Assembly (NCBI GenBank): GCA_021790115.1
Contig: JAJYIM010000004.1
Coordinates: forward strand, 1 to 62,139
Direction of reading: 5' to 3'
DNA from: Actinomycetes bacterium
GTDB lineage: Bacteria > Actinomycetota > Thermoleophilia > BMS3ABIN01
Length of the DNA stretch: 62,139 nt
In this document: positions 1-62,139 of the stretch, in pieces
Numbering within the stretch: position 1 is the stretch's first letter
Layout of the letters: every line of letters starts with the position of its first letter
Translations under genes and position numbers: made by a program
Notes under the pieces: generated by a model
Told to the model about the DNA's origin: nothing
Databases searched by the model: none
Seen by the model: the letters and a program-made list of their open reading frames with translations, nothing else

Positions 1-89
1 GGCCGCCACCACCAGAAAAAACGGCCGCTCGCTTCAGCGTAAAGAATACCTACTTCGTTCCTTCATCAATCACAGTCCTCTTTCTTTAC

Positions 90-143
90 GTCTTAGATAG
101 GACTTTACTTATGCATGGATCAATAGTCTAAGACTAGTCTATT
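90..143 (+). promoter_or_regulatory. Inverted repeats upstream of the Phd-VapC operon, possible autoregulatory operator
   Basis: GTCTTAGA (90-97) is the reverse complement of TCTAAGAC (127-134); AGACTAGTCT (131-140) is a perfect palindrome. Type II TA operons are usually autorepressed at such sites; function inferred. Confidence 0.3.
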
Positions 144-169
144 CCCCACTTCCACTCAGGAGCAATGTC

Positions 170-442
170 ATGACCAACGTTGGCGCCTATGAGGCAAAAA
201 CACATTTGCCCAAGCTGCTCGATCGGGTTCAGAACGGAGAGCGCTTCGTGATTACAAAGCATGGTCATCCCGTGGCAGAACTGGTTCCCATATCCGGAAG
301 CGACCCCGAGCGGGCAAAAAAAGCTATCGCTGATTTGAAAGAACTTCAAGCGTCTCTGAAGCAACGCGGCGTGCGCTTAAAAGACCTGGTGGGCAAAGGT
401 GAAAGCATTCGCGACCTGGTACACAAGGGGCACCGCTTCTAA
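170..442 (+). CDS. Phd/YefM-family antitoxin
   Basis: N-terminus VGAYEAKTHLPKLLDRVQNGERFVITKHGHPVAELVP is the typical prevent-host-death pattern; RBS caggag; stop overlaps the start of the next gene (TAATG). Confidence 0.92.
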   Translation: MTNVGAYEAKTHLPKLLDRVQNGERFVITKHGHPVAELVPISGSDPERAKKAIADLKELQASLKQRGVRLKDLVGKGESIRDLVHKGHRF

Positions 443-849
443 TGACGTTCGTGCTTGATTGCTCGGTAGTTCTGGCCTGGATTCTTCCCGATGAAAGCCG
501 GCAAACGGTGATGACGATATTGGAAAGATTGGAATCGGAGGACGCCGTTGTGCCCGAGGTGTGGCCTTTGGAAGTTGCCAACGCACTGCTGATTGCCCGA
601 CGAAGGCGCAGGATTACGGAGAAAGATGTTGCACGGGCGCTTGAGGATCTGGCCGCCCTGCCAATACAGGTTGACCAGGAAACTCACCGGCAAGCGTTAC
701 AGGCTGCGCTGTCGCTGGCAAACAAATACAGGCTCTCGTCGTACGATGCCGCCTATCTGGAACTGGCCCGGCGCACGCGCCTTCCCCTGGCGACGCTGGA
801 CACGAAGCTGCGCTCCGCGTGCAAGGCCGCCGGGATTGAACTCCTGTAA
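442..849 (+). CDS. vapC: VapC-type PIN-domain toxin
   Basis: FVLDCS...EVANAL...SYDAAYLELA...LATLD: PIN-domain acidic residue pattern; translationally coupled to the Phd antitoxin. Confidence 0.92.
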   Translation: MTFVLDCSVVLAWILPDESRQTVMTILERLESEDAVVPEVWPLEVANALLIARRRRRITEKDVARALEDLAALPIQVDQETHRQALQAALSLANKYRLSSYDAAYLELARRTRLPLATLDTKLRSACKAAGIELL

Positions 850-886
850 CGATGAGCCCTTGTCTCGCTCTTCCTGATTCAAAAAC

Positions 887-914
887 TTGACACATTAATG
901 TCAATATGTTGAAT
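887..914 (+). promoter_or_regulatory. Possible sigma70-type promoter with an overlapping near-palindrome
   Basis: TTGACA at 887-892 and TTGAAT at 909-914 (16-nt spacer); ttgacacattaatgtcaa (887-904) is an imperfect inverted repeat. Confidence 0.35.
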
Positions 915-1144
915 CCTGGCAAGAGATACTAAGTGCAAAAGGAAGCTCCAATTAGCCGCTGGCAATACTTACAATCGGCCGATATTAAAATTTTCATTTG
1001 GCCGGATAGACAATCATCTATTTTGTGTCCCGTAAATAATAGAATGCGGGACGCAAATATAATTGGGTATGATCGACGAGACGAGAAGGGAAATTTCCTT
1101 GCCCCAGGTGTCTCGGAAATTTCCTTAGAAACAAGGTTCTGATA

Positions 1145-2591
1145 ATGATCCCCGCCGCCATCGTCCAAAAACTCTGGAACTACTGTAACGTCCTCCGCGA
1201 CGACGGTATGGGCTACGGCGATTACGTCGAGCAGCTCACCTATCTGCTCTTCCTCAAAATGGCGGACGAGCGCACCAAGAAGCCGTACAACCAGAAGAGC
1301 ATCGTCCCGGACAAATACAGTTGGCAGAGTCTCATCAAGCGCGACGGCGACGAGCTTTTCGACCACTACCGCCATATCCTCGAAGCCCTGGGCCGCGAGA
1401 AGGGTCTGCTCGGCCTCATCTTTGGCAAGTCCCAGAACAAATTCCAGGACCCCGCCAAGCTTCGCCGGCTGATCATCGAGCTCATCGACAAGGAGAACTG
1501 GTCACGCATGAGCGCGGACGTCAAGGGCGACGCCTACGAAGGGCTTCTTAACAAAAACGCCGTGGAATCGCCCAAGGGAGCGGGGCAATACTTCACCCCG
1601 CGGCCGCTCATCAGCGCCATCGTCGATGCCGTGGCGCCCCAGCCCGGCGAGCAGATCTGCGACCCGGCCTGCGGCACCGGCGGCTTCCTGCTCGCCGCGC
1701 ACGACTATATTGTCGCGGGCAACGAACACCTCACCATGCACGGCATCGGCGGCCCGGAGTACGAGCCGGTCGTGGTGGGCGACTCGCTCGCGGCCGACCC
1801 CCAGGAGCGCTTCGAGCTGGTGCTCACCAATCCGCCCTTCGGCAAGAAAAGCAGCGTCACCATCGTCGGCGAGAACGGCAGGGCCGTGAAGGAGCGGGAG
1901 AGTTATGAGCGCGACGACTTCTGGACCACTACTTCCAACAAGCAGCTTAACTTTCTGCAGCATGTTAAGACGCTGCTTGCGATTAATGGGCGAGCGGCGA
2001 TTGTGGTGCCGGATAATGTGCTGTTTGAGGGCGGTGCTGGTGAAACGATCCGTCGCCGGCTGCTGGATGAGTGTGATGTCCATACGCTGCTACGGCTGCC
2101 GACCGGGTTGTTTTATGCGCAGGGCGTGAAGGCTAATGTTCTCTTCTTTGACAAGAAGCCTGCCAGCGAGGAACCCTGGACGCGGAAGCTGTGGATTTAC
2201 GACCTGCGGACGAACATGCACTTTACGCTGAAGACCAACCCGTTGCAGCGATCTGATTTGGATGATTTCGTGAAGTGCTATAAAAAAACCGGGAAAGGTT
2301 GCCCAGCGTAAGGATACCTGGTCTGAGGACCTGAAGGAGCTTTCACCGGGACAGACGGAGTACAAGGGCCGTTGGCGGGCATTCAGCTACGATGAACTGG
2401 TCGCTCGTGACGAAGCCAGCCTGGATATCTTCTGGCTACGGGATGAGAGCCTTGAAGATTCAGATAATCTGCCCGAGCCGGGCGTGATTGCGCAGGAGAT
2501 TGTTGCTGACCTTGAGGCGGCGCTGGTGCAGTTTAAGGAGATAGCGGCTGATTTGCGGAATAACGAAGAGATAGAGGAGCCTGATATTTAA
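1145..2591 (+). pseudogene. hsdM: Type I restriction-modification methyltransferase (HsdM), internally deleted and frameshifted
   Basis: IVQKLWNYCNVLRDDG N-terminus, GQYFTPR, motif I DPACGTGGF, motif IV NPPF. The ORF stops at 2311, but skipping one A of the A7 run (2282-2288) continues as KPGKVAQRKDTW...GRWRAFSYDELVARDEASLDIFWLRDESLEDSDNLPEPGVIAQEIVADLEAAL, the normal HsdM C-terminus, ending TAA 2589-2591. The segment between AAHDYIV...HLT and MHGIG is about 35 aa shorter than usual. Confidence 0.88.
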
Positions 2592-2674
2592 GCCTGCCGG
2601 CTGGTTTTCTATAATATCTTCATACCAACTCCCCCTTCTGTTCTTTCCTTTTTTACCTTCCTATTTTCGAAAAA

Positions 2675-2707
2675 TTGACAGTGCCTTTTTGTTATTTTAT
2701 GATAACA
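2675..2707 (+). promoter_or_regulatory. Sigma70-type promoter with palindromic operator over the -10 box
   Basis: TTGACA (2675-2680), 17-nt spacer, TATGAT (2698-2703); inverted repeat TGTTAT-N6-ATAACA (2690-2707). Confidence 0.7.
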
Positions 2708-2737
2708 GTATGTTGTCGATAACCTTCCAAGGGGAGA

Positions 2738-3130
2738 ATGCTTTTGACGCAGCGAAGTCAGGTCGAGTTTGCTCTTGCTAAATTCCGAGAACACTGGCCA
2801 CCAAATTGCCGGTTGGCCGAACAGCGCGACAAAAATCTCCAGGCTTTGGCAGATCTGAATTTAACTGCCGACCAAAGAAAAGAAATAATCCTCCATTTGA
2901 AAGTTGAAAATTACGTATCGGGACCGCTGGAGGACAAGGGGAAGGGAGGTGGCAGCATCTGGATTTTTGGCAAGTTTATCGAAGACATTGAGGTCTATAT
3001 AAAGCTAAGCCTTTTTGGGGCTGGTGGAAAACTATATGCCAAATGTATTTCTTTTCATCCAGCGGACCAGCCATTGACCTATCCATTTTCGAAAGGAGGC
3101 GAGACAAATGACCAAGAATTTTCATGTTAA
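2738..3130 (+). CDS. MqsR-like (RelE-fold) type II toxin
   Basis: RDKNLQALADLNLT...YVSGPLED...IWIFGK...VYIKL...CISFHPADQPLTYPF pattern, directly upstream of an MqsA-like antitoxin; RBS aagggga; overlaps the next gene. Confidence 0.75.
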   Translation: MLLTQRSQVEFALAKFREHWPPNCRLAEQRDKNLQALADLNLTADQRKEIILHLKVENYVSGPLEDKGKGGGSIWIFGKFIEDIEVYIKLSLFGAGGKLYAKCISFHPADQPLTYPFSKGGETNDQEFSC

Positions 3131-4166
3131 ATACGTCAAGGAAGACGTATGCCCCGTTTGCGAAGATATTCAAAAAATTGGAGTGGGAACCAGAAAAGAA
3201 GTAGTGACCATAAAAAAAGAACCGGTTGGAGTTGCGGCGAAAGTTGAGAAATGTACAAAATGTGGTGAATTTTTTTCCAGTTCCGAAGATGATGAAGTTG
3301 CTATACAGCAGGCGTATGGCAAATACCGCAGGATTCACAATCTTTTACAACCTACCGAGATCCGGGAGATTCGTGAAAAATATGGCCTGGGCCAGCGTGC
3401 CTTTGCCAGGGTTTTGGGCTGGGGCGAAATAACTATTCATCGGTATGAGGCGGGCTCGCTGCAAGATGACGCCCATAACGATGCTTTATTGTTGGTTCGT
3501 GATGCGGATAACTTTGCAAAAATATATGAACGCACCAGGCATTTACTTCCCAAAAGAGTCGCCAGGCGCGTGGACGGGCGGCTCGCAAATTTACTAGCTG
3601 AATCTCAAGAGGAAAATCTGCACAAATTCCTTGAAACCCAGTTCCTAAAATCCCGGGATGATATCGAGAGCGGCTATAGACGTTTTGATTTGGATCGCTT
3701 TGAATCCGCCATCCTTTACTTTTGTAATGAATTACAATTTGTCTTTAAAACCAAGCTTAACAAGCTCCTTTGGTATTTTGATTTTTTGACATTCAAGCGA
3801 ACTACTCGTTCTGCAACGGGAGCCGTGTATGTTCACTTTCCATACGGGCCCGTTCCTTATCATTACGATATTTTCCTGGCGAATCTCATTGATGAAAGAG
3901 CCTTGGAACCGACGGAAATGACTTTTGATGAGGAGAAGGCCATTGCCGGTGAATGGTATAAGGCACTTGAAGAACCGGATATGACCTTGTTTGATCAAAT
4001 GGAATTAAAATGTTTGCAAACCGTCAGTAAAGTATTTGGCCCGATGAGCGCTAAAAAAATATCAGATCGTTCGCATAATGAAGAGGGATATAAACAAACT
4101 GGTAATAATGAAGTTATTTCATATGAATGGGCTGATCTAGTCCAGATAACGGACCAAGATAACTAA
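3108..4166 (+). CDS. Antitoxin with MqsA-type Zn finger, XRE HTH and C-terminal Panacea (DUF4065/SocA-like) domain
   Basis: CPVC...CTKC zinc finger; IREIREKYGLGQRAFARVLGWGEITIHRYEAG HTH; KTKLNKLLWYFDF...YVHFPYGPVP...SDRSHNE..Y...I.Y is the DUF4065 signature; RBS aaggagg. Confidence 0.85.
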   Translation: MTKNFHVKYVKEDVCPVCEDIQKIGVGTRKEVVTIKKEPVGVAAKVEKCTKCGEFFSSSEDDEVAIQQAYGKYRRIHNLLQPTEIREIREKYGLGQRAFARVLGWGEITIHRYEAGSLQDDAHNDALLLVRDADNFAKIYERTRHLLPKRVARRVDGRLANLLAESQEENLHKFLETQFLKSRDDIESGYRRFDLDRFESAILYFCNELQFVFKTKLNKLLWYFDFLTFKRTTRSATGAVYVHFPYGPVPYHYDIFLANLIDERALEPTEMTFDEEKAIAGEWYKALEEPDMTLFDQMELKCLQTVSKVFGPMSAKKISDRSHNEEGYKQTGNNEVISYEWADLVQITDQDN

Positions 4167-4181
4167 CGAAAGGTGATTGAG

Positions 4182-4439
4182 ATGGCCAAGTCCAAAGTGA
4201 CCGGCAAGAAAGCAGCAAGTAGAGCGTCAAAAACGTTAACGAAGAAATCATCAGGTTCGAAATCAAAAACGGCAGCTGGAAGTGCTTTATCCCAGACAAA
4301 GGCGCCGAAGAAAGTTACTTCTAAGAAAGCGGCGTCCGCTGCTTCAAAGGTGCTTAAATCAAAAAAGGCCAGCAAGAGTTCCAAAGCAGCAGCGGGCAGT
4401 GCTCTTTCACAGACGCCATCCCGGAAGAAGAAAAGATAA
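4182..4439 (+). CDS. Small Lys/Ala/Ser-rich basic protein with two 34-aa repeats ending AAGSALSQT
   Basis: RBS aaggtga 5 nt before ATG 4182 (ORF track starts at GTG 4173); the repeats differ at synonymous positions, which supports coding status. Confidence 0.8.
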   Translation: MAKSKVTGKKAASRASKTLTKKSSGSKSKTAAGSALSQTKAPKKVTSKKAASAASKVLKSKKASKSSKAAAGSALSQTPSRKKKR

Positions 4440-4619
4440 TCACCCGGAAACTCAGGAATTCTGGGGACTCAATACTGAACGCCCGGCATTCTCGAAGTTG
4501 CCGGCGGTGAGGTTCGAGAAAAAGGGAAATAATGCTGGGTCTCCATTCATCTTGCAGAATTACCACGCAATTTTGCAAAGCTTTTGAAAATATGCATGAA
4601 CTCCGGCGAAATGCCGGCC

Positions 4620-6128
4620 TCACGCCCTCACCTTCCTGGTCCCGCCCCGGAAACCCTTGCCGGCCGCGGAAAAGACCCTGTTTCTCTGCAGCTTGTAAAT
4701 ATAGGAGACCAGCCACTCCAGGGCGTCCCCGGAGAGCCCCGTCTTGTCATTGAAGCCGATCGTCTCCTTGCCGATCAGCATGACCAGGTAAGCCAGCCGG
4801 TCGGCGTCTGTCCCCTTCATCGCCAGGCGGTAATCGGGATGCAGGCGGTTGATGCGGACGATGCCGCTGATGAACTCGCTGTGACGGCTGGCGCCGTCTT
4901 CAAAATCATCCTCCATGACATTGATCCTGGAGCCTGTGGGCGACTGTTCGTCACCCGGTTTCCGGGAACGCTCCCCCGTGTTATTGCCGGCTGGTTTGCT
5001 CTGGCGCCGCGTAGCCTGGCGACGCCGCCAGGCCAGGCCGCCGAGCAGCTCCAGGTCCATGAAGTCGTCGTCTTCGAGGATATCGCGGGCCAGCTCGATT
5101 GCTTTTCTGTGGATCTCCTGCTGGCGGCGGAGGTCCTCCTCCGTGCGGATCGAATCGACCTCTTCGCTTAAGACCTTGCCGATCGTCTCCAGCTCGATTA
5201 ACAGGGCCAGCCAGTCGTCGTTAGCCTCAAAGCCGGTTCTTGACGGCAGGGGCTTCAAAAAATCCGCTTCGATGAAGCCGCGCACGAAGCCGCTGCTGTA
5301 GATGGTCTCCCCCCAATACACTTCGGTTTGCGCCCTCTCGCCGAGGTCGTCGATCACGTCCACGCCGGCGTGACGGACCGAGACGGTTCCCTTGCCGGTG
5401 CTGTCATAATAAAAACAGGTTTTGAATTTCCTGCCGGGCTCATTGGTGAGAAGCCAGTCTCTGCAATCCCCAGCCAGCCGGGGGAGCCCGAGGTCGGGCG
5501 GCGCCACGGTTCTGGAAGCGCCGTGGGCCTCTATTATCAGCACCAGGTCGCCGCCGCGCAGGTAGGAATCGTAGAGCTCGCCCCACTTTTTCGCCAGCCT
5601 GTCAACGGCGAGCGGGCCCCTCGCCTTGGTCGGCCTGGCCTTCAGCTCGCTGATGATGATCTTCATGCCGGGTTCGGGCAATGAATCCTTCCTGTTGGCC
5701 TTTTCAAAATCGGCGTCATCCCTGCCCTCTTTCAGCGTCACCCTGAGGGTAGGCAGAGCCGGGGCCTTCTTGCTGAAAAAGGTGCATTTCTTTCCCACCT
5801 GCATGAAACCCCAGATGCCGATGCCCAACTGGCCTATCTGGGCGATGTCCTTGCCCTTCTTAATCGAATCGGCGACGCGCTGGAGCATCTGCTCGAACTC
5901 CTTTTCATCCATCCCGGGAGCGTTGTGCTCGATGACGATCCTTGATGGAGTGATGCGGCAGGAGACCTTGCAGGCGCCGAGCTCCAGCCCCATATCCTTC
6001 CCCTCGCGCCAGGCGTCGAGCGCGTTGCTGACATATTCCTTAAGCGCGTCCGCCGGACTCTGGTAGAGCTGTCCCAGATAGGAGAGCATGGCGGCCATGT
6101 TGCCCTGTATCCTGACCTTCCTGGCCAC
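4620..6128 (-). CDS. GHKL (MORC/Hsp90-like) ATPase-domain protein
   Basis: N box EYVSNALDA, G1-like HNAPGM, G2 box GQLGIG, C-terminal INRLHPDY. Likely start is GTG at 6128, overlapping the TAG of the upstream HTH gene (the ORF track start 6182 is probably too long). Confidence 0.8.
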   Translation of the reverse strand: MARKVRIQGNMAAMLSYLGQLYQSPADALKEYVSNALDAWREGKDMGLELGACKVSCRITPSRIVIEHNAPGMDEKEFEQMLQRVADSIKKGKDIAQIGQLGIGIWGFMQVGKKCTFFSKKAPALPTLRVTLKEGRDDADFEKANRKDSLPEPGMKIIISELKARPTKARGPLAVDRLAKKWGELYDSYLRGGDLVLIIEAHGASRTVAPPDLGLPRLAGDCRDWLLTNEPGRKFKTCFYYDSTGKGTVSVRHAGVDVIDDLGERAQTEVYWGETIYSSGFVRGFIEADFLKPLPSRTGFEANDDWLALLIELETIGKVLSEEVDSIRTEEDLRRQQEIHRKAIELARDILEDDDFMDLELLGGLAWRRRQATRRQSKPAGNNTGERSRKPGDEQSPTGSRINVMEDDFEDGASRHSEFISGIVRINRLHPDYRLAMKGTDADRLAYLVMLIGKETIGFNDKTGLSGDALEWLVSYIYKLQRNRVFSAAGKGFRGGTRKVRA

Positions 6129-6679
6129 TACTTCTTCCCTTTCCCGAAAAACCGGAAGCGGTTGGTGGTCAGCGCCAGCCACCGCTGGAAGCTGGCTTCG
6201 TTCCCCATCATCGTCAGCAGGCTGGCGATATAGCCGACGTCATACTGGTCAAGCCTTTTTCGGAATGTATCCCGGACCTCGGGCGAGCCATCCTTGAACC
6301 ACCGGAGCTCGCTTTCCAGCAATATCAGCAGCAGCTTGATCTTTTCGGCGCGCTCTTGCGCCGCCGGTTGATGTGCTTGCCTGAATGGGTCTGGACGGTG
6401 GCGCCGCAGCTTTGTATTCGCCGCGGCATCTTCCCCTGCCACAGGCGCTTCGTCAGGAGAGCCTTCGAGGCCGTCCAGATAAGAACTCACTTTTTCCAAA
6501 TGCTGTCTGGACGGTAGCGTCCTGGTTTTTTCCTTCCGGAACCACTGGGCGACGGTGGACCTGGGGATTGCCAGTTGCCTGGCCAGCTCGGAGACATTCA
6601 TTCCGCACCCCTCGATATGCGCGGATAATTCATTAATCGCTTGCTCGGCCGAGATGGTTTTTTTCCTGCTGCGGCTCAT
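6128..6679 (-). CDS. XRE-family HTH protein with an unassigned C-terminal helical region
   Basis: MNVSELARQLAIPRSTVAQWFR helix-turn-helix; coupled to the ATPase gene. Confidence 0.75.
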   Translation of the reverse strand: MSRSRKKTISAEQAINELSAHIEGCGMNVSELARQLAIPRSTVAQWFRKEKTRTLPSRQHLEKVSSYLDGLEGSPDEAPVAGEDAAANTKLRRHRPDPFRQAHQPAAQERAEKIKLLLILLESELRWFKDGSPEVRDTFRKRLDQYDVGYIASLLTMMGNEASFQRWLALTTNRFRFFGKGKK

Positions 6680-7064
6680 GTTGCGGAGAGATTGCCGGAA
6701 CGTTTTCCGACCGTCCGGAAGTATTGTTTAATTAACATGCTGATTCCTTTAGCAAATTTGTCACAGCAAGAATAAACCCCGCAGCGGACGGAAAAGCCTG
6801 CGCGCAAAATTTCCCCTCAAGGTAATTACAGGAACCGGGGCAATAATGATATAGCGCAGGAGGTATGTAAACAAGATGCCACCGCGATTGCGAACAGACG
6901 CGCATGAAAATTTAAAGGCTACAACGGATTATGCTTTGCTGGGCCTGCATACGGCTTCATTGCCGTTGCTCCACATCCGCTGAAAATGAAATCCCGCGGA
7001 TGACAAACCCCTCCCCGGTGATTAGAATATCCTGGTTCTGTTTACGCGGCAGTCTGGAGGCAAT

Positions 7065-7979
7065 TTGTCGATCCTGGTAGTTGGTTCCATCGCGCTGGAC
7101 ACCGTGGAGACGCCCTTTGGCCAGGCTGAGGAGGCGCTGGGCGGGGCGGCGGTTTACTTTTCCTACGCGGCCAGCTTCTTTAATCATGTGCGGCTGGTGG
7201 GAGTCATTGGAGAAGATTTTCCCGAAGAGCATCTTAAGCTTCTCGAGGGTCGCGACATTGACCTCGCCGGCCTGGAGCGCGGCCGGGGCGCCACCTTCCG
7301 CTGGAAAGGGCGCTATGATTTTGACTTAAACGAGGCGCACACGCTGGACACGCAGCTGAACGTCTTTGAGACGTTCGCACCGAAGATCCCCGAAGCCTTC
7401 AAGGACAGCGAGTTCGTCTTCCTGGCCAACATCCAGCCGGGCCTGCAGCTCGATGTCGCCCGGCAGGTAAGCGCGCCGCGCATTATTGCCTGCGACACGA
7501 TGAATTTCTGGATCGAGGGCGCCTACGACCAGCTGCGGGAGACGCTGAAAGCCGTTGACATCCTGGTAATAAATGATGCTGAGGCGCGCGAGCTGGCGCG
7601 CGAGCCCAGCCTGGTGAAGGCGGCGCGGCAGATCCTTGATTGGGGGCCGGAGACGCTGGTGGTAAAGCGGGGCGAGTACGGCGTGCTGATGTTCAATGAA
7701 CGCTCCGTCTTCTCGGCGCCCGCCTATCCACTGGAGGATGTTTATGATCCCACCGGCGCCGGCGACACGTTTGCCGGGGGCTTTATGGGCTATCTCTCGA
7801 CGCAGGAAGACATTAACGAAACGGCGATCCGCCAGGCCATCATCTTCGGCTCCACCCTGGCCAGCTTCAACGTGGAGGACTTTAGCCTCAACCGGATGAA
7901 AAACATTGAGATGCAGGATATTCTGGACCGGTTCGCGGAGTTCAAGCTGCTGTCGCATTTTGAGGAAGTTGAAACTTGA
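7065..7979 (+). CDS. PfkB-family sugar/nucleoside kinase
   Basis: ILVVGSIALD N-terminus, LGGAAVY, DPTGAGDTFAGG PfkB signature; RBS ggagg. Confidence 0.92.
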   Translation: MSILVVGSIALDTVETPFGQAEEALGGAAVYFSYAASFFNHVRLVGVIGEDFPEEHLKLLEGRDIDLAGLERGRGATFRWKGRYDFDLNEAHTLDTQLNVFETFAPKIPEAFKDSEFVFLANIQPGLQLDVARQVSAPRIIACDTMNFWIEGAYDQLRETLKAVDILVINDAEARELAREPSLVKAARQILDWGPETLVVKRGEYGVLMFNERSVFSAPAYPLEDVYDPTGAGDTFAGGFMGYLSTQEDINETAIRQAIIFGSTLASFNVEDFSLNRMKNIEMQDILDRFAEFKLLSHFEEVET

Positions 7980-8053
7980 AAGACTTTGGGGCCTGTTTTG
8001 AGATGTTGTTTTATTGCGGCCGACTGCGGAGGCTGCGCTGATGCCGGTGACCA

Positions 8054-8416
8054 ATGCTCTGGCGTAGCCTCAACTTCTGGCGGATTGCCGCCATCATCCT
8101 CTTCATCCTGGTCCTGATTCTGGCATTCCCGCTGTTGAAGCCGGGCCCGCGGTTCAAGTTGCAGTCATCCGCCATGAATATCCAAAAGACCGGGACAATG
8201 TACGGCGCCAACTTCCACTACAGCGTAAAAAACACCGGCGGCCTCGGCGGTGAGGTCAATGTCAATTTTCACGCCTATCTCAATGACCGCGGGGGGGAAT
8301 CGCAGTTTGATTACATCACTATTGGCATAAATGCGGGCGAGACCAAGTCGGGCCAGTTCTTCATGCCGCTCGTTCCCGGACAGGCTGTCCACGACTGGCG
8401 TATTGACCTGTCGTAA
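8054..8416 (+). CDS. Small membrane-anchored/exported hypothetical protein
   Basis: One hydrophobic N-terminal segment (IAAIILFILVLILAFPLL) followed by a beta-rich domain; lies between co-oriented genes. Confidence 0.65.
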   Translation: MLWRSLNFWRIAAIILFILVLILAFPLLKPGPRFKLQSSAMNIQKTGTMYGANFHYSVKNTGGLGGEVNVNFHAYLNDRGGESQFDYITIGINAGETKSGQFFMPLVPGQAVHDWRIDLS

Positions 8417-8517
8417 TGAAGCGGACTTTGGCCTCTGGATGCTGGATAAACAAATTTGGGATCGGGCGGAATTCTTTTGTCGAAAACCCCAAAACAGTTT
8501 GACACTGGATATGGGCA

Positions 8518-9456
8518 TTGATTGTTCAAGCCGACAGCCTCGTTAAGAAATACGGTGGCGCCGCCGCCGTTGACGGCGTCAGCTTCTCCATTGAAAAGGG
8601 GCAGATATTTGGCCTGTTGGGTCCCAACGGCGCCGGCAAGACCACTACCATCTCCATCCTCTCCACTTATCTTAAGCCAACCGCCGGGGAGGCCACCATC
8701 GACGGCCTCAGCGTCAGGCGCCAGGCCGGCAAGGTGCGCGAGATCATCGGCTTCGTGCCGCAGGAGATTGCCCTTTACCCCACCTTGACTGCGCTGCAAA
8801 ACCTCAAATTCTACGGCAAGATGTATGGGCTGGGCGGCGCCGGGCTGGAGCGGCGCTGCCGCGAAGTGCTGGAGCTGGTGGAGCTGTGGCAGCGCCGCCA
8901 CGACAACATCGAGCAGTTCTCGGGCGGCATGAAGCGCCGCATCAACCTCGGGGCCGGCCTGCTGCACAGCCCCCGCTTCCTGCTGCTGGATGAGCCTACC
9001 GTCGGCGTTGATCCCCAGTCGCGCGAGCACATCTTTGATACCATTTTCAAAATCAGGGACAACGGCGCCACCATTCTTTACACATCGCATTATATGGAGG
9101 AGGTGGAGCTGCTCTGTGACCACATCGCCATCATGGACCGGGGGAAAGTAATTGCCAGCGGCACCCTCAGGGAGCTGCTGAAAATGCTGGGCGAGGGCGG
9201 CGTCATCGAGCTGGAAGTGGCGCCGCCCGGCTGTCCCTCCGGGCTGGAAACGGAGATCGCCAGCCAGCAGGGGGTGACAGGAGTGAGGAGGGAAGACAAC
9301 AAAGTGTTTGTCTCCTCCTCAAACAGCGCCCGCTCGCTGCCGCCGGTGATGAAAGTGCTGGAGTCAGCCGGCTGCGAAGTCGGCAGCCTGGAGCTGTACG
9401 CCCCCAGCCTGGAAAAGCTGTTCATCCAGCTGACCGGCAAGGAGTTGCGGGAATGA
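8518..9456 (+). CDS. ABC-2 type exporter ATP-binding subunit
   Basis: Walker A GPNGAGKT, signature FSGGMKRR, Walker B/D-loop [12 protein letters not shown]-loop TSHY. Confidence 0.95.
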
Positions 9457-9537
9457 GGGGCATGCAACACTCGCCTCTATCCCCTTAAAAAAGAAAACCT
9501 GGCAGGTTCCGGAACTTTGAACTTGGGACTTTAACCA

Positions 9538-10737
9538 ATGCGAAAACTCGGCTACATCACCGCCAAGGACTTGTTGGTCGTCGCCAAAGACAAGGGCGCC
9601 TGGATGACGCTGCTGGTGACGCCGCTGGTTGTGATTGTGGTGGTTTCTTTTGCCCTCTCGCCTGTATACAAGGGCGGCAGCCTGCACGCCACGCTGCTGG
9701 TGACAAACCACGACGCCGGCGGCATGGGCAAGCAGCTGACTGCCTCCCTGGCGGCCAGGCCCAATATCACCATCCAGGCGGCCAGCGACCGGGAAAGCGA
9801 GACGCTTAAGCAGGGAGGCAACAGCTTTGGGCTGGCGCTGGTGATTCCCAAGGACTTCTCTGCCCGCGTCCAGGCGGGGCAAAGCACGCAGCTGCAGGTC
9901 TACGAGGACCCAAACTCGACAACCTCGGCGCCGTTCCTGAAGGGCATGATCGACGGGGCTGTCAACCGCTTTTCAGCGGTGGAAGTGGCGGCAAAGGTTG
10001 CCGTGGCCGAAGCAGTAAAGCAAAATCAGCGCGCCGATGCCGCCGCAGTAGCCGGCGACGCAACCGCCGCCGCCAGCGCGCAGATGTCAAACCAGCCGAT
10101 CCAGGCTAAAGAACAGCCGGCGTCCGGCGCGAGGCAGCTAAACACGTTTGACATCGAGACGCCGGGCTTCGCCGTAATGTTCCTCCTTTTCGGCGTTATG
10201 ATTGGCGCCGAAGGGCTGCTGGAAGAGAGGGACAAAGGCACCCTGGGGCGGCTGCTGGTGGCGCCGGTCTCGAAGGCCTCCATCATCGGAGGCAAGCTGG
10301 TGGCCCAGTTCATTGTGAGCATAATCCAGATCACACTGCTGTTTGCCGTCGGCCACTTTGTATTCAGCATGGATATCGGCAATACGCTGGCGGGACTGGC
10401 GCTGATGCTCGTGGCCACCGCCTTCACCGCCACGTCGTTTGGCATCCTCCTGGCCGCACTGACAAAGACCAGGCGCCAGGCTTCTTCCATCGGCATTCTC
10501 GCCATCCTGCTGATGTCGGCGCTGGGCGGCAGCTGGTGGCCGCTCGATATTGTGCCTGCCTTTATGAGAAAATTGGGGCACCTGAGCATGAATGCATGGG
10601 CGCTGGACGGCATCAAGGGCATCATCATTCAAGGCCAGGGTTTCTCTGACATCCTTCTCCCGGCAGGAGTCTTGTTTATTTACGGCTCAGTTTGTTTCCT
10701 GATCGGCCTGAAAATGTTTAAGCTCAGGGGCCCCTGA
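9538..10737 (+). CDS. ABC-2 type exporter permease
   Basis: N-terminal TM, large extracytoplasmic loop, EERDKGTLGRLLVAPVS motif, five further TMs, GGSWWP. Confidence 0.92.
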   Translation: MRKLGYITAKDLLVVAKDKGAWMTLLVTPLVVIVVVSFALSPVYKGGSLHATLLVTNHDAGGMGKQLTASLAARPNITIQAASDRESETLKQGGNSFGLALVIPKDFSARVQAGQSTQLQVYEDPNSTTSAPFLKGMIDGAVNRFSAVEVAAKVAVAEAVKQNQRADAAAVAGDATAAASAQMSNQPIQAKEQPASGARQLNTFDIETPGFAVMFLLFGVMIGAEGLLEERDKGTLGRLLVAPVSKASIIGGKLVAQFIVSIIQITLLFAVGHFVFSMDIGNTLAGLALMLVATAFTATSFGILLAALTKTRRQASSIGILAILLMSALGGSWWPLDIVPAFMRKLGHLSMNAWALDGIKGIIIQGQGFSDILLPAGVLFIYGSVCFLIGLKMFKLRGP

Positions 10738-12132
10738 ATGGCCCCGCGCCGGGCCGGGAAGAGGCCCCGCAGACGCGCTCGCAGGCGCGCCGGCGATCTT
10801 CGCCGGCGCAGGCGGCTCCCGGTTTCGCACCTGCTGGCGCCCGGCGCCGTGCTGGCCACATTCATTGTAATTTTAATTGCGGCCGGCGCCATGTCGGGGG
10901 GCGCTTCTTCTGCCGGCGGCTCTGGGGCCCAGGTCCGTGTCATCCCCATTGACGGCACCATCGATCCGGTAATGGCCGACTTTGTCACCGGCAACATTGA
11001 CCAGGCCCAGCAGGACCACGTGCAGGCCGTCGTGCTCAGGATCGACACCCCCGGGGGACTTGATGAGTCCATGCGCGATATCATCAAGAAGATGGAAAAC
11101 ACCCCCCTGCCGGTGATCGCCTACGTGGCGCCGTCAGGAGCCCGGGCCGCGTCGGCAGGCACCTTTATCTGCATGGCCGCCGACGTCGCCGCCATGGCGC
11201 CGGGCACCAACCTGGGGGCCGCCCATCCGGTTGCCATCGGCGCCGACCCTTCCACAGACGAAGGCCGCAAGATTATCAACGACGCGGCCGCCTATATCCG
11301 CTCCCTGGCCGAGGCCAACGGCCATAACGCCGACTGGGCGGAGCTGGCGGTGCGGCAGTCTGTCTCCCTGACCGCTGATGACGCGCTATCACAAAAAGTC
11401 ATTGACTACAAAGCTGATAATTTAAATTCGCTGTTGAATCAAGTGAACGGCTTTAAAACGAAGGCCAAGGGCATCACCCTCAAAACCGCCGGCGCCGCAA
11501 CCAGTGAAGCCGGCATGTCCCTGCGCGAGCGGTTCCTGCATCTGATCCTCGATCCCAACGTCGCCTATCTCCTTTTTATCTTCGGGCTGCTGGCCATCGC
11601 TTACGAGTTTCTGCACCCGGGCATTGGCATTGGCGCCATCGCGGGCATCATTGCCCTGGTTACTTCCTTTTATGCCATGCATATCCTCCCCATCAACTAC
11701 ACGGGCGCCGTGCTGATACTGCTGGGAGTCATCCTGTTTGTCACCGAGCTCTACGTTCCTGCTCATGGAGCGCTCACGCTCGGGGGCGCCATCAGCCTGA
11801 TCGTGGGCTCGCTTTTCCTTTACAACACCTCGGCCTCGTTCCTGAAGGTGTCGCTGCCGCTGGACATCATCCTCTCGGCGTTGGCGACGGCCTTCTTTGT
11901 GTTTGTCGCCCGCTCAGCTATCCGGGCGCGCCGCCTGCCGGTGAGGAACCCGCGCAGCTTCCTGATCGGCGAGACCGGCGTCGCCCGCACCGACCTTACT
12001 CCCCTGGGCCAGGTTTTTGTCAGCGGCGAGATCTGGAGCGCCGAAGCTGCGGGGGGTGAATCAGTTGAAAAAGGGGAAGAAGTTGAAGTAACCGGCGTCA
12101 GCGGGCTGATGCTGAAGGTGAGGAAGACATAA
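10738..12132 (+). CDS. nfeD: NfeD-family membrane-bound protease (long form)
   Basis: IDTPGG, ARAASAG, MAPGTNLGAAHP ClpP-class protease motifs, TM bundle, C-terminal OB-fold with GEIWSA; exact start uncertain. Confidence 0.9.
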   Translation: MAPRRAGKRPRRRARRRAGDLRRRRRLPVSHLLAPGAVLATFIVILIAAGAMSGGASSAGGSGAQVRVIPIDGTIDPVMADFVTGNIDQAQQDHVQAVVLRIDTPGGLDESMRDIIKKMENTPLPVIAYVAPSGARAASAGTFICMAADVAAMAPGTNLGAAHPVAIGADPSTDEGRKIINDAAAYIRSLAEANGHNADWAELAVRQSVSLTADDALSQKVIDYKADNLNSLLNQVNGFKTKAKGITLKTAGAATSEAGMSLRERFLHLILDPNVAYLLFIFGLLAIAYEFLHPGIGIGAIAGIIALVTSFYAMHILPINYTGAVLILLGVILFVTELYVPAHGALTLGGAISLIVGSLFLYNTSASFLKVSLPLDIILSALATAFFVFVARSAIRARRLPVRNPRSFLIGETGVARTDLTPLGQVFVSGEIWSAEAAGGESVEKGEEVEVTGVSGLMLKVRKT

Positions 12133-12213
12133 AAAAACGGTTGCGGGTTGCCGATCCTTACCAGCGTGCGTCCATCATGACTGCGAAACTAAAGTTTAAT
12201 AAAGGGAGGATCC

Positions 12214-12978
12214 ATGGGTGTCATTGTAATCTTGATCGGCATTATCGGCTTTATTGTCATCCTGATGCTGCTGGCCGCTATCCGCGTCGCCAAGGAATAT
12301 GAGCGGGGCGTCATTTTCCGGCTGGGGCGGCTGATCGGCCAAAAAGGCCCTGGCCTGTTCCTGCTGCTGCCTGTTCTGGACCGGATGGTAAAAATCGACC
12401 TGCGCATCGTCACCATGAGCGTGCCGCCGCAGGAGGTGATCACCCGCGATAACGTCCCGGTCAAGGTCAACGCCGTCCTCTTCTTCCGCGTCCTTGACCC
12501 GCAAAAGGCGGTGATGGCCGTGGAGAACTTCATCATGGCCACCTCCCAGATCGCCCAGACGACCTTAAGGAGCACGCTGGGCCAGTCCGACCTGGACCAC
12601 CTGCTGGCCGAGCGCGACAAGATCAATCAGCAACTGCAAAAAATCATTGACGAGCAGACGGCTCCCTGGGGCATCAAGGTGACCACCGTGGAGGTCAAGG
12701 ACGTGGAGATTCCCCAGACAATGCAGCGGGCAATGGCAAGGCAGGCGGAAGCGGAGCGGGAGCGGCGGGCCAAGATCATCGCCGCCGAGGGCGAGTTCCA
12801 GGCCTCGGAGAAGCTGGCCAGCGCCGCCAATGTCATCTCTGCCGAGCCGATGGCGCTGCAACTGCGTTTTCTGCAAACCCTTGTCGAAGTTTCGTCAGAG
12901 CACAACTCAACCACCATCTTCCCCGTGCCGATAGATCTGATCAGGCCGTTCCTGGAAGGCGCTAAAACCAAAGAATAG
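12214..12978 (+). CDS. SPFH/band-7 (stomatin-like) protein
   Basis: [38 protein letters not shown]; standard partner of NfeD. Confidence 0.95.
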
Positions 12979-13035
12979 CCGGGACCCTGCTCCCAAACAG
13001 ATTGATCAGCGGGTTATAGAACTGGAATAAGAAAT

Positions 13036-13779
13036 ATGGTTCAATACGATTTACTAGATCAGGAGGCGGAAGCACAGGCGCTCAGGCAACCCGGCCGTAA
13101 GCCGGGAGCTGTGCCCTGGTCGGTGCGGGACGTTTTCGCGATTATCGCGCTAGTAGCCGCCGCCGACCTTGTCATTCTGGGCCTGTTTTTGCGGCTGCTG
13201 TCGCCGACCTCAACGGAAATTATCCAGGACCCGCTGCTTAGCCTGGCGTTCCTGCTCCTGCAGTGGGGGGTCACATTGGGGGCGGCCCTGGGCTACCTGA
13301 GGCTGCGCCGCTATTCTTTCAGGCCCGCAACGCTGGGGTTTAGGCCAACGGCGCCGGTAATGGCGGCGCTGATGGTGCTGGCGGTGCTGTTCCTCGCTTA
13401 TACCGGCTCGGCCGTTTACGATCAGTTTATTACGCCGCAGCCGCAACAGGCGCTGCAGGAGATCCAGCCGGGAATATATAACCTCGCCCTTGCCCTGCTG
13501 CAGATAGTTATTATTGCGCCCTTGGCGGAGGAGACTTTCTTTCGCGGCGTCATCCACCAGGGACTGGAGCAGGGGCTGGGATTCCTGCCCGGGGCGGTTC
13601 TGTCGGCGTCGATTTTCGCCCTGGCGCATTTTCAGCTTGATATTTTCGTGCCCATTTTTCTGCTTGGCTTCGGCTTTGCTTTCCTTGTGCACCGCACCCG
13701 TTCGCTTTGGCCTTCCATTGGCGGGCACATGCTGTTTAATCTGGTGGGCGTGATCGCGACGTACACGTCGCTCCGATAG
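13036..13779 (+). CDS. CPBP (CAAX protease-like) intramembrane metalloprotease
   Basis: APLAEETFFRG, FALAH, SLWPSIGGHMLFN motifs; multiple TMs. Confidence 0.92.
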   Translation: MVQYDLLDQEAEAQALRQPGRKPGAVPWSVRDVFAIIALVAAADLVILGLFLRLLSPTSTEIIQDPLLSLAFLLLQWGVTLGAALGYLRLRRYSFRPATLGFRPTAPVMAALMVLAVLFLAYTGSAVYDQFITPQPQQALQEIQPGIYNLALALLQIVIIAPLAEETFFRGVIHQGLEQGLGFLPGAVLSASIFALAHFQLDIFVPIFLLGFGFAFLVHRTRSLWPSIGGHMLFNLVGVIATYTSLR

Positions 13780-13799
13780 AGCGGCCGGCCGCAAACAGG

Positions 13800-13844
13800 C
13801 CGCCTGACGATTACCCCCCGGACCGCCTGACGATTACCCCCGGA
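13800..13844. repeat. Two-copy tandem repeat ccgcctgacgattacc(c)ccgga
   Basis: 23-bp and 22-bp copies differing only in C-run length, upstream of the nuo operon. Confidence 0.85.
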
Positions 13845-14049
13845 AGTGGATTTGTAATTCCTGCAGCCGTTTAATATAGTAACGCCGGAAATCAAGAAGC
13901 TAACTCAAGGGCGGCGTTCTTCGCGCGGGCGGATTTCACCGGCCTGACCTGCTGCTCGTCAAGTTCAACGATCCTGCTTTAACGCTTGTACAACATGCTT
14001 ACAGGCAAGAGTGAGAGCCACAAGGCCGTGGAGTTGTGCGGGGTTTGCA

Positions 14050-14421
14050 GTGACTCCTGATTACGCCCAAAGCTACGTTTACGTCGCGGCTTTGGGAATC
14101 GTCGGCTTTGGCTTTGTCCTCGCCACCATCGGCATCTCGCGGCTGCTGCAGCGGCGTCACACCTATTCCGAGAAGTTAACGCCATACGAGTGCGGCATCG
14201 AGCCGCTGGTGGGCGACAGCTGGTCCCCGTTCGCGGTGCGCTATTACATCTGTGCCCTCCTCTTCGTTATTTTTGACGTGGAGGCTGTTTTTGTCTACCC
14301 GTGGGCGCTGATCTTCCGCAGCCTGGGGAAGGCCGGCTTTGCCGAGATGATGATCTTTATCGCCGTGCTGCTGTTCGGGCTCATCTACGCCTGGGCCAAG
14401 GGCGCACTGGAGTGGAGCTAA
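14050..14421 (+). CDS. nuoA: NADH-quinone oxidoreductase subunit A
   Basis: PYECG, RYY...[14 protein letters not shown]; GTG at 14050 preferred over track start 14011. Confidence 0.95.
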
Positions 14422-14423
14422 AG

Positions 14424-14963
14424 ATGTCCGTCCTGGAGCGGTTCGAGCATCCCAACATCCTAACTACCACAACCGACTGGTTATTCAACTGGGCCAGGCT
14501 CAACTCGCTCTGGCCCTTCACTTACGGGCTGGCCTGCTGCGCCATCGAGATGATCGCCACGACGATGCCGCGCCATGACATGGCCCGCTTCGGGATGGAG
14601 GCCTTCCGCGCCACCCCGCGGCAAGCCGACGTCATGATCGTATCCGGCACTATTACGGACAAGATGGCGCCGGTGCTGGTGCACCTTTACCATCAGATGG
14701 CGGAGCCGCGCTGGGTGGTGGCGATGGGCGCCTGCGCGTCCGGCGGCGGCATGTTCTGGGATTCTTACAACGTGGTCCAGGGAGCGGACCTGCTGGTGCC
14801 TGTCGATATCTATATCCCCGGCTGCCCGCCCCGGCCCGAGGCGCTCATTTATGGCATGCGCCAGCTGCAGGAAAAAATCCGCCAGCAGACCCAGGTGGGC
14901 CTGGCGCGCAAACTGGCGGCGGGAACAATGGTTAAGTATGACCCCGGAGATGGTGGGCAATGA
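14424..14963 (+). CDS. nuoB: NADH-quinone oxidoreductase subunit B
   Basis: [35 protein letters not shown]; ATG 14424 follows the nuoA stop. Confidence 0.97.
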
Positions 14964-15508
14964 GCGCCGATCGTTCCGTCCCGGGCAGCGCCGAAGCAGC
15001 CGAGCTGGCCGAAGACCTGCTGGCGGGCCTGGCCACTGACGTCTACCAGGAAAAAGACCGGATCGTCATTGCGCTCATGCCGGATGTCCTGCCGGAAGCG
15101 GCGCTCAGGCTCCGGGACCACGCCCGGCTTTCCTTCAAGTACCTGAGTTTTGTCAGCGGCATCGACTATGAGGACAGGATGGACGCTATCTATATTCTGC
15201 GCTCGGTCAACCACCAGGTGGTGGCGGAGCTGCGGGTGCGGCTCGACCGCGGGCAGCCGGTTGTGCCGACCGTGTCAAACGTGTGGAGCACTGCCGGCTG
15301 GCACGAACGCGAGGCCTACGACCTGCTGGGCATCGTTTTCGAAGGTCATCCAGACCTGCGGCGGATCCTTACCCGTGGCGAAGACGGCGTCTTCCCGCTG
15401 CGCAAGGACGCCCAGCCGCACCGGGTCAGGCGCGATGAATGGCGGTTTGATGGCATTGCCGAGCCGCGGCGGCTGCCCGGCGAGGGCGGCCGGGAGCAAC
15501 GCTCATGA
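14960..15508 (+). CDS. nuoC: NADH-quinone oxidoreductase subunit C
   Basis: [35 protein letters not shown]. Confidence 0.95.
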
Positions 15509-15592
15509 GCAAAAGAAAGAGCGGGTCCAATCACTGAAGTCCAGGACATAACCAAAGCAACGTCCGAAAACCGCGACCTGCGGCTGGAGGAG

Positions 15593-16672
15593 ATGGTCCT
15601 TAACATGGGCCCCCAGCACCCGTCGACGCATGGCGTCCTCAGGCTGGTGCTGCATCTTGACGGCGAGCTGATCGTCAGCGCCGATCCCGACATCGGTTAT
15701 CTGCACCGGGGATTTGAAAGGCTGGCGGAGAACCGCACCTACCTGCAGTTCTTCTCGATGTTGTCGCGGCTCGACTACCTGGCCGGCTTCTTCATGGAAT
15801 GGGCTTACGTGCGCGCCATCGAAGAACTGATGGAGATTGAACCGCCGCCGCGGGCCGAATACCTGCGCGTCATCGTTGGCGAGCTTAACCGCATCATCAG
15901 CCATCACATGGGCATCGGCGACTACCTGCTTAACCTGGGCGCCGCCACGCCCATGTTCTGGATGTTCCGGGACCGCGAAGATGTCCTTGACCTGCTGGAG
16001 ATGCTCACAGGACAGAGGATGATGTACAATTTTGCGCGCGTCGGCGGCGTGCGCTACGACCTGCCGGACGGGTTTGAGGATAAATGCCGCAAGTTTCTGA
16101 AAGAATTTCCCGCCAGGATCGACGAGTACGAGCAGCTGATCACGGGCAACGAGATTTTCCTGGCCCGCTCAGTGGGGGTCGGCGTGATCACAGCGGAGGC
16201 AGCGCTTGACTTCGGCCTCTCGGGGCCAAACCTGCGCGCCGCCGGCATACCCTGGGACCTGAGGCGGGAAGACGCCTATTCTGTTTACCCGGAGCTTGAT
16301 TTTGACATTCCCACCGGCAAGAATGGCGACAGCTTCGACCGTTACAAGTGCCGCATCGAGGAGTTGCGCCAGTCGGTGCGCATCATCGGGCAGGCGCTGG
16401 ACGCGCTGCCCGGGGGCCCGGTCAATATGAGGATGCCGCCGATGCTGCGGCCGCCGGCGGGCGAGATATACTGCGCCGTGGAGACCGGGCGGGGTGAGTG
16501 GTCCAATTACTTGATCTCTGACGGGGGGCTGCGCCCGTACCGCCTGAAGCTGCGCGACTCCTGCTTTGTGGCTGTGTCCACGCTGCCTGAAATCCTGCCC
16601 GGCAACAAGGTCGCCGACGTGGTCGGGATCGCCGGCAGCCTTGATCTGATCATGGGAGCGGTGGACCGGTGA
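15593..16672 (+). CDS. nuoD: NADH-quinone oxidoreductase subunit D
   Basis: LNMGPQHPSTHGVLRL, GYLHRG, RLDY, ETGRGE, GAVDR; the true start is probably upstream (ATG 15505 with a one-base slip, see findings). Confidence 0.95.
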   Translation: MVLNMGPQHPSTHGVLRLVLHLDGELIVSADPDIGYLHRGFERLAENRTYLQFFSMLSRLDYLAGFFMEWAYVRAIEELMEIEPPPRAEYLRVIVGELNRIISHHMGIGDYLLNLGAATPMFWMFRDREDVLDLLEMLTGQRMMYNFARVGGVRYDLPDGFEDKCRKFLKEFPARIDEYEQLITGNEIFLARSVGVGVITAEAALDFGLSGPNLRAAGIPWDLRREDAYSVYPELDFDIPTGKNGDSFDRYKCRIEELRQSVRIIGQALDALPGGPVNMRMPPMLRPPAGEIYCAVETGRGEWSNYLISDGGLRPYRLKLRDSCFVAVSTLPEILPGNKVADVVGIAGSLDLIMGAVDR

Positions 16673-17766
16673 GCTGGGGCATGTCTTTCGCAATTCATCT
16701 GGTTGCAGCCCTGGTGATTGCGCTGGCCGTGCCTCTTTTAAGCGCCCTTGCTTTCCCCTTTGGCCTGCGGCGCATCTGGGGTTTCATGGGGGACCGCCTC
16801 GGCCCCAACCGCGTCGGCCCGCAGGGGCTGTTTCAGGCCCTGGCCGACAGCCTCAAGCTGTTCATCAAGGAGGACATCACGCCCAGCGGCAGCGACCGGC
16901 TGCTGTTTACACTGGCGCCGGTGATCGCGTTCATCACCCCGGTGCTGGCAATCTCGCTGATTCCTTTCAGCAAAGGGTTCACGATCGCCAACCTGAACGT
17001 GGGCCTGGTGTTCATTGTCGCCTTCGGGTCTTTCGCGGTCCTCGGCATCCTGCTGGCGGGCTGGGCGTCGCATAACAAATACTCGCTGCTGGGAGGGCTG
17101 CGCTCGGTGGCGCAGATGGTCTCTTACGAGATCCCGATGATCCTCAACATCATCATCATCGCCATGCTGGTGGGCTCGCTCAGCCTCGGCGACGTTGTTG
17201 GCGCCCAGGGAAAAATTTGGTATATAGCGGTCCAGCCGCTGGCGTTCATTGTTTTTATCATTGCCGGCATGGCTGAGCTTAACCGGACGCCGTTTGACCT
17301 GCCGGAGGCGGAATCGGAGCTGGTCGGCGGCTACATGACCGAGTACGGCGGCATGCGCTTCGGCTTCTTTTACGGCCTCATCGAGTGGGGCAACGTTGCC
17401 ATCTGGTCGCTGACCGGCGCCACCCTGTTTCTGGGCGGCTGGCGCGGGCCCTTCGCCGGCAGCCCCGGCTGGCTGATTTTAAAAGTACTGGTCCTGACGT
17501 TTGTGGTCATCTGGTTTTTCGCGACTTTCCCCCGCCTCCAGGTTGACCAGCTGATGAATTTTGCCTGGAAAGTGCTGATCCCGCTGAGCCTGGTCAATCT
17601 GGGGGTGACGGGCCTGCTGATTATCCTGCTGCCGGACAATTTCCTGCCGCCGGTGGCGGCGTTCAGCTGGGTTTCGGTGACCGCGGTAATCGTGCTGTTT
17701 CAACCGGTGTTAAGAAAGGCTCTGGTGCACAAGCGGCTCAAATTGAACCCCGGAACCCGGAACTAA
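16669..17766 (+). CDS. nuoH: NADH-quinone oxidoreductase subunit H
   Basis: RLGPNRVGPQG, DSLKLFIKED, SHNKYSLLGGLRSVAQMVSYE, NRTPFDLPEAESELVGGYMTEY. Confidence 0.97.
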   Translation: MSWGMSFAIHLVAALVIALAVPLLSALAFPFGLRRIWGFMGDRLGPNRVGPQGLFQALADSLKLFIKEDITPSGSDRLLFTLAPVIAFITPVLAISLIPFSKGFTIANLNVGLVFIVAFGSFAVLGILLAGWASHNKYSLLGGLRSVAQMVSYEIPMILNIIIIAMLVGSLSLGDVVGAQGKIWYIAVQPLAFIVFIIAGMAELNRTPFDLPEAESELVGGYMTEYGGMRFGFFYGLIEWGNVAIWSLTGATLFLGGWRGPFAGSPGWLILKVLVLTFVVIWFFATFPRLQVDQLMNFAWKVLIPLSLVNLGVTGLLIILLPDNFLPPVAAFSWVSVTAVIVLFQPVLRKALVHKRLKLNPGTRN

Positions 17767-17772
17767 TCAATC

Positions 17773-19584
17773 ATGATCGGCTTACTAAAAGGCTTGAAGA
17801 TAACCGGGGCCCACCTCTTCCGCAGGAAGGTGACGGTGCAATATCCGGAAGAGCGGCGTCAGCTGCCCGAGCGCAGCCGCGGGCTGATCCGCCTGCGCCT
17901 GAAGGCGGATGCGCTGACGCCGCGCTGCATTGCCTGCACCTTTTGCGAGCAGGTCTGCCCGGCCGTTGCTATCAAGGTTATTTATGATGACAAGCAGCCG
18001 GAAAAAGTGTGGCGCTTTGACGCTGGTGCCGGACCGATGCTGTCATTTTTCAATAAGGGCGAAAAAGCGGTGGGAATTCCAGAGTGGCCCCGCGCCGGCC
18101 TTAAGTGCGCCGCGCCCGAGAGGCACGGCTGCCTGGCCAACTCCTTGCTTGACGCAAAGGAGCTGACCGAGGAGGTGCTCACGGCCACTGCCGCAAGCAG
18201 CGGCGCCTGGCTCAGCCAGGTTTTTGGCGTCGCCACCTTTTATGACCAGTTGGGGCCGGGAGCGCCGGCGCTGGGGCCCGAGCCGGAAGAGCCCCCCGCC
18301 AGGGTCACCGCTGAGGGCTGCCCGCCGATTCTGCTGGGGAATATCGGCAACGTCGATCCGGAAAACATTGAATCATATTCCGGCGCCGGCGGTTACAAGG
18401 CCGTCACCAAAACGCTGACTGAGATGGCTCCGGCCGAGGTCGTGGACGAGATCGCCGTCAGCGGCCTCAGGGGCCGCAGCGGCTCCGGTTTCCCCACCGG
18501 ACGCAAGTGGCAGGTGGCGGCGGCGCAGAGCGCCGTCACAAAATTCATCATCTGCAACGGCGAAGAGGGCGATCCGGGATCAATAAAAGACCGCGTCATC
18601 CTGGAAGAGAATCCGCACGCGGTCATCGAGGGCATGATCTTGGCCGGCTATGCCGTGGGCGCCGGCGAAGGGATAATATACTTAAGCGCCGAAAACCGGC
18701 TGGCGGTGGAGAGGATCAGGCGGGCGGCGGAGCAGGCCGAAGACCGGGGCCTGCTGGCAGACGAGCTGCCCGGCACCGGCTTCACTTTTTCCATTCACGT
18801 AATAGAGGCGCCCCGCGCACCCGTCGGCGGAGAGGAAACGGCGCTGATCGCCGCCCTGGAAGGCAATCGGCCCATGCCGGGCGTGCGGCCGCCCTACCCG
18901 GCCGAGAAAGGCCTGCGGGGGATGCCAACCGTGGTTGAAAACGTCGAGACGCTGGCGACAGTGCCCTGGATCATCAACAACGGCGCCCGCGCCTTCCAGC
19001 AGCTGGGGGCGCCGCATGCCCCCGGAACCAAGCTCTTCACCTTGCTGGGGGCAGTGGGCAAACCTGGTCTTTACGAGTCCACGCTTGACACCAGCCTGAA
19101 GAAGCTCATCGTCACTGAAGCAGGCGGCTTTACCGGCCAGGCCAAGGCGGCCCTGATCGGGACAGTCTGGGGTGGTTTCCTGTCGCCGGGGCTTTTTGAC
19201 ATCCCCCTTGATTTTGATTCTATCCGGGAAGCCGGCGGCGACTTAAGCTCCGGCACCATAAATGTGCTGGGCGAGGATGCCTGTATTGTTGACGCGGTCC
19301 GGAAGTGCCTCGCCTTTGCTGCCGCCGAGTCGTGCGGCAAGTGCGTCCCTTGCCGGCTTGGCACCTGGCGCCTGCTTGATATTGTGGAAAAAATTTGCTT
19401 GGGCAAGGGGAGTGAGGCCGACATCGAGCTGGCCGAGGCGCTGGCCGGGGACGTTCAGGCAGGGGCGCTCTGCGGCCTGGGGCGCGGCGCCGTGCAGCCG
19501 TTTTTAACCGGCGTCAAGTTTTTCCGGGATGAATTTCTGGAGCACGCCGCCGAAGGGCGCTGCCGCGCCGGGAAATGCGGATAA
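17773..19584 (+). CDS. Fusion: N-terminal half of NuoI + NuoE-like helical remnant + NuoF/HydB-like FMN subunit
   Basis: aa 1-85 GLKITGAHLFRRKVTVQYPEE...CIACTFCEQVCP is NuoI with only its first Fe-S motif; LSQVFGVATFY resembles the NuoE N-terminal helix; GLRGRSGSGFPTGRKW, CNGEEGDPG, GEETAL, ESCGKCVPCRLG, LCGLG are NuoF motifs. Confidence 0.9.
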   Translation: MIGLLKGLKITGAHLFRRKVTVQYPEERRQLPERSRGLIRLRLKADALTPRCIACTFCEQVCPAVAIKVIYDDKQPEKVWRFDAGAGPMLSFFNKGEKAVGIPEWPRAGLKCAAPERHGCLANSLLDAKELTEEVLTATAASSGAWLSQVFGVATFYDQLGPGAPALGPEPEEPPARVTAEGCPPILLGNIGNVDPENIESYSGAGGYKAVTKTLTEMAPAEVVDEIAVSGLRGRSGSGFPTGRKWQVAAAQSAVTKFIICNGEEGDPGSIKDRVILEENPHAVIEGMILAGYAVGAGEGIIYLSAENRLAVERIRRAAEQAEDRGLLADELPGTGFTFSIHVIEAPRAPVGGEETALIAALEGNRPMPGVRPPYPAEKGLRGMPTVVENVETLATVPWIINNGARAFQQLGAPHAPGTKLFTLLGAVGKPGLYESTLDTSLKKLIVTEAGGFTGQAKAALIGTVWGGFLSPGLFDIPLDFDSIREAGGDLSSGTINVLGEDACIVDAVRKCLAFAAAESCGKCVPCRLGTWRLLDIVEKICLGKGSEADIELAEALAGDVQAGALCGLGRGAVQPFLTGVKFFRDEFLEHAAEGRCRAGKCG

Positions 19585-19641
19585 AGCGGACGCTGGATGC
19601 TGGATCCTGGAAAAAAAGTAAAGATTGACAGACGGGTGACA

Positions 19642-22134
19642 ATGACAAAAAGCATTAACGATAAACCGCAGACGCTGCCGCCGGTGCGGATATCGGGAAC
19701 CGGCGCCCCGGTGACCCTGACAATCAACGGCCAGGCCGTCAAGGCGCATGCGGGCGGCACCATCCTGGAAGCGGCCAAATCGGTCAAGATCAAGATCCCT
19801 TATCTTTGCTACACCAAGGGCCTGGAGCCGTTTGGCGGCTGCCGCGTCTGCGTCGTTGAAGTCGAGGGCGAAGAGCAGCCGCTGCCCGCCTGCGCCACCA
19901 TGGTCAAGGAAGGCATGGCCGTCACCACCGATAGCGAGCGCCTGCTCAGGCTGCGAAAAACCTATCTGGAGCTGCTCCTTTCTGACCATAATGCCTACTG
20001 CCTGCCGCCCTGCAAGTACGGCTGCCCCACCAATGTTGACATCCCTGCTTACCTGGGCCTGATCGGCGACCGCGATTACGATGAGTCGCAGCGGGTGCTG
20101 AAAGAAAACCTGCCCTTCCCGGCAATCGTGGGCCGGGTATGCCCGCATCCCTGCGAGAGCGCCTGCCGCCGCAGTGAGGTGGAGGAGTCGATCTCCATCC
20201 GCCTCTGCCACCGGTTCGTGGGAGACATTGCCATTCAGAAGGGACTTAAGCCGGAGCGGCCGGAGCCGCCCACCGGCAAGCAGGTGGCCGTGATCGGCGC
20301 CGGGCCGGCGGGGCTCGCCAACGCCTACTACCTGGCGCTCCGAGGCCATGCCGTCACTATCTTTGAGGCGCTTCCCGATACCGGCGGCATGCTTCGCTAC
20401 GGCATTCCCGAGTACCGCCTGCCCAAAAAAGTTTTAAACGCGGAGCTGGAGCCGCTCTGGGCAATGGGCGTTGAGCTTAAGACAGGCATGGCCCTGGGGC
20501 CGGACTTCTCTGTTGACGAGCTCCTCGGCGAGATGGGATTTGACGCCGTCTTCCTCGGCATCGGCGCCCATCAGAGCCGCTCGATGCGTGTCGAGGGCGA
20601 GGAAATGGAAGGCGTGATGCCGGTGGTGGAGTTCCTCCGTGATGTCGCCATGGGCAACCCGCCGGACATCCGCGACCGGGTGGCCGTCATTGGCGGCGGT
20701 TTCTCGGCCATGGACGCCGCCCGCGTCTCCAAGCGGCTGGGGGCCAAAGAGGTGACCGTCATCTACCGCCGCACCCAGAAAGAGATGCCCGCTGACCAAA
20801 TCGAGGTGCACGACGCCATGGAAGAGGGTGTCAAATTTACTTTCCTGGCGGCGCCGGTAAAAATCGAGGCCGCAGACGGGCGCATCACCGGTATCGTCTG
20901 CCAGAAAATGGAGCTGGGCGAGCCGGATGAAAGCGGCCGGCGGCGGCCGCAGCCGGTGCCGGGCTCCGATTACCTGACCAGGGTTGACACGATCATCCCC
21001 GCCATCGGGCAACTGCCAAAGCTTTCATATGTAGATGTCAAAACCAAAGAGGTTTGCCAGATCCTGCCGGAAGAAGGCGGGGTTGCCTGCACCCGCTGGC
21101 AGACAATCGAGATTAACCCCAAGACTTATCAGACCGGGCGGCTGCAGGTGTTCGCCGCCGGCGACGCCGCCACCGGCGCCAAAACGGTGGTGGAAGCAAT
21201 TGGCGGCGCCAAGAAGGCCGCCTGGGCGATGGACGCTTTCCTTAAGGGGGAAGACATGGCTGCCTACGAAGCCGCCCTGCCCGCCTTTGACAAACCGCCG
21301 ATGGTTGCTATCCCCGCCTACCGCGAGGAAAAGATGGAGCGCCAGCTGACGCCCCAGCTGACGGAGAAGGAGCGCGAGGGCAATTTTCTCGAAATCGACC
21401 GGGGCTTTTCCGAGCAGGCCGCCGGCGCCGAAAGCCGCCGCTGCCTGCAATGCATCTGTGAAGGCGTCGAGACCTGCAAGCTCAGGCGCTACAGCCTGGC
21501 GGCCGGGCTGATCAAGGAAGAAGGCAACCGCTTTGCCGGCGTGCAAAACCTTTACGGGCGCGACAGCACGCACGCCTTCATCCAGAGGGACCCCAACCGC
21601 TGCATCAATTGCGGCCGCTGCATCCGCGTCTGCAAGTTCCTGACCGGCTCCGGAGTTTACGATTTTGCCTACCGCGCCCGGCGGACCATCGCCACTCCGC
21701 CGTTTGACCGCTCGCTCAATGACACGGACTGTGTCTCCTGCGGCCGCTGCGCCACTATCTGCCCCACCGGAGCGCTTTTTATGAAAGAGCGGCAGCTTGA
21801 CAACTGGCATCTGGATACGTCCCGCTGCATTTTCTGCGCCGATTGCGTTGAGGTCTGCCCGGTGGAGTCGCTGGCAATTACGCCCGCATTCGAGCTGGCT
21901 GCGCCCGGGCACGGGCAACTGCACAACAACCTGCTTGAGATGGCCCGGGGAGTGGACTTAAACCCCGAGGGCGCTTTCCAGCAGGATCATGCCGCCAGGC
22001 CGGGCCAGGACCACGCCGCCAAGCAATATCAAAAAGAGGTGCATGCCGGGGAGCAGGCCGGCTCCGAGGCCGAAAGCAGCGAAACGGCCGCGCCTGCCGC
22101 CGCTCAGCCGGATAAAAACGAGGAGCCGCAGTAA
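19642..22134 (+). CDS. Fusion: NuoG/HydA-type Fe-S domains with inserted GltD/SudA-like FAD-NAD(P)H domain + C-terminal half of NuoI
   Basis: [2Fe-2S] C-x10-C-x2-C..C (CYTKGLEPFGGCRVC...AC); LLSDH then GltD-type PCKYGCP...CPHPCESAC, GAGPAG, GGGFSAMD, IYRR; CLQCICEGVETC; CINCGRCIRVC and CVSCGRCATICP; then WHLDTSRCIFCADCVEVCPVESLAITPAFELA, the second NuoI motif region. Start 19642 or 19597. Confidence 0.9.
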   Translation: MTKSINDKPQTLPPVRISGTGAPVTLTINGQAVKAHAGGTILEAAKSVKIKIPYLCYTKGLEPFGGCRVCVVEVEGEEQPLPACATMVKEGMAVTTDSERLLRLRKTYLELLLSDHNAYCLPPCKYGCPTNVDIPAYLGLIGDRDYDESQRVLKENLPFPAIVGRVCPHPCESACRRSEVEESISIRLCHRFVGDIAIQKGLKPERPEPPTGKQVAVIGAGPAGLANAYYLALRGHAVTIFEALPDTGGMLRYGIPEYRLPKKVLNAELEPLWAMGVELKTGMALGPDFSVDELLGEMGFDAVFLGIGAHQSRSMRVEGEEMEGVMPVVEFLRDVAMGNPPDIRDRVAVIGGGFSAMDAARVSKRLGAKEVTVIYRRTQKEMPADQIEVHDAMEEGVKFTFLAAPVKIEAADGRITGIVCQKMELGEPDESGRRRPQPVPGSDYLTRVDTIIPAIGQLPKLSYVDVKTKEVCQILPEEGGVACTRWQTIEINPKTYQTGRLQVFAAGDAATGAKTVVEAIGGAKKAAWAMDAFLKGEDMAAYEAALPAFDKPPMVAIPAYREEKMERQLTPQLTEKEREGNFLEIDRGFSEQAAGAESRRCLQCICEGVETCKLRRYSLAAGLIKEEGNRFAGVQNLYGRDSTHAFIQRDPNRCINCGRCIRVCKFLTGSGVYDFAYRARRTIATPPFDRSLNDTDCVSCGRCATICPTGALFMKERQLDNWHLDTSRCIFCADCVEVCPVESLAITPAFELAAPGHGQLHNNLLEMARGVDLNPEGAFQQDHAARPGQDHAAKQYQKEVHAGEQAGSEAESSETAAPAAAQPDKNEEPQ

Positions 22135-22631
22135 TGCAATTCTCGACGCCGGTTTTCTATATTGTGGCGGCGCTTGTGATTATTCCGGCGGTGCTGATGG
22201 TTATGTTCCGCAACCTCATTTACAGCGCCATCGCCATGATCGCCTGCTTCATCGGAGTGGCGGCGGTGTTTGTCACCTTAAACGCGGAGCTGCTGGCTGC
22301 GTCGCAGCTGCTCATTTACGTGGGCGCGATATCGATCCTGATCCTGTTTGCCATCATGCTAACCCGTAGCCGCAGCGGCGCCGTCAACCTGTTTTTCCAC
22401 CGGCAGGCCTGGATGGCGCTGCCGGCCGCCGCGGCGCTTGCCGTTGTCCTGGGCGCAGTGCTGGGCACGGCCCGGTTCAGCGCCGGCGATACTCCTAAAA
22501 ACCCGGCCACGGGGAACCTGGCCAGCCTGCTCTTTAACCAGTATGCCTTCCCGTTCGAGCTGGCGTCGCTGGTGCTGCTGGCGGCAATTATCGGCACCGT
22601 CCTGCTGGCCAAAAAAGAGAGTCGCCCTTGA
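22134..22631 (+). CDS. nuoJ: NADH-quinone oxidoreductase subunit J
   Basis: [51 protein letters not shown]. Confidence 0.96.
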
Positions 22632-22936
22632 CGTCGCTGCAACATTACCTGGTCCTGGCAGGCGCGCTTTTTTCGGTGGGCGCCTGGGGGGTGCTGGCGC
22701 GCCGCAACATCATCATGGTGGTGATGAGCCTGGAGCTGATGTTTAACGCCGTCAATATCGCCCTGGTGGCATTCTCCAATTACTCATCCGCCGGGGCGGG
22801 CCGGGGAGAGGTGTTCGTCTTTTTTGTGCTGGCCATTGCTGCCGCCGAGGTTGCGGTTGGCCTGGCAATCGGCATCGCCATGTACCGCCTGCGCGAAAAG
22901 CTTGACGTTGATGAATTAGATGAATTGAAAGGATGA
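22628..22936 (+). CDS. nuoK: NADH-quinone oxidoreductase subunit K
   Basis: RRNII...[21 protein letters not shown]. Confidence 0.97.
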
Positions 22937-23006
22937 TCGATGCGGGGTGCGCAAAACCAAAGCGGCGGCCCAGTGGGCCGCCTGCGGAACAAGGTGAATA
23001 ACTGAA

Positions 23007-24896
23007 TTGAAGACAGCCGTCCTGCTCATACCGTTGCTGCCTTTGGCTTCGTTTATCATCACGGGGTTATTCGGCCGCCGTTATTTTAAGGAGAAAAGTC
23101 ACTACCTGTCAGTGGCGTCAGTGGCCTTAAGCTGGGTTCTGTCCATGTACGTCTTCATCCAGGTAGAGCGCGGCCAGACTTTATCCTGGCAGATTTATAA
23201 CTGGATTGCCGCCGGCAGGTTTAATGTCGATATCGGCTTTCTTGTCGATGAGCTGACCGCCATCATGCTCCTGGTTGTGTCAACGGTCGGCTTCATGGTT
23301 CATGTTTACTCGATCGGCTACATGCACGGCGACAAGGGCTACTACCGCTTCTTCGCCTATATCAACCTGTTCATGTTCTCGATGTTCATGCTGGTCCTGG
23401 CGAACAACTACCTGCTTCTCTACGTTTTCTGGGAAGCGGTGGGGCTGTGCTCATACCTGCTGATCGCCTTCTGGTTCCCCAAGCTAAGCGCCTCCAACGC
23501 CGGCATGAAAGCCTTCCTGGTCAACCGCGTCGGCGACTTCGGCTTCGGCTTGGGAATCATGCTCGTTTTCGTGACGCTGGGAACGCTTAGCTACAGCAGC
23601 GTTTTTGCTGCCGCCGGCACGCTGGGCGGCGGCATGGTCACCGCCATCTGCCTGCTGCTTTTTACCGGCGCAGTCGGCAAGAGCGCCCAGTTCCCACTGC
23701 ATGTCTGGCTGCCGGACGCCATGGAGGGCCCAACGCCGGTCAGCTCGCTGATCCACGCCGCTACGATGGTCAACGCCGGCGTCTACATGGTGGCCCGCTC
23801 CAGCCCACTGTTTGCCCACTCGCACACCGCCATGCTGGTGGTGGCCGCGGTGGGAACATTTACCGCCATTTTTGCCGCCACCATTGCCCTTGTCCAGAAC
23901 GACATCAAGAAGGTGCTGGCTTACTCCACGATCAGCCAGCTCGGCTACATGTTTATGGCGCTTGGCGTCGGCGCCTGGACCGCGGCCATGTTCCACCTGC
24001 TGGCGCACGGCTTTTTCAAGGGCCTGCTCTTCCTCTGCTCCGGCTCGGTAATTCATGCCCTTGACGGCGAGCAGGACATGCGCAAGATGGGCGGCCTCAA
24101 AAACAAGGTCAAGATTACTTACTGGACATTTTTTATCGGCGCCCTGGCGCTGTCCGGCTTTCCCGGCCTATCCGGCTTCTTCAGCAAGGACGCTATTCTC
24201 TCGGGAGCATTCAGCGGGGGCTACTGGTACTTCTGGATCGTAGCCCTGATCACCGTCTTCCTGACGGCTTTCTATTCGTTCCGGCTGATATTCATGACCT
24301 TCCACAACGAGCCGCGCACGGACCCTAAAATCTTTGCCCACGCGCACGAGTCGCCGCCGATAATGACGGTGCCGCTGATCGTTCTGTCGGTGCCAACGGT
24401 GGTGGCCGGCCTGGTGCTTGGCCTTCCACCGGAGGGCGGCCACATCGACCATTTTCTGCATCGCGTCTTTGCCGCCGCCATTACCGCGCCGGAGCATGCG
24501 TTCAGCTATCTGACGCTTGCCCTGATGATTATCTCTGCGGCCGTGGGCATCGCCGGCATACTCACCGCCTGGCACTTTTACCTGCGCTGCCCGTTTTTGC
24601 CGGCGGCAGCCTGCAAGCGCGCCGGCCGGCTTTATACGCTGCTGCTGAACAAGTACTACATTGATGAGATCTATTTCGCTGTTATCATCAACCCGGTGCG
24701 GCGCTTCTCTGCCTGGCTCTGGCGCATAGTTGACGCCGGCATCATCGACGGCGCCGTCAATGGGACGGGCTGGATTGCTCTTGGCGCCGGCCGCATCCTC
24801 AGGCCAATCCAGTCTGGCAAAGTGCAGGGGTATTTGTTTGCGATGTTTTTGGGACTTTTGGCTCTAATGGTAGCGTATCTGATATTGACTTTATGA
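23007..24896 (+). CDS. nuoL: NADH-quinone oxidoreductase subunit L
   Basis: WEAVGLCSYLLI, KAFLVNRVGDFG, GKSAQFPLHVWLPDAMEGPTPVS, IKKVLAYSTISQLG. Confidence 0.97.
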   Translation: MKTAVLLIPLLPLASFIITGLFGRRYFKEKSHYLSVASVALSWVLSMYVFIQVERGQTLSWQIYNWIAAGRFNVDIGFLVDELTAIMLLVVSTVGFMVHVYSIGYMHGDKGYYRFFAYINLFMFSMFMLVLANNYLLLYVFWEAVGLCSYLLIAFWFPKLSASNAGMKAFLVNRVGDFGFGLGIMLVFVTLGTLSYSSVFAAAGTLGGGMVTAICLLLFTGAVGKSAQFPLHVWLPDAMEGPTPVSSLIHAATMVNAGVYMVARSSPLFAHSHTAMLVVAAVGTFTAIFAATIALVQNDIKKVLAYSTISQLGYMFMALGVGAWTAAMFHLLAHGFFKGLLFLCSGSVIHALDGEQDMRKMGGLKNKVKITYWTFFIGALALSGFPGLSGFFSKDAILSGAFSGGYWYFWIVALITVFLTAFYSFRLIFMTFHNEPRTDPKIFAHAHESPPIMTVPLIVLSVPTVVAGLVLGLPPEGGHIDHFLHRVFAAAITAPEHAFSYLTLALMIISAAVGIAGILTAWHFYLRCPFLPAAACKRAGRLYTLLLNKYYIDEIYFAVIINPVRRFSAWLWRIVDAGIIDGAVNGTGWIALGAGRILRPIQSGKVQGYLFAMFLGLLALMVAYLILTL

Positions 24897-26464
24897 CCAT
24901 GTATTCCTTCCAATCCCAAATAGGCTTCCCAATATTAAGCGTCATGACGTTCCTGCCCACGCTGGGCGCGGTGGCCATGCTGCTGTTGATGCGCGGCCGG
25001 CCGCGGCTTTACAAGTTCACCGCCTTGGCGGCCACCGGCGCCACGTTCATTCTGTCGCTGCTGATGCTGGCGAAGTTCGACCAGTACACCGCCGATTTCC
25101 AGTTCATCGAAAAAGTCAACTGGATTCATCGCCTTGGCGCCAGCTACCACATGGGTGTGGACGGCATTAGCGTGCTGCTTATCCTGTTGACGACGCTGCT
25201 GTCTTTGATCATCATCCCGGCTTCCTGGAACTATATCAAGGACCGCGAGCTTGGCTTCTTTGCCTCCTTCCTGTTTTTGGAGACCGGCATGTTGGGCACC
25301 TTCTGCGCCCGCGACCTGCTCCTCTTCTATGTCTTCTGGGAAATCATGCTGATTCCGATGTACTTCATCATCGGCGTCTGGGGCGGCCCGCGGCGCATCT
25401 ATGCGGCGCTCAAGTTTTTCCTGTTTACGATGGCCGGCAGCGTCCTGATGCTGGTCGCCATTGTCGGCATTGCTTATCTGGCGCGGCCGAACCAGTACGC
25501 GCCGCCCGTTTTCGACCTGGACCAGCTGCAAAACGCCGTATTTTCCTTCCCTGTGCAAATGGCCGCCTTCCTGGCTTTCTTTATCGCCTTTGCCATCAAG
25601 GTGCCGATGTGGCCGCTGCACACCTGGCTTCCGGATGCACACGTGGAGGCGCCGACGGCGGGCAGCGTCATCCTGGCCGGCGTGCTGCTGAAAATGGGCG
25701 GCTACGGCATCATCCGTTTCTGCATCCCGCTCTTTCCCGACGCCGTCGCGGCCTCGATACCATATATCCTTATCTTGTCAATAATCGCCATTATTTACGG
25801 CGCCCTGGTCTCGCTGGTGCAGAAAGATTTAAAAAAGCTGGTCGCCTACTCCAGCGTCAGCCACATGGGTTTTGTCACGGGGGGAATCTTTGCCTTTAGC
25901 GTCATTGGCCTTGAGGGCGCGCTGCTGGTGATGTTCAGTCACGGCCTGCTGACCGGCGCCCTGTTCCTGATGGTCGGCTTCATGTATGAGCGCCTGCACA
26001 CGCGGGAGATTTCCGCCATGGGTGGGTTGGCCTCGCCTTTCCCGGTGATGGCTGCGTTCTTGCTTTTCTTCACGCTGGGCTCGCTGGGCCTGCCGGGGCT
26101 ATCCGGCTTCATCGGCGAATTCCTCAGCCTCTTGGGCCTGTTCACATACAACAAGGCGATGGCGGTAGTCGCCGCCGCCGGCATTATTCTGGCGGCCGCC
26201 TACCTGCTGTGGATGTACCTGCGGGTAATGTTTACCGAAACGCGGGACCAGAAATGGTTCCGGCTTTCGGACTTGAGCCTGCGCGAGATCGCCTCGCTGG
26301 CGCCGCTGGCCGGCCTGGCTGTGTGGGTGGGCGTGTACCCCAACACCTTCATCAACATCATCCATCCGTCCGCGAGCCATTTAATTGATCACATGAGTCC
26401 TTATCTTGCCCAGCATGGCGACTTCCTGACGCGCATTTTCGCCTCGCTTGGAGGTGGACGCTAG
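24893..26464 (+). CDS. nuoM: NADH-quinone oxidoreductase subunit M
   Basis: GVDGIS, FWEIMLIPMY, IKVPMWPLHTWLPDAHVEAPTAGS, KKLVAYSSVSHMG. Confidence 0.97.
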   Translation: MTMYSFQSQIGFPILSVMTFLPTLGAVAMLLLMRGRPRLYKFTALAATGATFILSLLMLAKFDQYTADFQFIEKVNWIHRLGASYHMGVDGISVLLILLTTLLSLIIIPASWNYIKDRELGFFASFLFLETGMLGTFCARDLLLFYVFWEIMLIPMYFIIGVWGGPRRIYAALKFFLFTMAGSVLMLVAIVGIAYLARPNQYAPPVFDLDQLQNAVFSFPVQMAAFLAFFIAFAIKVPMWPLHTWLPDAHVEAPTAGSVILAGVLLKMGGYGIIRFCIPLFPDAVAASIPYILILSIIAIIYGALVSLVQKDLKKLVAYSSVSHMGFVTGGIFAFSVIGLEGALLVMFSHGLLTGALFLMVGFMYERLHTREISAMGGLASPFPVMAAFLLFFTLGSLGLPGLSGFIGEFLSLLGLFTYNKAMAVVAAAGIILAAAYLLWMYLRVMFTETRDQKWFRLSDLSLREIASLAPLAGLAVWVGVYPNTFINIIHPSASHLIDHMSPYLAQHGDFLTRIFASLGGGR

Positions 26465-27934
26465 TTGCAGCATGACGTCGTCGCTATAGTCCCGGAACTC
26501 ATGCTGATTGCCGCGGCGCTGGTATTGCTGCTGATAGACCCGTTCTTGCCGCCGGAAGGGCGGCGCGGCTTAAGCTGGCTGGGAATCATGGCCTGCCTGC
26601 CGGCGGCGGCGTCGGTATGGCTGGCGCGCTCGGAGCAGTTCTCCACTTTCTCGCACGGCATCGCCCTGGACAGGTTCGCCGTTTTCTTCAAGCTCCTGCT
26701 GCTGGCTGTGGCGGTGCTGGCGATGCTGCTTTCCGAAAAACACCTGGCCAAGAACGGGCGGCTGCTGGGCGACTACTACGCCCTGATTCTGCTGGCCACC
26801 GTCGGCATGATGGTGATGGCATCGGCGATAGACCTTGCCACCTTCTTTGTCGGCCTGGAGCTGATGGCGCTGTGCAGCTACCTGCTGGCCGGATTCTTCC
26901 GCTACCGCGAGCGCTCCATTGAAGCATCGCTGAAATATTTCCTCACCGGATCGTTTGCTTCCGCCATCCTGCTCTTTGGCATGGCGCTGCTTTATGGCAT
27001 CACCGGCAGCACCAATTACCAGGAAATCGGGGTGGCGATCAGCACCACGTCGTTGGACAGCCACGTGCTCGTGATCGCAATTGTCCTGCTTTTAGGAGGG
27101 TTTGCTTTCAAGGTGGCGGCGGCGCCGTTCCACGGCTGGGCGCCGGACGTTTACCAGGGAGCGCCGACCCCGGCGGCTGCATTCCTGTCTGTCGGCCCCA
27201 AAATCGCTGCCTTTGCCGCCATCATCAAGTTTTTTACGATCATGCTGGGCTCCGAGCAGGCTCGCTGGGTGCCGCTGATGATCGCGGTGGCCATTGCCAC
27301 CATGCTGATTGGGGCCACGATGGCGCTTCTGCAGCGCGACCTCAAGCGGATGCTGGCCTTCTCCAGCATCGCTCACGTTGGCTACCTGCTGCTGGCGCTG
27401 ATCGCCGCCGGCCAGAGCCACAGCAACCTGGGATCATCCGCCGTCCTCTTCTACCTGGCAGCCTACGCCGCGATGAACATGGGCGCCTTTGGCGTGCTGG
27501 TCTTCCTGGCAAATTCAGCCAGTTTTGGCGACAGCCTGGACGAGATGGCCGGCCTGGCGCGCCGTTTCCCCGGCGCTGCGGGCGTAATGGCCGTGCTGAT
27601 GTTCTCTCTGGCCGGGATCCCGCCTACCGCCGGTTTTCTGGCAAAATTCTACCTGTTTGCCAGCGTCGTTGACGCCGGCTACGCCTGGCTGGCCGTAATC
27701 GGGGTGCTGTTTAGCGTGGTCTCGGCGTTTTACTATCTGCGCGTGATCGTCTACATGTATATGCGCGAGCCATCGGCCGAGGCAGCGGCGGCGATGGAGC
27801 CGGCGGGCGGACGCTCGTGGGACTTAAGTCTGGGCCTGGGGTTGGCAACGGCGGCAGTGGTCATCCTGGGTGTGCTCCCAGGGCCGATTCTTAACGCGGC
27901 CCAGGACGCGGTGGCGAAGATACTGGGTTCGTAG
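26465..27934 (+). CDS. nuoN: NADH-quinone oxidoreductase subunit N
   Basis: GLELMAL, EASLKYF, FKVAAAPFHGWAPDVYQGAPTP, KRMLAFSSIAH, GIPPTAGF; TTG start directly after the nuoM stop. Confidence 0.96.
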   Translation: MQHDVVAIVPELMLIAAALVLLLIDPFLPPEGRRGLSWLGIMACLPAAASVWLARSEQFSTFSHGIALDRFAVFFKLLLLAVAVLAMLLSEKHLAKNGRLLGDYYALILLATVGMMVMASAIDLATFFVGLELMALCSYLLAGFFRYRERSIEASLKYFLTGSFASAILLFGMALLYGITGSTNYQEIGVAISTTSLDSHVLVIAIVLLLGGFAFKVAAAPFHGWAPDVYQGAPTPAAAFLSVGPKIAAFAAIIKFFTIMLGSEQARWVPLMIAVAIATMLIGATMALLQRDLKRMLAFSSIAHVGYLLLALIAAGQSHSNLGSSAVLFYLAAYAAMNMGAFGVLVFLANSASFGDSLDEMAGLARRFPGAAGVMAVLMFSLAGIPPTAGFLAKFYLFASVVDAGYAWLAVIGVLFSVVSAFYYLRVIVYMYMREPSAEAAAAMEPAGGRSWDLSLGLGLATAAVVILGVLPGPILNAAQDAVAKILGS

Positions 27935-28085
27935 ATCTGACAAAACAAACCAAGATCATCGGGTAAATCTTGTTAAATTTGCAATCATATATGTCGCAGT
28001 GATAAACTTATGCCGCTTTCGGCGGGTTTGAAATTCCACAAATCGCTGCAGTATACAGGTGTCCCAACCTCCCCGAAAGGGAACG

Positions 28086-28286
28086 ATGGACCTTCACGTA
28101 TGCAAAAGTTGCGGCACGATTGCAAATGTAGAAGCCACGGGCCGCTGCCGGACCTCTGTCACCGGAAAACACCTCTGGCTGTCCGGCGCCCCGGCGGAAG
28201 ATTACATGCGGCGATTATGGCAGCTTCGCGCCCATGCAGTCAGCGCGGCAAACCTCCCGCATAGCCTGGTTATTCCGCGTTCTTGA
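28086..28286 (+). CDS. Small hypothetical protein with CxxC/C...H motif (possible Zn ribbon)
   Basis: MDLHVCKSCG...C...H; RBS-like aaaggga before ATG 28086. Confidence 0.5.
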   Translation: MDLHVCKSCGTIANVEATGRCRTSVTGKHLWLSGAPAEDYMRRLWQLRAHAVSAANLPHSLVIPRS

Positions 28287-28364
28287 GCCGCCTTGGAAAA
28301 GGTGTGCACATAGTGCGGACAAGAATGATTCCTGCATTTTTGCCTTTTTAAATCCTCCTTTCTA

Positions 28365-28412
28365 AGAATCTATCTCAAATGCTGTTCGCAGCGAGGCCGA
28401 GCGAAAGGGCTC
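28365..28412. mobile_element. Truncated copy of the AGAATCTATCTCAAA MITE family
   Basis: agaatctatctcaaatgctgttcgcagcgaggccgagcgaaagg matches the left end of the copies at 37803 and 52887; right end missing. Confidence 0.65.
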
Positions 28413-28498
28413 TAATTATTTCACCCGGAGCTTGTTCCGTCCGGCCGGTGTGATAGGCTCATGCCTGCACTTCAACAACGATGGTTTGGGAGGCAGAC

Positions 28499-29758
28499 AT
28501 GGGCTGGATTCTCATTTCATTAATCATCGGTTTCGCGTTGGGAACCGCCGCCACCTACTTTCTCCACGCGGGACGAGAGAAAAACGCACGCGAGATCGCC
28601 GGCGAGCTCCTGCGTGAAAACGAGACGCGGCGGCAGGCCGACATCAACGCCATTATTGAAAACGTCAAAGCCAGCTTTGGCGACATGTCGCTGGAGGCGC
28701 TCTCGAAGTCTTCGAACCAGCTTGTGGAGCTGGCCAAGGCAGAGCTGGGAGCAGTCAGCAAAATGAGCGCCGGCGAGCTGGGCGAGAAAAAAAACCTCAT
28801 TGACCAGCAGTTAAAAAACATGGTGGCGCAGCTCGAGAGCGTCTCAGGCATGGTCAGGGAACTGGAAAAAGACCGTGAACAAAAGTTTGGCGAGCTGGCC
28901 GGCCACCTGCGCACCGCCACCCAGCAGACGCAGGCGCTGACGCTGTCCACCAACTCGCTGCGCGAGGCGCTGGCCAGCACCAGGGCCCGGGGGCAGTGGG
29001 GCGAGCGCATGGCGGAGGACGTCCTCCGCATGGCCGGTTTTATAGAGAATATCAACTACCTGAAACAGAAACCATCCGCGGAGGGCGACCGTCCCGACTT
29101 CACCTTTCTCTTGCCCAAAGAGCTGAAGCTCAACATGGACGCCAAATTCCCGCTGGACAACTACATGCGGTTTCTGGAATCCGAGGCGGAGACCGACCGG
29201 GAAAGCTACCGCAAGGCATTCCTGCGTGACGTGAAGGCCAGAGTCAGAGAGGTTACAAACAGGTATTATATCAATCAAGCAGACAACACCGTCGATTATG
29301 TGCTGCTGTTCATTCCCAATGAGCAGATCTATTCGTTTATCCATGAGCAGGACAGCTCCATCCTCGACAACGGCCTTAGGCAACATGTCATTTTCTGCTC
29401 TCCTATCACCTTGTTTGCAGTGCTTGCTGTGATTCGGCAGGCAGTTGACAATTTCTCGCTGGAACAGACGTCCGATGAGATCCTGAAGCTGCTGGGATTG
29501 TTCCGGAAACAGTGGGGCGAGTTCGTCAAGCGGCTGGAGATGCTGGGCAAAAAACTGGAGGGAGCGCAGAAGGATTATGAGATGCTCACCACAACCCGGC
29601 AGCGGCAGCTGGAGCGGCCGCTTGATATGATAGACGACTTGCGGGCGCAGCGGGGGCTGCCGCTCGCCGAGGCCCAGCACGAGGCCGGGGACGCACTTGA
29701 GGTCCCGGAAGAGTCACTTTCGCAAGAGGCCGGCCGGGAAAACAGACAACTTGCTTAG
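28499..29758 (+). CDS. rmuC: RmuC-family DNA recombination protein
   Basis: N-terminal TM, coiled coil, RGQWGE, RPDF, MDAKFP, YVLLFIPNE, CSPITL; RBS gggagg before ATG 28499. Confidence 0.93.
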   Translation: MGWILISLIIGFALGTAATYFLHAGREKNAREIAGELLRENETRRQADINAIIENVKASFGDMSLEALSKSSNQLVELAKAELGAVSKMSAGELGEKKNLIDQQLKNMVAQLESVSGMVRELEKDREQKFGELAGHLRTATQQTQALTLSTNSLREALASTRARGQWGERMAEDVLRMAGFIENINYLKQKPSAEGDRPDFTFLLPKELKLNMDAKFPLDNYMRFLESEAETDRESYRKAFLRDVKARVREVTNRYYINQADNTVDYVLLFIPNEQIYSFIHEQDSSILDNGLRQHVIFCSPITLFAVLAVIRQAVDNFSLEQTSDEILKLLGLFRKQWGEFVKRLEMLGKKLEGAQKDYEMLTTTRQRQLERPLDMIDDLRAQRGLPLAEAQHEAGDALEVPEESLSQEAGRENRQLA

Positions 29759-29867
29759 AATCTATCGAAGGCTCTTGAAGCCACGCCCGGCACGGCAGCG
29801 GCGCCATGTTTTGATCTCTTTTTGGCGGGGTATCCAAGAACATGGCCACAAATGAAAGGAGCAAATA

Positions 29868-30254
29868 ATGACAGAACAAACAGCCACACTGGAGGAATGC
29901 GTAAACACAGAGATCAAGGGCGAGACCTGGGAGGTAGTCCATTACCTGGCCATGGCGCTTAAGGCCGACAATGAAGGCATGACCGAAGTGGCGCAGACTC
30001 TGCGCAATATCGCCATGGACGAGGCGGCGCACGGGTCCCGCTTCAAGTATCTGGCAGGCAATATTGGTGATCTCAAGGAAGAGATTGAAAAGATGCTGTC
30101 CGGTGAAGAGCAGGCCTACGAGGGGAAGCACGAGGGCGTAAAAACGGCTGAGGCTGCCGGCCAGAAACAGGTTGCCTCCACCCTGCACACCGCCGCTCAC
30201 GACGAGGCCAGGCACGCCTCGATGCTGCGCAACCTGCTGAAACGGTATTTCTAG
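29868..30254 (+). CDS. Ferritin-like (rubrerythrin-type) di-iron protein without a rubredoxin domain
   Basis: Two E...ExxH ligand sets (GETWE...DEAAH; GEEQA...DEARH); RBS aaaggag. Confidence 0.85.
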   Translation: MTEQTATLEECVNTEIKGETWEVVHYLAMALKADNEGMTEVAQTLRNIAMDEAAHGSRFKYLAGNIGDLKEEIEKMLSGEEQAYEGKHEGVKTAEAAGQKQVASTLHTAAHDEARHASMLRNLLKRYF

Positions 30255-30777
30255 CACTTAATTGCAAAAGTTAGAGCAATATAATAACCTGCCCCCAGGA
30301 AAGGCGCAATTTGGTTTTGTTAATCTTTACCTGGAGGTCAAGATGGCGAAAGCGACAGTAATTACTTTAGGGGAAGAAGAAAAGGCAATGCTTTTATCAT
30401 GGGCCCGCCGCGGCAAGACAGAGCGCCGCTTGGCAGAGCGGGCAAACGTTATTCTGGCGGCTGCGGCTGGCAAACCAACTAAAGAGATTGCCCATGATCT
30501 TGGCACACGGCCGGCACGGGTAAGCAAATGGCGGACCCGCTACGCCAGGGATGGGATTGAAGGGCTTAAAGATGCGCCCCGCCAGGGAGCTCCGGTCCGC
30601 TACGGACAACCAGCAGAGAAACGTATTTTAGCTCTGCTTGATCAGCCGCCCCCGTCAGGATTTTCAACCTGGAGCGGACCGCTGATTGCCAGAGAGCTTA
30701 AAGACGTAAGCAAACACCAGGTCTGGCGGGTCATGCGGCGCCACGGCTTAAGCCTTACGCGCCGGCGCAGTTGGTGT
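30254..30777 (+). mobile_element. IS630-family insertion sequence, left end and 5' transposase fragment
   Basis: MAKATVITLGEEEKAMLLSWARR...RANVIL...VSKWRTRYARDGIEGLKDAPRQG...WSGPLIAREL...VWR...RRRSWC is the IS630 HTH region; the element begins after the TA of the upstream stop codon (IS630 targets TA); no DDE domain. Confidence 0.8.
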
Positions 30778-31536
30778 GGCTTTTTAAAATGGGAGGAGCT
30801 GTCACAAACACAACGAGCTCGTATTCTTTCACAGTTGCAGGAATGCCCAGAAATAGGGAATTATCACATCATGGGTTTTCTGAGCGTTCTTTCGAAAGAA
30901 AATCCTGATGAGGTGGTAAAAGTCTTAGAACGCCGTGTGGAAATCGCCGAATCCAGAGAGTCAAATGATGGGTATAAACCGCTTCCATATAATTGGTATG
31001 AACAGAAATTAGGAGTTAGAGACAGTCGGGATTTCATTTTGATAGCAAGGGGCGTGCTCAAGTGGGTAGCAGGTAGGCCAGCTTCTTGGTATCGACGGCA
31101 AGCATTCCGATCGATCGTCGGTTATTACGATGAAAGCGTGATACAAGTTTTAAGTGAGTCGTTGCTTTCAGAATCGAGAGAACCTTTCGATGCAGTTGTG
31201 TCGGTACTGCGGGAAGCCCCGCGAACCTTCGCTTTGGAAAATGTTGAATTTGTACAGTACGCTCTTGATGCTGCACAACAATATGGGCCAGATCAATTAA
31301 AGAGCATGAGAGGTGCCCTATGGGAATCTGTCGCAACTGGGAGTAAAAGTGGTTCTGCTGGAGAGCCATTTATTGAAGATATTGAACAACGGGATAAATC
31401 AGCAGAAATCGCAAGGATGTTGCCTAACGGATCTACCGAACAGGAATTCTATTTGTCTCTCCACGAATCTGCTCAAGAATCTATTCGTTGGCATGCAGAA
31501 AGAGATGAGATAAGTGCCGATGGAAGAGGGTGGTAA
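30343..31536 (+). pseudogene. Chimeric ORF: IS630 transposase N-terminus fused in frame to the C-terminal fragment of an unrelated low-GC gene
   Basis: IS630 similarity ends at SWC (about 30777), where the composition shifts to AT-rich; the remaining ~250 aa have no transposase motifs. Confidence 0.7.
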
Positions 31537-31547
31537 ATTGAGGGAGC

Positions 31548-31715
31548 ATGTGGGACTTTATTGTAGAAAATAAAGAACTATTATTTGGAGGCATCGGTCT
31601 TTTTGCTTTCTCATTAATCGGTGGGATTATCAAATTGGCCTGGCATTACAAAAGGAAAGAAAAGGGGAACAGGCCACCGCAGCAAACGGCATCTGGTGGA
31701 TCGGTATATAGTTTT
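31548..31715 (+). pseudogene. Probable remnant of a small single-TM protein
   Basis: RBS gaggga; MWDFIVENKELLFGGIGLFAFSLIGGIIKLAW looks protein-like; beyond about 31720 the ORF is only the antisense of the XRE gene. Confidence 0.4.
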
Positions 31716-31723
31716 ATTCCCAA

Positions 31724-32098
31724 TCACTTCTTCTTCCTCATATCTTCCCTGGCTTTAAGAATATTCTCATATGATTTGATAAGCGACTGCTTTTCTGCAA
31801 CCGTCATGTTGGGTACTTCCTTAAACATCATTGTGAAGCCGGGGTCGGTGAGTCCGAGGCGTTCCAGTTCCGCATCGACTTTCAAATCCTCGATCTCTTC
31901 CCAAGTCAGACCCATGATGTCAGCCCAGGCTTTCAGCTTATCGTCAGAAGGCAGGAAACGGCCCCTCTCAGCGTCAGAGATGTAGCTGTTAGAGCCAACG
32001 CCAAGCCGATCGGCCAAGTCTTCCTGGCTGATGCCTTTTTCTAAGCGTATCTGCTTCATCTTCTTGCCGAAATGAATGGTTTTAAATTCTTCGTTCAT
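31724..32098 (-). CDS. XRE-family HTH transcriptional regulator
   Basis: FGKKMKQIRLEKGISQEDLADRLGV...YISDAERG. Confidence 0.88.
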   Translation of the reverse strand: MNEEFKTIHFGKKMKQIRLEKGISQEDLADRLGVGSNSYISDAERGRFLPSDDKLKAWADIMGLTWEEIEDLKVDAELERLGLTDPGFTMMFKEVPNMTVAEKQSLIKSYENILKAREDMRKKK

Positions 32099-32359
32099 CG
32101 CTTTTTAAACGATACATTAGCCTTAATTGCGAGTCAAGGGTTTTGTATATCCTGCCTTTTTATCCACAATAAGCGTTATTCTGTACACTTGAATTATCGT
32201 AGTTATACCGATATTACTAAGACATCTTCGGCTTATGCCCTTTATTTTTACCCTGGCATATCGAAGATATAGCGATATTTAATAGTTTTGGAAAGGCAAA
32301 AATGACAGGAAAGAATGGCAGAGAGATCGGCTCCGAGAAGGTCAAATACCAGCTGGATA

Positions 32360-33040
32360 GGGGATCAGCATCAGCCACGAGTGGATCTACCGCTTCATCT
32401 ACGCCGACAAAGCTACAGGCGGTGATCTCCACAAACATCTGCGCGGGCAGAAACGCTACCGCAAACGCTACGCTTCCGGCAAGGACCGCCGCGGCCAGCT
32501 TAAAGGAAGGGTTTCCATCGACGAGCGGCCGGCAGTGGTAGCGCGCCGGGACCGCCTGGGCGACTGGGAGGGCGACACCATCATCGGCGGAAACCGCAAG
32601 GGTGCGCTCGTCTCGCTGGTGGAGCGAAAATCGAGCTTCACCCTGATCGGCAAGCTTGCCAGGAAGACTGCGGCCGAGACACGTGACGCCGCCACCGGCC
32701 TGCTGGAACCGATCAAAGAACTGGTGCATACAATCACCCTGGACAACGGCAAGGAGTTCGCCCTGCACGAGGACGTCGCTAAAAGACTTGAGGCCGACAT
32801 CTATTTTGCCCATCCCTACTCCTCCTGGGAGCGAGGATCAAACGAGAACACCAACGGACTCATTCGCCAGTACTTCCCGAAGAAGCACGACTTTACCACC
32901 ATCACCGACGACGAGACCGCCGAGGCCATGCACCGGCTCAACCACCGCCCCAGGAAAAAGCTTGGATTCAAGACTCCTTATGAAGTAATCTTCAAGAGGT
33001 CAACCCTGTTAACTGTTGCACTTCAGAGTTGAATGCAGGA
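32360..33040 (+). mobile_element. IS30-family transposase, 5'-truncated, with right end
   Basis: ISHEWIYRFIY...SIDERPAVV...GDWEGDTIIG...SLVERKS...TLDNGKEF...HPYSSWERGSNENTNGLIRQYFPK...LNHRPRKKLGFKTP; terminal gttgcacttcagagttgaatgc resembles IS30 right ends; in-frame TAG upstream of the conserved part. Confidence 0.9.
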
Positions 33041-33147
33041 TAAATAAAAAACCTTGGAATTGAGAGGAATTTGAGCGCGTCGGCAGCCGCCCGGGAAAGG
33101 CGAAGTTTGCTTCCGTCAGCCGGACTTCTTAGCCGGGGCGCCGGCTC

Positions 33148-34326
33148 TCATGCGTTGTTGTGGGGGGTGGCCTGGCTGCCTGCCGGCTGGCTGCGCCTAA
33201 CGGCGTTATGAAACGCCGCGGCAATGTCGCCGGTTCTCTCGAAGTCCCGGATCTGCTGTTGGGCGCCGTTGCCATGCTTGAGGATGCCGGCAGCGCGGCG
33301 GATATACTTTTCCAGCCCCAGGCTCACCTGGGCGGCGGCGCTGTAATCAATCAAACGCTTGGCCGCGTCCGTAGCCGCTACTTCCCTTTTTGTCTTAAAA
33401 TCGACAAGCTTCCCATCCAGGCCATAACGAAGAGCACGCCACAAGTTTTCCTCGATCTCATGGGTTCCCAACACCGGCAGCAGGCGGCCGGCGTCATAAT
33501 CGGCCGCCAGCGCCGCCGCCAGTGCGACCGTCAGCGACGCTAGCGCCAGCGTATCTTCGACATCGCTCTGGCAGTCGCAAATACGAATTTCCAGCGTGCC
33601 CAGGAGCGGGTGCGGCCTGATACTCCACCAGATTTGCGTTGGCTCAGAGATGGAGTTTGTTGACATCAGCGTTTCCACCAGGCCGGCGTAGTGGTTCCAG
33701 TCTTTAAAAGGGCCCGGGATGCCGCAGCGCGGGAAAAACTTGGTAAACAGTTGCGTCCTGGTGGAGTGCAGGTATGTGTACCTGCCTTCGGAAAAAGGGG
33801 AGTTGGCCGACAGGGCCAGCAGGTGGGGCAGGAAGCCGCGCATGGCGTTAAGGACGGCGATCAGCCGCTCGCGGCCGCGCACACTCACGTGAGTGTGCAT
33901 GCCGAAGGTCAGGTTCCGCCAGGCGCAATAGCGGAGCCGTTCGTCGATCACCCGGTAGTGAGGCGTATCAATAATGCGTTGGTCCCGCCAGTCGGCAAAC
34001 GGATGCGTGCCCGTGGCGGCCAGCGTCACGCCCAGTTGCGTCGCCGAGTTAAAAAGGTCTTGCCGCTTTGCCTTGAGGTCGGCTTCGGCAGACGCCATCG
34101 AATGGCAAATATCAGTACAAACCTCAATTTCAGAGGCGATCAGCTCACCCCTGGCGAAATTGCCGATACGCCGATGTGCGATTTCCTGCAGCTGCTCGAA
34201 ACGGCTGGTAAGCGCCAGGCTGTCAGGATCCAGTATCTGGAATTCTTCCTCGACGCCGACAGTGAAATCATTCGCGTCATCAAAGCGGGCGGCGGCCTGC
34301 TGGGTGCTGTAGCGTTTCCAGACCAA
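33148..34326 (-). CDS. YbdK-family carboxylate-amine (glutamate-cysteine) ligase
   Basis: FTVGVEEEFQILD, ELIASEIEV, GTHPF, FGMHTHV, LALSANSPF, WWSIRPHP..GTLEIRICD. Confidence 0.92.
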   Translation of the reverse strand: MVWKRYSTQQAAARFDDANDFTVGVEEEFQILDPDSLALTSRFEQLQEIAHRRIGNFARGELIASEIEVCTDICHSMASAEADLKAKRQDLFNSATQLGVTLAATGTHPFADWRDQRIIDTPHYRVIDERLRYCAWRNLTFGMHTHVSVRGRERLIAVLNAMRGFLPHLLALSANSPFSEGRYTYLHSTRTQLFTKFFPRCGIPGPFKDWNHYAGLVETLMSTNSISEPTQIWWSIRPHPLLGTLEIRICDCQSDVEDTLALASLTVALAAALAADYDAGRLLPVLGTHEIEENLWRALRYGLDGKLVDFKTKREVAATDAAKRLIDYSAAAQVSLGLEKYIRRAAGILKHGNGAQQQIRDFERTGDIAAAFHNAVRRSQPAGSQATPHNNA

Positions 34327-34329
34327 ATC

Positions 34330-35649
34330 CTATTCCAGTTTTTCCTGCAGGTGCACCAGGTCTTCATAAGACTCCCGCTTTATAACTACCTGTGCATTGC
34401 CGTCCTTAACGAATATGACTGCGGGGCGCGGCTGACCATTATAATTATTTGCCATGGAATAGCCGTAGGCGCCGGTGGCCGCAGTGACGAGGATATCGCC
34501 CGGGACCGGACCGGGCAGGGACGCTTCGTTAACCAAGATGTCCCCCGACTCGCAATGCTTGCCGGCGATGGCGGCGGTGATGGTCGGCTCCGCCAACGGA
34601 CGGCCTGCGATCAGGGCTTGGTAGACGGCTCCGTAAAGCATCGGCCTCAGGTTATCAGACATGCCGCCATTGACAGCCACGAAATTGCGCAGGCCGGCAA
34701 CAGTCTTAACTGTTTCGACTTCATAGGCGGTGAGGCCGGCATTGGCCACAATGGACCGCCCCGGCTCAACAGCGATTCGCGGCGGCGGCAGCTCTACCCG
34801 CGCCATCTCCGCCTCTACGCTTGATACTATCGCTTCAGCCAGCCGGTCAACAGGCGGCGGATCGTCATCGGGACCGTAGACCGCCCCTAGGCCGCCCCCC
34901 AGGTCCAGCAGCCGGCAGTCGAAGCCATGTTTTTCCCTGGCGGCGGCGAGGAAATCAGCCAGCCGGGCGGCGGTTTGCCGGTAAGGCTCAAGCGAGAAAA
35001 TCTGGGAGCCGATATGCGCATGTATGCCAACCAGGTCCAGGCTGCCCGCCTTTTTTGCCGCCGCTACTGCATCCAGGGCAACTCCTTCGGCAAGGGCGAA
35101 GCCGAATTTTGAATCCAGCTTGCCTGTCTGAATAAAGTCGTGAGTGTGAGCTTCTATCCCGGGAGTGATCCTGAGCAGCACCTGCTGGCGCCGGCCCCGC
35201 CGGGCGGCGATGCGGTCAAGCTCCATCATCTCATCCATTGAGTCAATGACGATGTGCCCGACCTCGGAGCGCAGGGCCAACTCCAGCTCGCCGGCTGTAT
35301 TGGCGTTGCCGTGCAGGAAAATTTTTTCCGGAGGGAACCAGGCCGTGAGCGCCGTATAAAGTTCTCCTCCAGAAGCGGCGTCGAGCGACAGGCCCTCCGC
35401 AGCCATCAGTTGGCAGATCGCGATACAGGAAAAGGCCTTGCTGGCGTAAATAACTTCAAAGTTGCTGCTTCGTGTTGAGAACGCCTCCATGTACGCGCGG
35501 CATCTGTCCCTTATTTCTTGCTCGTCGTAAATAAACAGCGGGGTGCCAAATTCCGTGGCCAGTTCGACAACGTCGCAGCCGGCTACTTCCAGGCGGCCGG
35601 TTGCGTTGACTTTGCTTGATCGGGGAAGCGGTGGAATCAGGAGGCTCAT
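34330..35649 (-). CDS. lysA: Diaminopimelate decarboxylase
   Basis: FGTPLFIYDE, YASKAF, FLHGN, SKFG, GIHAHIGSQI, LDLGGG, EPGRS, GKHCESGD, GAYGYSMANNYN; start ATG 35649 or 35667, not 36282. Confidence 0.95.
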   Translation of the reverse strand: MSLLIPPLPRSSKVNATGRLEVAGCDVVELATEFGTPLFIYDEQEIRDRCRAYMEAFSTRSSNFEVIYASKAFSCIAICQLMAAEGLSLDAASGGELYTALTAWFPPEKIFLHGNANTAGELELALRSEVGHIVIDSMDEMMELDRIAARRGRRQQVLLRITPGIEAHTHDFIQTGKLDSKFGFALAEGVALDAVAAAKKAGSLDLVGIHAHIGSQIFSLEPYRQTAARLADFLAAAREKHGFDCRLLDLGGGLGAVYGPDDDPPPVDRLAEAIVSSVEAEMARVELPPPRIAVEPGRSIVANAGLTAYEVETVKTVAGLRNFVAVNGGMSDNLRPMLYGAVYQALIAGRPLAEPTITAAIAGKHCESGDILVNEASLPGPVPGDILVTAATGAYGYSMANNYNGQPRPAVIFVKDGNAQVVIKRESYEDLVHLQEKLE

Positions 35650-35739
35650 TGTCACCGAAACTAGCATAACGCAGCGGCGCCGGTCAAACAGAGAAAGGTG
35701 CTTGAGCGGCTTGTTCCCTCTCTGATATAGTTTTAATGG

Positions 35740-36120
35740 ATGCCAAAACCAAAGTTTAACTTTACGTCCTACCAAGGAGACTCCCCGCCTCAGTTTGCCA
35801 ACCGCAGCGAGGAGGAATGCGCTCGCATTCTTGACTACTACAGGATTCCCTGGATGTACGAGCCGCGCACATTTGTCCTTAAGCGCGACGGCAAGGGAAA
35901 TGTAGTCGAGGCCTTTACGCCGGATTTTTACCTGCCTGAGCAGGACCTGTTTGTGGAACTGACCACCATGAAGCAGGCGCACGTGACGAAAAAAAACATG
36001 AAAATCCGCAAGCTTAAGGAAAAGTTCCCGGAAATAAATATAAAATTGTTTTACAAGAAGGATTTTCTTAAGCTGGCGCAGAAATTTGACATTACTGCCG
36101 GAGATGAACACGGCAGTTAG
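35740..36120 (+). CDS. Small PD-(D/E)xK-like nuclease-fold protein
   Basis: SEEECARILD...W.YEP...FTPDFYLPEQDLFVELTT resembles the PD...E core, with Thr where Lys is expected. Confidence 0.7.
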   Translation: MPKPKFNFTSYQGDSPPQFANRSEEECARILDYYRIPWMYEPRTFVLKRDGKGNVVEAFTPDFYLPEQDLFVELTTMKQAHVTKKNMKIRKLKEKFPEINIKLFYKKDFLKLAQKFDITAGDEHGS

Positions 36121-36173
36121 GACGCCCGCTTCTGACAGCGCAAGTCCGGCGCCCCCGATGCTAACACTTAACT

Positions 36174-36734
36174 TTGGAATTATTGGCCGGGACATCCGAC
36201 ATCCGCGACTTAATCGGCGGCACATACCTTGATGAAGATGTGATCGCTGAGAGAGTGCGTCAGATCGGCCGCCAGATTTCATCAGATTACCAGGACCGCC
36301 GTCTGCTCCTGATATCCATTCTCAAGGGGGCGGTTTTTTTTCTTGCCGACCTCGCCCGCGAGATCACGGTGCCGGCATCACTTGACTTTATTGCTATTTC
36401 CAGCTACCGTCAGGACCGCCGCGCCGGCGAAGGGATGCATACCGTCCGTTTTCTCAAGGATCTGGATCAGGACATCGAAGGCAGGGATGTGCTCATCGTC
36501 GAGGACGTCATCGACACCGGCCTGACGCTAAACTACATAACGAGCAATTTGCGGCTGAGGCAGCCGGCCTCACTGGAGATTGCCACTCTGCTGGACCGCC
36601 CCTACCGGCGTCTGGTGGATTTGCCGGTGAAGTACCAGGGGTTTCAGGTGCCTGATGAGTTTTTTGTCGGCTACGGCTTTGACTACAAACAAATGCTGCG
36701 CAATCTGCCCCGCATTGTGCGGCTGCACGTATAG
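36174..36734 (+). CDS. hpt: Hypoxanthine phosphoribosyltransferase
   Basis: ILKGAVFF, ISSY, PRPP loop VLIVEDVIDTGLTL, FFVGYGFDY; start uncertain. Confidence 0.93.
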   Translation: MELLAGTSDIRDLIGGTYLDEDVIAERVRQIGRQISSDYQDRRLLLISILKGAVFFLADLAREITVPASLDFIAISSYRQDRRAGEGMHTVRFLKDLDQDIEGRDVLIVEDVIDTGLTLNYITSNLRLRQPASLEIATLLDRPYRRLVDLPVKYQGFQVPDEFFVGYGFDYKQMLRNLPRIVRLHV

Positions 36735-36752
36735 CGGCCGTCCCGTCCGGGT

Positions 36753-36880
36753 GGTAGGCACAGGCTTTTAGCGGTAGGCACGGGCTTTTAGCGGTAGGCA
36801 CGGGCTTTTAGCCTGTGCAGATGAGGGCCTGTGCGTAAAGGGAGCCTCCCAAAGGCAGGCTGGAAAGCCTGCCATCTACC
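36753..36880. repeat. GTAG-type REP cluster 1
   Basis: Three tandem 20-bp ggtaggcac(a/g)ggcttttagc units completed by ctgtgc, a conserved spacer, then inverted ggcaggctggaaagcctgccatctacc; between convergent genes. Confidence 0.88.
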
Positions 36881-36906
36881 AAGCCTGCAATTTGCCGATA
36901 AGCAAC

Positions 36907-37470
36907 TTATTTTAATATTGTACTTATCTGCTGCTCGAACAAGCCCTGTGTCATGGGGCCGACATAGAAAGAGACAATGTTTCCCTTTTTGCCAATAAAG
37001 AAGGTTGTCGGAATGCCATTATAGGGAACTTTCCCGGCCTGCTGATAGCCATTGAGAACGCTGCCGTCATTATCGAGGCCAATCGTATATGTAAGCCCGT
37101 ATTTTTTGGCAAACGCCCGCTGGTCGTCCGGGTTATCCTGGACGGCCATTCCCAAAAAGGTGACCCGGTTTTTGTATTTATTGTACATTTGTGCCAGTAA
37201 GGGTGCTTCCTGATTACACGGGCCACACCAGGAGGCGCCAAAATTTATCAGGATTGGCTTACCGTCGCTTTTGACGTCAGACAGGGAAACCGTGGGGCCC
37301 ATGATAGTCTGGACGTTAAAATCGGGCGCCGCGTTGGCTGCGGTAGTGGCAGTGCTGGTTACAGTTGATCCGGAGCCGGAGCCTGGGCTGGAAGAGCTGC
37401 ATCCGGCCGCCAGCAAGGCGCCAAAAAAAATCACCACGGACAGTGAAATTAATCGTGTGCGGAGGGTCAT
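36907..37470 (-). CDS. TlpA/ResA-like thioredoxin-fold lipoprotein
   Basis: Lipobox LAAGC, Ser/Thr/Ala linker, INFGASWCGPC, GIPTTFFI. Confidence 0.9.
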   Translation of the reverse strand: MTLRTRLISLSVVIFFGALLAAGCSSSSPGSGSGSTVTSTATTAANAAPDFNVQTIMGPTVSLSDVKSDGKPILINFGASWCGPCNQEAPLLAQMYNKYKNRVTFLGMAVQDNPDDQRAFAKKYGLTYTIGLDNDGSVLNGYQQAGKVPYNGIPTTFFIGKKGNIVSFYVGPMTQGLFEQQISTILK

Positions 37471-37487
37471 AAATTCTTTCTTGTTTC

Positions 37488-37505
37488 GTCCGGCGCCTGC
37501 CGGAC
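37488..37505 (-). promoter_or_regulatory. Putative bacterial SECIS hairpin
   Basis: Minus-strand GTCCGGC-AGGC-GCCGGAC (7-bp stem, G-containing loop) starts 11 nt after the in-frame UGA at 37519-37517. Confidence 0.7.
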
Positions 37506-37507
37506 CT

Positions 37508-37729
37508 TCACATTCCTCAACTGCCGCCGAAGCCGACAGTCACATTCCCATCTTCAACAATCACGGGCACAAATGCCGTGCCCGACTTGGCAATTGCCTC
37601 TTCCTTGACGGCCGGATCGGAAGTTACGTCATATTCGGTAAATTTAACTCCCTTGCGGGTGAAGTCTTCCTTGGCCGCCGCACAATAGGGGCATCCCGGT
37701 TTGGTATAAATGACGACTTCATCTGGCAT
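37508..37729 (-). CDS. Glutaredoxin-like protein with probable C-terminal selenocysteine (UXX-star type)
   Basis: CPYC redox motif; reads ...GFGGS-TGA-GGA-ATG-TGA (U-G-M-stop); RBS aaggagg; SECIS-like hairpin downstream. Confidence 0.82.
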
Positions 37730-37802
37730 CCGCGAACCTCCTTGTCTTAAGCCATAATTCTAGCACAGAGCGGGGCGGCCGGTTTTATGTTCGCCAGTCT
37801 TC

Positions 37803-37857
37803 AGAATCTATCTCAAAGGGCTGTTCGCAGCAGAATATGCCTTTCGAGATAGATTCT
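37803..37857. mobile_element. 55-bp MITE with terminal inverted repeats
   Basis: agaatctatctcaaa...ttcgagatagattct; near-identical reverse complement of 40818-40872. Confidence 0.8.
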
Positions 37858-37959
37858 TAGGTTGCTTTTTTAAATCCCCTTATAAATAATGAATGCCGCC
37901 TTGCCACCGGCAATCACCTCTTTGCCGGCGCAACAGAAAAGTCATAAGGAGGAGAGCCG

Positions 37960-38718
37960 ATGAGCGAGCGGACGCCGGTAATTGCTGGCAACTGGAAGAT
38001 GTTTAAAACCAACACCGAGGCGGCTGCCTACGTGGCCGAGTTCCTGGCGCTGGTCGCGGATGCCCGTGCAGTTGAGATTATTCTGTGCCCCCCATTTACC
38101 TGTCTTTCCGCAGTCCGGCGCGAACTGGCCGGCAGCTCTGTGCGAGTTGCCGCCCAGAACATGCATTTTGAGGTTGAAGGCGCCTATACTGGTGAGGTTT
38201 CTGCCGCCATGCTGAAGGAAATAGGCATCAGCGATGTCATCCTCGGGCATTCCGAGCGCCGCCAGTATTTTTGCGAGAACGACGCCGATCTCGCCCGGAA
38301 AGTAACGGCCGCCATGGCGGCTGGCATCAGGCCGATCCTGTGCGTGGGCGAGTCTGACCAGGAGCGGGAAGCCGGGAGCACCAACGACAAGCTTAAAAGC
38401 CAACTGGACGGCGGGCTGGCCGCTGTTACACCCGGTCAGCTGCCGGACATGTTGATAGCCTACGAGCCGATCTGGGCGATTGGCACCGGTAAAACGGCAA
38501 CGCCGGAGATTGCGGAAGAGGCCATCAGTTTCATCCGCGAGACCCTGGCGCGCCAGTTCAATCCCGAGGCAGCCGCCCGGGTGAGAATCCTCTACGGCGG
38601 CAGCGTCAGCCCCGGCAACATCGGCGAGTTGATGGCGGCGGAAAATATTGACGGCGCACTGGTTGGCGGAGCCAGCCTGGATGTAGGCAGCTTCGCCCGC
38701 ATCGTCAAGCTTGGTTAA
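37960..38718 (+). CDS. tpiA: Triosephosphate isomerase
   Basis: AGNWKM, AAQN, GAYTGEVS, LGHSERR, AYEPIWAIGTG, LYGGSV, LVGGASL. Confidence 0.98.
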   Translation: MSERTPVIAGNWKMFKTNTEAAAYVAEFLALVADARAVEIILCPPFTCLSAVRRELAGSSVRVAAQNMHFEVEGAYTGEVSAAMLKEIGISDVILGHSERRQYFCENDADLARKVTAAMAAGIRPILCVGESDQEREAGSTNDKLKSQLDGGLAAVTPGQLPDMLIAYEPIWAIGTGKTATPEIAEEAISFIRETLARQFNPEAAARVRILYGGSVSPGNIGELMAAENIDGALVGGASLDVGSFARIVKLG

Positions 38719-38727
38719 GAGGTCTTG

Positions 38728-40293
38728 ATGGCGGCGCCCAAAACTTCGTCCGTTCCTATACGGAGATCGCACGCGGACCCGGCTTTTGTCTGCCTGGTCG
38801 TCCTGGACGGCTGGGGGATTGCTCCTCCGGGACCGGGCAACGCCGTCAGCCTGGCCAGGACCCCTAATCTGGACTTCCTGTTTGACCAATTTCCGCACAC
38901 TGAGCTGAAGGCATCCGGCGAGGCTGTTGGCCTGCCGCCCGGGCAGATGGGAAACTCGGAGGTTGGCCACCTTAGTCTCGGCGCCGGCCGGGTGGTGCTT
39001 CAGGATCTGACACGCATCAACCGGGCGGTCAGCGACGGCTCCTTTTTTGAGAACCGCGAGCTGGTCAAAGCCTTCGCCGGCGCGGCGGAAAAAGGCGCTG
39101 TCGTTCATCTGCTCGGCCTCCTGTCCGATGGCGGCGTCCACAGCGAGCTGAGCCACCTGAAAGCGCTGGTGAACATGGCCCGCAGGCGCGGCTGCGGGAA
39201 CTTGGTTTTGCACCTTTTCCTTGACGGCCGCGATGTGCCTCCTCAATGCGGCATCCGTTACATCAAGGATATTGGCGCTTTCTTAACGAAGGAAGGCTGC
39301 GGCCGCATCGGGACAATATCCGGCAGGTACTATGCCATGGACCGCGACCAGCGCTGGTCGCGGGTCAAGCTTGCCTATGACGCCATCGTTCGGGGCCGGG
39401 GTCCTTATGAGCCTGACCCGCTAAGACTGGTGGAGAAGTCTTATGCTGCCGGAGTGACAGACGAGTTTGTCCTGCCGGCGGTTGTTGACATGGATGCGAA
39501 AATTAACAGCACCGATAGCGTCATCTTTTTTAATTTCCGCCCGGACCGCTCGCGCGAGCTTGCCAGAGCATTGATCTTTGATGATTTTCAGGATTTTGAC
39601 AGGGGCCCGCGGCCGCCGCTGCCATACTTTGTCAGCATGACCGAGTATGACGCCAGTTTCCCCACAGCGGTTGCCTTCCCCCCGGAGGAGCTTAGGAATG
39701 TGTTGGCCGCCGTTCTTTCACAGGCCGGCAAGACCCAGCTTCATATTGCCGAGACGGAAAAATACGCCCACGTGACCTTCTTTTTTAATGGCGGCGTAGA
39801 GCCGCCTTACCCGGGAGAGACACGCAAGCTTGTCCCTTCACCTGTGGACGTTCCGACTTATGATCAGAAGCCGGCCATGAGCGCCCCCGAGGTTACCAGG
39901 GAGCTGATCAAGCTGCTTGATCAGCAGCAGTTTGATTTCGTCGTTCTCAATTATGCTAATTGTGATATGGTCGGCCACACCGGCCGGCTGGCGGCGGCTA
40001 TCGAGGCGGTGGAAATGGTCGATGATTGCGTCGGCCGGGCCTGGCGTAAAGTAGAGAGTCTGAGGGGCGTTTGCCTGATTACGGCTGATCATGGCAACGC
40101 CGAGAAAATGACGGCGGCAGGCGGGGGCCCAAACACTGCCCACACCACGGACAAAGTTCCTCTGGTTGTCACCCGCCATTGGCAATTAAAAGACGGCGGC
40201 GCCCTCTGTGACGTGGCTCCCACGGTGCTCAGCTTCCTGAAAATTCCCGTTCCCGCCGAGATGACTGGCAGCTCCATCATCCGCAGCCGGTAG
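38728..40293 (+). CDS. gpmI: 2,3-bisphosphoglycerate-independent phosphoglycerate mutase (GpmI type)
   Basis: LDGWG, QMGNSEVGH, GRYYAMDRD, ETEKYAHVTFFFNGG, NCDMVGHTG, TADHGNAE. Confidence 0.98.
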   Translation: MAAPKTSSVPIRRSHADPAFVCLVVLDGWGIAPPGPGNAVSLARTPNLDFLFDQFPHTELKASGEAVGLPPGQMGNSEVGHLSLGAGRVVLQDLTRINRAVSDGSFFENRELVKAFAGAAEKGAVVHLLGLLSDGGVHSELSHLKALVNMARRRGCGNLVLHLFLDGRDVPPQCGIRYIKDIGAFLTKEGCGRIGTISGRYYAMDRDQRWSRVKLAYDAIVRGRGPYEPDPLRLVEKSYAAGVTDEFVLPAVVDMDAKINSTDSVIFFNFRPDRSRELARALIFDDFQDFDRGPRPPLPYFVSMTEYDASFPTAVAFPPEELRNVLAAVLSQAGKTQLHIAETEKYAHVTFFFNGGVEPPYPGETRKLVPSPVDVPTYDQKPAMSAPEVTRELIKLLDQQQFDFVVLNYANCDMVGHTGRLAAAIEAVEMVDDCVGRAWRKVESLRGVCLITADHGNAEKMTAAGGGPNTAHTTDKVPLVVTRHWQLKDGGALCDVAPTVLSFLKIPVPAEMTGSSIIRSR

Positions 40294-40408
40294 GCGGCAG
40301 GCTTCATTTACGCACAAACAGGTAGATGGCAGGCTTTCCAGCCTGCCTTTGGGAGGGTTTATCTACGCACACGCCCTCGTCTGCACAGGCTGAAAGCCTG
40401 TGCCTACC
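40289..40408. repeat. GTAG-type REP cluster 2 (reverse orientation of cluster 1)
   Basis: ggtagatggcaggctttccagcctgcc (40321-40347), conserved spacer, gcacaggctgaaagcctgtgcctacc (40383-40408). Confidence 0.88.
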
Positions 40409-40502
40409 TGTTTGGCAGGGATGTCTGCCCGCTTGCGGTTGGGGCCCCGGGCCGTTATCATCTTGGTATTGTCATGATAACTGGAAGCAAACTGGGTAAA
40501 TA

Positions 40503-40727
40503 ATGCAATATGCGATTCTGGCAATTCATTCCATTCTTTCGGTGACACTGGTGGTGCTGATCTTGCTCCACTCCGGCAAAGGCGGGGTTTCCGGCATATT
40601 TGGCGGCGGTATGAGCGAGACGTTCAGCGGCACCAGCGTCATTGAGAAAAACCTCACCCGCGCCACTGCTGCGGTTGGCACAGCATTTTTCATTACCACG
40701 ATCCTGCTGGTTTTCGTCTTTAAATAG
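40503..40727 (+). CDS. secG: Preprotein translocase subunit SecG
   Basis: ILLHSGKGGGVSGIFGGG...EKNLTRAT, two TMs; tpiA-gpmI-secG context. Confidence 0.95.
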   Translation: MQYAILAIHSILSVTLVVLILLHSGKGGVSGIFGGGMSETFSGTSVIEKNLTRATAAVGTAFFITTILLVFVFK

Positions 40728-40817
40728 CGCCAGGCCGTCTGCCATGTCTTCCGCGCCGCCATTTCATTTTCGCGCCTGCGAAGCTGGCTCCTCATCTAAA
40801 ACCTCCCCTCGCCTATA

Positions 40818-40872
40818 AGAATCTATCTCAATAGGCATATTCTGTTGCGAACAGCCTTTTGAGATAGATTCT
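40818..40872. mobile_element. 55-bp MITE with terminal inverted repeats
   Basis: agaatctatctcaa...ttttgagatagattct. Confidence 0.8.
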
Positions 40873-40945
40873 AAAAACATCATATTATTTGAGCGCATTT
40901 AAGTTGAACGCGCTGCCGCCGCGCCTGAATCGCAAGGAGGCCAAA

Positions 40946-41800
40946 GTGCACATTGACGGCAAGACAAGGTTGATAGGGATCCTCGGCGATCCCGTTGCCC
41001 ACTCACTCTCTCCCCGGATGCAAAATGCCGCCTTTCAGGCCGCCGGCCTGAATTTTTGCTATGTGCCGCTTCGTGTCAAGCAAAAGCAACTCCCGGCAGC
41101 CGTGGAGGGCCTGAGGGCCATGCAGTTCAGAGGCGCCAACGTGACCATTCCTCACAAGGTGCCGGCGGCGGAACTGCTTGATTGCCTGGACCGGTCCGCC
41201 GCCAGGACCGGCGCCGTAAACACCATCGTGAACGATGCCGGCAAGCTCACCGGTTATAACACTGATGGCGCCGGCTTCATTGCCGCCCTGGCGGAGGCCG
41301 TCAGCGTGGAGTTCCCCAGTGCCACGGCCGTCATTTTAGGCGCCGGCGGCGCGGCCCGCTCCGTGGCAGTGGCGCTGGCGGAGAAAGGCGTGCCGCGGAT
41401 CGCCATCATTAACAGAACGCTGGCAAAAGCCCGGGGCCTAAAGGCGCTGCTTAAGCTCGAGTTCCCCGATATCGAAGCAGTCGCCGTAGGCCTTAAGGAA
41501 AAATGTGATGACTTGATTATTTCCAGCAAGTTGCTGGTAAATGCCACCTCCCTGGGCATGGACGGCGACCTAAAGCGCCTCCCCGTCGCCGTCGATAAAT
41601 TAACGGAAGGCCATATCGTCTGCGATCTGGTTTACGGCGGTCCGGGAGATACCGCGTTGCTGGCAGCGGCGAGAGAAAAAGGGGCAACCTTAATGGGCGG
41701 ACTCGGAATGCTTCTCCACCAGGGAGCGGCTTCATTCAAGCTGTGGACCAGTGCTCAGCCCCCTATTGAAGTCATGAGGAAAGCGCTTGAATCCCAGTGA
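40946..41800 (+). CDS. aroE: Shikimate dehydrogenase
   Basis: GDPVAHSLSP, GANVTIPHK, GAVNT, GYNTDG, GAGGAARS, NRT, VNATSLGM; RBS aaggagg before GTG 40946. Confidence 0.95.
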   Translation: MHIDGKTRLIGILGDPVAHSLSPRMQNAAFQAAGLNFCYVPLRVKQKQLPAAVEGLRAMQFRGANVTIPHKVPAAELLDCLDRSAARTGAVNTIVNDAGKLTGYNTDGAGFIAALAEAVSVEFPSATAVILGAGGAARSVAVALAEKGVPRIAIINRTLAKARGLKALLKLEFPDIEAVAVGLKEKCDDLIISSKLLVNATSLGMDGDLKRLPVAVDKLTEGHIVCDLVYGGPGDTALLAAAREKGATLMGGLGMLLHQGAASFKLWTSAQPPIEVMRKALESQ

Positions 41801-43508
41801 ATTAAAAGCAAAAACTCAAGGAAATCACAGGCAGCTCCAGCCGATCGGTGAAATTCTCGTAAGCAAGGGAATGATCACGCGCGAGCAGCTCGATGAATGC
41901 CTTGAGAAACAAAAAGGCAGCTCCAAGCGGCTGGGCGAGATCATGGTTCAGGAAGGCATATTGTCCCAGGACCAGCTGAACCAGGCCCTGGCGGAGCGCC
42001 TTGGCGTTGAGCACATCGGACTGGCCGAATACCAGGTTGACTCGCTGGCGGCCAACATGATCCCGGAGAAGCTGGCACGTCGCTACGGCGCCATCCCCAT
42101 CAAATTTTTGGATGAGAACACGCTGCAGGTGACGATGGTGGACCCGACCAACGTGTTTGCCATCGACGACCTGCGCATGATCACCGGCTATGATATCAAG
42201 CCCGCCATCGCTTCAGCGGAGGATGTGTTTGGGCTGATCTCAAAGATGCACCGCCTGGGCGACACGGTGGATGAGGAGCTGGCGCAGGAGGAAGGAGATT
42301 ATCTGGCCGAAGCCCCGGTTTCGGCCGACATCCGCGATGCGGCGGCAGAGGCGCCGGTTGTGAAACTTGTCAACGGGGTTATCAGCCAGGGCGTTGACGA
42401 CGGGGCCAGCGATCTCCATTTCGAGCCTCAGGAGAAAGAGCTTGTCATCCGCTTTCGCATTGACGGGGTTCTGCATGAATTCATGTCGGTGCCCAAGCGA
42501 ATGCAGGCCGGGGTGCTTTCCCGCATCAAGGTGATGGCTGATATGGATATTGCCGAGCGGCGGATTCCCCAGGACGGGCGCATCGGGCTCACGGTTGGCG
42601 GCAAACCGATAGATGTACGCGTTGCCTCCATGCCCACCGTTTACGGAGAAAAGATTGTCCTGCGGCTGCTGGATAAAAGCAGCGTGCTGCTGGGTCTGAC
42701 GGACCTTGGTTTTTCGGAAAAGGCCCTGACCCGCTTTGAAATGGCTTACCACAAGCCCTACGGCGCCCTGCTGGTGACGGGACCTACCGGCAGTGGCAAG
42801 TCCACCACCCTTTACGCAACCTTGAACGTGCTTAACTCGAAGGAAAAGAACATCATCACTGTCGAGGACCCGGTGGAGTACCGCCTGGGCGGCATTAACC
42901 AGACACAAATCAACCCCAAGGCCGGGCTCACGTTTGCCTCCGGCCTGCGCTCAATCCTGCGGTCGGACCCCGATATTGTCATGGTTGGCGAGATCAGGGA
43001 CAAGGAAACGGCCCAAATCGCCATCGAGTCAGCCCTCACCGGCCACCTGGTGCTTAGCACCCTGCATACAAACGACGCCCCCGGAGCCCTGACCCGGCTT
43101 TCGGAGATGGGAGTTGAGCCCTTCCTGACGGCGTCGGCAATCGAATGCGTGCTGGCCCAAAGGCTGGCGCGGCGCCTTTGCCACAACTGCCGCAAGCCTT
43201 TCCAGCCTTCCGACGAAGCGCTTAAGCAAAACGGTTTTCCAGACGAGGTGATGGGACAGGGCATCACCATCTACCGGGCCACCGGTTGCCCCCGCTGCAA
43301 CAATACCGGCTACAAGGGGCGGCTGGGCATTTACGAAGTGATGCTGGTAAGCGAGGCGATCGAGCGGTTAACCATTGAGAGAAAAAGTGCCGATGAAATT
43401 TCAAGAGTGGCGCAGGCCGAAGGCATGGTCACCTTGCGGGAAGACGGAATTCAGAAAGTGCTTGAGGGCCGTACTTCAGTCGAGGAGATTGGCAGGGTCA
43501 TCGTATGA
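41787..43508 (+). CDS. pilB: Type IV pilus extension ATPase (GspE/PilB family)
   Basis: N-terminal IGEILVSKG...LGEIMV (MshEN-like), ASDLHFEP, RFRIDG, GPTGSGKST, TVEDPVE, LRSDPD, GHLVLSTLHTN, CxxC...CxxC. Confidence 0.96.
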   Translation: MNPSELKAKTQGNHRQLQPIGEILVSKGMITREQLDECLEKQKGSSKRLGEIMVQEGILSQDQLNQALAERLGVEHIGLAEYQVDSLAANMIPEKLARRYGAIPIKFLDENTLQVTMVDPTNVFAIDDLRMITGYDIKPAIASAEDVFGLISKMHRLGDTVDEELAQEEGDYLAEAPVSADIRDAAAEAPVVKLVNGVISQGVDDGASDLHFEPQEKELVIRFRIDGVLHEFMSVPKRMQAGVLSRIKVMADMDIAERRIPQDGRIGLTVGGKPIDVRVASMPTVYGEKIVLRLLDKSSVLLGLTDLGFSEKALTRFEMAYHKPYGALLVTGPTGSGKSTTLYATLNVLNSKEKNIITVEDPVEYRLGGINQTQINPKAGLTFASGLRSILRSDPDIVMVGEIRDKETAQIAIESALTGHLVLSTLHTNDAPGALTRLSEMGVEPFLTASAIECVLAQRLARRLCHNCRKPFQPSDEALKQNGFPDEVMGQGITIYRATGCPRCNNTGYKGRLGIYEVMLVSEAIERLTIERKSADEISRVAQAEGMVTLREDGIQKVLEGRTSVEEIGRVIV

Positions 43509-43535
43509 TGACATTTCAACCAAGGGGGAAAGCAG

Positions 43536-44603
43536 ATGGATCTGGTCGATATTTTAATGGAAGTCCTGGAGCGCAAAGCATCAGACCTGCATCTCACGGT
43601 AGGGACGCCTCCCGTGATCAGGGTGGCGGGCAAGCTGATCCGGCTGGACTATCCGCGCCTGTCAGACAGCGACACCCGTGATCTGATCTACAGCATTCTC
43701 ACCCAGGACCAGCGCCACAGGATGGAAAGCGACTGGGAGATTGATTTTGCCTATTCCGTGCCCGGGAAAGCGCGGTTCCGTGTCAACGCTTTCTTTCAGC
43801 GCAACAGCATGGGCGCTGCCTTCCGTCTGGTTCCGGTGCAAATCAAAAGCGTGGAGGAGCTGATGCTGCCGGCGGTGCTGCACGAGATGGCCGCCAAGCC
43901 GCGCGGCTTTGTGCTGGTCACCGGGCCAACCGGCTGCGGCAAGTCAACGACGCTGGCGGCTCTGATAGACGAGATAAACGAGACGCGCGAAGAGCACATC
44001 ATGACCATTGAGGACCCGATTGAGTTCCTCCACCGGCATAAGAAATCCATCATAAACCAGCGGGAAGTGGGAACCGACACCCAGTCGTTTAACCGGGCGC
44101 TGAAATCGGTGCTGAGGCAGGACCCGGACGTCATCCTCGTCGGCGAGATGCGCGATAACGAGACGATCCAGACAGCGTTGACGGCGGCTGAGACCGGGCA
44201 CCTCGTCTTTGCAACCCTGCACACGCAGGATGCGCCCCAGTCAATTGACCGGATTATTGACGTCTTTCCGTCTCATCAGCAGGGGCAGATCCGGGTGCAG
44301 CTGGCGGCAACGCTGATGGGAATCTGCACGCAGCAGTTGCTGGCGACCGTTGATGGCACCAGCCGGGTGCCGGCCTGTGAAGTTCTGGTTCCCACGCCGG
44401 CGGTGCGCAACCTCGTCCGCGAAGCCAAGACGCACCAGATATATTCCGTCATGCAGACAGGCGGCCGGTACGGCATGCAGACGATGGACAGCTCCCTGGC
44501 CGACCTGGTCAGGCGCGGCAAGATCACCAAGGTGCTGGCGCTCAAGCGCTCGAGCACTCCCGACGACCTGGAGAGGTTGATAACGGGCAGGCTTGCAGCC
44601 TGA
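43536..44603 (+). CDS. pilT: Type IV pilus retraction ATPase
   Basis: ASDLHL, GPTGCGKSTT, TIEDPIEF, NQREVG, VLRQDPDVILVGEMRD, AVRNLVRE (AIRNLIRE motif), GMQTMD. Confidence 0.96.
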   Translation: MDLVDILMEVLERKASDLHLTVGTPPVIRVAGKLIRLDYPRLSDSDTRDLIYSILTQDQRHRMESDWEIDFAYSVPGKARFRVNAFFQRNSMGAAFRLVPVQIKSVEELMLPAVLHEMAAKPRGFVLVTGPTGCGKSTTLAALIDEINETREEHIMTIEDPIEFLHRHKKSIINQREVGTDTQSFNRALKSVLRQDPDVILVGEMRDNETIQTALTAAETGHLVFATLHTQDAPQSIDRIIDVFPSHQQGQIRVQLAATLMGICTQQLLATVDGTSRVPACEVLVPTPAVRNLVREAKTHQIYSVMQTGGRYGMQTMDSSLADLVRRGKITKVLALKRSSTPDDLERLITGRLAA

Positions 44604-44641
44604 GCGGCTGGTTTTAACAGCAAGGCAAGGAAAGAGCAACA

Positions 44642-45862
44642 ATGTCAACTTTTGTTTATAAAGTGCGGGACGTGCGGGGCATTCTCTCCCGGGGGGAGCT
44701 GGAGGCAGACTCCCGCGCCGCCGTTGCCACCAGCCTGAGTGGCCAGGGCCTCACAGTTGTTGAGGTGAGTGAGAAGCAGAAGGGCGGCACTTCGCTGAGC
44801 GACGTTCTTAGCGATCTGCGCCCGGTCAAAGCCCGGCACATCACTATTTTCTCGCGGCAGTTCGCCACCATGATCAGTTCCGGGCTGGCGCTCTTGCGGG
44901 CGCTGCACATCCTGGAAAGCCAGACCCAGAATCCAAAGCTAAAGACAATCATCGGCAGTGTCAGAAAAGAGGTGGAAGGCGGGGCGGCCCTGTCGGATTC
45001 CCTGGAAAAACACCCGCAGGTCTTTAACCGGCTTTACATCAGCATGGTGCGGGCGGGCGAGGCCGGCGGCATCCTGGATGAGACCTTGAACCGGGTGGCG
45101 GCGCAACTGGAGTCCGATGACAACCTGAAAAGGTCTATCAAGTCGGCGATGGTCTACCCGCTCTTGATCGCCTCTTTCGCCCTCCTTATCTTGACGGCGA
45201 TGGTTCTCTTCATTATCCCTACCTTTGCCAAAATGTACGATCAGTTGGGAGGGAAGCTGCCGCTGCTTACCCGGATGATGGTCTGGGTCAGCAACACGAT
45301 GACAAGCATCGTTGGTTTGTTTGTTCTGGCCGGCCTCGGTGGCGGGGTCTACGGGCTGATCAGGCTGAAAAAGACGCCGCAGGGAACGGCCGCCTGGGAC
45401 CGCATGAAGCTGCATCTGCCCATGGGCATTGGCGAGATCGTCCGCAAGCTGGCGATGGCCAGGTTCTCGCGGACGCTGGGCACGCTGATCTCAAGCGGCG
45501 TCCCCATCCTGCAGGCAATTGAGATTACCGGCGAGACGGCCGGCAACGTGGTGGTGTCGGAGGCGATGGCCGGCGTCAAGGAGGGCATCAAGCAGGGCCG
45601 GCCGATGTCAGAACCGTTGTCAAGCCAAAGCATTTTCCCGCCCATGGTGACGCAGATGATCGCCGTCGGCGAGGAGACCGGCGCCATTGACACCATGCTG
45701 GGCAAGATTGCCGATTTTTATGAAGATGAAGTCAGCGCCGCTGTCAAGGCGCTGACGTCAATCCTGGAGCCGATCATGATGATCGGCGTGGGCGCCATCG
45801 TCGGCGTCATTGTCATCTCGCTTTATCTGCCGATATTTAACCTGATGAACATCGTCCACTAA
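44642..45862 (+). CDS. pilC: Type IV pilus platform protein (GspF/PilC family)
   Basis: FSRQFATMISSG, GEAGGILD, SAMVYP, GEETG.ID.ML, LEPIMM. Confidence 0.96.
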   Translation: MSTFVYKVRDVRGILSRGELEADSRAAVATSLSGQGLTVVEVSEKQKGGTSLSDVLSDLRPVKARHITIFSRQFATMISSGLALLRALHILESQTQNPKLKTIIGSVRKEVEGGAALSDSLEKHPQVFNRLYISMVRAGEAGGILDETLNRVAAQLESDDNLKRSIKSAMVYPLLIASFALLILTAMVLFIIPTFAKMYDQLGGKLPLLTRMMVWVSNTMTSIVGLFVLAGLGGGVYGLIRLKKTPQGTAAWDRMKLHLPMGIGEIVRKLAMARFSRTLGTLISSGVPILQAIEITGETAGNVVVSEAMAGVKEGIKQGRPMSEPLSSQSIFPPMVTQMIAVGEETGAIDTMLGKIADFYEDEVSAAVKALTSILEPIMMIGVGAIVGVIVISLYLPIFNLMNIVH

Positions 45863-45897
45863 TAGCCTGAGCTGCCGTTAAGCGCAATTAATAAGCC

Positions 45898-46725
45898 ATG
45901 GGCGCAGCCTTAAAAGTAAAAGAAAGCAGCAGGGCGCCGCGGCGCGGCGCCAAGGTGATTGCATTCCCGCTGCCGGCAAAGGAAAACCGCTGCAATACGG
46001 AGCTGGTCAGGCAGTACCAGCAAAGCCGGGACCCGGGGCTGTTGGGGCAGATCGTTGAGCGCAACCAGGGACTGCTGCATGCGGTGCTGGGCCGCTTTTC
46101 CTATTTCCCGGATCCGTACGAGGATTTGCTCCAGGTGGCGAATTTGGGCCTGATCAAGGCGGTACAGCGCTTTGACTGCAGCCGCGGCGTCGAATTTTCC
46201 AGCTACGCCACCGCCATCGTCGATGGCGAAGTGCGCCATTACCTGCGCGATAACGTGCTGCTGCGGCAGCCGCGCTGGCTGCAAAAGCTGGAAAAACAGA
46301 TTGAGGCCGCCTCCGCGGAGTTGACCAGAAAGCTGAAGCGGACGCCGACGCTGAAAGAAATCTCCCGCGAGGTCAATGTAACCGAAGATGGCGTCATCGA
46401 AGTGCTGAAAACAAGCGCCGCGGCGCGGCTGCATCCAGTTGACGACCTGCCGGAAGGCCCAGGCGGGCATGAGCCTGAAGCCGGCCGGATTCACTCGCTC
46501 CACTATGAATCTTTTTCCCTGCCGGTGGAGGACCGCATCCTGCTGGAGGAGGCCCTGGAGGCGCTGGGAGCATTCCACCACAAGATTATCTTCCTGCTTT
46601 TTTACCGCGGCCTGACGCAGTCGGAGGCCGCCGCCGCGATGGGGCTGTCACAGCGCCAGGTTTCGCGCGAATCGGCCAAGGCCCTCGGCCGCCTGAAGGC
46701 GATCCTGAACACGAAGATTTTTTAG
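45898..46725 (+). CDS. SigB/SigF/SigG-type RNA polymerase sigma factor
   Basis: YEDLLQVANLGLIKAVQRFD...FSSYATAIVDGEVRHYLRD, region 3 RTPTLKEI, region 4 LTQSEAA..MGLSQRQVSR. Confidence 0.88.
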   Translation: MGAALKVKESSRAPRRGAKVIAFPLPAKENRCNTELVRQYQQSRDPGLLGQIVERNQGLLHAVLGRFSYFPDPYEDLLQVANLGLIKAVQRFDCSRGVEFSSYATAIVDGEVRHYLRDNVLLRQPRWLQKLEKQIEAASAELTRKLKRTPTLKEISREVNVTEDGVIEVLKTSAAARLHPVDDLPEGPGGHEPEAGRIHSLHYESFSLPVEDRILLEEALEALGAFHHKIIFLLFYRGLTQSEAAAAMGLSQRQVSRESAKALGRLKAILNTKIF

Positions 46726-46753
46726 CCGGCCGGGCAAAGACCTAAAAAAGGTA

Positions 46754-46780
46754 TCAAGTTATGCCGGCGGCAGCCGATTA
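46754..46780 (+). promoter_or_regulatory. Sigma28 (FliA/WhiG)-like promoter
   Basis: TCAAGTTA-N11-GCCGATTA matches the TAAAGTTT-N11-GCCGATAA consensus. Confidence 0.55.
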
Positions 46781-46814
46781 AAGAACGGTCATCACCCTAC
46801 ATCCCTGGCGGGTT

Positions 46815-46839
46815 GTCTAAAAAAAAAGCAGTTGGGTAT
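46815..46839 (+). promoter_or_regulatory. SigB/SigF-type promoter with an A9 run in the spacer
   Basis: GTCTAA-N13-GGGTAT versus the GTTTAA-N12-14-GGGWAW consensus; A9 at 46819-46827. Confidence 0.55.
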
Positions 46840-46849
46840 CATGGGGATG

Positions 46850-46940
46850 AAGGTGAAAAATGGCAAACCATCCGTAAGGGTGGGGCGCAAAGCTACAGGG
46901 CCAGGAAAAAGTTCTTCTGGCCGGCTGGGTTGCCACCAGA
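46850..46940 (+). ncRNA. c-di-GMP-I (GEMM) riboswitch aptamer
   Basis: GGCAAACCATCC-GTAA-GGGTGGGGCGCAAAGCTACAGGGCC...GGCCGGCTGGGTTGCC: GCAAAC, GNRA tetraloop P2, GCAAAGC junction and 3' GGTTGCC of the class I aptamer; in the leader of the major pilin. Confidence 0.9.
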
Positions 46941-46956
46941 GATCGCAGGCAAGTAA

Positions 46957-46994
46957 AGGATCTGTGGGTTTGCCAAAGCCACAGGTCCTTTTTT
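46957..46994 (+). terminator. Intrinsic terminator (riboswitch expression platform)
   Basis: AGGATCTGTGG / CCACAGGTCCT 11-bp stem (one G-U) followed by a T run. Confidence 0.85.
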
Positions 46995-47037
46995 GTGGCT
47001 TTTTAAAGAAATGGGAATTTCGGAAGGAGGTGACATC

Positions 47038-47472
47038 ATGTCAACAAGGATCAGGAAAAGAATGCAGGCGGGTAGCGGCGGTGAAGGCGGTTTTACGCTG
47101 ATTGAGCTGCTGGTGGTGATCATCATCATCGGCATCCTGGCGGCCATCGCGATACCGGTGTACTTAAGCCAGCGCAACAAGGGCTATGATTCAACAACGC
47201 AGAGCGATCTGCGCAATCTCGGGGTAGCGCAACAGTCATGGCTAGCTGAGCCTAGCAATGTTAACCCGGCGCAGACGTACTCCAGCACCCTTGCTAATTT
47301 GCAAAACATCGAGGGGTTTGTCTTGTCGCCCGGTGTTAATATCAATCTCACGAATGCTTCGAATGCCAACTACTGCGCGACCGCAACTAATTCCAATCAC
47401 CCGGGCACAGCCGGCACTTACTACATGACAGCCACTGTCTCGCCTACTCCAAACAAACCAACAGGTTGTTAA
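47038..47472 (+). CDS. pilA: Major type IV pilin
   Basis: GG|FTLIELLVVIIIIGILAAIAIP prepilin motif, two C-terminal Cys; RBS aaggaggtga. Confidence 0.93.
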   Translation: MSTRIRKRMQAGSGGEGGFTLIELLVVIIIIGILAAIAIPVYLSQRNKGYDSTTQSDLRNLGVAQQSWLAEPSNVNPAQTYSSTLANLQNIEGFVLSPGVNINLTNASNANYCATATNSNHPGTAGTYYMTATVSPTPNKPTGC

Positions 47473-47549
47473 GTGGTGAAACGGACTGGGTGAAACGGAC
47501 TGGCGTAACGGGAAGATGAACCCATCAATGGTCACTGATGGTGAGGTTA

Positions 47550-47583
47550 GCAAAAGGGCGGATCTTCAGATCCGCCCTTTTGC
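47550..47583. terminator. Strong hairpin downstream of pilA (probable terminator)
   Basis: gcaaaagggcggatc-ttca-gatccgcccttttgc, perfect 15-bp stem. Confidence 0.85.
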
Positions 47584-47684
47584 GTTGAAGCATCTTTTAT
47601 ACCTGCGCGGCTGCGGAACCTTCCGGCGCTGAAGGCTTTACTTATGACTTTCTTCCAGCGGCCGATAGTCTTAATAGAAGGGCC

Positions 47685-48251
47685 ATGGCAAGGCAGGCCG
47701 GCGGATGCCAGGAATTACTGTTGTTAAAAAAACGACATATCAGCAAGGCCGGTGGGGATAAACCGCGAGCGGTTTTCCCGGCTGCGGCCAGAAAAGCCGC
47801 GCCGGCGGCGCTCTTTGGCGGCCGGGACGGCTTCACGATGATCGAACTGCTGGTGGTGATGGTGCTGATCGGCATCATCATGGCCATGTCGGTCACCGGA
47901 TTTTCTTATTACCAGGCGGGCAGAGCATTGAATACGGCGGAAAGAGAGCTGACCACCGAGATAAGGGATGCGCAGTCCATGGCGGTTGCTACCGGAAACA
48001 AGTACCGGCTTGATTTCAGCGACCCTTCCCGGACGCTTTACAAGCTGCAGTACTGGAACGGCAGCGGCTGGACTGATGCCAGCAACCACCATCTGCCGGG
48101 CGGCGTTGAGTTTGACTCTGCCTCGATTGGCGCGATTGACTTTTACGCCCGCGGAAACTCGGATAGCGGCAGCGTGGTGCTGGACGGCCAGCTTGGCAAG
48201 ACCAAGACGGTGCAGGTTGATGGAGAGACGGCAAACGTGAGGACAACTTAA
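47685..48251 (+). CDS. FimT/GspH-like minor pilin
   Basis: G|FTMIELLVVMVLIG, EIRDAQSMA; start uncertain. Confidence 0.85.
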   Translation: MARQAGGCQELLLLKKRHISKAGGDKPRAVFPAAARKAAPAALFGGRDGFTMIELLVVMVLIGIIMAMSVTGFSYYQAGRALNTAERELTTEIRDAQSMAVATGNKYRLDFSDPSRTLYKLQYWNGSGWTDASNHHLPGGVEFDSASIGAIDFYARGNSDSGSVVLDGQLGKTKTVQVDGETANVRTT

Positions 48252-48260
48252 GGAGTCTAA

Positions 48261-50063
48261 GTGCGGGCAGCCCAGACATTGTCAACTATTATGCAAACGG
48301 CGGCGGCCAAAGTCCGGCCGCGCCGCCTTGGCGGCGAGGACGGGGTTACGCTGGTCGAAGTAATAGTCGCCATGGCGATTTTCCTGGTCATCGCCACGGC
48401 GGTGGCCGGGGCGATGACCATGGGGCTTGGAACCACGGCAAAGGCACGGGCGGCCACGGTTGGCAAGGCGGCGGCCCAGGCCCAGTTCGAGGAGATGAAA
48501 TCGCGCGTCTTTTACGTGCCCCACAGCAACTCAACCGACGCCATTGACATGCTGGCCAAATATTATCCAGATGTAAACACCAGCCGAACGACTGATCCCC
48601 AGGGTTGGACAGGCTGGTACACCAGCGGCAACGGCGATGCCTACTATACCAAGAAGGTTTCACTGGCCGACAGCAACGGCATCACCCTGACCGTGGCCAC
48701 CCGTTTTGTTGACAACTCCGGCAACATCATCACGCCATCGGCAACCTATGACTCCGCCAAGTCGGGGCAGGATTATCCTCCCAGCATGCTTGTCAAGGTC
48801 CAGATTACCGCTTCCTGGGGTTACGGAGGGCAGAACAAGAGCTACGTTCTTAATTCCGAGATCTCCGCCACCAGCGAGACCAGTTGTCCGCAGTCGTCCA
48901 ACAGCCACGCCGATGTCACGGGCGCCATTTTCTCGGTATCTACCGGAACCGCCAATCCTTATACTGATTTTGTTGGCGGCAGCTTCGGCGACGCCCACGC
49001 GTCCACCGGCTACGGCTGCACCGTCAGCGCCCAGGCACGTGCCACCGGTGGCCAGATGACGGTATTTGGCGGCTCCACTACCAAAGGCGCGACGGTTGCG
49101 GTCAGCGGTCCACCCCCACCCGACAGCCAGCAGTCGGCGGGGCCAATCAACCTTTCCCTAAGCATATGGCCCGCGCTGTACCTGACCACGGGCTCCGCCA
49201 ACGCCAGTCAGAGCAGCGGCGGCCAAAACCAGGTTACGGCGCAGGGAAATACTACAGTGCTGCTGCAGGCACTCGGCCTGCAGCAGCTGGCCACCCCTTC
49301 GGATGACGGCGTCAGCGGCTACCGGCGCTGGGCTTTTATCAACCCCGCCGTGACCGTCATCGGCAGCAACCTGCTGGGCGGCAATGATGATGACGAATGT
49401 GATGACGACGACGGGGGCGACGATGAGGGCGGCTGTACCCAGAACCAGATGGTGTTCGCCAACCTGCGCGAGCGGGACGGCACCACTGACGCAAACGCAC
49501 ATGTCGCTTACCAGCAGGTTGACATTCTGCCGCTTGTGGCCCTCACCGCCAATACGCCTTCGGCAGCGGAGGGGCTGGTATTTGTGAGGAGCTTTAAGGC
49601 TGACGCCGACAGCACGGTCAACGGCAGCCCGGGCGGGATCAGCAATAAATTGTCATATTCAGCCGAGATCGGGATTTTTAACCCCAAATCGCCGCCATAT
49701 TGCGTCCTCGATGGGTGTTACGACCTTTATGGAGATTGTCCTACTTGTATAGGCCCGGCTATCAATTCTTCGAATCCGATCCAGACCGCCATTAATTTGG
49801 CCCAGCAGAAATACGGCCTGCAGCGGGCGCTGTTTACAGAATGGCAGAGCTTCACGGCCACGGACATCACAAACGCAATGGCGGCATCGCCCGACGGTAC
49901 CACCGCCTCAATTAGCGCGGACGCTCTGATGAAGATGACCGCGAAGTTCGGCACGGAAGTGAGGATGAACCCGACAGACGGCTCTGTTGTCCTGGTAAAC
50001 CCGCTGGGGCTGCAGCAGGTGTGGCTGGGAGCGATAAATGTTTCAGTTTTGCAAAAACCATAA
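48261..50063 (+). CDS. Large PilV-like minor pilin with extended C-terminal domain
   Basis: G|VTLVEVIVAMAIF prepilin motif; ~500-aa Ser/Thr/Gly-rich beta-type extension. Confidence 0.82.
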   Translation: MRAAQTLSTIMQTAAAKVRPRRLGGEDGVTLVEVIVAMAIFLVIATAVAGAMTMGLGTTAKARAATVGKAAAQAQFEEMKSRVFYVPHSNSTDAIDMLAKYYPDVNTSRTTDPQGWTGWYTSGNGDAYYTKKVSLADSNGITLTVATRFVDNSGNIITPSATYDSAKSGQDYPPSMLVKVQITASWGYGGQNKSYVLNSEISATSETSCPQSSNSHADVTGAIFSVSTGTANPYTDFVGGSFGDAHASTGYGCTVSAQARATGGQMTVFGGSTTKGATVAVSGPPPPDSQQSAGPINLSLSIWPALYLTTGSANASQSSGGQNQVTAQGNTTVLLQALGLQQLATPSDDGVSGYRRWAFINPAVTVIGSNLLGGNDDDECDDDDGGDDEGGCTQNQMVFANLRERDGTTDANAHVAYQQVDILPLVALTANTPSAAEGLVFVRSFKADADSTVNGSPGGISNKLSYSAEIGIFNPKSPPYCVLDGCYDLYGDCPTCIGPAINSSNPIQTAINLAQQKYGLQRALFTEWQSFTATDITNAMAASPDGTTASISADALMKMTAKFGTEVRMNPTDGSVVLVNPLGLQQVWLGAINVSVLQKP

Positions 50064-50679
50064 GCAGGGCTGGCGGCCGCGCGGCCGCTCTGAGCGCGGC
50101 GGCGCCGGTGGCGGCGCCGGCTTTACCATGATCGAGATCCTGGTGACGCTGCTGATCCTTTCCGTGATCATGGCGGCTATGTTTACCTTTCTCTGGGCCA
50201 TGAGCGGCTACTGGAAAAAGGGGCAGAATACGGCGGACATGACGGAAAATGCGCGGCTGGGGCTAAACCGCATGACCCGGGAGCTGATGCAGGCGGCGCA
50301 GGTGACGGTGGCCCAGGCCGGCCAGGTCTCGTTCGAGGTCAATTTCAACGATGGCGCCGGCTGGCAGACTGTCACGTATGGATTTACCGCTGGCAACCAG
50401 GGGGCGCCGGGAACCGTCTGGCGCACGTCATCGGCTGACATGCGGCAGGTGACGTTAATCAACGATGTCAGTAATGCCGCATTCAGTTACTTCGGCAATG
50501 ATTACAAATGCGACGCCGACAACGACGGCATTGTCACCCTGGCCGACATCAACAGGGGCAGCTGCGGTGGCAACCTGGACAAGGTTGGCCGCGTCGATAT
50601 CAGCCTGACGATGGCGGCAGGCAGCCAGTCGCAAACCATTGCCGACCAGGCCTGGATCAGGAACCGTCCCACTGATTAG
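50038..50679 (+). CDS. PilW-like minor pilin
   Basis: G|FTMIEILVTLLIL, ENARLGLNRMTRELMQA. Confidence 0.85.
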   Translation: MFQFCKNHKQGWRPRGRSERGGAGGGAGFTMIEILVTLLILSVIMAAMFTFLWAMSGYWKKGQNTADMTENARLGLNRMTRELMQAAQVTVAQAGQVSFEVNFNDGAGWQTVTYGFTAGNQGAPGTVWRTSSADMRQVTLINDVSNAAFSYFGNDYKCDADNDGIVTLADINRGSCGGNLDKVGRVDISLTMAAGSQSQTIADQAWIRNRPTD

Positions 50680-50690
50680 AAAGGGTTGTC

Positions 50691-52028
50691 ATGAGAAGCA
50701 TTTATAAACAATTGCTTAAGCGGCTGCGGCCGGGCGCGGAGTCAGGCGTGGCGATGGTTACGGTGATCATCATGTCGGCGGTGCTGCTGATGGTGGGCAC
50801 GGGCATGTATTACGTCGCCAGCAGCGAGCAAACGATGACCCAGGCCAACAATGTTGGCGGCCAGGCTTTCTACTTTGCGGAAGGCGGGCTGGAAAACGTG
50901 CTGGATATACTCAATTACGAGGCTACGGAATGGCAACTGACACAGCCCCGGCCCGATCAGAGCCAGGACGGCTTTGGCTATTTGATGGATCCGAATCCTG
51001 ATTTGCGCCAGACTCCTTCCAATCCTGTCCAGATGAAGATTGGCAGCCAGACTTATACCGTCTACGTCGATGAGGTGGGCCAGGACGGGAACCACTGCAC
51101 CGACTGCGGCCTGAAACTGACCAGCAAACACCTACACCCGGCTTACCTCATGGTCTATGCGGAGGGGCAGACGGCCGAGGGATACCGGAAACTGGAGCAG
51201 CAGGTGACGCTGACGCCCACCGGTTATCCGCTGGATTTCTTTATTGATACAAGTATCACCCTTAATGGCAATCCAAGCCTGACAGGCCAGAGCCTGTTTG
51301 TGAACGGTGACGTTTCAGGCCGCAAGTTCCTCACGGTGAGCGGCACGGACAGCACGTACAACATACCGGCGGGAGTCTTTGCCACCGGGCGGATTTATGC
51401 AGATCCCGGTACAAGCTGCCCAATATACACAACCAGCGGGGATGCAAACCCCGGCTGCTGGAAAAGCAGTTTTTCCCACGACCGCGACGAATACGGCCCA
51501 GCGGGCCATACGTTTACAATGTCTGACCTTCAGGGTTATTTCAACCCCGGCGGCCTTACCACCACGCAGCTGGCAATGTTGCAAAGCCAGGCCCAGACTT
51601 CCGGCTATTATAATGGCAACGCCAGCGGCAGCCTCACCATTCAGCAAAGCGATCTGCCGAACCGCTCAGGCGACATAGTGATCTATGTTGACTTTCCTTC
51701 AGGAAGTCCTCAGCAAAACCTGGCGGACCTGAAGTTCTCCTGGCCTCCTAACTCATCTTACACCGGCAAGGCGATAATAGTTGTCTTAAATGGCAACATC
51801 AAGATGGCAGGCGTCGCCATCGGCCAGGCAAGCGCGGTCATCTATTGCCCCAACGGCAGCGTCACCGCTGAGGGCAGCGGCAGCCAGACCTTCAACGGTT
51901 TTGTCTATGGCGCCGGGTTTACCGATAAAGGCAATTTTACTTTCAACCTGACGCCGCAGATGCTCGACGACCCGCCCTTCTTTGCCTGGTCTGTCACCAG
52001 GGGCACCTGGCAGCAAGTCGATCAGTAG
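50691..52028 (+). CDS. PilX-like minor pilin / pilus-tip protein
   Basis: ESG|VAMVTVII (no Glu5, as in PilX/GspK), QAFYFAEGGLE motif. Confidence 0.82.
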   Translation: MRSIYKQLLKRLRPGAESGVAMVTVIIMSAVLLMVGTGMYYVASSEQTMTQANNVGGQAFYFAEGGLENVLDILNYEATEWQLTQPRPDQSQDGFGYLMDPNPDLRQTPSNPVQMKIGSQTYTVYVDEVGQDGNHCTDCGLKLTSKHLHPAYLMVYAEGQTAEGYRKLEQQVTLTPTGYPLDFFIDTSITLNGNPSLTGQSLFVNGDVSGRKFLTVSGTDSTYNIPAGVFATGRIYADPGTSCPIYTTSGDANPGCWKSSFSHDRDEYGPAGHTFTMSDLQGYFNPGGLTTTQLAMLQSQAQTSGYYNGNASGSLTIQQSDLPNRSGDIVIYVDFPSGSPQQNLADLKFSWPPNSSYTGKAIIVVLNGNIKMAGVAIGQASAVIYCPNGSVTAEGSGSQTFNGFVYGAGFTDKGNFTFNLTPQMLDDPPFFAWSVTRGTWQQVDQ

Positions 52029-52039
52029 GGATTGGCAAG

Positions 52040-52162
52040 GGCAGGCACAGGCATTCAGCCTGTGCAAACATCCGACGGCAGGCACAGGCTTTTAGCCTGT
52101 GCAGAAGAGGGCGTGTGCGTAAAGGGAGTCTCCCAAAGGCAGGCTAAAAGCCTGCCATCTAC
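52040..52162. repeat. GTAG-type REP cluster 3
   Basis: Two gcacaggc-N5-gcctgtgc hairpins, conserved spacer, ggcaggctaaaagcctgccatctac. Confidence 0.85.
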
Positions 52163-52252
52163 GAAGCCTTTCATTTACAAGCTATGTTTTACCAGAAGGT
52201 AACCGGGCGATAATGTCCAAGAATGTAGGGTTCGATCATCCTGCACTTGGTA

Positions 52253-52891
52253 ATGGCAAAATTGGCAAAGATCATCGACATATCAGTGCCCATCTATAAC
52301 GGCATGGTTGTCTATCCCGGAGACTTTGGCGCTTCCATTGAGCCATTCCGCCAAATCGCGCGCGGGGATGCAGCCAACCTCTCGCGGCTGAAGCTGGGCT
52401 CTCACACCGGCACGCATGTGGATGCTCCCCGGCACTTCGTTGAGGGCCGGGAGCCGGTAGACCAGCTGCCGCTTGACGTCCTCGTGGGAGAAGCGCGGGT
52501 GCTGGACCTGACCACGGTGGAGAGACAGATTTCGCCGGCAGACCTTGAAAACGCCGGTATTGGCGCCGCCGCCCGCATCCTGCTTAAAACGAGTAACTCC
52601 CGGCTATGGGCCGACCCCGTTTTTAGTAAGGAATATGTCTCTTTGTCAAACGAGGCGGCCGATTTTCTGGTGGAGCGGGGCTCACGGCTGGTGGCGATAG
52701 ACTATCTTTCTGTCGAGCGTTTTCACCCCGATGGACATCATGTCCACCACGCCTTGCTAAGCGCCTCGGTTGTAGTTGTTGAAGGGGTGAACTTAAGCGC
52801 GGTGGAGCCGGGGGATTACCAGCTCGTTTGCCTGCCGCTTAAAATCAGGGACGCCGACGGCGCGCCGGCGCGGGCGGTTCTGATTAAGTAG
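52253..52891 (+). CDS. Cyclase-family metal-dependent hydrolase (kynurenine formamidase-like)
   Basis: HTGTHVDAPRHF, AIDYLS, VVVEG, LPLKI..ADGAPARAV. Confidence 0.92.
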   Translation: MAKLAKIIDISVPIYNGMVVYPGDFGASIEPFRQIARGDAANLSRLKLGSHTGTHVDAPRHFVEGREPVDQLPLDVLVGEARVLDLTTVERQISPADLENAGIGAAARILLKTSNSRLWADPVFSKEYVSLSNEAADFLVERGSRLVAIDYLSVERFHPDGHHVHHALLSASVVVVEGVNLSAVEPGDYQLVCLPLKIRDADGAPARAVLIK

Positions 52892-53066
52892 CTATCTCAA
52901 AAGGCTCTCCGCAGCGAGGGCGAGCGAAAAGGCCATGGGCAAGGACGCAGGAGAAAAAAGCCCGCAGTCGTACCTGTACGGTACGTCGAGGACTTTTTGC
53001 TCCGAGGACGCCGCCCGTGGCCTTTGCAGCCGGCCGCAGCAGGATACGCCTTTTGAGATAGTTACT
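52887..53066. mobile_element. 180-bp MITE, long member of the family
   Basis: TIRs agtagctatctcaaaagg / ccttttgagatagttact; internal gcagcgagggcgagcgaaaagg shared with 28365; overlaps the upstream stop codon. Confidence 0.78.
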
Positions 53067-53106
53067 AAGCAGGAGGAAAAGCAGGGCAGCGGCGGCATGG
53101 CAGTTC

Positions 53107-55350
53107 CTATTCGGTGACCACTATCCGCACCGGGCCATCCTTGCTCGTGACCACAAACGAGGTCACATCCCCGTCGCGGCGAAATTTCAGGGAAAGAGTG
53201 GCGTTGCCAACTCGCAGATCTTTAATATCAGCCTCCCGGAGCCAGCCGGGGAGGGATGGGGAGTCAACATTAACAGTGTTGCTGGGGGCATCGGCTTCGA
53301 TGCCCAGCATCGCCTGCAGGATCATGAAGATGGCGCCGGAAGCCCAGGCCTGGGGGCTGCAGGCGACCGGATAGTTGACCGGCCTGCTGATTGACCTCTT
53401 GGTAAAGCCGCAAAAGAGTTCCGGCAGGCGGAAATAATCATAGTGAAGGGCGGCGTCAAAGAGGCCGGAGCTTATCTTGTTGGCAGCCTCGGCAAAGCCG
53501 TATTTTTTCAGGCCACGGATGATGATGGCGTTGTCATGGGGCCAGACGCTGCCGTTGTGGTAGCTCATCGGGTTATAATTAAGCGATGACTTGCTCATCG
53601 TTCTGATGCCCCAGCCGGAGAACATGTCCGGCATGAGCAGCCTCTCGGCGACCTGCCCGGCTTTGCTGTCATTGATGATCCGGGCCCAGAGCCCGTGCGC
53701 GGGGTTGGACGTAATTGTTCTCACCTGGTTTTTATCCCGGTCCAGGGCCATGGCGTAGTAGCCTTCTTCCGGCATCCAGAAGGCTTCGTTAAAGCGCTTC
53801 TTTAAGGATTTGGCCTGGTTCTCCAACTCAGCCGCCCGCCCGCTGTCGCCAAGCAACGAGAACAGCCAGCTCATGCGCCGCTTGGCAAAGTAGGCGTAAG
53901 CCTGCACTTCCGCCAAAGCGATTGGCGCTTCCGCCAGGCGGCCGTCGGCGTGAACGACCGAGTTGCCTGAGTCTTTCCAGCCCTGGTTAACCAGGCCGCG
54001 CCTGGACTTGGTCTCATATTCGATAAAGCCGTCGCCGTCGCCGTCGCCGAAATTGTCCAGCCACTCCAGGGCCTGGTTGATGGCGTCTGTAACCCGCCGG
54101 ACAATTTTCAGGTCGCCCGTCCATTTGACGATCTCCGAGATCATGATCAGGTAGAGGGCGGTGGAGTCGGCGCTGCCAAAGTAAGGAGTGTGGGGAATGG
54201 CCCTGATATTGGCCAACTCGCCCCGCCTGATTTCATGGAATATCTTGCCCGGCTCCTCATCGCGCCAGGGGTCGATGGTCTTGCCCTGCAGTTGTGTGAA
54301 CACCTTGGACGTTTCCACTGCCGGATGAGTATCGAGCATCATTATCTGCAGGCAGGTGATGATCGTGTCGCGGCCAAAGGGGGTGACAAACCAGGGCACG
54401 CCGGCGCTTAAGAAAAACCCAAACTGGGTGTCCGTGGCCAGCATGCGGAGATCACGCTGGCTGCTTCTGAGCACTTCTGTAAATAGCTCGTTATCCGTCT
54501 CGATCCTGGTGGTGCCTGCGAACCATTGCTCGTAGCTTTTGCGCATGTCGCCGATCGCCCTGTTAAAACTGACGCCTTTTGGTGACGTTGTTGTGGGCAA
54601 AACCGGCTCGATGTCAAATTTGACAACGCTGCGCTCCCTCGGCTCAAGGTGGAAACGGAAGGTCGCTGTAGTGCTCTCGATTGCCGCCGGCGGCGTCTCC
54701 AGCCGGATATATGTCTTGCGGAGAATATCGTCAAGTCCCAGGTAGGCGAGCAGAATGGAATTCTCATTCACCTTGGGAGCCAGCCTGGTGCCGAACTTCG
54801 TCCGCCTCGTGCCACGGACTTCGAACATGTCGGCGAAATCGGAGTCAAATTCGATCTCCAGGGAGATATCCACCGGGAAGTGGTTATAATTCTTGATGCG
54901 CACCAGTTCAAACAGCCTGCTGTTAATCACCCGGATGCGGCGGATATTGATGGTTTCCTGCGGCACGACCATGCCGTCGGGCATCATAAAGTCGGCGTTG
55001 GTAAGCTCGATCTGGCTCATGAAGCCCCGGTCGGCGGTTGATGACAGCAGCACCGGATTGGAGCCGAAGAGAGTCATGTTGAAGGTTTTCAGGAAGCGGG
55101 TGTCCTGAAGGTAAAGGCCAAGGCCGGAAGTGTCCTCACGGGCGATATTGCCTTCTATGTCACTGTAAAGGAAAAGCTCGCCTTCCTTTATCACCAGTTT
55201 TTCCTTCTTGACATCGACGATGACGAAAGGCTCGCCATGCGCCAGCACGCGGCTTGACTCCTCGGCGAGCACGGTGAAGTATTCGCCGCCGATCTTTATC
55301 TCGCGGCTGTTTTTGGTTTCCTGGCCCTTTTTGGTGTCCGCGCCTGTCAT
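53107..55350 (-). CDS. Amylo-alpha-1,6-glucosidase / glycogen debranching enzyme family
   Basis: GLYLQDTRFL N-domain, AGVPWFVTPFGRD, EEPGKIFHE, NQGWKDS, YHNGSVWPHDN, LPELFCG, ACSPQAWAS. Confidence 0.93.
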   Translation of the reverse strand: MTGADTKKGQETKNSREIKIGGEYFTVLAEESSRVLAHGEPFVIVDVKKEKLVIKEGELFLYSDIEGNIAREDTSGLGLYLQDTRFLKTFNMTLFGSNPVLLSSTADRGFMSQIELTNADFMMPDGMVVPQETINIRRIRVINSRLFELVRIKNYNHFPVDISLEIEFDSDFADMFEVRGTRRTKFGTRLAPKVNENSILLAYLGLDDILRKTYIRLETPPAAIESTTATFRFHLEPRERSVVKFDIEPVLPTTTSPKGVSFNRAIGDMRKSYEQWFAGTTRIETDNELFTEVLRSSQRDLRMLATDTQFGFFLSAGVPWFVTPFGRDTIITCLQIMMLDTHPAVETSKVFTQLQGKTIDPWRDEEPGKIFHEIRRGELANIRAIPHTPYFGSADSTALYLIMISEIVKWTGDLKIVRRVTDAINQALEWLDNFGDGDGDGFIEYETKSRRGLVNQGWKDSGNSVVHADGRLAEAPIALAEVQAYAYFAKRRMSWLFSLLGDSGRAAELENQAKSLKKRFNEAFWMPEEGYYAMALDRDKNQVRTITSNPAHGLWARIINDSKAGQVAERLLMPDMFSGWGIRTMSKSSLNYNPMSYHNGSVWPHDNAIIIRGLKKYGFAEAANKISSGLFDAALHYDYFRLPELFCGFTKRSISRPVNYPVACSPQAWASGAIFMILQAMLGIEADAPSNTVNVDSPSLPGWLREADIKDLRVGNATLSLKFRRDGDVTSFVVTSKDGPVRIVVTE

Positions 55351-55433
55351 GTTCAGTTAAACGGCCAAAGACCGGCAAAGCTTTAAGAATCAAGTTCAAA
55401 AGGCGCATGTTGCTGCCATTTAAATCATGATCA

Positions 55434-55459
55434 GTTTTACCCGTTATCACAATGGGTAT
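55434..55459 (+). promoter_or_regulatory. SigB/SigF-type promoter (distal) towards the radical SAM gene
   Basis: GTTTTA-N14-GGGTAT. Confidence 0.5.
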
Positions 55460-55602
55460 CTCCTCTTTTTTCAAGCCCGCCGCCGTTTTCCTTTTTTAAA
55501 ATTTTTGATAGGATTTAAAAAAAAATTGTTTGTGCTTTCCGGAACCGGGGAGGAAACGGTGAAGGAATCCGGCGCTTCAGGAGCTAATTATTTAAAAAAT
55601 AT

Positions 55603-55629
55603 GTTTCGAGTGGCTTGCCAAGCGGGTAT
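55603..55629 (+). promoter_or_regulatory. SigB/SigF-type promoter (proximal) towards the radical SAM gene
   Basis: GTTT-N17-GGGTAT, 85 nt before the ATG. Confidence 0.55.
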
Positions 55630-55713
55630 AGCATGGTTTCAGGGGTCAATTTCCGCGGCAGTCACCGGTATTTTTGCAACTATTGCTAACTGAAGTCGGG
55701 AGGAGGCTCGCGT

Positions 55714-57180
55714 ATGGACCTGAATCTTGTCTCAAAAGGTAAAGGTGTGTTTAGCCGGGCGAAGCATGAGGCGGCTGAGCGGGTGCTCAGCCAGTCGCTG
55801 AAAGTGCTGGCTAACTCTTCTGACAAAAATTATCAGCGCCTCGCCCAGGCGTTTGGCAAGCTGGCCGACAGCAAGCAGCAAAAAATGGTGGCCGAGTGGA
55901 TGAAAGACTATCTTGTTCCCGGCGGCCCCGGCGTCGAGTATTTTAACCGGCTGCTGGGATCGGCGCATCCAAATGTGCGCAAGAATTATATCGCCAAGAC
56001 AATCGTCAGCCTCTTTTTTCGTGACCCCAAGGTGTCGATGCACCTGACGGAGGAGGCGGGCATTAACGCTCCCAACCTGATAGTTATCTCTCCCAGCATG
56101 CGCTGCAATATCAGCTGTGTGGGCTGCTATGCCGGAAATTACACAAAGGCTGACGACCTTGACCCGGCAGTCGTGGACAGGGTAATTTCCGAAGCCAAGG
56201 AGATAGGCATCAAGTTTTTCGTGATCACCGGCGGCGAGCCGTTCTTTTACAAGCCGCTGCTGGGGCTGATCGAGAAACACAGCGACGCCGCCTTCCAGAT
56301 CTATACTAATGGCACGCTGATAGATGAGGAGATGGCGGACCGCATCGTCGAGCTTGGAAACATCGCCCCTGCCATCAGCATTGAGGGCTTTCAGAAAGAA
56401 ACCGACGAGCGCCGTGGCGCCGGCACCTTCGACAAGGTGATGCGGGCGATGGACAACCTGCGTGAGCGCGGGGCCATATTTGCTTTTAGCACAACCGCGT
56501 CGCGCAAGAACATCGACACGATTATCAGCGACGAGTTTGCCCAGATGCTAATCGACAAGGGCTGCGCCTACGGCTGGTATTTTTCTTACATTCCCATTGG
56601 CAAGTCGCCTGATCTGGCGTATATGCCTTCGCCCAAGGAGCGAAACAAGTTGCGCCAGGGCGTGAACCGCATCCGCAAAGAGCTGCCCATTCTGGTGGCA
56701 GATTTCTGGAACGACGGCACGCTCACGGGCGGATGCCTGGCCGCCGGCCGCAAGTACCTGCATATCAACAACCGCGGCGACGTCGAACCTTGTGTTTTCT
56801 GCCACTTTGCGACAGACAACATCAAGGAGGTATCTTTGCTGGAGGCGATCCAGTCGCCTTTCTTCCAGTCTATCCGCCGCCGGCAGCCATTTGGTCACAA
56901 TCTGCTCAGGCCGTGCCCCATTATTGATCATCCGGATATCCTGCGCGAAGCCGTGGAGAAGCACGGCGCCTATGCAACCCACGATGGGGCCGAGAGCGTT
57001 ATCACGGATCTGCGTGGCGGCCTTGATGAATACGCCAGGGATCTGGAGGAGGTTGCCGACCAGGTCTGGGAGAACGACTACCAGTGGGCCAACGACTGGC
57101 TGGATGATGAGCAAAAAGCAGCCGCTGCGCGGACAGAGGCGATGAAGAGCAGCCCAGAGGGGCAGAGGGAAAAGGTGTAA
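55714..57180 (+). CDS. Radical SAM protein with C-terminal SPASM/twitch-like Cys cluster
   Basis: CNISCVGC (CxxxCxxC), TGGEP, YTNGT, GCLAAG...VEPCVFC...RPC; RBS aggagg. Confidence 0.93.
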   Translation: MDLNLVSKGKGVFSRAKHEAAERVLSQSLKVLANSSDKNYQRLAQAFGKLADSKQQKMVAEWMKDYLVPGGPGVEYFNRLLGSAHPNVRKNYIAKTIVSLFFRDPKVSMHLTEEAGINAPNLIVISPSMRCNISCVGCYAGNYTKADDLDPAVVDRVISEAKEIGIKFFVITGGEPFFYKPLLGLIEKHSDAAFQIYTNGTLIDEEMADRIVELGNIAPAISIEGFQKETDERRGAGTFDKVMRAMDNLRERGAIFAFSTTASRKNIDTIISDEFAQMLIDKGCAYGWYFSYIPIGKSPDLAYMPSPKERNKLRQGVNRIRKELPILVADFWNDGTLTGGCLAAGRKYLHINNRGDVEPCVFCHFATDNIKEVSLLEAIQSPFFQSIRRRQPFGHNLLRPCPIIDHPDILREAVEKHGAYATHDGAESVITDLRGGLDEYARDLEEVADQVWENDYQWANDWLDDEQKAAAARTEAMKSSPEGQREKV

Positions 57181-57232
57181 TAATTTGACGGCCTGCAGCG
57201 CCTCGTTGCTGCTTGCTGCAGTTTGTGTCAGC

Positions 57233-57259
57233 AAAGGCGGCCCGCCGGGCCGCCTTTTT
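57233..57259 (+). terminator. Intrinsic terminator after the radical SAM gene
   Basis: aaaggcggccc-gcc-gggccgccttt then T run. Confidence 0.8.
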
Positions 57260-57286
57260 GCTGGGGCAAGAGTTGGGTATATGCTT

Positions 57287-57405
57287 GCACGGGCTAAGGT
57301 AGATGGCAGGGTGTCTGCGCGGGCTAAAAGCCTGTGCCTACCGCCCGTGCGCAGCAGGTAGATGACAGGCTTTCAGCCTGTCTTTGGGAGGCTTTATCTT
57401 CGCAC
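57287..57405. repeat. GTAG-type REP cluster 4 (partly degenerate)
   Basis: ggtagatggcagg, gcgggctaaaagcctgtgcctacc, ggtagatgacaggctttcagcctgtc plus the spacer tttgggaggctttat. Confidence 0.82.
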
Positions 57406-57439
57406 AGAAGTGAGGACTCTCTTGAAAAACAACACAACT

Positions 57440-59173
57440 ATGGACAAATCACGATTGCATAGCCAGAAGAGCCGGTGGGGGCCGGAGGTGGACCCGTTAA
57501 GGATTGGCTGCGGCTGGAAGCCGGAAGACCTGGGCAAGCCGTGGCTGCTGGTGGAATCAAGCGGTGGCGATTCCCACCCTGGCAGCGTGCATCTGCCCGG
57601 CCTGGTGGAGGCCGCCGCCGAGGGCGCCCGCCGGGCGGGCCTGGCGGCAGCCCGCTATTTTTGCACCGACATGTGCGACGGCATTGCTCAGGGGACCGAA
57701 GCAATGAGGTACTCGCTTGCTTCCAGGGAGCTGATCGCCATGGCTGCGGAGTTGCATTTTGTCAGCGGCCATTTCGATGGCATGCTGGCCGTCTCCAGCT
57801 GCGACAAGGCCATTCCCGGTCATCTGCTGGCGGCGGCGCGCCTCGACCGGCCAACGATTTTCCTGCCCGGTGGCGTAATGCACACCGGGCCGGGGGATGT
57901 CTCCGTTGACAGGATGGGCGAGTTGTATGCTCGCCTGAAGCGTGGCGAGATCAGTGAAGAGGAGTACAGGTTTAACAGCATAACGGCGGCGCCGAACGCG
58001 GGAGCCTGCAACTTCCTGGGCACCGCCGTCACGATGCAGATTCTGACCGAAGCAATGGGCATGTCGCCGCCCGGGTCGGCTTGCTGCCCGACAACGTCCA
58101 GTGAGCTTGCCAGGTATGCGGACTTCGCTGGAAACTTGGCCGCGTCCCTGATCGAATCGGGAATTACGGCCCGGGACATCCTCACTCCGGCCGCGCTTAA
58201 AAACGCCCTTACCGTTCACGCCGCCATTGGCGGCTCGACCAATGCCATGCTGCACTTGCCGGCACTGGCGGCGGAGCTTGGGATCGATTTTTCATGGAAG
58301 TCAGTCAGCCGGATTAACAAAGGGGTGCCATGGCTGCTTAACGTTAGGCCCTCCGGACAGCATACCGCCGACCTGTTCTGGTATGCCGGCGGTGTGCCGC
58401 GGCTGATGCTTGAGATCGGCGATTTGCTGGATCTGGATGCGATGACCGTTACCGGCCAGACGCTTGGTCAGAACCTGGAAGCGGCCGCCGGCGGGGACAT
58501 GCTTGCCTCGTGCAGCCGCGAGCTTAATCGCTTTGGGCTTGTGGTGGAAGATGTAATCAGGCCGCGAAACGATCCCCTGGACAGCCGGGGAGGGCTGGCA
58601 GTCATGACAGGGAATCTGGCTCCCGGCCGGGCAGTGGCAAAACGCTCCGCCGTTGCGCCTGGCATGATGCAGTTCGAGGGCCAGGCGCTGGTTTTTGATG
58701 GCCAGCAGCAGGCCCTGGAGGCGGTGCTGGCCGGCAGAGTCAAACCGGGCAACGCCGTCATTGTCCGCTATGAGGGCCCGCGCGCCACCGGCATGCCGGA
58801 GATGTTTTACCTGACTGCGGCCATGGCAGCGAGCAAGGAGCTTGGCTTAAGCACAGCTCTGGTTACGGACGGCCGCTTCTCAGGAGCCACCAGGGGACCG
58901 TGCGTGGGTCATGTTTGCCCGGAGGCCGCGGCGGGCGGCCCAATCGCAGTTGTTCGCGACGGCGATCTGGTCAGGATTGACCTTGAGGCGGGCTCGCTGG
59001 AACTGGTCGGCGAGACCGGCAGGCGCCGCTCCTCCGGGGAAATGGATGCAGTCGTCGCTGAGCGGCTTTCGCTGCTGGATCCATGGAAAGCGCTTCCCCG
59101 CACGGGCCTGCTGGGGCTTTACACCAGTTTGGCCGCGCCCGCAGACGAGGGTGCGCGGCTGGTGTTGCCGTAA
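57440..59173 (+). CDS. IlvD/Edd-family dihydroxy-acid dehydratase
   Basis: CDGIAQG, SSCDKAIPG, GACNFLGTAVTM, GGSTNAMLHL, GNLAPG.AV.K, GPRATGMPEM, TDGRFSG, GHVCPEA; the track start (57362) lies inside a REP, so ATG 57440 is preferred. Substrate not assignable. Confidence 0.92.
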   Translation: MDKSRLHSQKSRWGPEVDPLRIGCGWKPEDLGKPWLLVESSGGDSHPGSVHLPGLVEAAAEGARRAGLAAARYFCTDMCDGIAQGTEAMRYSLASRELIAMAAELHFVSGHFDGMLAVSSCDKAIPGHLLAAARLDRPTIFLPGGVMHTGPGDVSVDRMGELYARLKRGEISEEEYRFNSITAAPNAGACNFLGTAVTMQILTEAMGMSPPGSACCPTTSSELARYADFAGNLAASLIESGITARDILTPAALKNALTVHAAIGGSTNAMLHLPALAAELGIDFSWKSVSRINKGVPWLLNVRPSGQHTADLFWYAGGVPRLMLEIGDLLDLDAMTVTGQTLGQNLEAAAGGDMLASCSRELNRFGLVVEDVIRPRNDPLDSRGGLAVMTGNLAPGRAVAKRSAVAPGMMQFEGQALVFDGQQQALEAVLAGRVKPGNAVIVRYEGPRATGMPEMFYLTAAMAASKELGLSTALVTDGRFSGATRGPCVGHVCPEAAAGGPIAVVRDGDLVRIDLEAGSLELVGETGRRRSSGEMDAVVAERLSLLDPWKALPRTGLLGLYTSLAAPADEGARLVLP

Positions 59174-59184
59174 GGGCAGGCCGG

Positions 59185-59263
59185 GGTGTGCATAAATAAA
59201 GCCTCCCAAAGGCAGGCTAGAAAGCCTGCCACCTACCGGTAGGCACAGGCTTTTAGCCTGTGC
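59185..59263. repeat. GTAG-type REP cluster 5
   Basis: Spacer remnant, ggcaggctagaaagcctgccacctacc (59211-59237) back to back with ggtaggcacaggcttttagcctgtgc (59238-59263). Confidence 0.88.
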
Positions 59264-59495
59264 AAACTCGCCGCGCGCTCTTTTGCTGAGCCCTCTTTTT
59301 ACCGACAGCTAGATTAGCAGGAGATTTTTCGATTTTCACATCATGGCCAATTTGATAAACACGCATGAGCTGGCCTGGAAGCGGCTGCTGCGTCTGGCAG
59401 CGTTGACGCGGACCCGCCGTCCAAATAGCATAAAAAAGGGAAATATCAAAAATTTGCCGCCGACAGCCGGATTGAGGCACCGCGTCAAATTTCAG

Positions 59496-61826
59496 ATGCG
59501 CGTCCACCAAAAGAGCAGCACTGTTGTCCGGGACCTGGTTATTGTATTCATAGTTTTTGCGCTGGCGCTTGTATTGACATCTGTTCTGGATCTGCACGGT
59601 TCTTTTGAGGCGGCCTCCCTTGAGCTTAAAGGCAGTCCTATCCAGTATGATGAAATAATCGTGGCGCTGGCGGTTACGGCTGCGGCATTAAGCGCATTTG
59701 CAGTACGCCGCTGGCGCGAGCTGCAAACGGAGATAGATGAGCGCCTGGTTGTGGAAGATGCTCTGGCTGAAAGCGAGGGGCGTTACCGGACGTTGGCGGA
59801 AGCAGCTCAGGATTTCATTTTCATCCTCGGTCGCGACGGATGCATCAGGTATGTCAACAGCTTTGCCGCCCGCCTACTGGCGATACCGCGGGCAAAGATT
59901 GTGGGGCAACCGGGAGAGGAGATATTGCCGGCCGGGATGGCCGGCAGGGACAAGCTTGACCTCGTTCATGTCTTTGATGAAGCCCAGCCTTTGCATTTGG
60001 AGACAAGCGCCCGGTTTTCCGGCCGCGAGGCATGGCTAAGCACATCACTTGTTCCCATTTTCAACGAGGAGGGAAAAGTCGGCTCCGTCCTCGGAATCTC
60101 GCGTGATATTACTGGGCGCAAGCTGGCGGAGGACGAGCTGCGCCGGGCTCATGATATTTTGGAGGCAACGGTTGCGGAGAGGACCGGCGAGCTTAAGAAC
60201 GTTAATGAAAAGCTAAAGAGCGAGCTTCAGCAGAAAAGGGAGGCTGAGGAGAGGCTCAAGGCCGTTAACAGGGTGCTGAGAGCAGCCACTGCTTCCCATC
60301 ACGCGCTCGTGAGCGCCGGCGCGGAGCCGGAGTTGCTGCGCGACATTTGCCGCGTGGTCGTGGAGGTGGGGGGCTATCGTTTCGCCTGGGTTGGTTTTGC
60401 TGATAACGATGAAGATAAGACAATCAGGCCGGTGGCGTCCGCAGGCTATGAGAAGGGCTTTCTGGAATCAGCCCACATGAGTTGGGGCGAGACAGCCTCA
60501 GGGCGCAGCCCCGGCGGCGAGGCGATCAGGACAGGCAGGCCCAGCGTCGTCAGGGATATCATGAATGACCCGGGCTATATTCCCTGGCGTGAACAGGCGT
60601 CTCAGCGCGGTTACGCCTCGGCTGTGGCATTGCCGCTCGATGCAAGTGGGCTGACCTTTGGCGTGCTTAATATTTATGCTTCCCAGCAAGACGCTTTTGA
60701 CGAAGAGGAAGTGCGCCTGCTTGGTGATATGGCCGGTGATCTTTCTTACGGGCTTGGCGCCCTCAGGACAAAGGGGGAGAGGGATAGTCAGGCGGTGGCG
60801 CTAAAGCGCACCGGCGAGCAGCTGTCCCTGCTGTTGGAGTCGCTGCCAATTATTTTCTATACCTCAAAGGCTGAAGACGATTTTGGCATCTCGTACGTAA
60901 GCGAAAATTTGCGGACTCTTGCCGGTTACACTCCGGATCAAATTGTGGCGGATTCGTCGTTCTGGGTTGACCGGGTTCACCCTGACGACGCACCCCGGAT
61001 CTTTGAAGGCCTGCGCGAGGTTTTTGACGGTGGTTTGCACGAATACGAATACCGCTGGCGGACGGCAGGCGGCTCCTATAAATGGTTCCTGGATGTTCAC
61101 CGGCTGCTGAACAGGCCTGATGGCGGCAAAGAGAAATACATTGTCGGCATGTGGCTCGATATCACGTCCCGAAAAAACGGGGAAGAGGCGCTGCTTAAGG
61201 TTAAGGAAGAACTGGAGCGGGGCGCCGCCGGCCGCGAGGAGGAACTTAAGGAGACGCAGGCGGAGCTGGCCGCGCGCAGCCGTGAGCTTGACCTGGCCCG
61301 GCGCCGGGATGGCCTGCTTGGCCGCATGGAGTCAGTGCTGCAGAGCTGCCTTAAAACCGCTGAGGCTATCGCTGTTTTTACCCAGTTTGCGGCAGAGCTG
61401 TTTCCCGAAGAGTCGGGCGCCGTCTATGTCTTTAACGCCGGCAGACAGGAATACGAATCTGCTGCTACCTGGGGGAAAAGTGCGCCGCCGCCAAAAAAAT
61501 TTGTCTGGTCGGATTGCTGGTCGCTAAGGCAGCAGCAGCTGCATATAGCCGCGGGGCCGGCCACAGCGATGCGCTGCCGCCACGTGCGGGAAAAGAAGCC
61601 TCATATCTGCATTCCCTTAAAAGCGGCCGGCCTGGCAATCGGAGTGTTGAACATCCTCATTCCTGCCTCCCCCGGCGCGGGCCCGGCTGACGAGGATGCG
61701 GTTGCGCATATCGCCGCAACGGCGGCGGAAGCGGCAGAGCGCTTAAGCATGGCCCTTTATAACCTGAAATTGCGCGAGCTACTGAATGATAACTGCATAA
61801 ATGATCCGTTCAGCCTTAGGAAATGA
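59496..61826 (+). CDS. Membrane-anchored PAS-GAF-PAS-GAF sensor protein lacking an output domain
   Basis: Two TMs; YRTLAEAAQDFIF...SRDITGRK (PAS/PAC); RFAWVG...AVALPL...VLNIYAS (GAF); RVHPDD...YRWR...DITSRK (PAS); CWSLR...ICIPL (GAF); ends LYNLKLRELL...INDPFS. Start probably ATG 59496 (track 59343). Confidence 0.85.
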   Translation: MRVHQKSSTVVRDLVIVFIVFALALVLTSVLDLHGSFEAASLELKGSPIQYDEIIVALAVTAAALSAFAVRRWRELQTEIDERLVVEDALAESEGRYRTLAEAAQDFIFILGRDGCIRYVNSFAARLLAIPRAKIVGQPGEEILPAGMAGRDKLDLVHVFDEAQPLHLETSARFSGREAWLSTSLVPIFNEEGKVGSVLGISRDITGRKLAEDELRRAHDILEATVAERTGELKNVNEKLKSELQQKREAEERLKAVNRVLRAATASHHALVSAGAEPELLRDICRVVVEVGGYRFAWVGFADNDEDKTIRPVASAGYEKGFLESAHMSWGETASGRSPGGEAIRTGRPSVVRDIMNDPGYIPWREQASQRGYASAVALPLDASGLTFGVLNIYASQQDAFDEEEVRLLGDMAGDLSYGLGALRTKGERDSQAVALKRTGEQLSLLLESLPIIFYTSKAEDDFGISYVSENLRTLAGYTPDQIVADSSFWVDRVHPDDAPRIFEGLREVFDGGLHEYEYRWRTAGGSYKWFLDVHRLLNRPDGGKEKYIVGMWLDITSRKNGEEALLKVKEELERGAAGREEELKETQAELAARSRELDLARRRDGLLGRMESVLQSCLKTAEAIAVFTQFAAELFPEESGAVYVFNAGRQEYESAATWGKSAPPPKKFVWSDCWSLRQQQLHIAAGPATAMRCRHVREKKPHICIPLKAAGLAIGVLNILIPASPGAGPADEDAVAHIAATAAEAAERLSMALYNLKLRELLNDNCINDPFSLRK

Positions 61827-61863
61827 TAAGGCAAGGCCATCTACCGTGGTGAAGAGATCAAGC

Positions 61864-62139
61864 CTAAAACGGGTCTTCCCCCAGAAACTTTTCCATCAAT
61901 TGCCAGCCGTTTTCTATTCTGATTCCGGACCCGCCGCCGGCGCGTTCATCAAAAGCCCTTCCGGCCGCGTTTGCGGGAGTTCCCGGGCCGTGAACCAGAA
62001 ATGGGACGGGCTCGCTGCTGTGCGTTTTTGTCTCCAGGGGTGTGGCGTGGTCCGGCAGCACCAGGACCCGGCAGGCGGGCAACCTGCTGGAGGCCATGCC
62101 CTCCAGCAGGCTGCCCCCCACGTCTCTGTCAAAGCGCTC
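61864..62139 (-). CDS. C-terminal part of an ApgM-type cofactor-independent phosphoglycerate mutase (runs off the window)
   Basis: VLVLPDHATP...HSSEPVPFL...FDE motif; frame open to the window edge. Confidence 0.75.
   Translation of the reverse strand, partial: ERFDRDVGGSLLEGMASSRLPACRVLVLPDHATPLETKTHSSEPVPFLVHGPGTPANAAGRAFDERAGGGSGIRIENGWQLMEKFLGEDPF

Follow-up and report, generated by a model that had tools for sequence, protein, structure and literature searches.

A small two-repeat gene behind an MqsR-like/MqsA-Panacea toxin-antitoxin pair is not a conserved third component of such loci and belongs to a large, unstudied protein family

Toxin-antitoxin (TA) systems of the PanAT kind consist of a toxin gene followed by an antitoxin gene whose product combines an N-terminal HTH part with a C-terminal Panacea domain, and among the recognised partners of these antitoxins MqsR-like toxins are the most frequent, with the toxin gene in front (Kurata et al. 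2022, PMC8832971). The same paper allowed for three-gene architectures; it lists 25 'accessory' clusters of sporadic occurrence, and third genes in a small share of loci. Its authors conclude that sporadic third genes probably have no general role in toxicity or neutralisation. It also names tripartite TA systems, paaR-paaA-parE and the TA-chaperone 'TAC' modules (PMC8832971).

Here we describe a locus in a contig of 62,139 nucleotides (JAJYIM010000004.1, assembly GCA_021790115.1; the whole stretch is referred to as the window) from an Actinomycetes bacterium, in which a small gene follows an MqsR-like/MqsA-Panacea pair. The locus resembles PanAT in the order of toxin and antitoxin, in the N-terminal HTH part and C-terminal Panacea domain of the antitoxin, in the probably MqsR-like toxin, and in carrying a third gene at all. 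Unlike the PanAT architecture itself, however, this third gene is missing from all 80 homologous loci sampled. With paaR-paaA-parE and TAC the locus shares a third, co-directional small gene in a TA operon; in those systems toxin, antitoxin and third gene are conserved together and the third gene's role is defined (paaR is a regulator), whereas here the pair and the small gene show no such joint conservation. We conclude that the TA system of this locus is of a known kind (MqsR-like/PanA) and carries a non-conserved extra gene. The original prediction, made from the sequence alone, took Panacea systems as normally two-gene modules, so that a conserved third partner would be new; the three-gene architectures and accessory clusters of PMC8832971 already contradict the premise that third genes in such loci are a novelty. 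The locus is composed of the following features:

2591 to 4619, no strand: low-GC island spanning promoter, toxin, antitoxin, small gene and downstream spacer (GC 0.38-0.49, against 0.58 for the window)
2675 to 2703, forward strand: putative sigma-70-like promoter, TTGACA-17-TATGAT, 11/12 match by consensus scan
2738 to 3130, forward strand: toxin, probable distant MqsR-like protein, overlapping the antitoxin start by 23 nt (weak assignment, via relatives)
3108 to 4166, forward strand: antitoxin, MqsA-type zinc-ribbon/HTH N-terminal part plus C-terminal Panacea domain (DUF4065), by Pfam and NCBIfam profiles
4171 to 4177, forward strand: Shine-Dalgarno-like AAGGTGA, read from the sequence, with 4 nt between its end and the ATG
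4182 to 4439, forward strand: small basic protein gene, phrog_5079-like 'AAGSALSQ' family with two predicted helical hairpins, two repeats, 85 aa plus stop
4197 to 4298, forward strand: repeat 1 (predicted hairpin 1), aa 6-39, VTGKKAASRASKTLTKKSSGSKSKTAAGSALSQT, by phrog_5079 match and AF2 helices
4314 to 4415, forward strand: repeat 2 (predicted hairpin 2), aa 45-78, VTSKKAASAASKVLKSKKASKSSKAAAGSALSQT, by phrog_5079 match and AF2 helices

The antitoxin was identified directly by profiles. Its residues 217-328 match the Panacea domain PF13274 at E 5.3e-17 with 63.2 bits (cut-off 25.7), while the MqsA part scores 90.1 bits against TIGR03830 (cut-off 61.8) and 45.1 bits against PF15731 (cut-off 30), and the cysteines of its CxxC...CxxC zinc ribbon (C15, C18, C49 and C52) are invariant. 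The toxin, whose start was called at TTG 2744 by the gene caller in an identical contig, has no Pfam match of its own at E ≤ 1. Weak matches to PF15723 (MqsR_toxin) were found for 21 of its 28 relatives, with a best E of 7.4e-4, and a precomputed match to the same family is on record for 4 of 16 database homologues. An AF2 model of the toxin built with the database homologues (pLDDT 83) has three helices followed by a four-stranded sheet; Foldseek comparison of this model with the PDB gave no significant match, the best being a Salmonella TA complex at E 0.14. The earlier designation as an MqsR/Panacea locus can therefore be kept in its Panacea/MqsA part, on PF13274 and TIGR03830, while its MqsR part is supported weakly, through the relatives of the toxin, which we consider a probable but unproven MqsR-like protein.

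GC3 values of the toxin (0.44), the antitoxin (0.40) and the small gene (0.45) are close to one another, compared to 0.80 in the adjacent hsdM. As low GC and low GC3 are common to all three genes, they were very probably acquired together. The promoter-like sequence at 2675-2703 is the sole strong site of its kind upstream of the three genes, and from there to the stop of the small gene the consensus scan turned up nothing else that convincingly resembles a promoter or a terminator; this, together with the spacing of the genes, suggests that the small gene is probably co-transcribed with the TA pair from that site. A search for RNA-seq runs covering the window, or two isolates with homologues, yielded no usable run. 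The promoter region 2640-2740 also holds a palindrome, TGTTAT-N6-ATAACA. Direct or inverted repeats flanking 2591-4619 were limited to short, chance-level matches, and an Rfam search found no structured RNA within 2400-4800. The three-gene cassette is also present, at 100% identity, in a second contig (L254).

Direct reading of the sequence places the antitoxin stop (TAA) at 4164-4166, the ATG of the small gene at 4182 and its stop at 4437-4439, which leaves an open reading frame of 85 codons with two 34-aa repeats, located 15 nt past the antitoxin stop and equipped with its own RBS, just as first described. GTG at 4173 is offered as an alternative upstream start in the ORF list; ATG 4182 is the likely one, since more than 30 aligned homologues begin with M-[AST]-K-x-K-V-T. 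The repeats recur with a period of 39 aa and are identical in 23/34 residues and 58/102 nucleotides, 14 of these 23 residues being encoded by differing codons. Codon comparison agrees exactly with the earlier count for the shared nonapeptide AAGSALSQT, five of whose nine codons differ (GCT/GCG, GGA/GGC, TTA/CTT, TCC/TCA, ACA/ACG). Lysine (23 residues, 27%), serine (19, 22%) and alanine (17, 20%) dominate the composition of the 85-aa product, which has a pI of ~12 and a net charge of ~+26.

Comparison with 11 homologues gave pN values of 0.18-0.23 against pS values of 0.77-0.94 (saturated), so that the gene is, judging from its sequence, under strong purifying selection at the protein level, as had been proposed from the codon differences. 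The product matches the 49-position phrog_5079 profile at E 1.1e-20 in two stretches, one per repeat, with repeat 2 covering profile positions 8-49; this second type of repeat is the one found singly in most viral homologues. The duplication that produced the two repeats is old, given that both repeat types have been conserved from phylum to phylum. Every invariant and near-invariant column of the family is present in the window protein (T7, A15, S16/K17, L19, K29, G33-S34-A35-L36-S37-Q38 and the repeat-2 equivalents). The gene caller left out ORF 4182-4439 in the 100% identical contig L254, and for this reason an exact-product look-up found no database record of the protein.

The original prediction took the small gene for a conserved third partner of Panacea systems, and suggested counting how often its family co-occurs with Panacea/MqsA genes. 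The MqsA-Panacea architecture is found in at least 372 proteins at E ≤ 1e-10. A metagenome scan with the single antitoxin sequence gave no relatives; with an alignment as the query, 80 metagenomic loci with antitoxin homologues at 39-64% identity were recovered. A toxin homologue lies directly upstream of the antitoxin, abutting or overlapping it, in 73/80 of these loci, whereas none of the 80 carries the small gene (tblastn without low-complexity masking). Searching all six-frame segments of the same loci with an HMM of the small family gave a best E of 1.6, compared to 4e-35 for the window copy. At least 300 nt downstream of the antitoxin were available in 63/80 loci, and the nearest relatives (62-64% identity) came with 2-3 kb. 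Counted from the other side, a PanA neighbour occurs in only 1 of the 76 non-redundant loci carrying the small gene, and ~99% of the members of its family are not adjacent to a Panacea gene. The small gene is not a conserved third component of this MqsA-Panacea TA family.

One distant PanAT operon does contain a homologue. In a Melioribacteraceae locus (L023/L255-258), the small gene lies between the toxin and the MqsA-Panacea antitoxin, an arrangement that is stable over 10 contigs. The small protein of this locus is 69% identical to that of the window, while the toxin and antitoxin are 37% and 29% identical, respectively. The differing gene order, taken together with the absence of the gene from the 80 intermediate relatives, argues that operons of one kind acquired the gene on two independent occasions.

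The small protein is part of a family with no fewer than 1179 members at E ≤ 0.01, which fall into 246 clusters at 50% identity; nearly all are 82-86 aa long, and wherever they are named they are annotated as 'hypothetical'. Cultured carriers include Mariprofundus erugo P3, Chromobacterium subtsugae PRAA4-1 and delta proteobacterium NaphS2. Members occur in at least 381 species-representative genomes from more than 10 phyla, at 52-77% identity, including Desulfobacterota, Spirochaetota, Chlorobiota, Planctomycetota, Acidobacteriota, Gemmatimonadota, Bacteroidota, Patescibacteria, Actinomycetota and Deinococcota as well as Beta- and Gammaproteobacteria. IMG/VR holds 133 viral contigs with family members, whose versions are mostly single-repeat proteins of 44-49 aa (e.g. 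MANKKQTSKKVASKASKILRDGRYSKSSKSVAGSALSQTK..KKK) matching phrog_5079 at E 1e-17 to 1e-22. The unit of the family is a helix-turn-helix-like hairpin of ~35 aa, T-x-x-AA-x-x-AS-K-x-L ... SK-x-AAGSALSQ, with one copy in most phage versions and two in most cellular ones. Both repeats of the window protein align to nearly the whole 49-position profile of phrog_5079 (PHROGs v4, 'unknown function'); in contrast to the single-repeat phage proteins of that group, the window protein is a tandem duplication and resides in a TA cassette of a bacterium. This match identifies the family of the small protein without giving it a function, and we conclude that the family is large and catalogued, as phrog_5079, but unstudied. 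Searches of the literature for the family motif, the PHROG identifier, or a hairpin protein in the paper on the GASH/GTPase conflict system found nothing relevant.

An AF2 model of the small protein (33-sequence alignment, pLDDT 81.7) places helices at residues 9-20, 26-37, 48-59 and 65-76, so the protein is predicted to form two helical hairpins. This model had no significant Foldseek match in PDB or BFVD (none with E < 0.7); a PDB profile search with the small protein returned nothing significant, and no Pfam or NCBIfam family model matched it. Neither histone H1-like/HC2 proteins nor helix-hairpin-helix folds were among its Pfam, Foldseek or PDB-profile matches. PADLOC-DB v2 held no match for the small protein, three of its relatives, the toxin, the antitoxin or two downstream genes. 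Searches of PLSDB plasmids and INPHARED phages by tblastn gave no hits either, a result that is uninformative as the low-complexity filter probably masks the query.

Lysine/alanine-rich DNA-binding proteins and tails are known from bacteria in the form of the histone H1-like Hc1/Hc2 and the C-terminal repeats of mycobacterial HupB. The small protein is like them, by analogy only, in being small, extremely basic (27% Lys, pI ~12) and rich in K, A and S, which makes DNA binding a plausible role; unlike them, it has a specific motif and a predicted folded hairpin in place of a disordered tail, and a few of its relatives are acidic. It has no Pfam match to HC2 or related families at E ≤ 1. The median net charge of the family is +17, and 83/93 members are at +8 or above; 5/93 are neutral or acidic (pI 4.2-6.4) and retain the AGSALSQ core. 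Since acidic members keep this motif, the conserved core would do something different from binding by plain electrostatics. A further resemblance is to the fungal conidiation family Con-6 (PF10346), likewise small and hydrophilic, with two ~34-aa repeats and a similar motif (xTLxNPxxSxxAKxxAxxxL). Con-6 is weakly matched by 4/69 family members (best E 6.2e-4, below the gathering score of 25 bits); the window protein itself has no match to it, and homology is unproven.

Across the 76 non-redundant carrier loci the neighbours are heterogeneous, and no partner is conserved. ORFs were called crudely here, and since some of the small neighbours are spurious the following counts should be taken as indicative. 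Same-strand neighbours within 150 nt upstream (49 loci) include Xre-type HTH_3 proteins (6), HTH+Peptidase_M78 fusions (4), MerR (2), MqsA-like (2) and HTH_37 (2) proteins, and HsdS/HsdM of type I R-M systems. Downstream on the same strand (40 loci) the class is that of defence effectors: OLD-like ATPases (AAA_21/AAA_15), SLOG, DUF4062, TIR, HamA, Abi_2, Cap15, patatin and one PanA. The neighbourhood is thus patterned, with regulators upstream and effectors downstream of the small gene. Database gene calls give individual examples, such as sigma-70, HTH and M78 genes followed by the small gene and then an integrase or a type III R-M system; HTH-M78 upstream with a GASH/DO-GTPase system downstream; and the order small gene-131 aa-HNH-FRG-GmrSD. 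One defence-island locus has HTH-M78, the small gene and an OLD-like ATPase. Viral contigs carrying the gene are enriched in CI-like repressor/regulator PHROGs, the anti-repressor Ant and DNA methyltransferases, and there the small gene often stands alone on the strand opposite to its neighbours. In three phyla another tiny, Cys/His-rich ORF accompanies it instead of a regulator. HTH genes are common in defence islands, and the pattern of neighbours could simply reflect residence there.

The module is also fused to antitoxins. Two members (P0125 and P0183) carry the module C-terminal to the HTH of HigA2-like antitoxins, and their genes overlap the stop codon of a Gp49/HigB-like toxin gene. Another (P0161), of ParS/MbcA type and encoded directly after a RES toxin, has the module N-terminal to the Xre_MbcA_ParS_C toxin-binding domain, where it replaces the usual HTH; in a fourth (P0244) it follows a HicB N-terminal domain, in the place normally taken by an RHH or HTH domain. 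Further fusions are to other HTH or winged-HTH proteins (P0187, P0198, P0207, P0240, P0159). Fusions are a minority, ~10 of the 150 cluster representatives listed, and single metagenomic ones may be assembly or frameshift artefacts. The suggestion that the small protein is an accessory TA component survives in an altered form: the family recurs with, or is fused to, antitoxins, independently of antitoxin family and in a facultative manner, and it is not specific to Panacea systems, given its absence from the 80 homologous loci.

Our overall best reading, to which we assign a probability of roughly 0.6, is that the small gene is a mobile, facultative accessory gene whose product is probably a nucleic-acid-binding helper of HTH repressors. 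Its family identity and its facultative, non-dedicated status are the parts of this reading that we hold with high confidence. Such a gene would be mobile and promiscuous, ending up in the regulatory section of loci for defence, TA and prophage immunity, as a rule immediately 3' of an Xre-type HTH repressor and/or immediately 5' of a regulated effector, with the repressor being an antitoxin, an HTH/M78 pair resembling ImmR-ImmA, or a CI-like repressor. In the window, the MqsR-like/MqsA-Panacea cassette, itself acquired by horizontal transfer, would carry it as a facultative passenger, whose transcription most likely starts at the TA promoter (2675-2703) and whose translation uses a separate RBS.

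Any mechanism is constrained by the extreme basicity of most members, by the fusions in which the module joins or displaces the DNA-binding domain of repressor-antitoxins, and by the place of the free form beside Xre-type repressors. It may be that the protein is a small polyanion-binding (DNA-binding) module that assists or replaces the DNA-binding function of HTH repressors and antitoxins, with the hairpin helping HTH repressors to hold or find their operators, or coating and silencing adjacent DNA; in some antitoxins the module would take the place of the usual HTH or RHH domain. We put this DNA-binding-helper mechanism forward tentatively and with fairly low confidence. The acidic members, and the lack of a structural match to any DNA-binding or other fold, speak against a DNA-binding mechanism. 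High conservation across phyla in the absence of a fixed genomic partner points to a universal target, which could be DNA, RNA or a conserved host machine. That the hairpin is a new DNA-binding or repressor-partner domain, very common in mobile elements but so far overlooked, and recruited repeatedly by antitoxins (HigA2, HicB, ParS/MbcA and MqsA-PanA operons), ImmR/ImmA-like switches and phage immunity regions, is a bolder proposal and a rather doubtful one at present.

The strongest competitor is an independent passenger, with a function of its own that concerns neither the TA pair nor the regulators next to it, for instance a Con-6-like hydrophilin acting as a stress or protective protein, or a phage moron acting on a conserved host target such as RNA polymerase, the ribosome or a protease; its location would merely result from the build-up of mobile genes in defence islands and cassettes. 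The conservation just mentioned fits it well, as a universal target and not a co-evolving neighbour would then maintain the sequence, and so do the many viral contigs in which the gene is alone on the opposite strand, the tiny Cys/His-rich companion that is no regulator, the acidic variants of the family, and the sub-threshold Con-6 matches in 4/69 members (best E 6e-4) and in P0204. Every one of these Con-6 matches, however, falls below the Pfam gathering threshold, and an unrelated passenger does not readily account for fusions, repeated and independent, with antitoxins from three or more families whose TA operons were verified, for two insertions into divergent MqsR-like/PanA operons with differing gene orders (window and L023), or for the asymmetry between upstream regulators and downstream effectors. 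We therefore consider it unlikely, though the most serious of the alternatives.

Considerably less probable is a dedicated third component as in the original prediction, one that would act on this particular PanAT by binding its Panacea domain, its toxin or the RNA that the toxin targets, and in this way modulate neutralisation or triggering. The 15-nt spacing, the separate RBS, the GC content common with the TA genes, the identical cassette in L254, and the distant PanAT with its gene lodged between toxin and antitoxin in 10 contigs would all be expected of such a component. Against this, the gene is absent from 80/80 homologous loci, the closest of them (62-64% identity, with 2-3 kb downstream) included; the two PanAT operons that do carry it differ in gene order and are far less alike in their TA proteins (29-37%) than in their small proteins (69%), as independent insertions would leave them; ~99% of the family has no Panacea neighbour; and sporadic third genes were given probably no general role by the authors of PMC8832971. 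Finally, the reading frame could be no gene at all, i.e. a chance ORF in a low-complexity stretch rich in lysine, alanine and serine, or a mis-annotated spacer, a view to which only its omission by the automatic caller in L254 and the unrecorded exact product lend anything. More than 1000 homologues share its length and register, pN is far below pS, a PHROG profile matches it at E 1e-20, its RBS is good and its AF2 model confident, and Rfam has no match in the region. Selection on the protein, the profile match and the same-length homologues identify 4182-4439 as a real gene, and the non-gene reading is effectively refuted by conservation.

For this locus, these results remove the idea of a hidden conserved third partner of Panacea TA systems, and leave a cassette made of an ordinary MqsR-like/PanA pair plus a facultative passenger. 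It is the family of the passenger that is the more useful lead, having thousands of members conserved at 55-77% identity, being spread over more than 10 phyla and prophages and represented by no Pfam or NCBIfam model, with some of its members, at least sometimes, overlooked by gene callers. Its fusions to antitoxins and its position between regulators and effectors lead to the hypothesis that mobile immune loci use it as a new accessory with a DNA-binding or regulatory role. If this is true, the recruited hairpin domain would serve quite generally as an accessory in regulating the expression of TA and defence genes.

The low-GC toxin-antitoxin (TA) cassette that carries the small gene lies in the first ~7 kb of the window, a region resembling a defence/TA island. 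Other features noted there:

170-849, overlapping gene pair, its second gene at 442-849
1145-2590, hsdM, type I restriction-modification methylase gene (PF02384, 1e-58; HsdM_N)
2690-2707, perfect 6-bp inverted repeat TGTTAT-N6-ATAACA, read from the sequence
4620-6182, minus strand, GHKL-type ATPase of 520 aa (HATPase_c_3, 4e-9)
6128-6679, minus strand, HTH protein of 183 aa

It is the overlapping pair, the TA cassette and hsdM, taken together, that give the region this resemblance. The product of 442-849 matches PAE0151 (PDB 2FE1; E 1.5e-7), a PIN-domain protein, and the pair may be a VapBC system. A frameshift near 2285-2311 interrupts the hsdM gene, whose conserved C-terminal part (…WSEDLKELSPGQTEYKGRWRAFSYDELVARDEASLDIFWLRDESL…) runs on in a different frame up to 2590; this reflects either a pseudogene or an assembly error, and neither hsdS nor hsdR follows the gene. 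The TA cassette begins directly 3' of hsdM. In its promoter-like site (2675-2703), the -10 hexamer is overlapped by the inverted repeat, which could serve the MqsA-type antitoxin as an operator.

At the other end of the cassette, the ATPase gene is convergent with the small gene and shares a 55-nt overlap with the HTH gene, which precedes it on the minus strand. PADLOC returned no match for either protein, and the only PDB match was marginal, to HtpG. The two genes may constitute an uncharacterised defence module.

L254, an independent contig obtained from a similar type of sample, is 100% identical to the window across 2511-4785, and its automatic gene calls include the toxin and the antitoxin, with the small ORF left uncalled. 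The exact small protein is therefore not on record because the gene caller skipped its ORF there, and the family as a whole is probably under-annotated.

Two copies of the small gene occur in one contig of Oceanispirochaeta (L030 and L041), each preceded by an Xre-type HTH gene; these two HTH genes, of 124 and 109 aa, are nearly identical (88%). Two more copies share a single IMG/VR contig (L097 and L111). In several loci of Desulfuromonadales and proteobacteria (L053, L062, L070 and L073), the gene at position -1 encodes a conserved protein of 163-178 aa and has its stop codon overlapped by the small gene. This neighbouring protein carries a transmembrane helix at its C-terminus (…FWPQFGVNLAGGF…), and in L053 and L062 a gene for a 674-aa P-loop ATPase comes after the small gene. 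One family member, P0246, resembles a read-through fusion in which the C-terminus of this membrane protein is joined to the hairpin module. Neighbour families of ~206-211 aa and ~180 aa both recur in different phyla, at varying positions relative to the small gene (L014, -1; L034, +1; L042, +2; and L002, -1; L017, +1). The ~180-aa protein has hydrophobic stretches resembling two transmembrane helices, and from its sequence it may be SLATT-like; two same-strand downstream neighbours in the set match SLOG cluster2, and the ~206-211-aa family, again judged from sequence, is putatively that SLOG protein.

Five two-hairpin proteins (P0181, P0154, P0178, P0176 and P0257) are neutral or acidic, with net charges of -1 to -8 and pI values of 4.2-6.4. 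An AAGSALSQ-like or AAASALSQ-like core is retained in the four whose sequences were inspected (P0181, P0154, P0176 and P0257), and a simple DNA-binding model leaves such members unexplained.

In Syntrophales, Spirochaetales and Desulfobacteraceae, the small gene is directly preceded by a conserved Cys/His-rich ORF of 51-52 aa, with the motif MSKPSAPYYYKEGSDTYHWETSCSKNHYPA.GWKK....P.KEQCNECK.K:

L001, 5751-5909, Cys/His-rich ORF
L011 and L012, Cys/His-rich ORF about 100-260 nt 5' of the small gene
L013, degenerate copy

No source searched had a name for this ORF, nor was a PDB relative found. The nucleotide sequences are 75-81% identical across 100-230 nt, which suggests that the Cys/His-rich ORF and the small gene form a two-gene mini-cassette that moves among phyla.

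What the first reader, a model, noticed from the sequence alone, without database searches (positions are those of the whole stretch)
17773..22134. Complex I with nuoI split in two and an electron-input module inserted and fused in frame to both halves
Seen: the operon reads nuoA-B-C-D-H-[X]-[Y]-J-K-L-M-N, the 11-subunit order, with X and Y where nuoI belongs. X begins with the NuoI N-terminus (17773-~18027) and carries one CxxCxxCxxxCP (first Cys codon 17926), then becomes NuoF-like. Y is NuoG/GltD-like and ends with the rest of NuoI (~21790-21970: WHLDTSRCIFCADCVEVCP...AFELA, first Cys codon 21826). Both ORFs are intact, and each has one unpaired Fe-S motif. Established: in 2[4Fe-4S] ferredoxin folds such as NuoI, each cluster (N6a, N6b) takes three Cys from one motif and the fourth from the other. 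Inference: both clusters would be ligated across two polypeptides, stapling the input module onto the quinone module. I know of no described complex I with a split, doubly fused NuoI, but cannot exclude one.
Basis: partly seen in the sequence, partly recalled or inferred. Interest (0 to 1): 0.92.

Follow-up and report, generated by a model that had tools for sequence, protein, structure and literature searches.

The report
Complex I with split, module-fused NuoI
This respiratory complex I operon encodes its NuoI iron-sulfur subunit as two halves, each fused to one end of an inserted two-flavin NAD(P)H-oxidising module related to NfnABC/Stn transhydrogenases; the layout is conserved in over 100 Actinomycetota and Chloroflexota species-level genomes and I found no description of it in the papers I could search.

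Summary
The operon reads nuoA-B-C-D-H-X-Y-J-K-L-M-N. X is the NuoI N-half (one CxxCxxCxxxCP motif), a vestigial NuoE segment and a NuoF/BfuB-like flavoprotein. Y is NfnA/StnC-like (2Fe-2S, GltD FAD/NADPH domain, dicluster domain) and ends with the NuoI C-half.

A chimera of the two halves matches the curated NuoI model end to end (107.8 bits; halves 65.2 and 42.8) and aligns continuously with solved NDUFS8 chains, with all 8 Cys on ligand positions.

The split is not an assembly artefact. It recurs in about 20 Thermoleophilia/Gaiellales MAGs. About 47 Thermoleophilia genomes have a three-gene form with a complete Bfu module. About 50 Ktedonobacteria, including cultured strains, have a compact nuoB-linked cluster. 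All 70 paired loci keep the 1+3 motif pattern, and both halves are under purifying selection.

The window's module lacks the clusters required for Bfu-type bifurcation (C1, B3/B4). I therefore read it as a non-bifurcating NAD(P)H:quinone input module stapled to the Q-module through a trans-ligated N6a/N6b domain.

The 3D pairing could not be tested because both AlphaFold runs failed. No prior description was found; the nearest is the predicted "Nuo-Bfu".

The parts
14011..14421 (+). nuoA
   Evidence: Pfam Oxidored_q4, 126 bits
14424..14963 (+). nuoB (the ORF opens at 14301; the likely start is ATG 14424). The four N2-cluster Cys (CC...C...CP) are present.
   Evidence: Pfam Oxidored_q6, 100.7 bits; sequence
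14960..15508 (+). nuoC
   Evidence: Pfam Complex1_30kDa
15593..16672 (+). nuoD
   Evidence: Pfam Complex1_49kDa, 314.7 bits
16669..17766 (+). nuoH
   Evidence: Pfam NADHdh, 362 bits
17773..19584 (+). Gene X (603 aa): NuoI N-half, then a NuoE vestige, then a NuoF/BfuB-like flavoprotein
17773..18027 (+). X aa 1-85: NuoI N-terminal half, including the NuoI-specific TVQYPEE...P.RSRG segment
   Evidence: NF004538 positions 15-86 of 162; TIGR01971 positions 1-67 of 121, 65.2 bits; dN/dS 0.20
17926..17961 (+). X Cys52-Pro63, CIACTFCEQVCP: first 4Fe-4S motif of the split NuoI
   Evidence: Invariant in 9 orthologues and present in 70 of 70 paired loci; aligns with the ligand Cys of solved NDUFS8
18028..18339 (+). 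X aa 86-189: linker plus a vestigial NuoE-like segment (...VFGVATFYDQLGPG) that lacks the 2Fe-2S cysteines
   Evidence: P0006 (NuoI-N plus intact NuoE, PF01257) aligns with X 1-158. No conserved NuoE Cys set. dN/dS 0.33. Pfam itself did not call a NuoE domain here, so 'NuoE vestige' is an inference.
18340..19581 (+). X aa 190-603: NuoF/BfuB-like FMN/NAD(H) domain with the B1 (N3-type) 4Fe-4S motif (C521, C524, C527, C567). No N-terminal Trx-like 2Fe-2S domain and no C-terminal 2x[4Fe-4S] domain.
   Evidence: Pfam Complex1_51K and NADH_4Fe-4S. Best PDB hits NfnB 9bov_B 422 bits (chain 105-523 of 584) and StnB 409 bits, against Nqo1 314 bits. Motifs.
19597..22134 (+). Gene Y (845 aa; the true start may be the internal ATG at 19642): NfnA/StnC-like BfuA with a GltD insertion, ending in the NuoI C-half
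   Evidence: 9bov_A 620 bits over Y 40-748; 8oh5_C 580 bits; 9n5u_A 518 bits; Pfam and NCBIfam
19705..19935 (+). Y aa 37-113: N-terminal [2Fe-2S] domain (NuoG/HoxU/HydA type; C71, C82, C85, C99)
   Evidence: Pfam Fer2_4, 74.7 bits; Cys invariant
19999..21255 (+). Y aa 135-553: GltD-like domain (Fer4_20 clusters, FAD site VAVIGAGPAG, NADPH site VAVIGGGFSAMDAAR...YRR..MPA)
   Evidence: Pfam Fer4_20 and Pyr_redox_2; NF009454 614 bits; motifs conserved in the orthologues; lowest dN/dS, 0.18
21442..21477 (+). Y C616-C627, CLQCICEGVETC: all-Cys motif at the position of the NuoG N5 / BfuA A2 cluster
   Evidence: Invariant in all orthologues including L015. The assignment to A2/N5 is by position and is an inference.
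21577..21777 (+). Y aa 661-727: ferredoxin-like dicluster domain (motifs CINCGRCIRVC and CVSCGRCATICP), read as the BfuA A3/A4 equivalent
   Evidence: Pfam Fer4_Nqo3 661-727; TIGR02512 FeFe_hydrog_A 662-731; residue-level alignment with solved NfnA
21802..21981 (+). Y aa 736-795: NuoI C-terminal half (NWHLDTSRCIFCADCVEVCPVESLAITPAFELA...LL)
   Evidence: TIGR01971 positions 70-114 of 121, 42.8 bits alone; aligns with the C-half of solved NDUFS8; dN/dS 0.32
21826..21861 (+). Y Cys744-Pro755, CIFCADCVEVCP: second 4Fe-4S motif of the split NuoI
   Evidence: Invariant; 70 of 70 loci carry three motifs in this region
21982..22131 (+). Y aa 796-845: lineage-specific charged tail that is weakly constrained
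   Evidence: Absent or short in L005, L006 and L008; dN/dS 0.55
22134..22631 (+). nuoJ (its start overlaps the Y stop by 1 nt)
   Evidence: Pfam Oxidored_q3; junction sequence
22628..22936 (+). nuoK
   Evidence: ORF; 72-91% identical orthologues in synteny
23007..24896 (+). nuoL
   Evidence: ORF; synteny
24893..26464 (+). nuoM
   Evidence: ORF; synteny
26465..27934 (+). nuoN
   Evidence: ORF; synteny

Best explanation
The window encodes a variant of the 11-subunit-type respiratory complex I. An electron-input module derived from the Nfn-Bfu/Stn family (BfuC-BfuB-BfuA with a GltD insertion) has been inserted into nuoI, in the loop between its two 4Fe-4S motifs. In this lineage the first two module genes have fused and shrunk, which leaves two genes. 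X carries the NuoI N-half, a NuoE vestige and an FMN/NAD(H)-binding NuoF-like domain with one 4Fe-4S cluster (B1). Y carries a 2Fe-2S cluster, a GltD-type FAD/NADPH domain with its own clusters, three further 4Fe-4S clusters and then the NuoI C-half. Inferred step: the two NuoI halves reassemble into one 2[4Fe-4S] ferredoxin fold (N6a/N6b). Each cluster would take three Cys from one polypeptide and the fourth from the other, so the domain both conducts electrons and ties X and Y onto NuoB/D/H. Inferred step: electrons from NADPH (FAD in Y) and probably NADH (FMN in X) run along the Fe-S chain to N6a/N6b, then to N2 in NuoB, then to menaquinone, driving the NuoL/M/N proton pumps (or the reverse reaction). 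The window's module has lost the C1 [2Fe-2S] cluster and the B3/B4 clusters needed for Bfu-type bifurcation, so it most likely acts as a simple non-bifurcating NAD(P)H:quinone oxidoreductase. Three-gene relatives in other Thermoleophilia keep the full bifurcation set. Shown: gene order, domain identities, complementarity of the halves, conservation and selection. Inferred: physical pairing, substrates and direction of electron flow.
For: Gene order and domains. Halves complementary on the NuoI model: chimera 107.8 bits over positions 1-114 of 121, against 65.2 (X half) and 42.8 (Y half); the L015 chimera scores 105.8. The chimera aligns continuously with solved NDUFS8/NuoI (8b9z_I, E 1.2e-21), all 8 Cys on ligand positions. 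Y 40-748 matches NfnA 9bov_A at 620 bits and StnC at 580; Y's first two motifs align with NfnA's dicluster domain, which leaves motif 3 unpaired. X 186-602 matches NfnB at 422 bits, ahead of Nqo1 at 314, and ends before the B3/B4 domain. Conservation: the same operon in 8 MAGs and more; the three-gene form in L015 and in about 47 Thermoleophilia genomes, 24 of them with complete synteny; 70 of 70 paired loci with 1+3 motifs; ligand Cys invariant. Purifying selection on every domain. No other nuoI in the window. Bifurcation requirements (B1-FMN-C1 plus B3/B4) are taken from PMC11829005; X lacks C1, B2, B3 and B4. GltD FAD/NADPH motifs are conserved in the orthologues. An unsplit precedent for NuoI-like plus GltD exists: NCBIfam NF010590 aligns its positions 20-114 with the chimera and 198-609 with Y's GltD domain.
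Against: The chimera scores just below the curated NuoI cut-off (107.8 against 113.05). In Ktedonobacteria the same split proteins sit in a compact nuoB-linked cluster with no membrane-arm genes within about 9 kb, so attachment to a proton-pumping arm is not guaranteed for every family member. The NuoF nucleotide/FMN loops drift in some orthologues, and the third B1 Cys is Gly in L004 and Asp in L008, so NADH use at the FMN site is uncertain. A second intact nuoI elsewhere in the genome cannot be excluded from a 62 kb contig. Substrates, quinone type and direction are untested.
Confidence: 0.7

Rival explanations
1. X and Y form a soluble Nfn/Stn-like NAD(P)H transhydrogenase that happens to be encoded inside the nuo operon. 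Its NuoI-like ends would be only ferredoxin-type domains for internal electron transfer, and complex I would use a separate NuoI encoded elsewhere.
For: In Ktedonobacteria the homologous genes lie with nuoB only, flanked by unrelated genes. L035 lacks nuoJ-N directly after the module. X and Y are closest to soluble NfnB/NfnA.
Against: The insertion sits exactly at the nuoI position, and no other nuoI is in the window. X keeps the NuoI-specific N-terminal segment, not just a Cys motif, under strong constraint. The operon is tightly coupled. The arrangement nuoH-[..]-nuoJ recurs in more than 40 loci. Even the compact clusters keep nuoB, the direct electron partner of NuoI.
Confidence: 0.1
2. Y alone carries a complete NuoI-like dicluster core made of its second and third motifs. 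X's motif and Y's first motif would then be orphans or would bind other clusters.
For: Pfam Fer4_7 and TIGR01971 align Y 705-774 across motifs 2 and 3.
Against: That pairing scores only 55.8 bits on the NuoI model, 13 bits above motif 3 alone, while X plus motif 3 scores 107.8. Motifs 1 and 2 align residue by residue with the dicluster domain of solved NfnA/StnC and with HydA/HoxU-type models. The pairing would leave two orphan motifs, each lacking its fourth ligand, yet both are invariant.
Confidence: 0.06
3. The window's enzyme is itself an electron-bifurcating or confurcating complex I that couples NAD(P)H, ferredoxin and quinone.
For: The module derives from bifurcating Nfn-Bfu enzymes. 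Schut et al. predicted a confurcating Nuo-Bfu. Two flavins and two nucleotide sites are present.
Against: The window's X lacks the C1 2Fe-2S cluster, the B2 domain and the B3/B4 C-terminal domain. B3/B4 are reported as essential for bifurcation, and non-bifurcating homologues lack B2-B5.
Confidence: 0.1
4. Assembly artefact, frameshift or decaying pseudogene.
For: The window is a MAG contig. A few database relatives (P0004, P0005) look frameshifted.
Against: Both ORFs are intact. The same junctions occur in more than 100 independent species-level assemblies, including cultured Ktedonobacteria with finished or large contigs. dN/dS is 0.18-0.33 across the domains.
Confidence: 0.01

Closest known systems
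Nfn-Bfu / Stn transhydrogenase (NfnABC of Caldicellulosiruptor saccharolyticus, PDB 9bov; StnABC of Sporomusa ovata, PDB 8oh5; archaeal NfnABC, PDB 9n5u)
   Same: Y 40-748 is homologous to NfnA/StnC (620 and 580 bits): 2Fe-2S, GltD FAD/NADPH insertion, 4Fe-4S clusters. X 186-602 is closest to NfnB/StnB (422 and 409 bits). Three-gene relatives (L015 type) also have the NuoE-like subunit with its 2Fe-2S cluster and the BfuB N- and C-terminal cluster domains.
   Different: The roughly 480-residue Fdh/molybdopterin-like C-terminal domain of NfnA/StnC is replaced by a 60-residue NuoI C-half. The BfuC (or fused BfuC-BfuB) subunit carries a NuoI N-half at its N-terminus. The genes sit between nuoH and nuoJ. 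The window's form has lost C1, B2 and B3/B4.
Predicted 'Nuo-Bfu' complex I (Schut et al. 2022, PMC9304861; Geobacter, Deferribacteres, Planctomycetes, Nitrospirae)
   Same: A complex I-like operon whose input module is a Bfu-type trio embedded in the gene cluster. It is proposed to feed menaquinone and drive proton pumping.
   Different: In that case BfuABC replaces NuoEFG in the 14-subunit cluster. NuoI intactness, the exact gene position and the BfuA type are not stated in the passages I read; I take them from general knowledge of the nuoA-N order. Here the module is Nfn-type (GltD, NADPH), sits inside nuoI, and splits that subunit. No experimental characterisation is cited for either.
Canonical NuoI / NDUFS8 / Nqo9 (N6a and N6b clusters)
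   Same: X(1-78) plus Y(738-795) covers the NuoI model end to end and aligns with solved chains, with all eight ligand Cys, the N-terminal TVQYPEE..RxRG segment and the C-terminal FELA..LL segment.
   Different: The fold is encoded on two polypeptides separated by about 1,270 residues of inserted module. Neither half reaches the family cut-off alone.
NuoI-like/GltD fusion proteins (NCBIfam NF010590, PRK13984 'putative oxidoreductase', 611 aa) and the GltD-related flavoprotein said to substitute for NuoI in Mbx-like operons of Thermotoga (Degli Esposti 2015, PMC4758237)
   Same: A NuoI-type dicluster domain directly joined to a GltD NAD(P)H flavoprotein in a complex-I-like context. The profile aligns with the chimera (positions 20-114) and with Y's GltD domain (198-609).
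   Different: The NuoI-like domain is unsplit and N-terminal, with no NuoF/BfuB or 2Fe-2S/HoxU-like parts. I did not verify that NF010590 and the Thermotoga Mbx protein are the same family.
Predicted 'Mbh-Bfu' of Dehalococcoides (Schut et al. 2022)
   Same: BfuABC genes lie in the middle of a complex-I-related membrane hydrogenase cluster, and one subunit has an extra flavin site.
   Different: It is a hydrogenase rather than a quinone reductase. I could not check whether its NuoI homologue is also split.

Membership tests
Respiratory complex I (11-subunit core type) | Genes for NuoA, B, C, D, H, J, K, L, M, N in one operon | tested here: met
   ORFs and Pfam hits; synteny in orthologues
Respiratory complex I (11-subunit core type) | A single NuoI polypeptide carrying both 4Fe-4S motifs (N6a, N6b) | tested here: not met
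   The motifs lie on two polypeptides, X Cys52-62 and Y Cys744-754. No other nuoI in the window.
Respiratory complex I (11-subunit core type) | NuoB with the four N2-cluster cysteines | tested here: met
   CCAIEM..., GACASGGG and PGCPP are present in the NuoB sequence; read directly from the sequence
Respiratory complex I (11-subunit core type) | Quinone reduction coupled to proton translocation | not testable with these tools
   Requires biochemistry
NuoI (TIGR01971 / NF004538) | Whole-protein score above the curated cut-off (113.05 / 135 bits) | tested here: not met
   X 59.7-65.2 bits, Y 58.7 bits; the artificial chimera scores 107.8 / 104.6 bits, covering model positions 1-114 of 121
NuoI (TIGR01971 / NF004538) | Eight Cys ligands in two CxxCxxCxxxCP motifs within a ferredoxin fold | tested here: inconclusive
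   All eight Cys are present and align with the ligands of solved chains. The fold across two chains was not modelled.
Bfu family (BfuABC; Schut 2022, Li 2025) | BfuB with an FMN/NAD(H) site and the B1 4Fe-4S cluster | tested here: met
   Pfam Complex1_51K and NADH_4Fe-4S; 422 bits to NfnB; motifs shown (B1 third Cys varies in L004 and L008)
Bfu family (BfuABC; Schut 2022, Li 2025) | BfuC C1 [2Fe-2S] cluster (part of the B1-FMN-C1 flavobicluster) | tested here: not met
   X 86-189 has no conserved NuoE Cys set. The feature is met in L015-type relatives (Cys171, 176, 212, 216).
Bfu family (BfuABC; Schut 2022, Li 2025) | BfuB C-terminal domain with B3/B4 clusters (essential for bifurcation) and N-terminal B2 domain | tested here: not met
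   X ends at the position equivalent to NfnB residue 523 of 584 and starts its match at 105. Both domains are present in L015 B.
Nfn-Bfu / Stn subtype | BfuA with an inserted GltD-type FAD/NADP(H) domain | tested here: met
   Y 135-553 Fer4_20 and Pyr_redox_2; 620 bits to 9bov_A; NADPH-type motif conserved in the orthologues
Nfn-Bfu / Stn subtype | Fdh/molybdopterin-like C-terminal domain of BfuA | tested here: not met
   Y ends about 100 residues after the dicluster domain. The match to 1,178-aa NfnA stops at its residue 696.
Nuo-Bfu (predicted, Schut 2022) | BfuABC replacing NuoEFG within a 14-subunit nuoA-N cluster | tested here: not met
   Here the module lies between nuoH and nuoJ, inside nuoI. 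NuoI intactness there is my assumption and is not stated in the passages read.

The most novel reading that the evidence does not exclude
The family represents a previously unrecognised class of complex I in which an Nfn-type flavin-based electron-bifurcating module is hard-wired into the quinone module through a 2[4Fe-4S] domain assembled from two polypeptides. In the three-gene Thermoleophilia relatives, which keep C1, B2 and B3/B4, the enzyme would couple NADPH, NAD+/NADH and ferredoxin chemistry directly to menaquinone reduction and proton pumping. The window's two-gene form and the Ktedonobacteria form would be successive reductions towards a plain NAD(P)H dehydrogenase. Together they would be a living series that re-enacts how the canonical NuoEFG module may have arisen from a bifurcating ancestor.
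Probability: 0.25. Interest if true: 0.92.

Novelty: new variant of a known kind. Interest (0 to 1): 0.8.

Why it matters
Complex I input modules are usually treated as separate subunits docked on an intact NuoI. Here the docking subunit itself is cut in two and each half is fused to the input module, so two Fe-S clusters would be shared between polypeptides. That is a rare arrangement, and as far as I know (from memory) it has not been described for a 2[4Fe-4S] ferredoxin fold.

The module brings a conserved NADPH site into a proton-pumping complex I. If the site is functional, this would be an energy-conserving NADPH:quinone oxidoreductase, or in reverse a proton-motive-force-driven source of NADPH. 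To my knowledge canonical complex I is NADH-specific (again from memory).

The family is common in uncultured soil and subsurface Thermoleophilia. It also occurs in cultured Ktedonobacteria such as Ktedonobacter racemifer DSM 44963 and Thermogemmatispora, so it can be tested directly. Public annotation currently labels the pieces 'hypothetical protein', 'ferredoxin', 'NuoE', 'FAD-dependent oxidoreductase' or 'formate dehydrogenase major subunit', so genome-based metabolic reconstructions will score these organisms as lacking NuoI.

The graded series (full Bfu, reduced two-gene form, compact nuoB-linked cluster) bears on the open question of how NADH-dependent complex I evolved from ferredoxin-dependent or bifurcating ancestors.

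Tried and rejected
1. AlphaFold2 on the chimera X(1-78)+Y(738-795) failed twice: as a single sequence (pLDDT 33.6) and with 43 genuine NuoI sequences as the alignment (pLDDT 43.3). Both models are unusable, so no fold search was run.

2. A more decisive design was prepared: X N-terminus, linker, and the Y C-terminal region with all three motifs, plus 20 paired orthologues (alignment A2).

3. The rival pairing of Y motifs 2+3 was tested against the NuoI profile and rejected.

4. A search for a second nuoI in the window found none. The rest of the genome is not available.

5. P0004 and P0005, short proteins covering 76% of the X N-terminal query, were considered as possible stand-alone intermediates. 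Their sequences look like frameshifted X genes, so I dropped them.

6. I could not establish whether Ktedonobacteria encode the missing nuo genes elsewhere, or whether the Dehalococcoides Mbh-Bfu also splits its NuoI homologue.

7. Literature searches for a prior description and readings of PMC4758237, bioRxiv 10.1101/2025.03.13.643058, PMC9304861, PMC5736913 and PMC11829005 found none. Subscription-only papers were not searchable.

Full report
**Observation**

The window carries a tightly packed operon nuoA (14011-14421), nuoB, nuoC, nuoD, nuoH (16669-17766), X (17773-19584, 603 aa), Y (19597-22134, 845 aa), nuoJ (22134-22631), nuoK, nuoL, nuoM and nuoN (to 27934). The gaps are 6 nt between nuoH and X and 12 nt between X and Y, and Y overlaps nuoJ by 1 nt. 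There is no nuoE, nuoF, nuoG or nuoI gene as such.

**What X and Y are**

X residues 3-75 match NuoI models (NF004538 positions 15-86 of 162; TIGR01971 positions 1-66 of 121). X 190-592 matches NuoF. Against solved structures, X 186-602 is closest to the BfuB subunits of bifurcating enzymes: NfnB 9bov_B 422 bits, StnB 8oh5_B 409 bits and HydB about 400 bits, ahead of canonical Nqo1 at 314 bits. The match covers NfnB residues 105-523 of 584. X therefore lacks both the N-terminal thioredoxin-like 2Fe-2S domain and the C-terminal 2x[4Fe-4S] domain.

X 86-189 contains a NuoE-like stretch (VFGVATFYDQLGPG) but no NuoE cysteines. Its identity became clear from relatives in which the NuoI N-half is fused to an intact NuoE (P0006).

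Y 40-748 is a strong homologue of the BfuA subunit of the Nfn-Bfu/Stn transhydrogenases (9bov_A 620 bits, 8oh5_C 580 bits, 9n5u_A 518 bits). It has:

- an N-terminal 2Fe-2S domain
- an inserted GltD-type domain with FAD and NADPH motifs
- an all-Cys CxxCxCx5C motif
- a ferredoxin-like dicluster domain

Where NfnA/StnC continue into a formate-dehydrogenase-like domain of about 480 residues, Y instead continues with NWHLDTSRCIFCADCVEVCPVESLAITPAFELA..., which is the C-terminal half of NuoI (TIGR01971 positions 70-114).

**Is NuoI really split?**

I joined X(1-78) to Y(738-795) and scored the chimera against curated models.

| Query | TIGR01971 score | Model positions |
|---|---|---|
| Chimera X(1-78)+Y(738-795) | 107.8 bits (cut-off 113.05) | 1-114 of 121, one stretch |
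| X half alone | 65.2 bits | 1-67 |
| Y motif-3 half alone | 42.8 bits | 70-114 |
| Y motifs 2+3 (rival pairing) | 55.8 bits | 42-114 |
| Chimera from the distant relative L015 | 105.8 bits | 2-117 |

The two halves are additive and complementary. Against the PDB, the chimera aligns continuously with NDUFS8/TYKY/NuoI chains. The best hit is 8b9z_I (E 1.2e-21), query 4-121 against chain 40-160, with a single 4-residue gap at the junction and all eight Cys on the ligand positions.

Y's first two motifs align residue by residue with the dicluster domain of solved NfnA and with HydA/HoxU/Nqo3-type models. They pair with each other, so Y motif 3 and X's single motif are the two unpaired ones. In 2[4Fe-4S] ferredoxin folds each cluster takes three Cys from one motif and the fourth from the other (established knowledge). 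Reassembly of the halves would therefore give two clusters, each ligated across both polypeptides. This last step is inference, because I could not obtain a usable structural model.

**Conservation**

The arrangement is not an artefact. I found three layouts.

1. **Two-gene form (as in the window).** Eight independent Actinomycetota MAGs (Thermoleophilia, Gaiellales, 'Actinomycetes') share nuoABCDH-X-Y-JKLMN, with X at 57-84% identity. A scan with the Y C-terminal junction added more (L018-L029).
2. **Three-gene form.** The order is nuoH-[NuoI-N + intact NuoE, 253 aa]-[BfuB with N-terminal 2Fe-2S and C-terminal 2x4Fe-4S domains, 636 aa]-[BfuA-GltD + NuoI-C, 824 aa]-nuoJ. I first saw it in L015, a Thermoleophilia MAG from an anaerobic membrane bioreactor. 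It occurs in about 47 species-level Thermoleophilia genomes, and 24 loci show the complete synteny. The 253-aa fusion protein is abundant in metagenomes, with at least 120 clusters, and JGI names it simply 'NuoE'.
3. **Compact cluster.** About 50 Ktedonobacteria have nuoB-[NuoI-N protein]-[NuoF-like]-[Y-like]. In K. racemifer the flanking genes are unrelated. Carriers include cultured Ktedonobacter racemifer DSM 44963, Thermogemmatispora aurantia, Dictyobacter species and Tengunoibacter.

Further points on conservation:

- All 70 non-redundant loci that carry both halves have exactly one motif in the N-half protein and three in the Y C-terminal region.
- All ligand Cys are invariant in the close orthologues.
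- Median dN/dS is 0.20 for the NuoI N-half and 0.32 for the C-half. The catalytic domains score 0.18-0.30 and Y's tail 0.55.
- An exhaustive profile search of 1.84 billion representative proteins found only 18 clusters at E<=1e-30. Essentially only these extend through the NuoI C-half, so the junction is specific to a small family.

**Mechanism**

The NfnABC structure paper (PMC11829005) gives the electron path as FAD-A7-A6-A3-A2-A1-[B1-FMN-C1]-B3-B4-ferredoxin. It defines the bifurcation site as the B1-FMN-C1 flavobicluster, with B3/B4 essential. Non-bifurcating homologues, including complex I, lack B2-B5.

The window's X keeps FMN-site motifs and B1 but has no C1, B2, B3 or B4. I therefore predict a non-bifurcating enzyme. 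NADPH would be oxidised at the GltD FAD of Y. This is the most conserved domain, and its VAVIGGGFSAMDAAR...YRR..MPA motif is conserved in the orthologues. NADH would probably be oxidised at the FMN of X. Electrons would pass along the Fe-S chain to the reassembled N6a/N6b, then to N2 in NuoB and to menaquinone.

The FMN/NADH loops drift in the Gaiellales-like orthologues, and the third B1 Cys is Gly in L004 and Asp in L008. The NADH branch is therefore less certain than the NADPH branch. The three-gene relatives keep every bifurcation feature and may be true bifurcating or confurcating complexes.

An unsplit precedent for joining a NuoI-type domain to GltD exists. NCBIfam NF010590 aligns with the chimera at its N-terminus and with Y's GltD domain at its C-terminus. 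Degli Esposti (PMC4758237) notes a GltD-related flavoprotein substituting for NuoI in Mbx-like operons.

**Novelty**

Schut et al. 2022 (PMC9304861) predicted 'Nuo-Bfu' and 'Mbh-Bfu' complexes with Bfu genes embedded in complex-I-like clusters. Their Nuo-Bfu replaces NuoEFG in a 14-subunit cluster and, as described, is not the Nfn (GltD) type. Nothing I read mentions a split NuoI. The complex I surveys I read list only B/C/D fusions. Public annotations call the pieces 'hypothetical protein', 'ferredoxin', 'NuoE', 'FAD-dependent oxidoreductase' or 'formate dehydrogenase major subunit'. I therefore rate this a new variant of a known kind (complex I with a Bfu-derived input module). Its new features are the split, doubly fused NuoI and the Nfn-type NADPH site.

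**Limits**

- The physical pairing of the halves, the substrates, the quinone and the direction of electron flow are all inferred.
- A second nuoI elsewhere in the genome cannot be excluded.
- In Ktedonobacteria, and in L035 (where no nuoJ-N follows the module), association with a proton-pumping arm is unproven.
- Only open-access literature was searched.

Noticed in passing
L054, L063, L070, L082 (tandem); L066, L071, L044, L046, L060, L076 (orphan): Several Ktedonobacteria carry one or two extra tandem copies of the Y-like gene (2Fe2S-GltD-dicluster-NuoI-C) after the nuoB-linked cluster. Others have orphan Y paralogues elsewhere that still end in a NuoI C-half but have no NuoI-N partner nearby.
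   Followed up: partly
L035:1560-18093: A Chloroflexota MAG has nuoABCDH plus the split module, then about 5.8 kb without detectable nuo genes, then a second nuoABCD set. No nuoJ-N follows the module directly.
   Followed up: partly
X aa 527 equivalents in L004 and L008; X aa 235-275 equivalents in L005, L006, L008: The third Cys of the NuoF-type B1/N3 cluster is Gly in L004 (a 1.8x-coverage MAG) and Asp in L008. The FMN and NADH loops (GFPTG, EGDPGS) are altered in the Gaiellales-like orthologues and in K. racemifer, which hints that the NADH site is changing or decaying in some lineages.
   Followed up: partly
window:19561-19581 (X aa 597-603): X ends with a conserved C-x4-C (GRCRAGKCG) that aligns with NfnB 'KKCPAKQC' just before the missing B3/B4 domain. 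It may be a remnant of one of the Zn sites reported in NfnB.
   Followed up: no
window:21982-22131: Y has a lineage-specific charged, low-complexity C-terminal tail (QDHAA...EAESSETAAPAAAQPDKNEEPQ) that is absent or short in the more distant orthologues and is weakly constrained (dN/dS 0.55).
   Followed up: partly
window:1145-4166 and 30001-32000: Two low-GC patches (0.47 and 0.49, against about 0.60 elsewhere). The first holds a type I restriction-modification methylase (HsdM) and a fused MqsA/SocA-Panacea antitoxin-like protein. The second holds a helix-turn-helix, transposase-like ORF (30262-31536). Both are probably mobile or horizontally acquired segments.
   Followed up: partly
window:29868-30254: A 128-aa ORF just downstream of RmuC looks rubrerythrin- or ferritin-like by eye (paired E..H motifs). 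It was not scanned against any library.
   Followed up: no
window:41787-45862: A type IV pilus assembly gene set (PilB-, PilT- and PilC-like) is followed by a sigma-70 family factor.
   Followed up: no
P0004 and P0005 (ENA contigs of 89.8 and 99.9 kb): Two database proteins similar to the X N-terminal region appear to be frameshifted X genes on long contigs. They may be sequencing errors or real pseudogenes.
   Followed up: no
L148-L153: Planctomycetota loci picked up through the NuoE part carry ordinary Bfu trios (NuoE-BfuB-BfuA) without a NuoI-N or GltD part. They may belong to the Nuo-Bfu or hydrogenase groups described by Schut et al.
   Followed up: no

What the first reader, a model, noticed from the sequence alone, without database searches (positions are those of the whole stretch)
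19642..21790. Input module has a GltD/SudA-type NADP(H) site besides the NuoF site: candidate NADPH-driven or transhydrogenating complex I
Seen: a whole GltD-like domain (PCKYGCP...CPHPCESAC, GAGPAG FAD loop, GGGFSAMD, IYRR) sits between the His (LLSDH) and the Cys triad (CLQCICEGVETC) of the NuoG-type cluster. No molybdopterin domain or H-cluster follows. Established: GGGxxA plus an RR motif typifies NADP(H)-using GltD/NfnB/SudA proteins, and a NuoF-like plus NuoG/GltD-fused pair is the core of the Sporomusa-type Nfn (StnBC) transhydrogenase. Inference: an Stn-like module is wired to a proton-pumping quinone reductase, giving two nucleotide sites; it could oxidise NADPH, exchange NADH/NADPH, or make NADPH by reverse electron flow.
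Basis: partly seen in the sequence, partly recalled or inferred. Interest (0 to 1): 0.8.

Follow-up and report, generated by a model that had tools for sequence, protein, structure and literature searches.

The report
NADPH-type input module on complex I
This respiratory complex I operon has swapped its usual NADH-oxidising head for a module borrowed from NADPH-using transhydrogenases, welded on by splitting the NuoI subunit in two; it may be a proton pump fed by NADPH and occurs in hundreds of soil and freshwater genomes.

Summary
Every quoted motif is at the stated place in an 845-aa protein, Y (19597-22134). Y is a close homologue of StnC/NfnA, the NADPH-binding subunit of the StnABC and NfnABC transhydrogenases (E 1e-173 to 1e-185). 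It lacks their formate-dehydrogenase-like domain.

There is no nuoI gene. Its N-terminal half is fused to the front of the NuoF-like protein X (17773-19584). Its C-terminal half is fused to the end of Y. A NuoE/StnA remnant lies between the NuoI half and the NuoF part of X. So an stnABC-like cassette sits inside a split nuoI, between nuoH and nuoJ. This ties the module physically to the quinone-reducing arm.

The arrangement recurs in all 40 related loci that span both junctions, mostly Chloroflexota, plus Thermoleophilia. I found no paper describing it.

The FAD/NADPH site of Y is invariant in 118 homologues. The NuoF-like FMN site and its N3 cluster are variable in the family, though N3 is intact here. 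The bifurcation hallmarks are absent.

Best reading: an NADPH-fed, non-bifurcating complex I variant. Whether the NADH site still works is open. Nothing has been tested biochemically.

The parts
14011..27934 (+). Whole operon: nuoA-B-C-D-H-X-Y-J-K-L-M-N. The genes are tightly packed, and there is no separate nuoE, nuoG or nuoI.
   Evidence: ORF list. Pfam on each subunit. Same order in the relatives L002 and L084 and in all 40 related loci that span both the nuoH-X and Y-nuoJ junctions.
14011..14421 (+). nuoA (start codon uncertain).
   Evidence: Pfam Oxidored_q4, E 4e-37.
14424..14963 (+). nuoB, carrying the N2 cluster cysteines (CC...GACASGG...PGCPP).
   Evidence: Pfam Oxidored_q6, E 6e-29. 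Cysteine motifs read from the translation.
14960..15508 (+). nuoC.
   Evidence: Pfam Complex1_30kDa, E 1.6e-34.
15593..16672 (+). nuoD. The quinone-site His (HPSTHG) and Tyr (RLDY) are present.
   Evidence: Pfam Complex1_49kDa, E 5e-94. Motifs read from the translation.
16669..17766 (+). nuoH.
   Evidence: Pfam NADHdh, E 3e-108.
17773..18042 (+). X aa 1-90: the N-terminal half of NuoI. It holds the membrane-arm docking segment and the first CxxCxxCxxxCP motif (C52-P63, nt 17926-17961).
   Evidence: NCBIfam NuoI models match aa 3-75. Joined to Y aa 731-795, it aligns as a single stretch to full-length NuoI/TYKY, E 1.4e-19. The family profile matches TYKY, E 5e-22.
18043..18327 (+). X aa 91-185: remnant of the N-terminal helical domain of NuoE/StnA/HydC (...GVATFYDQL). 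The thioredoxin-like 2Fe-2S domain is absent.
   Evidence: The single sequence gives only a weak hit to HydC, E 0.83. A profile of 13 family members matches StnA 8oh5_A (1.4e-19), NfnC, HydC and NuoE over positions ~110-240.
18328..19584 (+). X aa 186-603: NuoF/StnB-like flavoprotein core. All four N3 cysteines are present (C521, C524, C527, C567). The FMN pocket is non-canonical (G66S, D94E, F101I, Y180P, N219E in Nqo1 numbering). The C-terminal 2x[4Fe-4S] domain is absent.
   Evidence: Pfam Complex1_51K and NADH_4Fe-4S. phmmer to 9bov_B (3e-125) and StnB (4e-121), with the alignment ending at residue 523 of 584. Site table.
19597..22134 (+). Y: an StnC/NfnA-like NuoG-GltD fusion that ends in the C-terminal half of NuoI.
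19705..19935 (+). Y aa 37-113: N-terminal [2Fe-2S] domain (N1b / A1-like). C71, C82, C85 and C99 are invariant.
   Evidence: Pfam Fer2_4, E 6e-21. Invariant columns.
19975..20001 (+). Y aa 127-135 (LLSDHNAYC): first half of the His-ligated cluster (N5 / A3-like), H131 and C135.
   Evidence: Invariant H131 and C135. The ligand assignment is inferred from the NuoG pattern H-x3-C-x2-C-x5-C.
20002..21441 (+). Y aa 136-615: GltD/NfnL-like insert. It holds two [4Fe-4S] sites (C139, C143, C182, C186, C190, H205), the FAD loop GAGPAG (nt 20296-20313), R274, the NADPH loop GGGFSAMD (nt 20692-20715) and IYRR (nt 20761-20772).
   Evidence: Pfam Fer4_20 and Pyr_redox_2. Residue-by-residue alignment to StnC maps StnC K170 to Y H205 and StnC R239 to Y R274 (PMC10482914). 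The FAD and NADPH residues are invariant in 118 sequences; H205 is nearly invariant.
21442..21477 (+). Y aa 616-627 (CLQCICEGVETC): cysteines that complete the GltD-type cluster and the His cluster.
   Evidence: C616, C619, C621 and C627 are invariant.
21577..21777 (+). Y aa 661-727: 2x[4Fe-4S] ferredoxin-like domain (A2/N4-like and A4-like). The motifs start at C669 and C712.
   Evidence: Pfam Fer4_7 and Fer4_Nqo3. Aligns to the StnC/NfnA dicluster.
21799..21996 (+). Y aa 735-800: the C-terminal half of NuoI. It holds the second CxxCxxCxxxCP motif (C744-P755, nt 21826-21861) and the P-x-FE motif.
   Evidence: NCBIfam NuoI match to aa 705-774. Single-stretch alignment to TYKY when joined to X aa 1-95. 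C744 and C747 are invariant and C750, C754 and P755 nearly so. AF2 pLDDT is below 50 for this segment when modelled without its partner.
21997..22131 (+). Y aa 801-845: low-complexity acidic tail.
   Evidence: Not conserved in the alignments, and pLDDT is below 50.
22134..22631 (+). nuoJ (its start overlaps the stop codon of Y).
   Evidence: Pfam Oxidored_q3, E 7e-32.
22628..22936 (+). nuoK.
   Evidence: Pfam Oxidored_q2.
23007..24896 (+). nuoL.
   Evidence: Pfam Proton_antipo_N and Proton_antipo_M.
24893..26464 (+). nuoM.
   Evidence: Pfam Proton_antipo_M.
26465..27934 (+). nuoN.
   Evidence: Pfam Proton_antipo_M.

Best explanation
This is a variant respiratory complex I. Its canonical NADH-oxidising head (NuoE/F/G) is replaced by a module descended from the soluble NfnABC/StnABC (Bfu-family) transhydrogenases.

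The three-gene cassette (NuoE-like, NuoF-like, NuoG-GltD fusion) lies inside a split nuoI. The N-terminal half of NuoI is fused upstream of the NuoE-like remnant. In this lineage that fusion continues into the NuoF-like protein X. The C-terminal half of NuoI replaces the formate-dehydrogenase-like domain at the end of Y. The two halves supply four cysteines each. They must co-fold into the two-cluster NuoI domain (N6a/N6b) that docks on NuoB/C/D/H.

Inferred mechanism:
1. NADPH binds the GltD-like Rossmann domain of Y and reduces FAD.
2. Electrons pass through the two GltD-type [4Fe-4S] clusters to the His-ligated cluster, and then to the junction cluster (A2/N4-like).
3. They leave through the A4-like cluster, which is a dead-end branch in Nfn/Stn, into the composite NuoI clusters.
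4. They reach N2 in NuoB and then menaquinone.
5. Quinone reduction drives proton pumping by NuoH/A/J/K/L/M/N.

The enzyme does not bifurcate. The NuoF-like/NuoE-like parts are kept at least as a scaffold for the split NuoI. Whether the FMN site still oxidises NADH in this organism is open.

What is shown: domain identities, the split NuoI, the operon context, and the conservation patterns. What is inferred: donor specificity, the electron route, the quinone type, and proton pumping.
For: 1. Y is an StnC/NfnA homologue. phmmer E is 4.7e-185 and 5.5e-173. The AF2 model has pLDDT 83, and Foldseek gives 2e-77 and 6e-76. X is an StnB/NfnB homologue, E 3e-125.

2. NuoI is split.
   - NCBIfam NuoI models hit X aa 3-75 and Y aa 705-774.
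   - X aa 1-95 joined to Y aa 731-795 aligns as one collinear stretch to full-length NuoI/TYKY, E 1.4e-19.
   - No intact nuoI is present in the operon or in any related locus.
   - C744 and C747 of Y are invariant and C750 and C754 nearly so. X C52, C55, C58 and C62 are invariant in 44/44 fused-clade members.

3. The segment between the NuoI N-half and NuoF is StnA/NfnC/NuoE-like: profile E 1.4e-19 to 8oh5_A.

4. Synteny. X and Y lie between nuoH and nuoJ, in the nuoI slot, in all 40 loci that span both junctions. 21 other loci keep NuoB(-NuoD)-I'-F-Y. Close relatives share the window's flanking genes.

5. The FAD/NADPH site is invariant in 118 homologues: G234, G236, G239, R267, Y273, R274, G366-G368, F369, D373, Y390, R391, R392. 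StnC was solved with NADPH bound, and isolated StnC oxidises NADPH (PMC10482914, PMC7483475).

6. In NfnABC the chain is FAD-A7-A6-A3-A2-A1-B1-FMN, with a side branch A2-A4-A5 (PMC11829005). In Y the NuoI half starts about 20 residues after the A4 motif, at the sequence position of A5 (alignment).

7. The membrane arm and Q module are complete. The N2 cysteines and the NuoD His/Tyr are present.

8. The bifurcation parts are missing. X ends where the StnB C-terminal domain would begin. There is no 2Fe-2S domain in the NuoE remnant.
Against: - There is no biochemical evidence. Donor, acceptor, stoichiometry and co-assembly are all inferred.
- The window's X keeps all four N3 cysteines. It also keeps the NAD-contact residues K75, E95, E97(D), D103 and E184/E185 in Nqo1/Aquifex numbering. 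NADH oxidation at X therefore cannot be excluded.
- The [2Fe-2S] cluster that links X to Y is invariant, which would be odd if X were purely structural.
- The exit route through the A4-like cluster rests on sequence topology only. No model of the X-Y-NuoB/D assembly could be made.
- AF2 gave low confidence for the NuoI half of Y, and the single-sequence chimera model failed.
- Whether the genome also has a canonical complex I, NDH-2 or a transhydrogenase is unknown.
Confidence: 0.6

Rival explanations
1. Dual-donor complex I. Both the FMN site of X (NADH) and the FAD site of Y (NADPH) are catalytically active and feed the same Fe-S junction. The enzyme would oxidise either nucleotide, and could also pass electrons between them as an uncoupled transhydrogenase.
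For: - The window's X has all four N3 cysteines and the conserved NAD-contact residues K245, E265, D267, D273, E354 and E355.
- The Glu that excludes NADPH in NuoF/FdsB is kept. If the site works, it would therefore be NADH-specific and complementary to Y.
- The N1b-like [2Fe-2S] cluster linking X to Y is invariant.
- In Stn the same chain carries electrons between FAD and FMN.
Against: - Positions invariant in 66 HydB/StnB-like proteins are changed in the window (G66S, D94E, F101I, Y180P, N219E). They vary widely in the family.
- N3 is incomplete in 21/52 Thermoleophilia-type and 43/64 Chloroflexota members.
- The NuoF part is the least conserved large subunit: 38.6% median identity, against 44-55% for Y, NuoB, D, H, L and M.
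- An open NADPH-to-NAD+ short circuit would waste about 100 mV, which would be expected to be selected against.
Confidence: 0.27
2. The physiological direction is reversed. The complex uses proton-motive force to drive electrons from menaquinol uphill to NADP+, making NADPH for biosynthesis or CO2 fixation in organisms that live on high-potential donors such as H2, CO or trace gases.
For: - Complex I is reversible (established knowledge).
- The GltD/NfnL-type domain works reversibly in Nfn/Stn.
- Carriers include Thermogemmatispora carboxidivorans, Ktedonobacteria and Thermoleophilia. From my own knowledge, not tested here, trace-gas oxidisers are known in these groups.
Against: There is no evidence on direction. 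Nothing in the operon or its flanks links it to autotrophy or to hydrogenase/CODH genes. The wiring is the same as in the forward model, so sequence cannot discriminate.
Confidence: 0.08
3. A ferredoxin-dependent bifurcating or confurcating enzyme, like StnABC/NfnABC or the predicted Nuo-Bfu. NADPH (or NADH) and reduced ferredoxin would be oxidised together to drive quinone reduction.
For: X and Y descend from Bfu-family proteins. Nuo-Bfu complexes with BfuABC in place of NuoEFG have been predicted (PMC9304861).
Against: - The parts stated to be needed for bifurcation are missing here. These are the C1 [2Fe-2S] of BfuC, the B3/B4 clusters of the BfuB C-terminal domain, and the BfuB N-terminal thioredoxin-like domain.
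- Deleting C1 or B3/B4 abolishes bifurcation in Stn and HydABC.
- From my own knowledge, most carriers are aerobes.
Confidence: 0.03
4. X and Y form an independent soluble oxidoreductase that is merely encoded inside the nuo operon. The complex would use a NuoI encoded elsewhere.
For: Their closest solved relatives are soluble enzymes. In some genomes B-I'-F-Y or B-D-I'-F-Y lie away from membrane-arm genes.
Against: - The two halves of NuoI, including its membrane-arm docking N-terminus, are covalently part of X and Y.
- Each half motif is useless alone.
- No intact nuoI is present in any of the 40 operons that span both junctions.
- Even the short clusters always include NuoB, the carrier of N2.
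Confidence: 0.02

Closest known systems
NfnABC / StnABC (Bfu-family NADPH-dependent transhydrogenases: Sporomusa ovata 8oh5, Caldicellulosiruptor saccharolyticus 9bov, Thermococcus sibiricus 9n5u)
   Same: - Y has the same architecture as StnC/NfnA up to the A4 cluster: an N-terminal 2Fe-2S domain, a GltD/NfnL-like FAD/NADPH domain inserted in the His-cluster motif, and a 2x[4Fe-4S] domain.
- Identity is 40-55%.
- X has the StnB/NfnB core, and the linker of X holds an StnA/NfnC N-domain remnant.
- R274 corresponds to StnC R239 and the YRR motif is conserved.
   Different: - There is no Fdh-like domain or A5 cluster. The C-terminal half of NuoI sits in its place.
[quoted passage not shown]
- There is no C1 2Fe-2S cluster.
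- The K170 ligand of StnC is a His (H205).
- The FMN-pocket residues are altered.
- The genes lie in a nuo operon of probable aerobes, not next to Wood-Ljungdahl or fermentation genes.
- It is almost certainly not bifurcating and not soluble.
Canonical respiratory complex I (NuoA-N / Nqo1-15)
   Same: All seven membrane subunits are present, as are NuoB, NuoC and NuoD with the N2 and quinone-site residues. A NuoF-like protein with N3, and NuoG-type N1b, N4 and N5-like clusters, are also present.
   Different: - NuoI is split between two polypeptides.
- NuoE is reduced to a remnant without N1a.
- The NuoG-like protein lacks the large C-terminal domain and carries a FAD/NADPH domain plus an extra cluster.
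- The gene order is A-B-C-D-H-[I'-E'-F]-[G/GltD-'I]-J-N instead of A-B-C-D-E-F-G-H-I-J-N.
- The probable exit to NuoI is through the A4-like cluster rather than N5 (inferred).
Nuo-Bfu (predicted 14-subunit complex I with BfuABC in place of NuoEFG; Geobacter, Deferribacteres, Planctomycetes, Nitrospirae; Schut et al. 2022, PMC9304861)
   Same: [quoted passage not shown]
   Different: Nuo-Bfu keeps an intact NuoI and a full BfuBC core with B3/B4 and C1. It has no GltD/NADPH domain and is proposed to confurcate NADH and ferredoxin. The present type has the Nfn-type BfuA, lacks the bifurcation parts, and splits NuoI.
Other complex I relatives with alternative input modules (Fpo with FpoF/F420H2; cyanobacterial NDH-1/ferredoxin; Campylobacter NuoX/Y)
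   Same: The same principle: a conserved 11-subunit core with an exchanged electron-input device (PMC3144371; own knowledge).
   Different: None of these uses a GltD-type FAD/NADPH domain, and none has a split NuoI.
Engineered NADPH-oxidising E. coli complex I (NuoF E183 variants)
   Same: The goal is the same activity: energy-converting NADPH:quinone oxidoreduction (mentioned in PMC10671435; own knowledge).
   Different: In the engineered enzyme the NuoF FMN site itself was mutated. Here a separate FAD site would supply NADPH electrons, and the NuoF-like Glu is unchanged.

Membership tests
Respiratory complex I (Nuo/Nqo) | Seven membrane subunits: NuoA, H, J, K, L, M, N | tested here: met
   Pfam hits for every subunit, E 1e-28 to 1e-108.
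Respiratory complex I (Nuo/Nqo) | Q module: NuoB with the N2 cysteines, NuoC, and NuoD with the quinone-site His/Tyr | tested here: met
   Pfam. CC...C...C motifs in NuoB, and HPSTHG and RLDY in NuoD, read from the translations.
Respiratory complex I (Nuo/Nqo) | NuoI as a single 2x[4Fe-4S] polypeptide | tested here: not met
   There is no nuoI gene. The N-half lies on X aa 1-90 and the C-half on Y aa 735-800. Together they align collinearly to TYKY, E 1.4e-19.
Respiratory complex I (Nuo/Nqo) | NuoE with the N1a 2Fe-2S cluster | tested here: not met
   Only the N-terminal helical remnant is present in X aa ~120-165. No thioredoxin-like domain or Cys motif is present.
Respiratory complex I (Nuo/Nqo) | NuoF with the canonical FMN/NADH pocket and the N3 cluster | tested here: inconclusive
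   N3 is complete and K75, N92, E95, E97(D), G183, E184 and E185 are kept. But G66S, D94E, F101I, Y180P and N219E are present, and the family varies at sites that are invariant in 66 HydB/StnB-like proteins.
Respiratory complex I (Nuo/Nqo) | NuoG with the large molybdopterin-like C-terminal domain | tested here: not met
   No such Pfam family appears among the hits, and only 91 residues follow the last Cys motif.
Respiratory complex I (Nuo/Nqo) | NAD(P)H:quinone oxidoreduction coupled to proton translocation | not testable with these tools
   Needs membranes or purified enzyme.
Bfu-family NfnABC/StnABC transhydrogenase | BfuA (NfnA/StnC) with 2Fe-2S, an NfnL/GltD-like FAD/NADPH domain, the His cluster and the dicluster | tested here: met
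   phmmer E 4.7e-185 and 5.5e-173 over aa 40-748. Foldseek E 2e-77. Ligands and nucleotide motifs are invariant.
Bfu-family NfnABC/StnABC transhydrogenase | Fdh-like C-terminal domain of BfuA (A5 cluster; mediates tetramerisation) | tested here: not met
   Absent. It is replaced by the C-terminal half of NuoI.
Bfu-family NfnABC/StnABC transhydrogenase | BfuB C-terminal ferredoxin-like domain with B3/B4 (the ferredoxin site) | tested here: not met
   X ends at the position of StnB/NfnB residue 523 of 584. There is no C-terminal Fer4 domain.
Bfu-family NfnABC/StnABC transhydrogenase | BfuC (StnA/NfnC) with the C1 [2Fe-2S] cluster, part of the B1-FMN-C1 flavobicluster | tested here: not met
   Only the N-domain remnant is present in the window. 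Some Chloroflexota relatives keep a thioredoxin-like domain with four Cys.
Bfu-family NfnABC/StnABC transhydrogenase | Ferredoxin-dependent NADPH:NAD+ bifurcation | not testable with these tools
   Biochemical assay needed. It is judged unlikely from the three missing parts listed above.
GltD / NfnB / SudA-type NADPH-dependent Fe-S flavoprotein domain | Two N-terminal [4Fe-4S] sites, the FAD GxGxxG loop, and a second GxGxxA loop followed by RR at the end of the next strand | tested here: met
   Pfam Fer4_20 and Pyr_redox_2. GAGPAG, GGGFSAMD and IYRR are at the stated positions. They are invariant in 118 homologues. phmmer to NfnB 4ylf_B gives 5.5e-82 and to GltD 5.7e-58.
Nuo-Bfu (Schut et al. 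2022) | A full BfuABC (with B3/B4 and C1) replacing NuoEFG, with an intact NuoI | tested here: not met
   The BfuB C-terminal domain and C1 are absent, NuoI is split, and the module occupies the nuoI slot between H and J.

The most novel reading that the evidence does not exclude
A natural, NADPH-specific, proton-pumping complex I. It would have been created by inserting a whole nfnCBA/stnABC-like operon into nuoI. Clusters N6a and N6b would then each be ligated by cysteines from two different polypeptides. Electrons would leave the borrowed module through what is a dead-end Fe-S branch in its soluble ancestors. The NuoF-like flavoprotein would be demoted to a scaffold. The arrangement is present in hundreds of genomes of Chloroflexota (Limnocylindria, Ktedonobacteria) and Thermoleophilia, where it is currently annotated only as 'FAD-dependent oxidoreductase'.
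Probability: 0.4. Interest if true: 0.9.

Novelty: new variant of a known kind. Interest (0 to 1): 0.8.

Why it matters
Complex I is regarded as an NADH (or F420H2, or ferredoxin) enzyme. No natural NADPH-oxidising, energy-conserving complex I has been characterised. NADPH activity has only been engineered into NuoF.

If this module works as its conservation suggests, three things follow:
- Large groups of soil and freshwater bacteria would couple the NADPH pool directly to the proton-motive force. In vivo that pool lies about 100 mV below the NADH pool, which helps with a low-potential acceptor such as menaquinone. In reverse, they could make NADPH from quinol.
- Redox-balance models for these phyla would change.
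- It would be a clear case of modular evolution: a soluble bifurcating enzyme stripped of its bifurcation parts and spliced into a membrane pump.

The split NuoI would also give a natural system with inter-subunit Fe-S clusters at the junction between the N and Q modules. That is useful for studying complex I assembly.

The genes are at present annotated generically ('FAD-dependent oxidoreductase', 'NuoF'). Metabolic reconstructions therefore either miss a subunit (NuoI, NuoG, NuoE 'absent') or call the complex incomplete.

Tried and rejected
- **AF2 of a chimera** (X aa 1-95 + Y aa 731-795, single sequence) to test co-folding into a NuoI fold. pLDDT was 33.7, so the model is uninformative. 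Paired alignments could not be submitted because locus-derived sequences are not accepted.
- **AF2 model coordinates** are not exposed. Distances between cluster sites could not be measured, so the A4-to-N6 route stays an inference.
- **phmmer of the X linker alone** against the PDB gave only a non-significant HydC hit, E 0.83. The family profile was needed.
- **Literature.** Nine searches found no description of this architecture. The library lacks most subscription papers, so this is not proof of absence.
- **Rejected: Y is a GltD or formate-dehydrogenase paralogue.** The NCBIfam best hit PRK12814 scores 614 bits, below its cut-off of 916. JGI's name 'formate dehydrogenase major subunit' conflicts with the lack of any molybdopterin domain.
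- **Rejected: the third Cys motif of Y is the Fdh-domain A5/N7 cluster.** Its pattern is the ferredoxin CxxCxxCxxxCP followed by the NuoI P-x-FE motif, not the molybdopterin-domain CxxCxxxC pattern.
- **Rejected: pseudogenisation.** All ORFs are intact and conserved across two phyla.
- **Considered: independent acquisition in Thermoleophilia and Chloroflexota.** This is unlikely, because both share the same split-NuoI junctions.

Full report
**1. The observation**

The interval 19642-21790 lies inside one + strand ORF, here called Y (19597-22134, 845 aa).
- LLSDH: aa 127-131
- PCKYGCP: aa 138-144
- CPHPCESAC: aa 182-190
- GAGPAG: aa 234-239
- GGGFSAMD: aa 366-373
- IYRR: aa 389-392
- CLQCICEGVETC: aa 616-627

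Pfam finds a 2Fe-2S domain (aa 37-113), the GltD/DPD-type 4Fe-4S domain Fer4_20 (135-216), Pyr_redox_2 (229-536) and ferredoxin-type 4Fe-4S motifs (661-757). No molybdopterin or H-cluster family appears among the hits. Only 91 residues follow the last cysteine motif, so neither domain could fit.

One detail is refined by inference. The NuoG pattern H-x3-C-x2-C-x5-C suggests that the His cluster uses H131, C135, C621 and C627. 'C616-x2-C619' is then the usual start of the GltD/NfnB cluster motif (RCLxC). The GltD domain would therefore be interleaved with the His-cluster motif rather than placed cleanly after the His. StnC shows the same arrangement.

**2. What Y and its neighbour X are**

Against all PDB sequences, Y aa 40-748 aligns to three chains:
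- NfnA of the Caldicellulosiruptor saccharolyticus NfnABC complex (9bov_A), E 4.7e-185
- StnC of Sporomusa ovata (8oh5_C), E 5.5e-173
- NfnA of Thermococcus sibiricus (9n5u_A), E 4.9e-154

NfnB/NfnL (E 1e-81 to 1e-82) and GltD (E 1e-58) come far behind. An AF2 model built on 118 homologues has mean pLDDT 83. Foldseek returns the same three complexes first, at E 2e-77 to 9e-71.

The upstream ORF X (17773-19584, 603 aa) aligns from aa 186 to its end with NfnB/StnB/HydB (E 3e-125 to 3e-118). These hits rank well above the NuoF/Nqo1 subunits of solved complex I structures (E 1e-92 or weaker).

**3.

The surrounding genes are nuoA, B, C, D, H upstream and nuoJ, K, L, M, N downstream. Pfam confirms all of them. 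NuoB has the N2 cysteines and NuoD has the quinone-site His and Tyr. There is no nuoE, nuoG or nuoI gene.

NuoI is present, but in two pieces:
- NCBIfam NuoI models match X aa 3-75. This segment holds the N-terminal docking region and the first CxxCxxCxxxCP motif.
- The same models match Y aa 705-774, which holds the last CxxCxxCxxxCP motif.
- X aa 1-95 joined to Y aa 731-795 aligns as one collinear stretch to full-length NuoI/TYKY. E is 1.4e-19 for the fly subunit and 3.8e-12 for T. thermophilus Nqo9. The alignment includes the characteristic P-x-FE motif after the second cluster motif.

In a 2x[4Fe-4S] ferredoxin fold, each cluster takes three cysteines from one motif and the fourth from the other (established knowledge). 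Both N6a and N6b must therefore be built from cysteines of both X and Y. AF2 models the NuoI half of Y with pLDDT below 50 when it lacks a partner, while the rest of Y is confident. This fits a half-domain that needs its partner.

Between the NuoI half and the NuoF part, X carries a remnant of the NuoE/StnA/HydC N-terminal domain (...GVATFYDQL). The single sequence gives only E 0.83. A profile of 13 family members matches StnA (1.4e-19), NfnC, HydC and NuoE.

So a complete stnABC/nfnCBA-like cassette sits inside a split nuoI, in the nuoI slot between nuoH and nuoJ. The 5' half of nuoI is fused to the BfuC-like gene, and the 3' half to the BfuA-like gene.

**4. How general it is**

Homologues of Y of about 800 aa with the same domains are numerous. 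A pattern scan of one genome per species hit its limit with 600 matching stretches. Of these, 505 encode a relative. The 80 best loci are Limnocylindria, other Chloroflexota, Ktedonobacteria (including Ktedonobacter robiniae and Thermogemmatispora), and a few Thermoleophilia/Actinomycetota.

tblastn with the window's subunits gave these locus classes:

| Class | Loci |
|---|---|
| ...nuoH-[I'E']-[F]-[Y]-nuoJ... (spans both junctions) | 40 |
| Same, but cut by a contig end | 16 |
| NuoB-[I'E']-F-Y | 13 |
| NuoB-NuoD-[I'E']-F-Y | 8 |

No locus has an intact nuoI at that position. In 64 of 67 loci the I'E' protein is a separate gene of 213-280 aa. The fusion to NuoF seen in the window defines a clade of about 52 protein clusters. 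Sources that name them call them Thermoleophilia, Gaiellales or Actinomycetota. The closest relatives, at 87-89% identity in Y, share the window's flanking genes: NfeD, Band-7 and Rce1-like upstream, RmuC downstream.

**5. Which nucleotide site is under selection**

In 118 Y homologues the FAD and NADPH determinants are invariant. These are G234, G236, G239, R267, Y273, R274, G366-G368, F369, D373, Y390, R391 and R392. R274 corresponds to StnC R239, which is needed for activity. StnC K170, the unusual ligand of the FAD-proximal cluster, is a nearly invariant His (H205) here. StnC was solved with NADPH bound, and isolated StnC oxidises NADPH.

The NuoF-like part behaves differently. Nqo1 numbering equals X numbering minus 170. 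The table compares sites that are invariant in 66 HydB/StnB-like proteins:

| Site (Nqo1) | 66 HydB/StnB-like | 52 Thermoleophilia-type | 64 Chloroflexota-type |
|---|---|---|---|
| D94 | D in all | D in 9 | D in 0 (Y/F in 63) |
| N219 | N in all | E/D in 50 | N in 30 |
| F70, G99, F101 | conserved | variable | variable |
| N3 cluster | complete | lacks a Cys in 21 | lacks a Cys in 43 |

The NuoF part is also the least conserved large subunit between the window and the Chloroflexota loci. Its median identity is 38.6%, against 44-47% for Y, 46.5% for NuoD, 55% for NuoB and 47-52% for NuoH/L/M. In ordinary complex I NuoF is among the most conserved subunits (own knowledge).

Other residues remain invariant or nearly so: K75, N92, E95, E97 (as Asp), D103, G183, E184, E185 and T223. 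Several of these contact NADH (PMC6560083). They include the Lys that is essential for NAD binding and the Glu that excludes NADPH (PMC10671435).

The window's own X keeps all four N3 cysteines. It carries G66S, A68S, D94E, F101I, Y180P, K202R, F205Y and N219E. The pocket is remodelled, not erased. Its catalytic competence cannot be decided from sequence.

**6. Mechanism**

In Csac NfnABC the chain runs FAD-A7-A6-A3(His)-A2-A1(2Fe-2S)-B1-FMN. A side branch A2-A4-A5 leads into the inactive Fdh-like domain (PMC11829005). Stn is equivalent. Y conserves the ligands of A7, A6, A3, A2, A1 and A4.

The NuoI half starts about 20 residues after the A4 motif. It aligns with the position of the A5 motif of NfnA. 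I therefore infer that the 'dead-end' branch has become the exit: A2 to A4 to N6a/N6b (composite X/Y) to N2 to menaquinone.

This differs from canonical complex I, where N5 (the A3 equivalent) hands over to N6a. Here the surface of that cluster is taken by the GltD insert.

NfnC's N-domain sits in a cleft between the Fdh-like domain and the NfnB Rossmann fold. This would place the NuoI N-half, fused to the NfnC-like remnant, exactly where the NuoI C-half emerges from Y. It would also explain why NuoE-like and NuoF-like parts are retained even where N3 is lost. All of this is inference from topology. No assembly model could be computed.

Bifurcation is unlikely. [quoted passage not shown] Removing C1 or B3/B4 abolishes bifurcation in Stn and HydABC.

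If both flavin sites were active, the chain would allow uncoupled NADPH-to-NAD+ transfer. Selection against that leak could explain the erosion of N3 and the FMN pocket. This is speculation.

**7. Comparison with what is known, and novelty**

The closest known enzymes are soluble NfnABC/StnABC. The closest concept is the predicted 'Nuo-Bfu' of Geobacter and others. There a full BfuABC replaces NuoEFG, with an intact NuoI and no NADPH domain (PMC9304861).

I found no description of a complex I with an Nfn-type NADPH module or with a split NuoI. The library is incomplete, so this is not proof. Databases name Y 'FAD-dependent oxidoreductase' or 'formate dehydrogenase major subunit'.

I class it as a new variant of a known kind: complex I with an exchanged input module, like Fpo or NDH-1.

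**8. Verdict**

- The claim of two working nucleotide sites, and the transhydrogenase and reverse-flow ideas, remain open.
- The family-wide pattern favours NADPH as the conserved entry point.
- My confidence in the integrated, NADPH-fed, non-bifurcating model is about 0.6. Most of the remainder goes to a dual NADH/NADPH enzyme.
- All functional statements await biochemistry.

Noticed in passing
window 46852-46937 (+): A c-di-GMP-I riboswitch (Rfam RF01051, 61.6 bits, E 1.2e-9). It lies directly upstream of two small genes with the prepilin N-terminal methylation motif (46993-47472, 47685-48251) and downstream of a PilB/T2SSE ATPase gene (41787-43508). This suggests a c-di-GMP-controlled type IV pilus or pseudopilus locus.
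   Followed up: partly
window 1145-4166 (+), with a GC dip to 0.47 at 2001-4000: A type I restriction-modification methylase (HsdM_N + N6_Mtase, 1145-2311) and a protein combining MqsA-antitoxin and SocA/Panacea domains (3108-4166). They sit in a low-GC stretch that looks like a small, horizontally acquired defence/toxin-antitoxin islet.
   Followed up: partly
window 30262-31536 (+), with a GC dip to 0.49 at 30001-32000: An ORF with HTH_32, HTH_23, HTH_29 and HTH_28 domains (transposase-like). It lies in a low-GC segment just downstream of RmuC, and this segment is absent from the syntenic relative L084. It is probably an insertion element.
   Followed up: no
L003, L008, L013, L015, L017 and others (I'E' gene just upstream of the NuoF-like gene): Some Chloroflexota versions of the NuoI-half/NuoE-like protein (265-280 aa) keep a thioredoxin-like domain with four cysteines (CxCxxC...C). 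They may still bind an N1a/C1-like 2Fe-2S cluster. Shorter versions (213-250 aa) and the window have lost it, so the family shows stepwise loss of the bifurcation-type cluster.
   Followed up: partly
L001 (Thermogemmatispora carboxidivorans), L022 (Ktedonobacter robiniae), L030 and similar loci: In Ktedonobacteria the module occurs as a short cluster, NuoB-I'E'-F-Y. In some Limnocylindria it occurs as NuoB-NuoD-I'E'-F-Y. Neither has membrane-arm genes within 10 kb. It was not determined where the remaining nuo genes lie, or whether these genomes hold a second NuoB.
   Followed up: partly
proteins P0193 and P0195 (sequence): Single polypeptides of about 1020-1056 aa fuse a HydB-type NuoF, which has canonical FMN motifs and an N-terminal 2Fe-2S domain, directly to a GltD-like FAD/NADPH domain. 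This is another, apparently undescribed, way of joining the two nucleotide modules.
   Followed up: no
L083 214-4395 (proteins P0034, P0038, P0048): The closest relatives of Y outside complex I (about 50% identity, 850 aa) carry the start of an Fdh-like domain (Molybdop_Fe4S4). They are followed by a separate 526-aa molybdopterin-domain gene, which amounts to a split StnC/NfnA. The organism and function are unknown.
   Followed up: partly
window 10738-13779 (+): An NfeD-Band 7 (stomatin-like) pair and an Rce1-like CAAX protease lie directly upstream of nuoA. The relatives L002 and L084 have the same order. A functional link to complex I is possible, for example in membrane-complex quality control, but it was not tested.
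   Followed up: no
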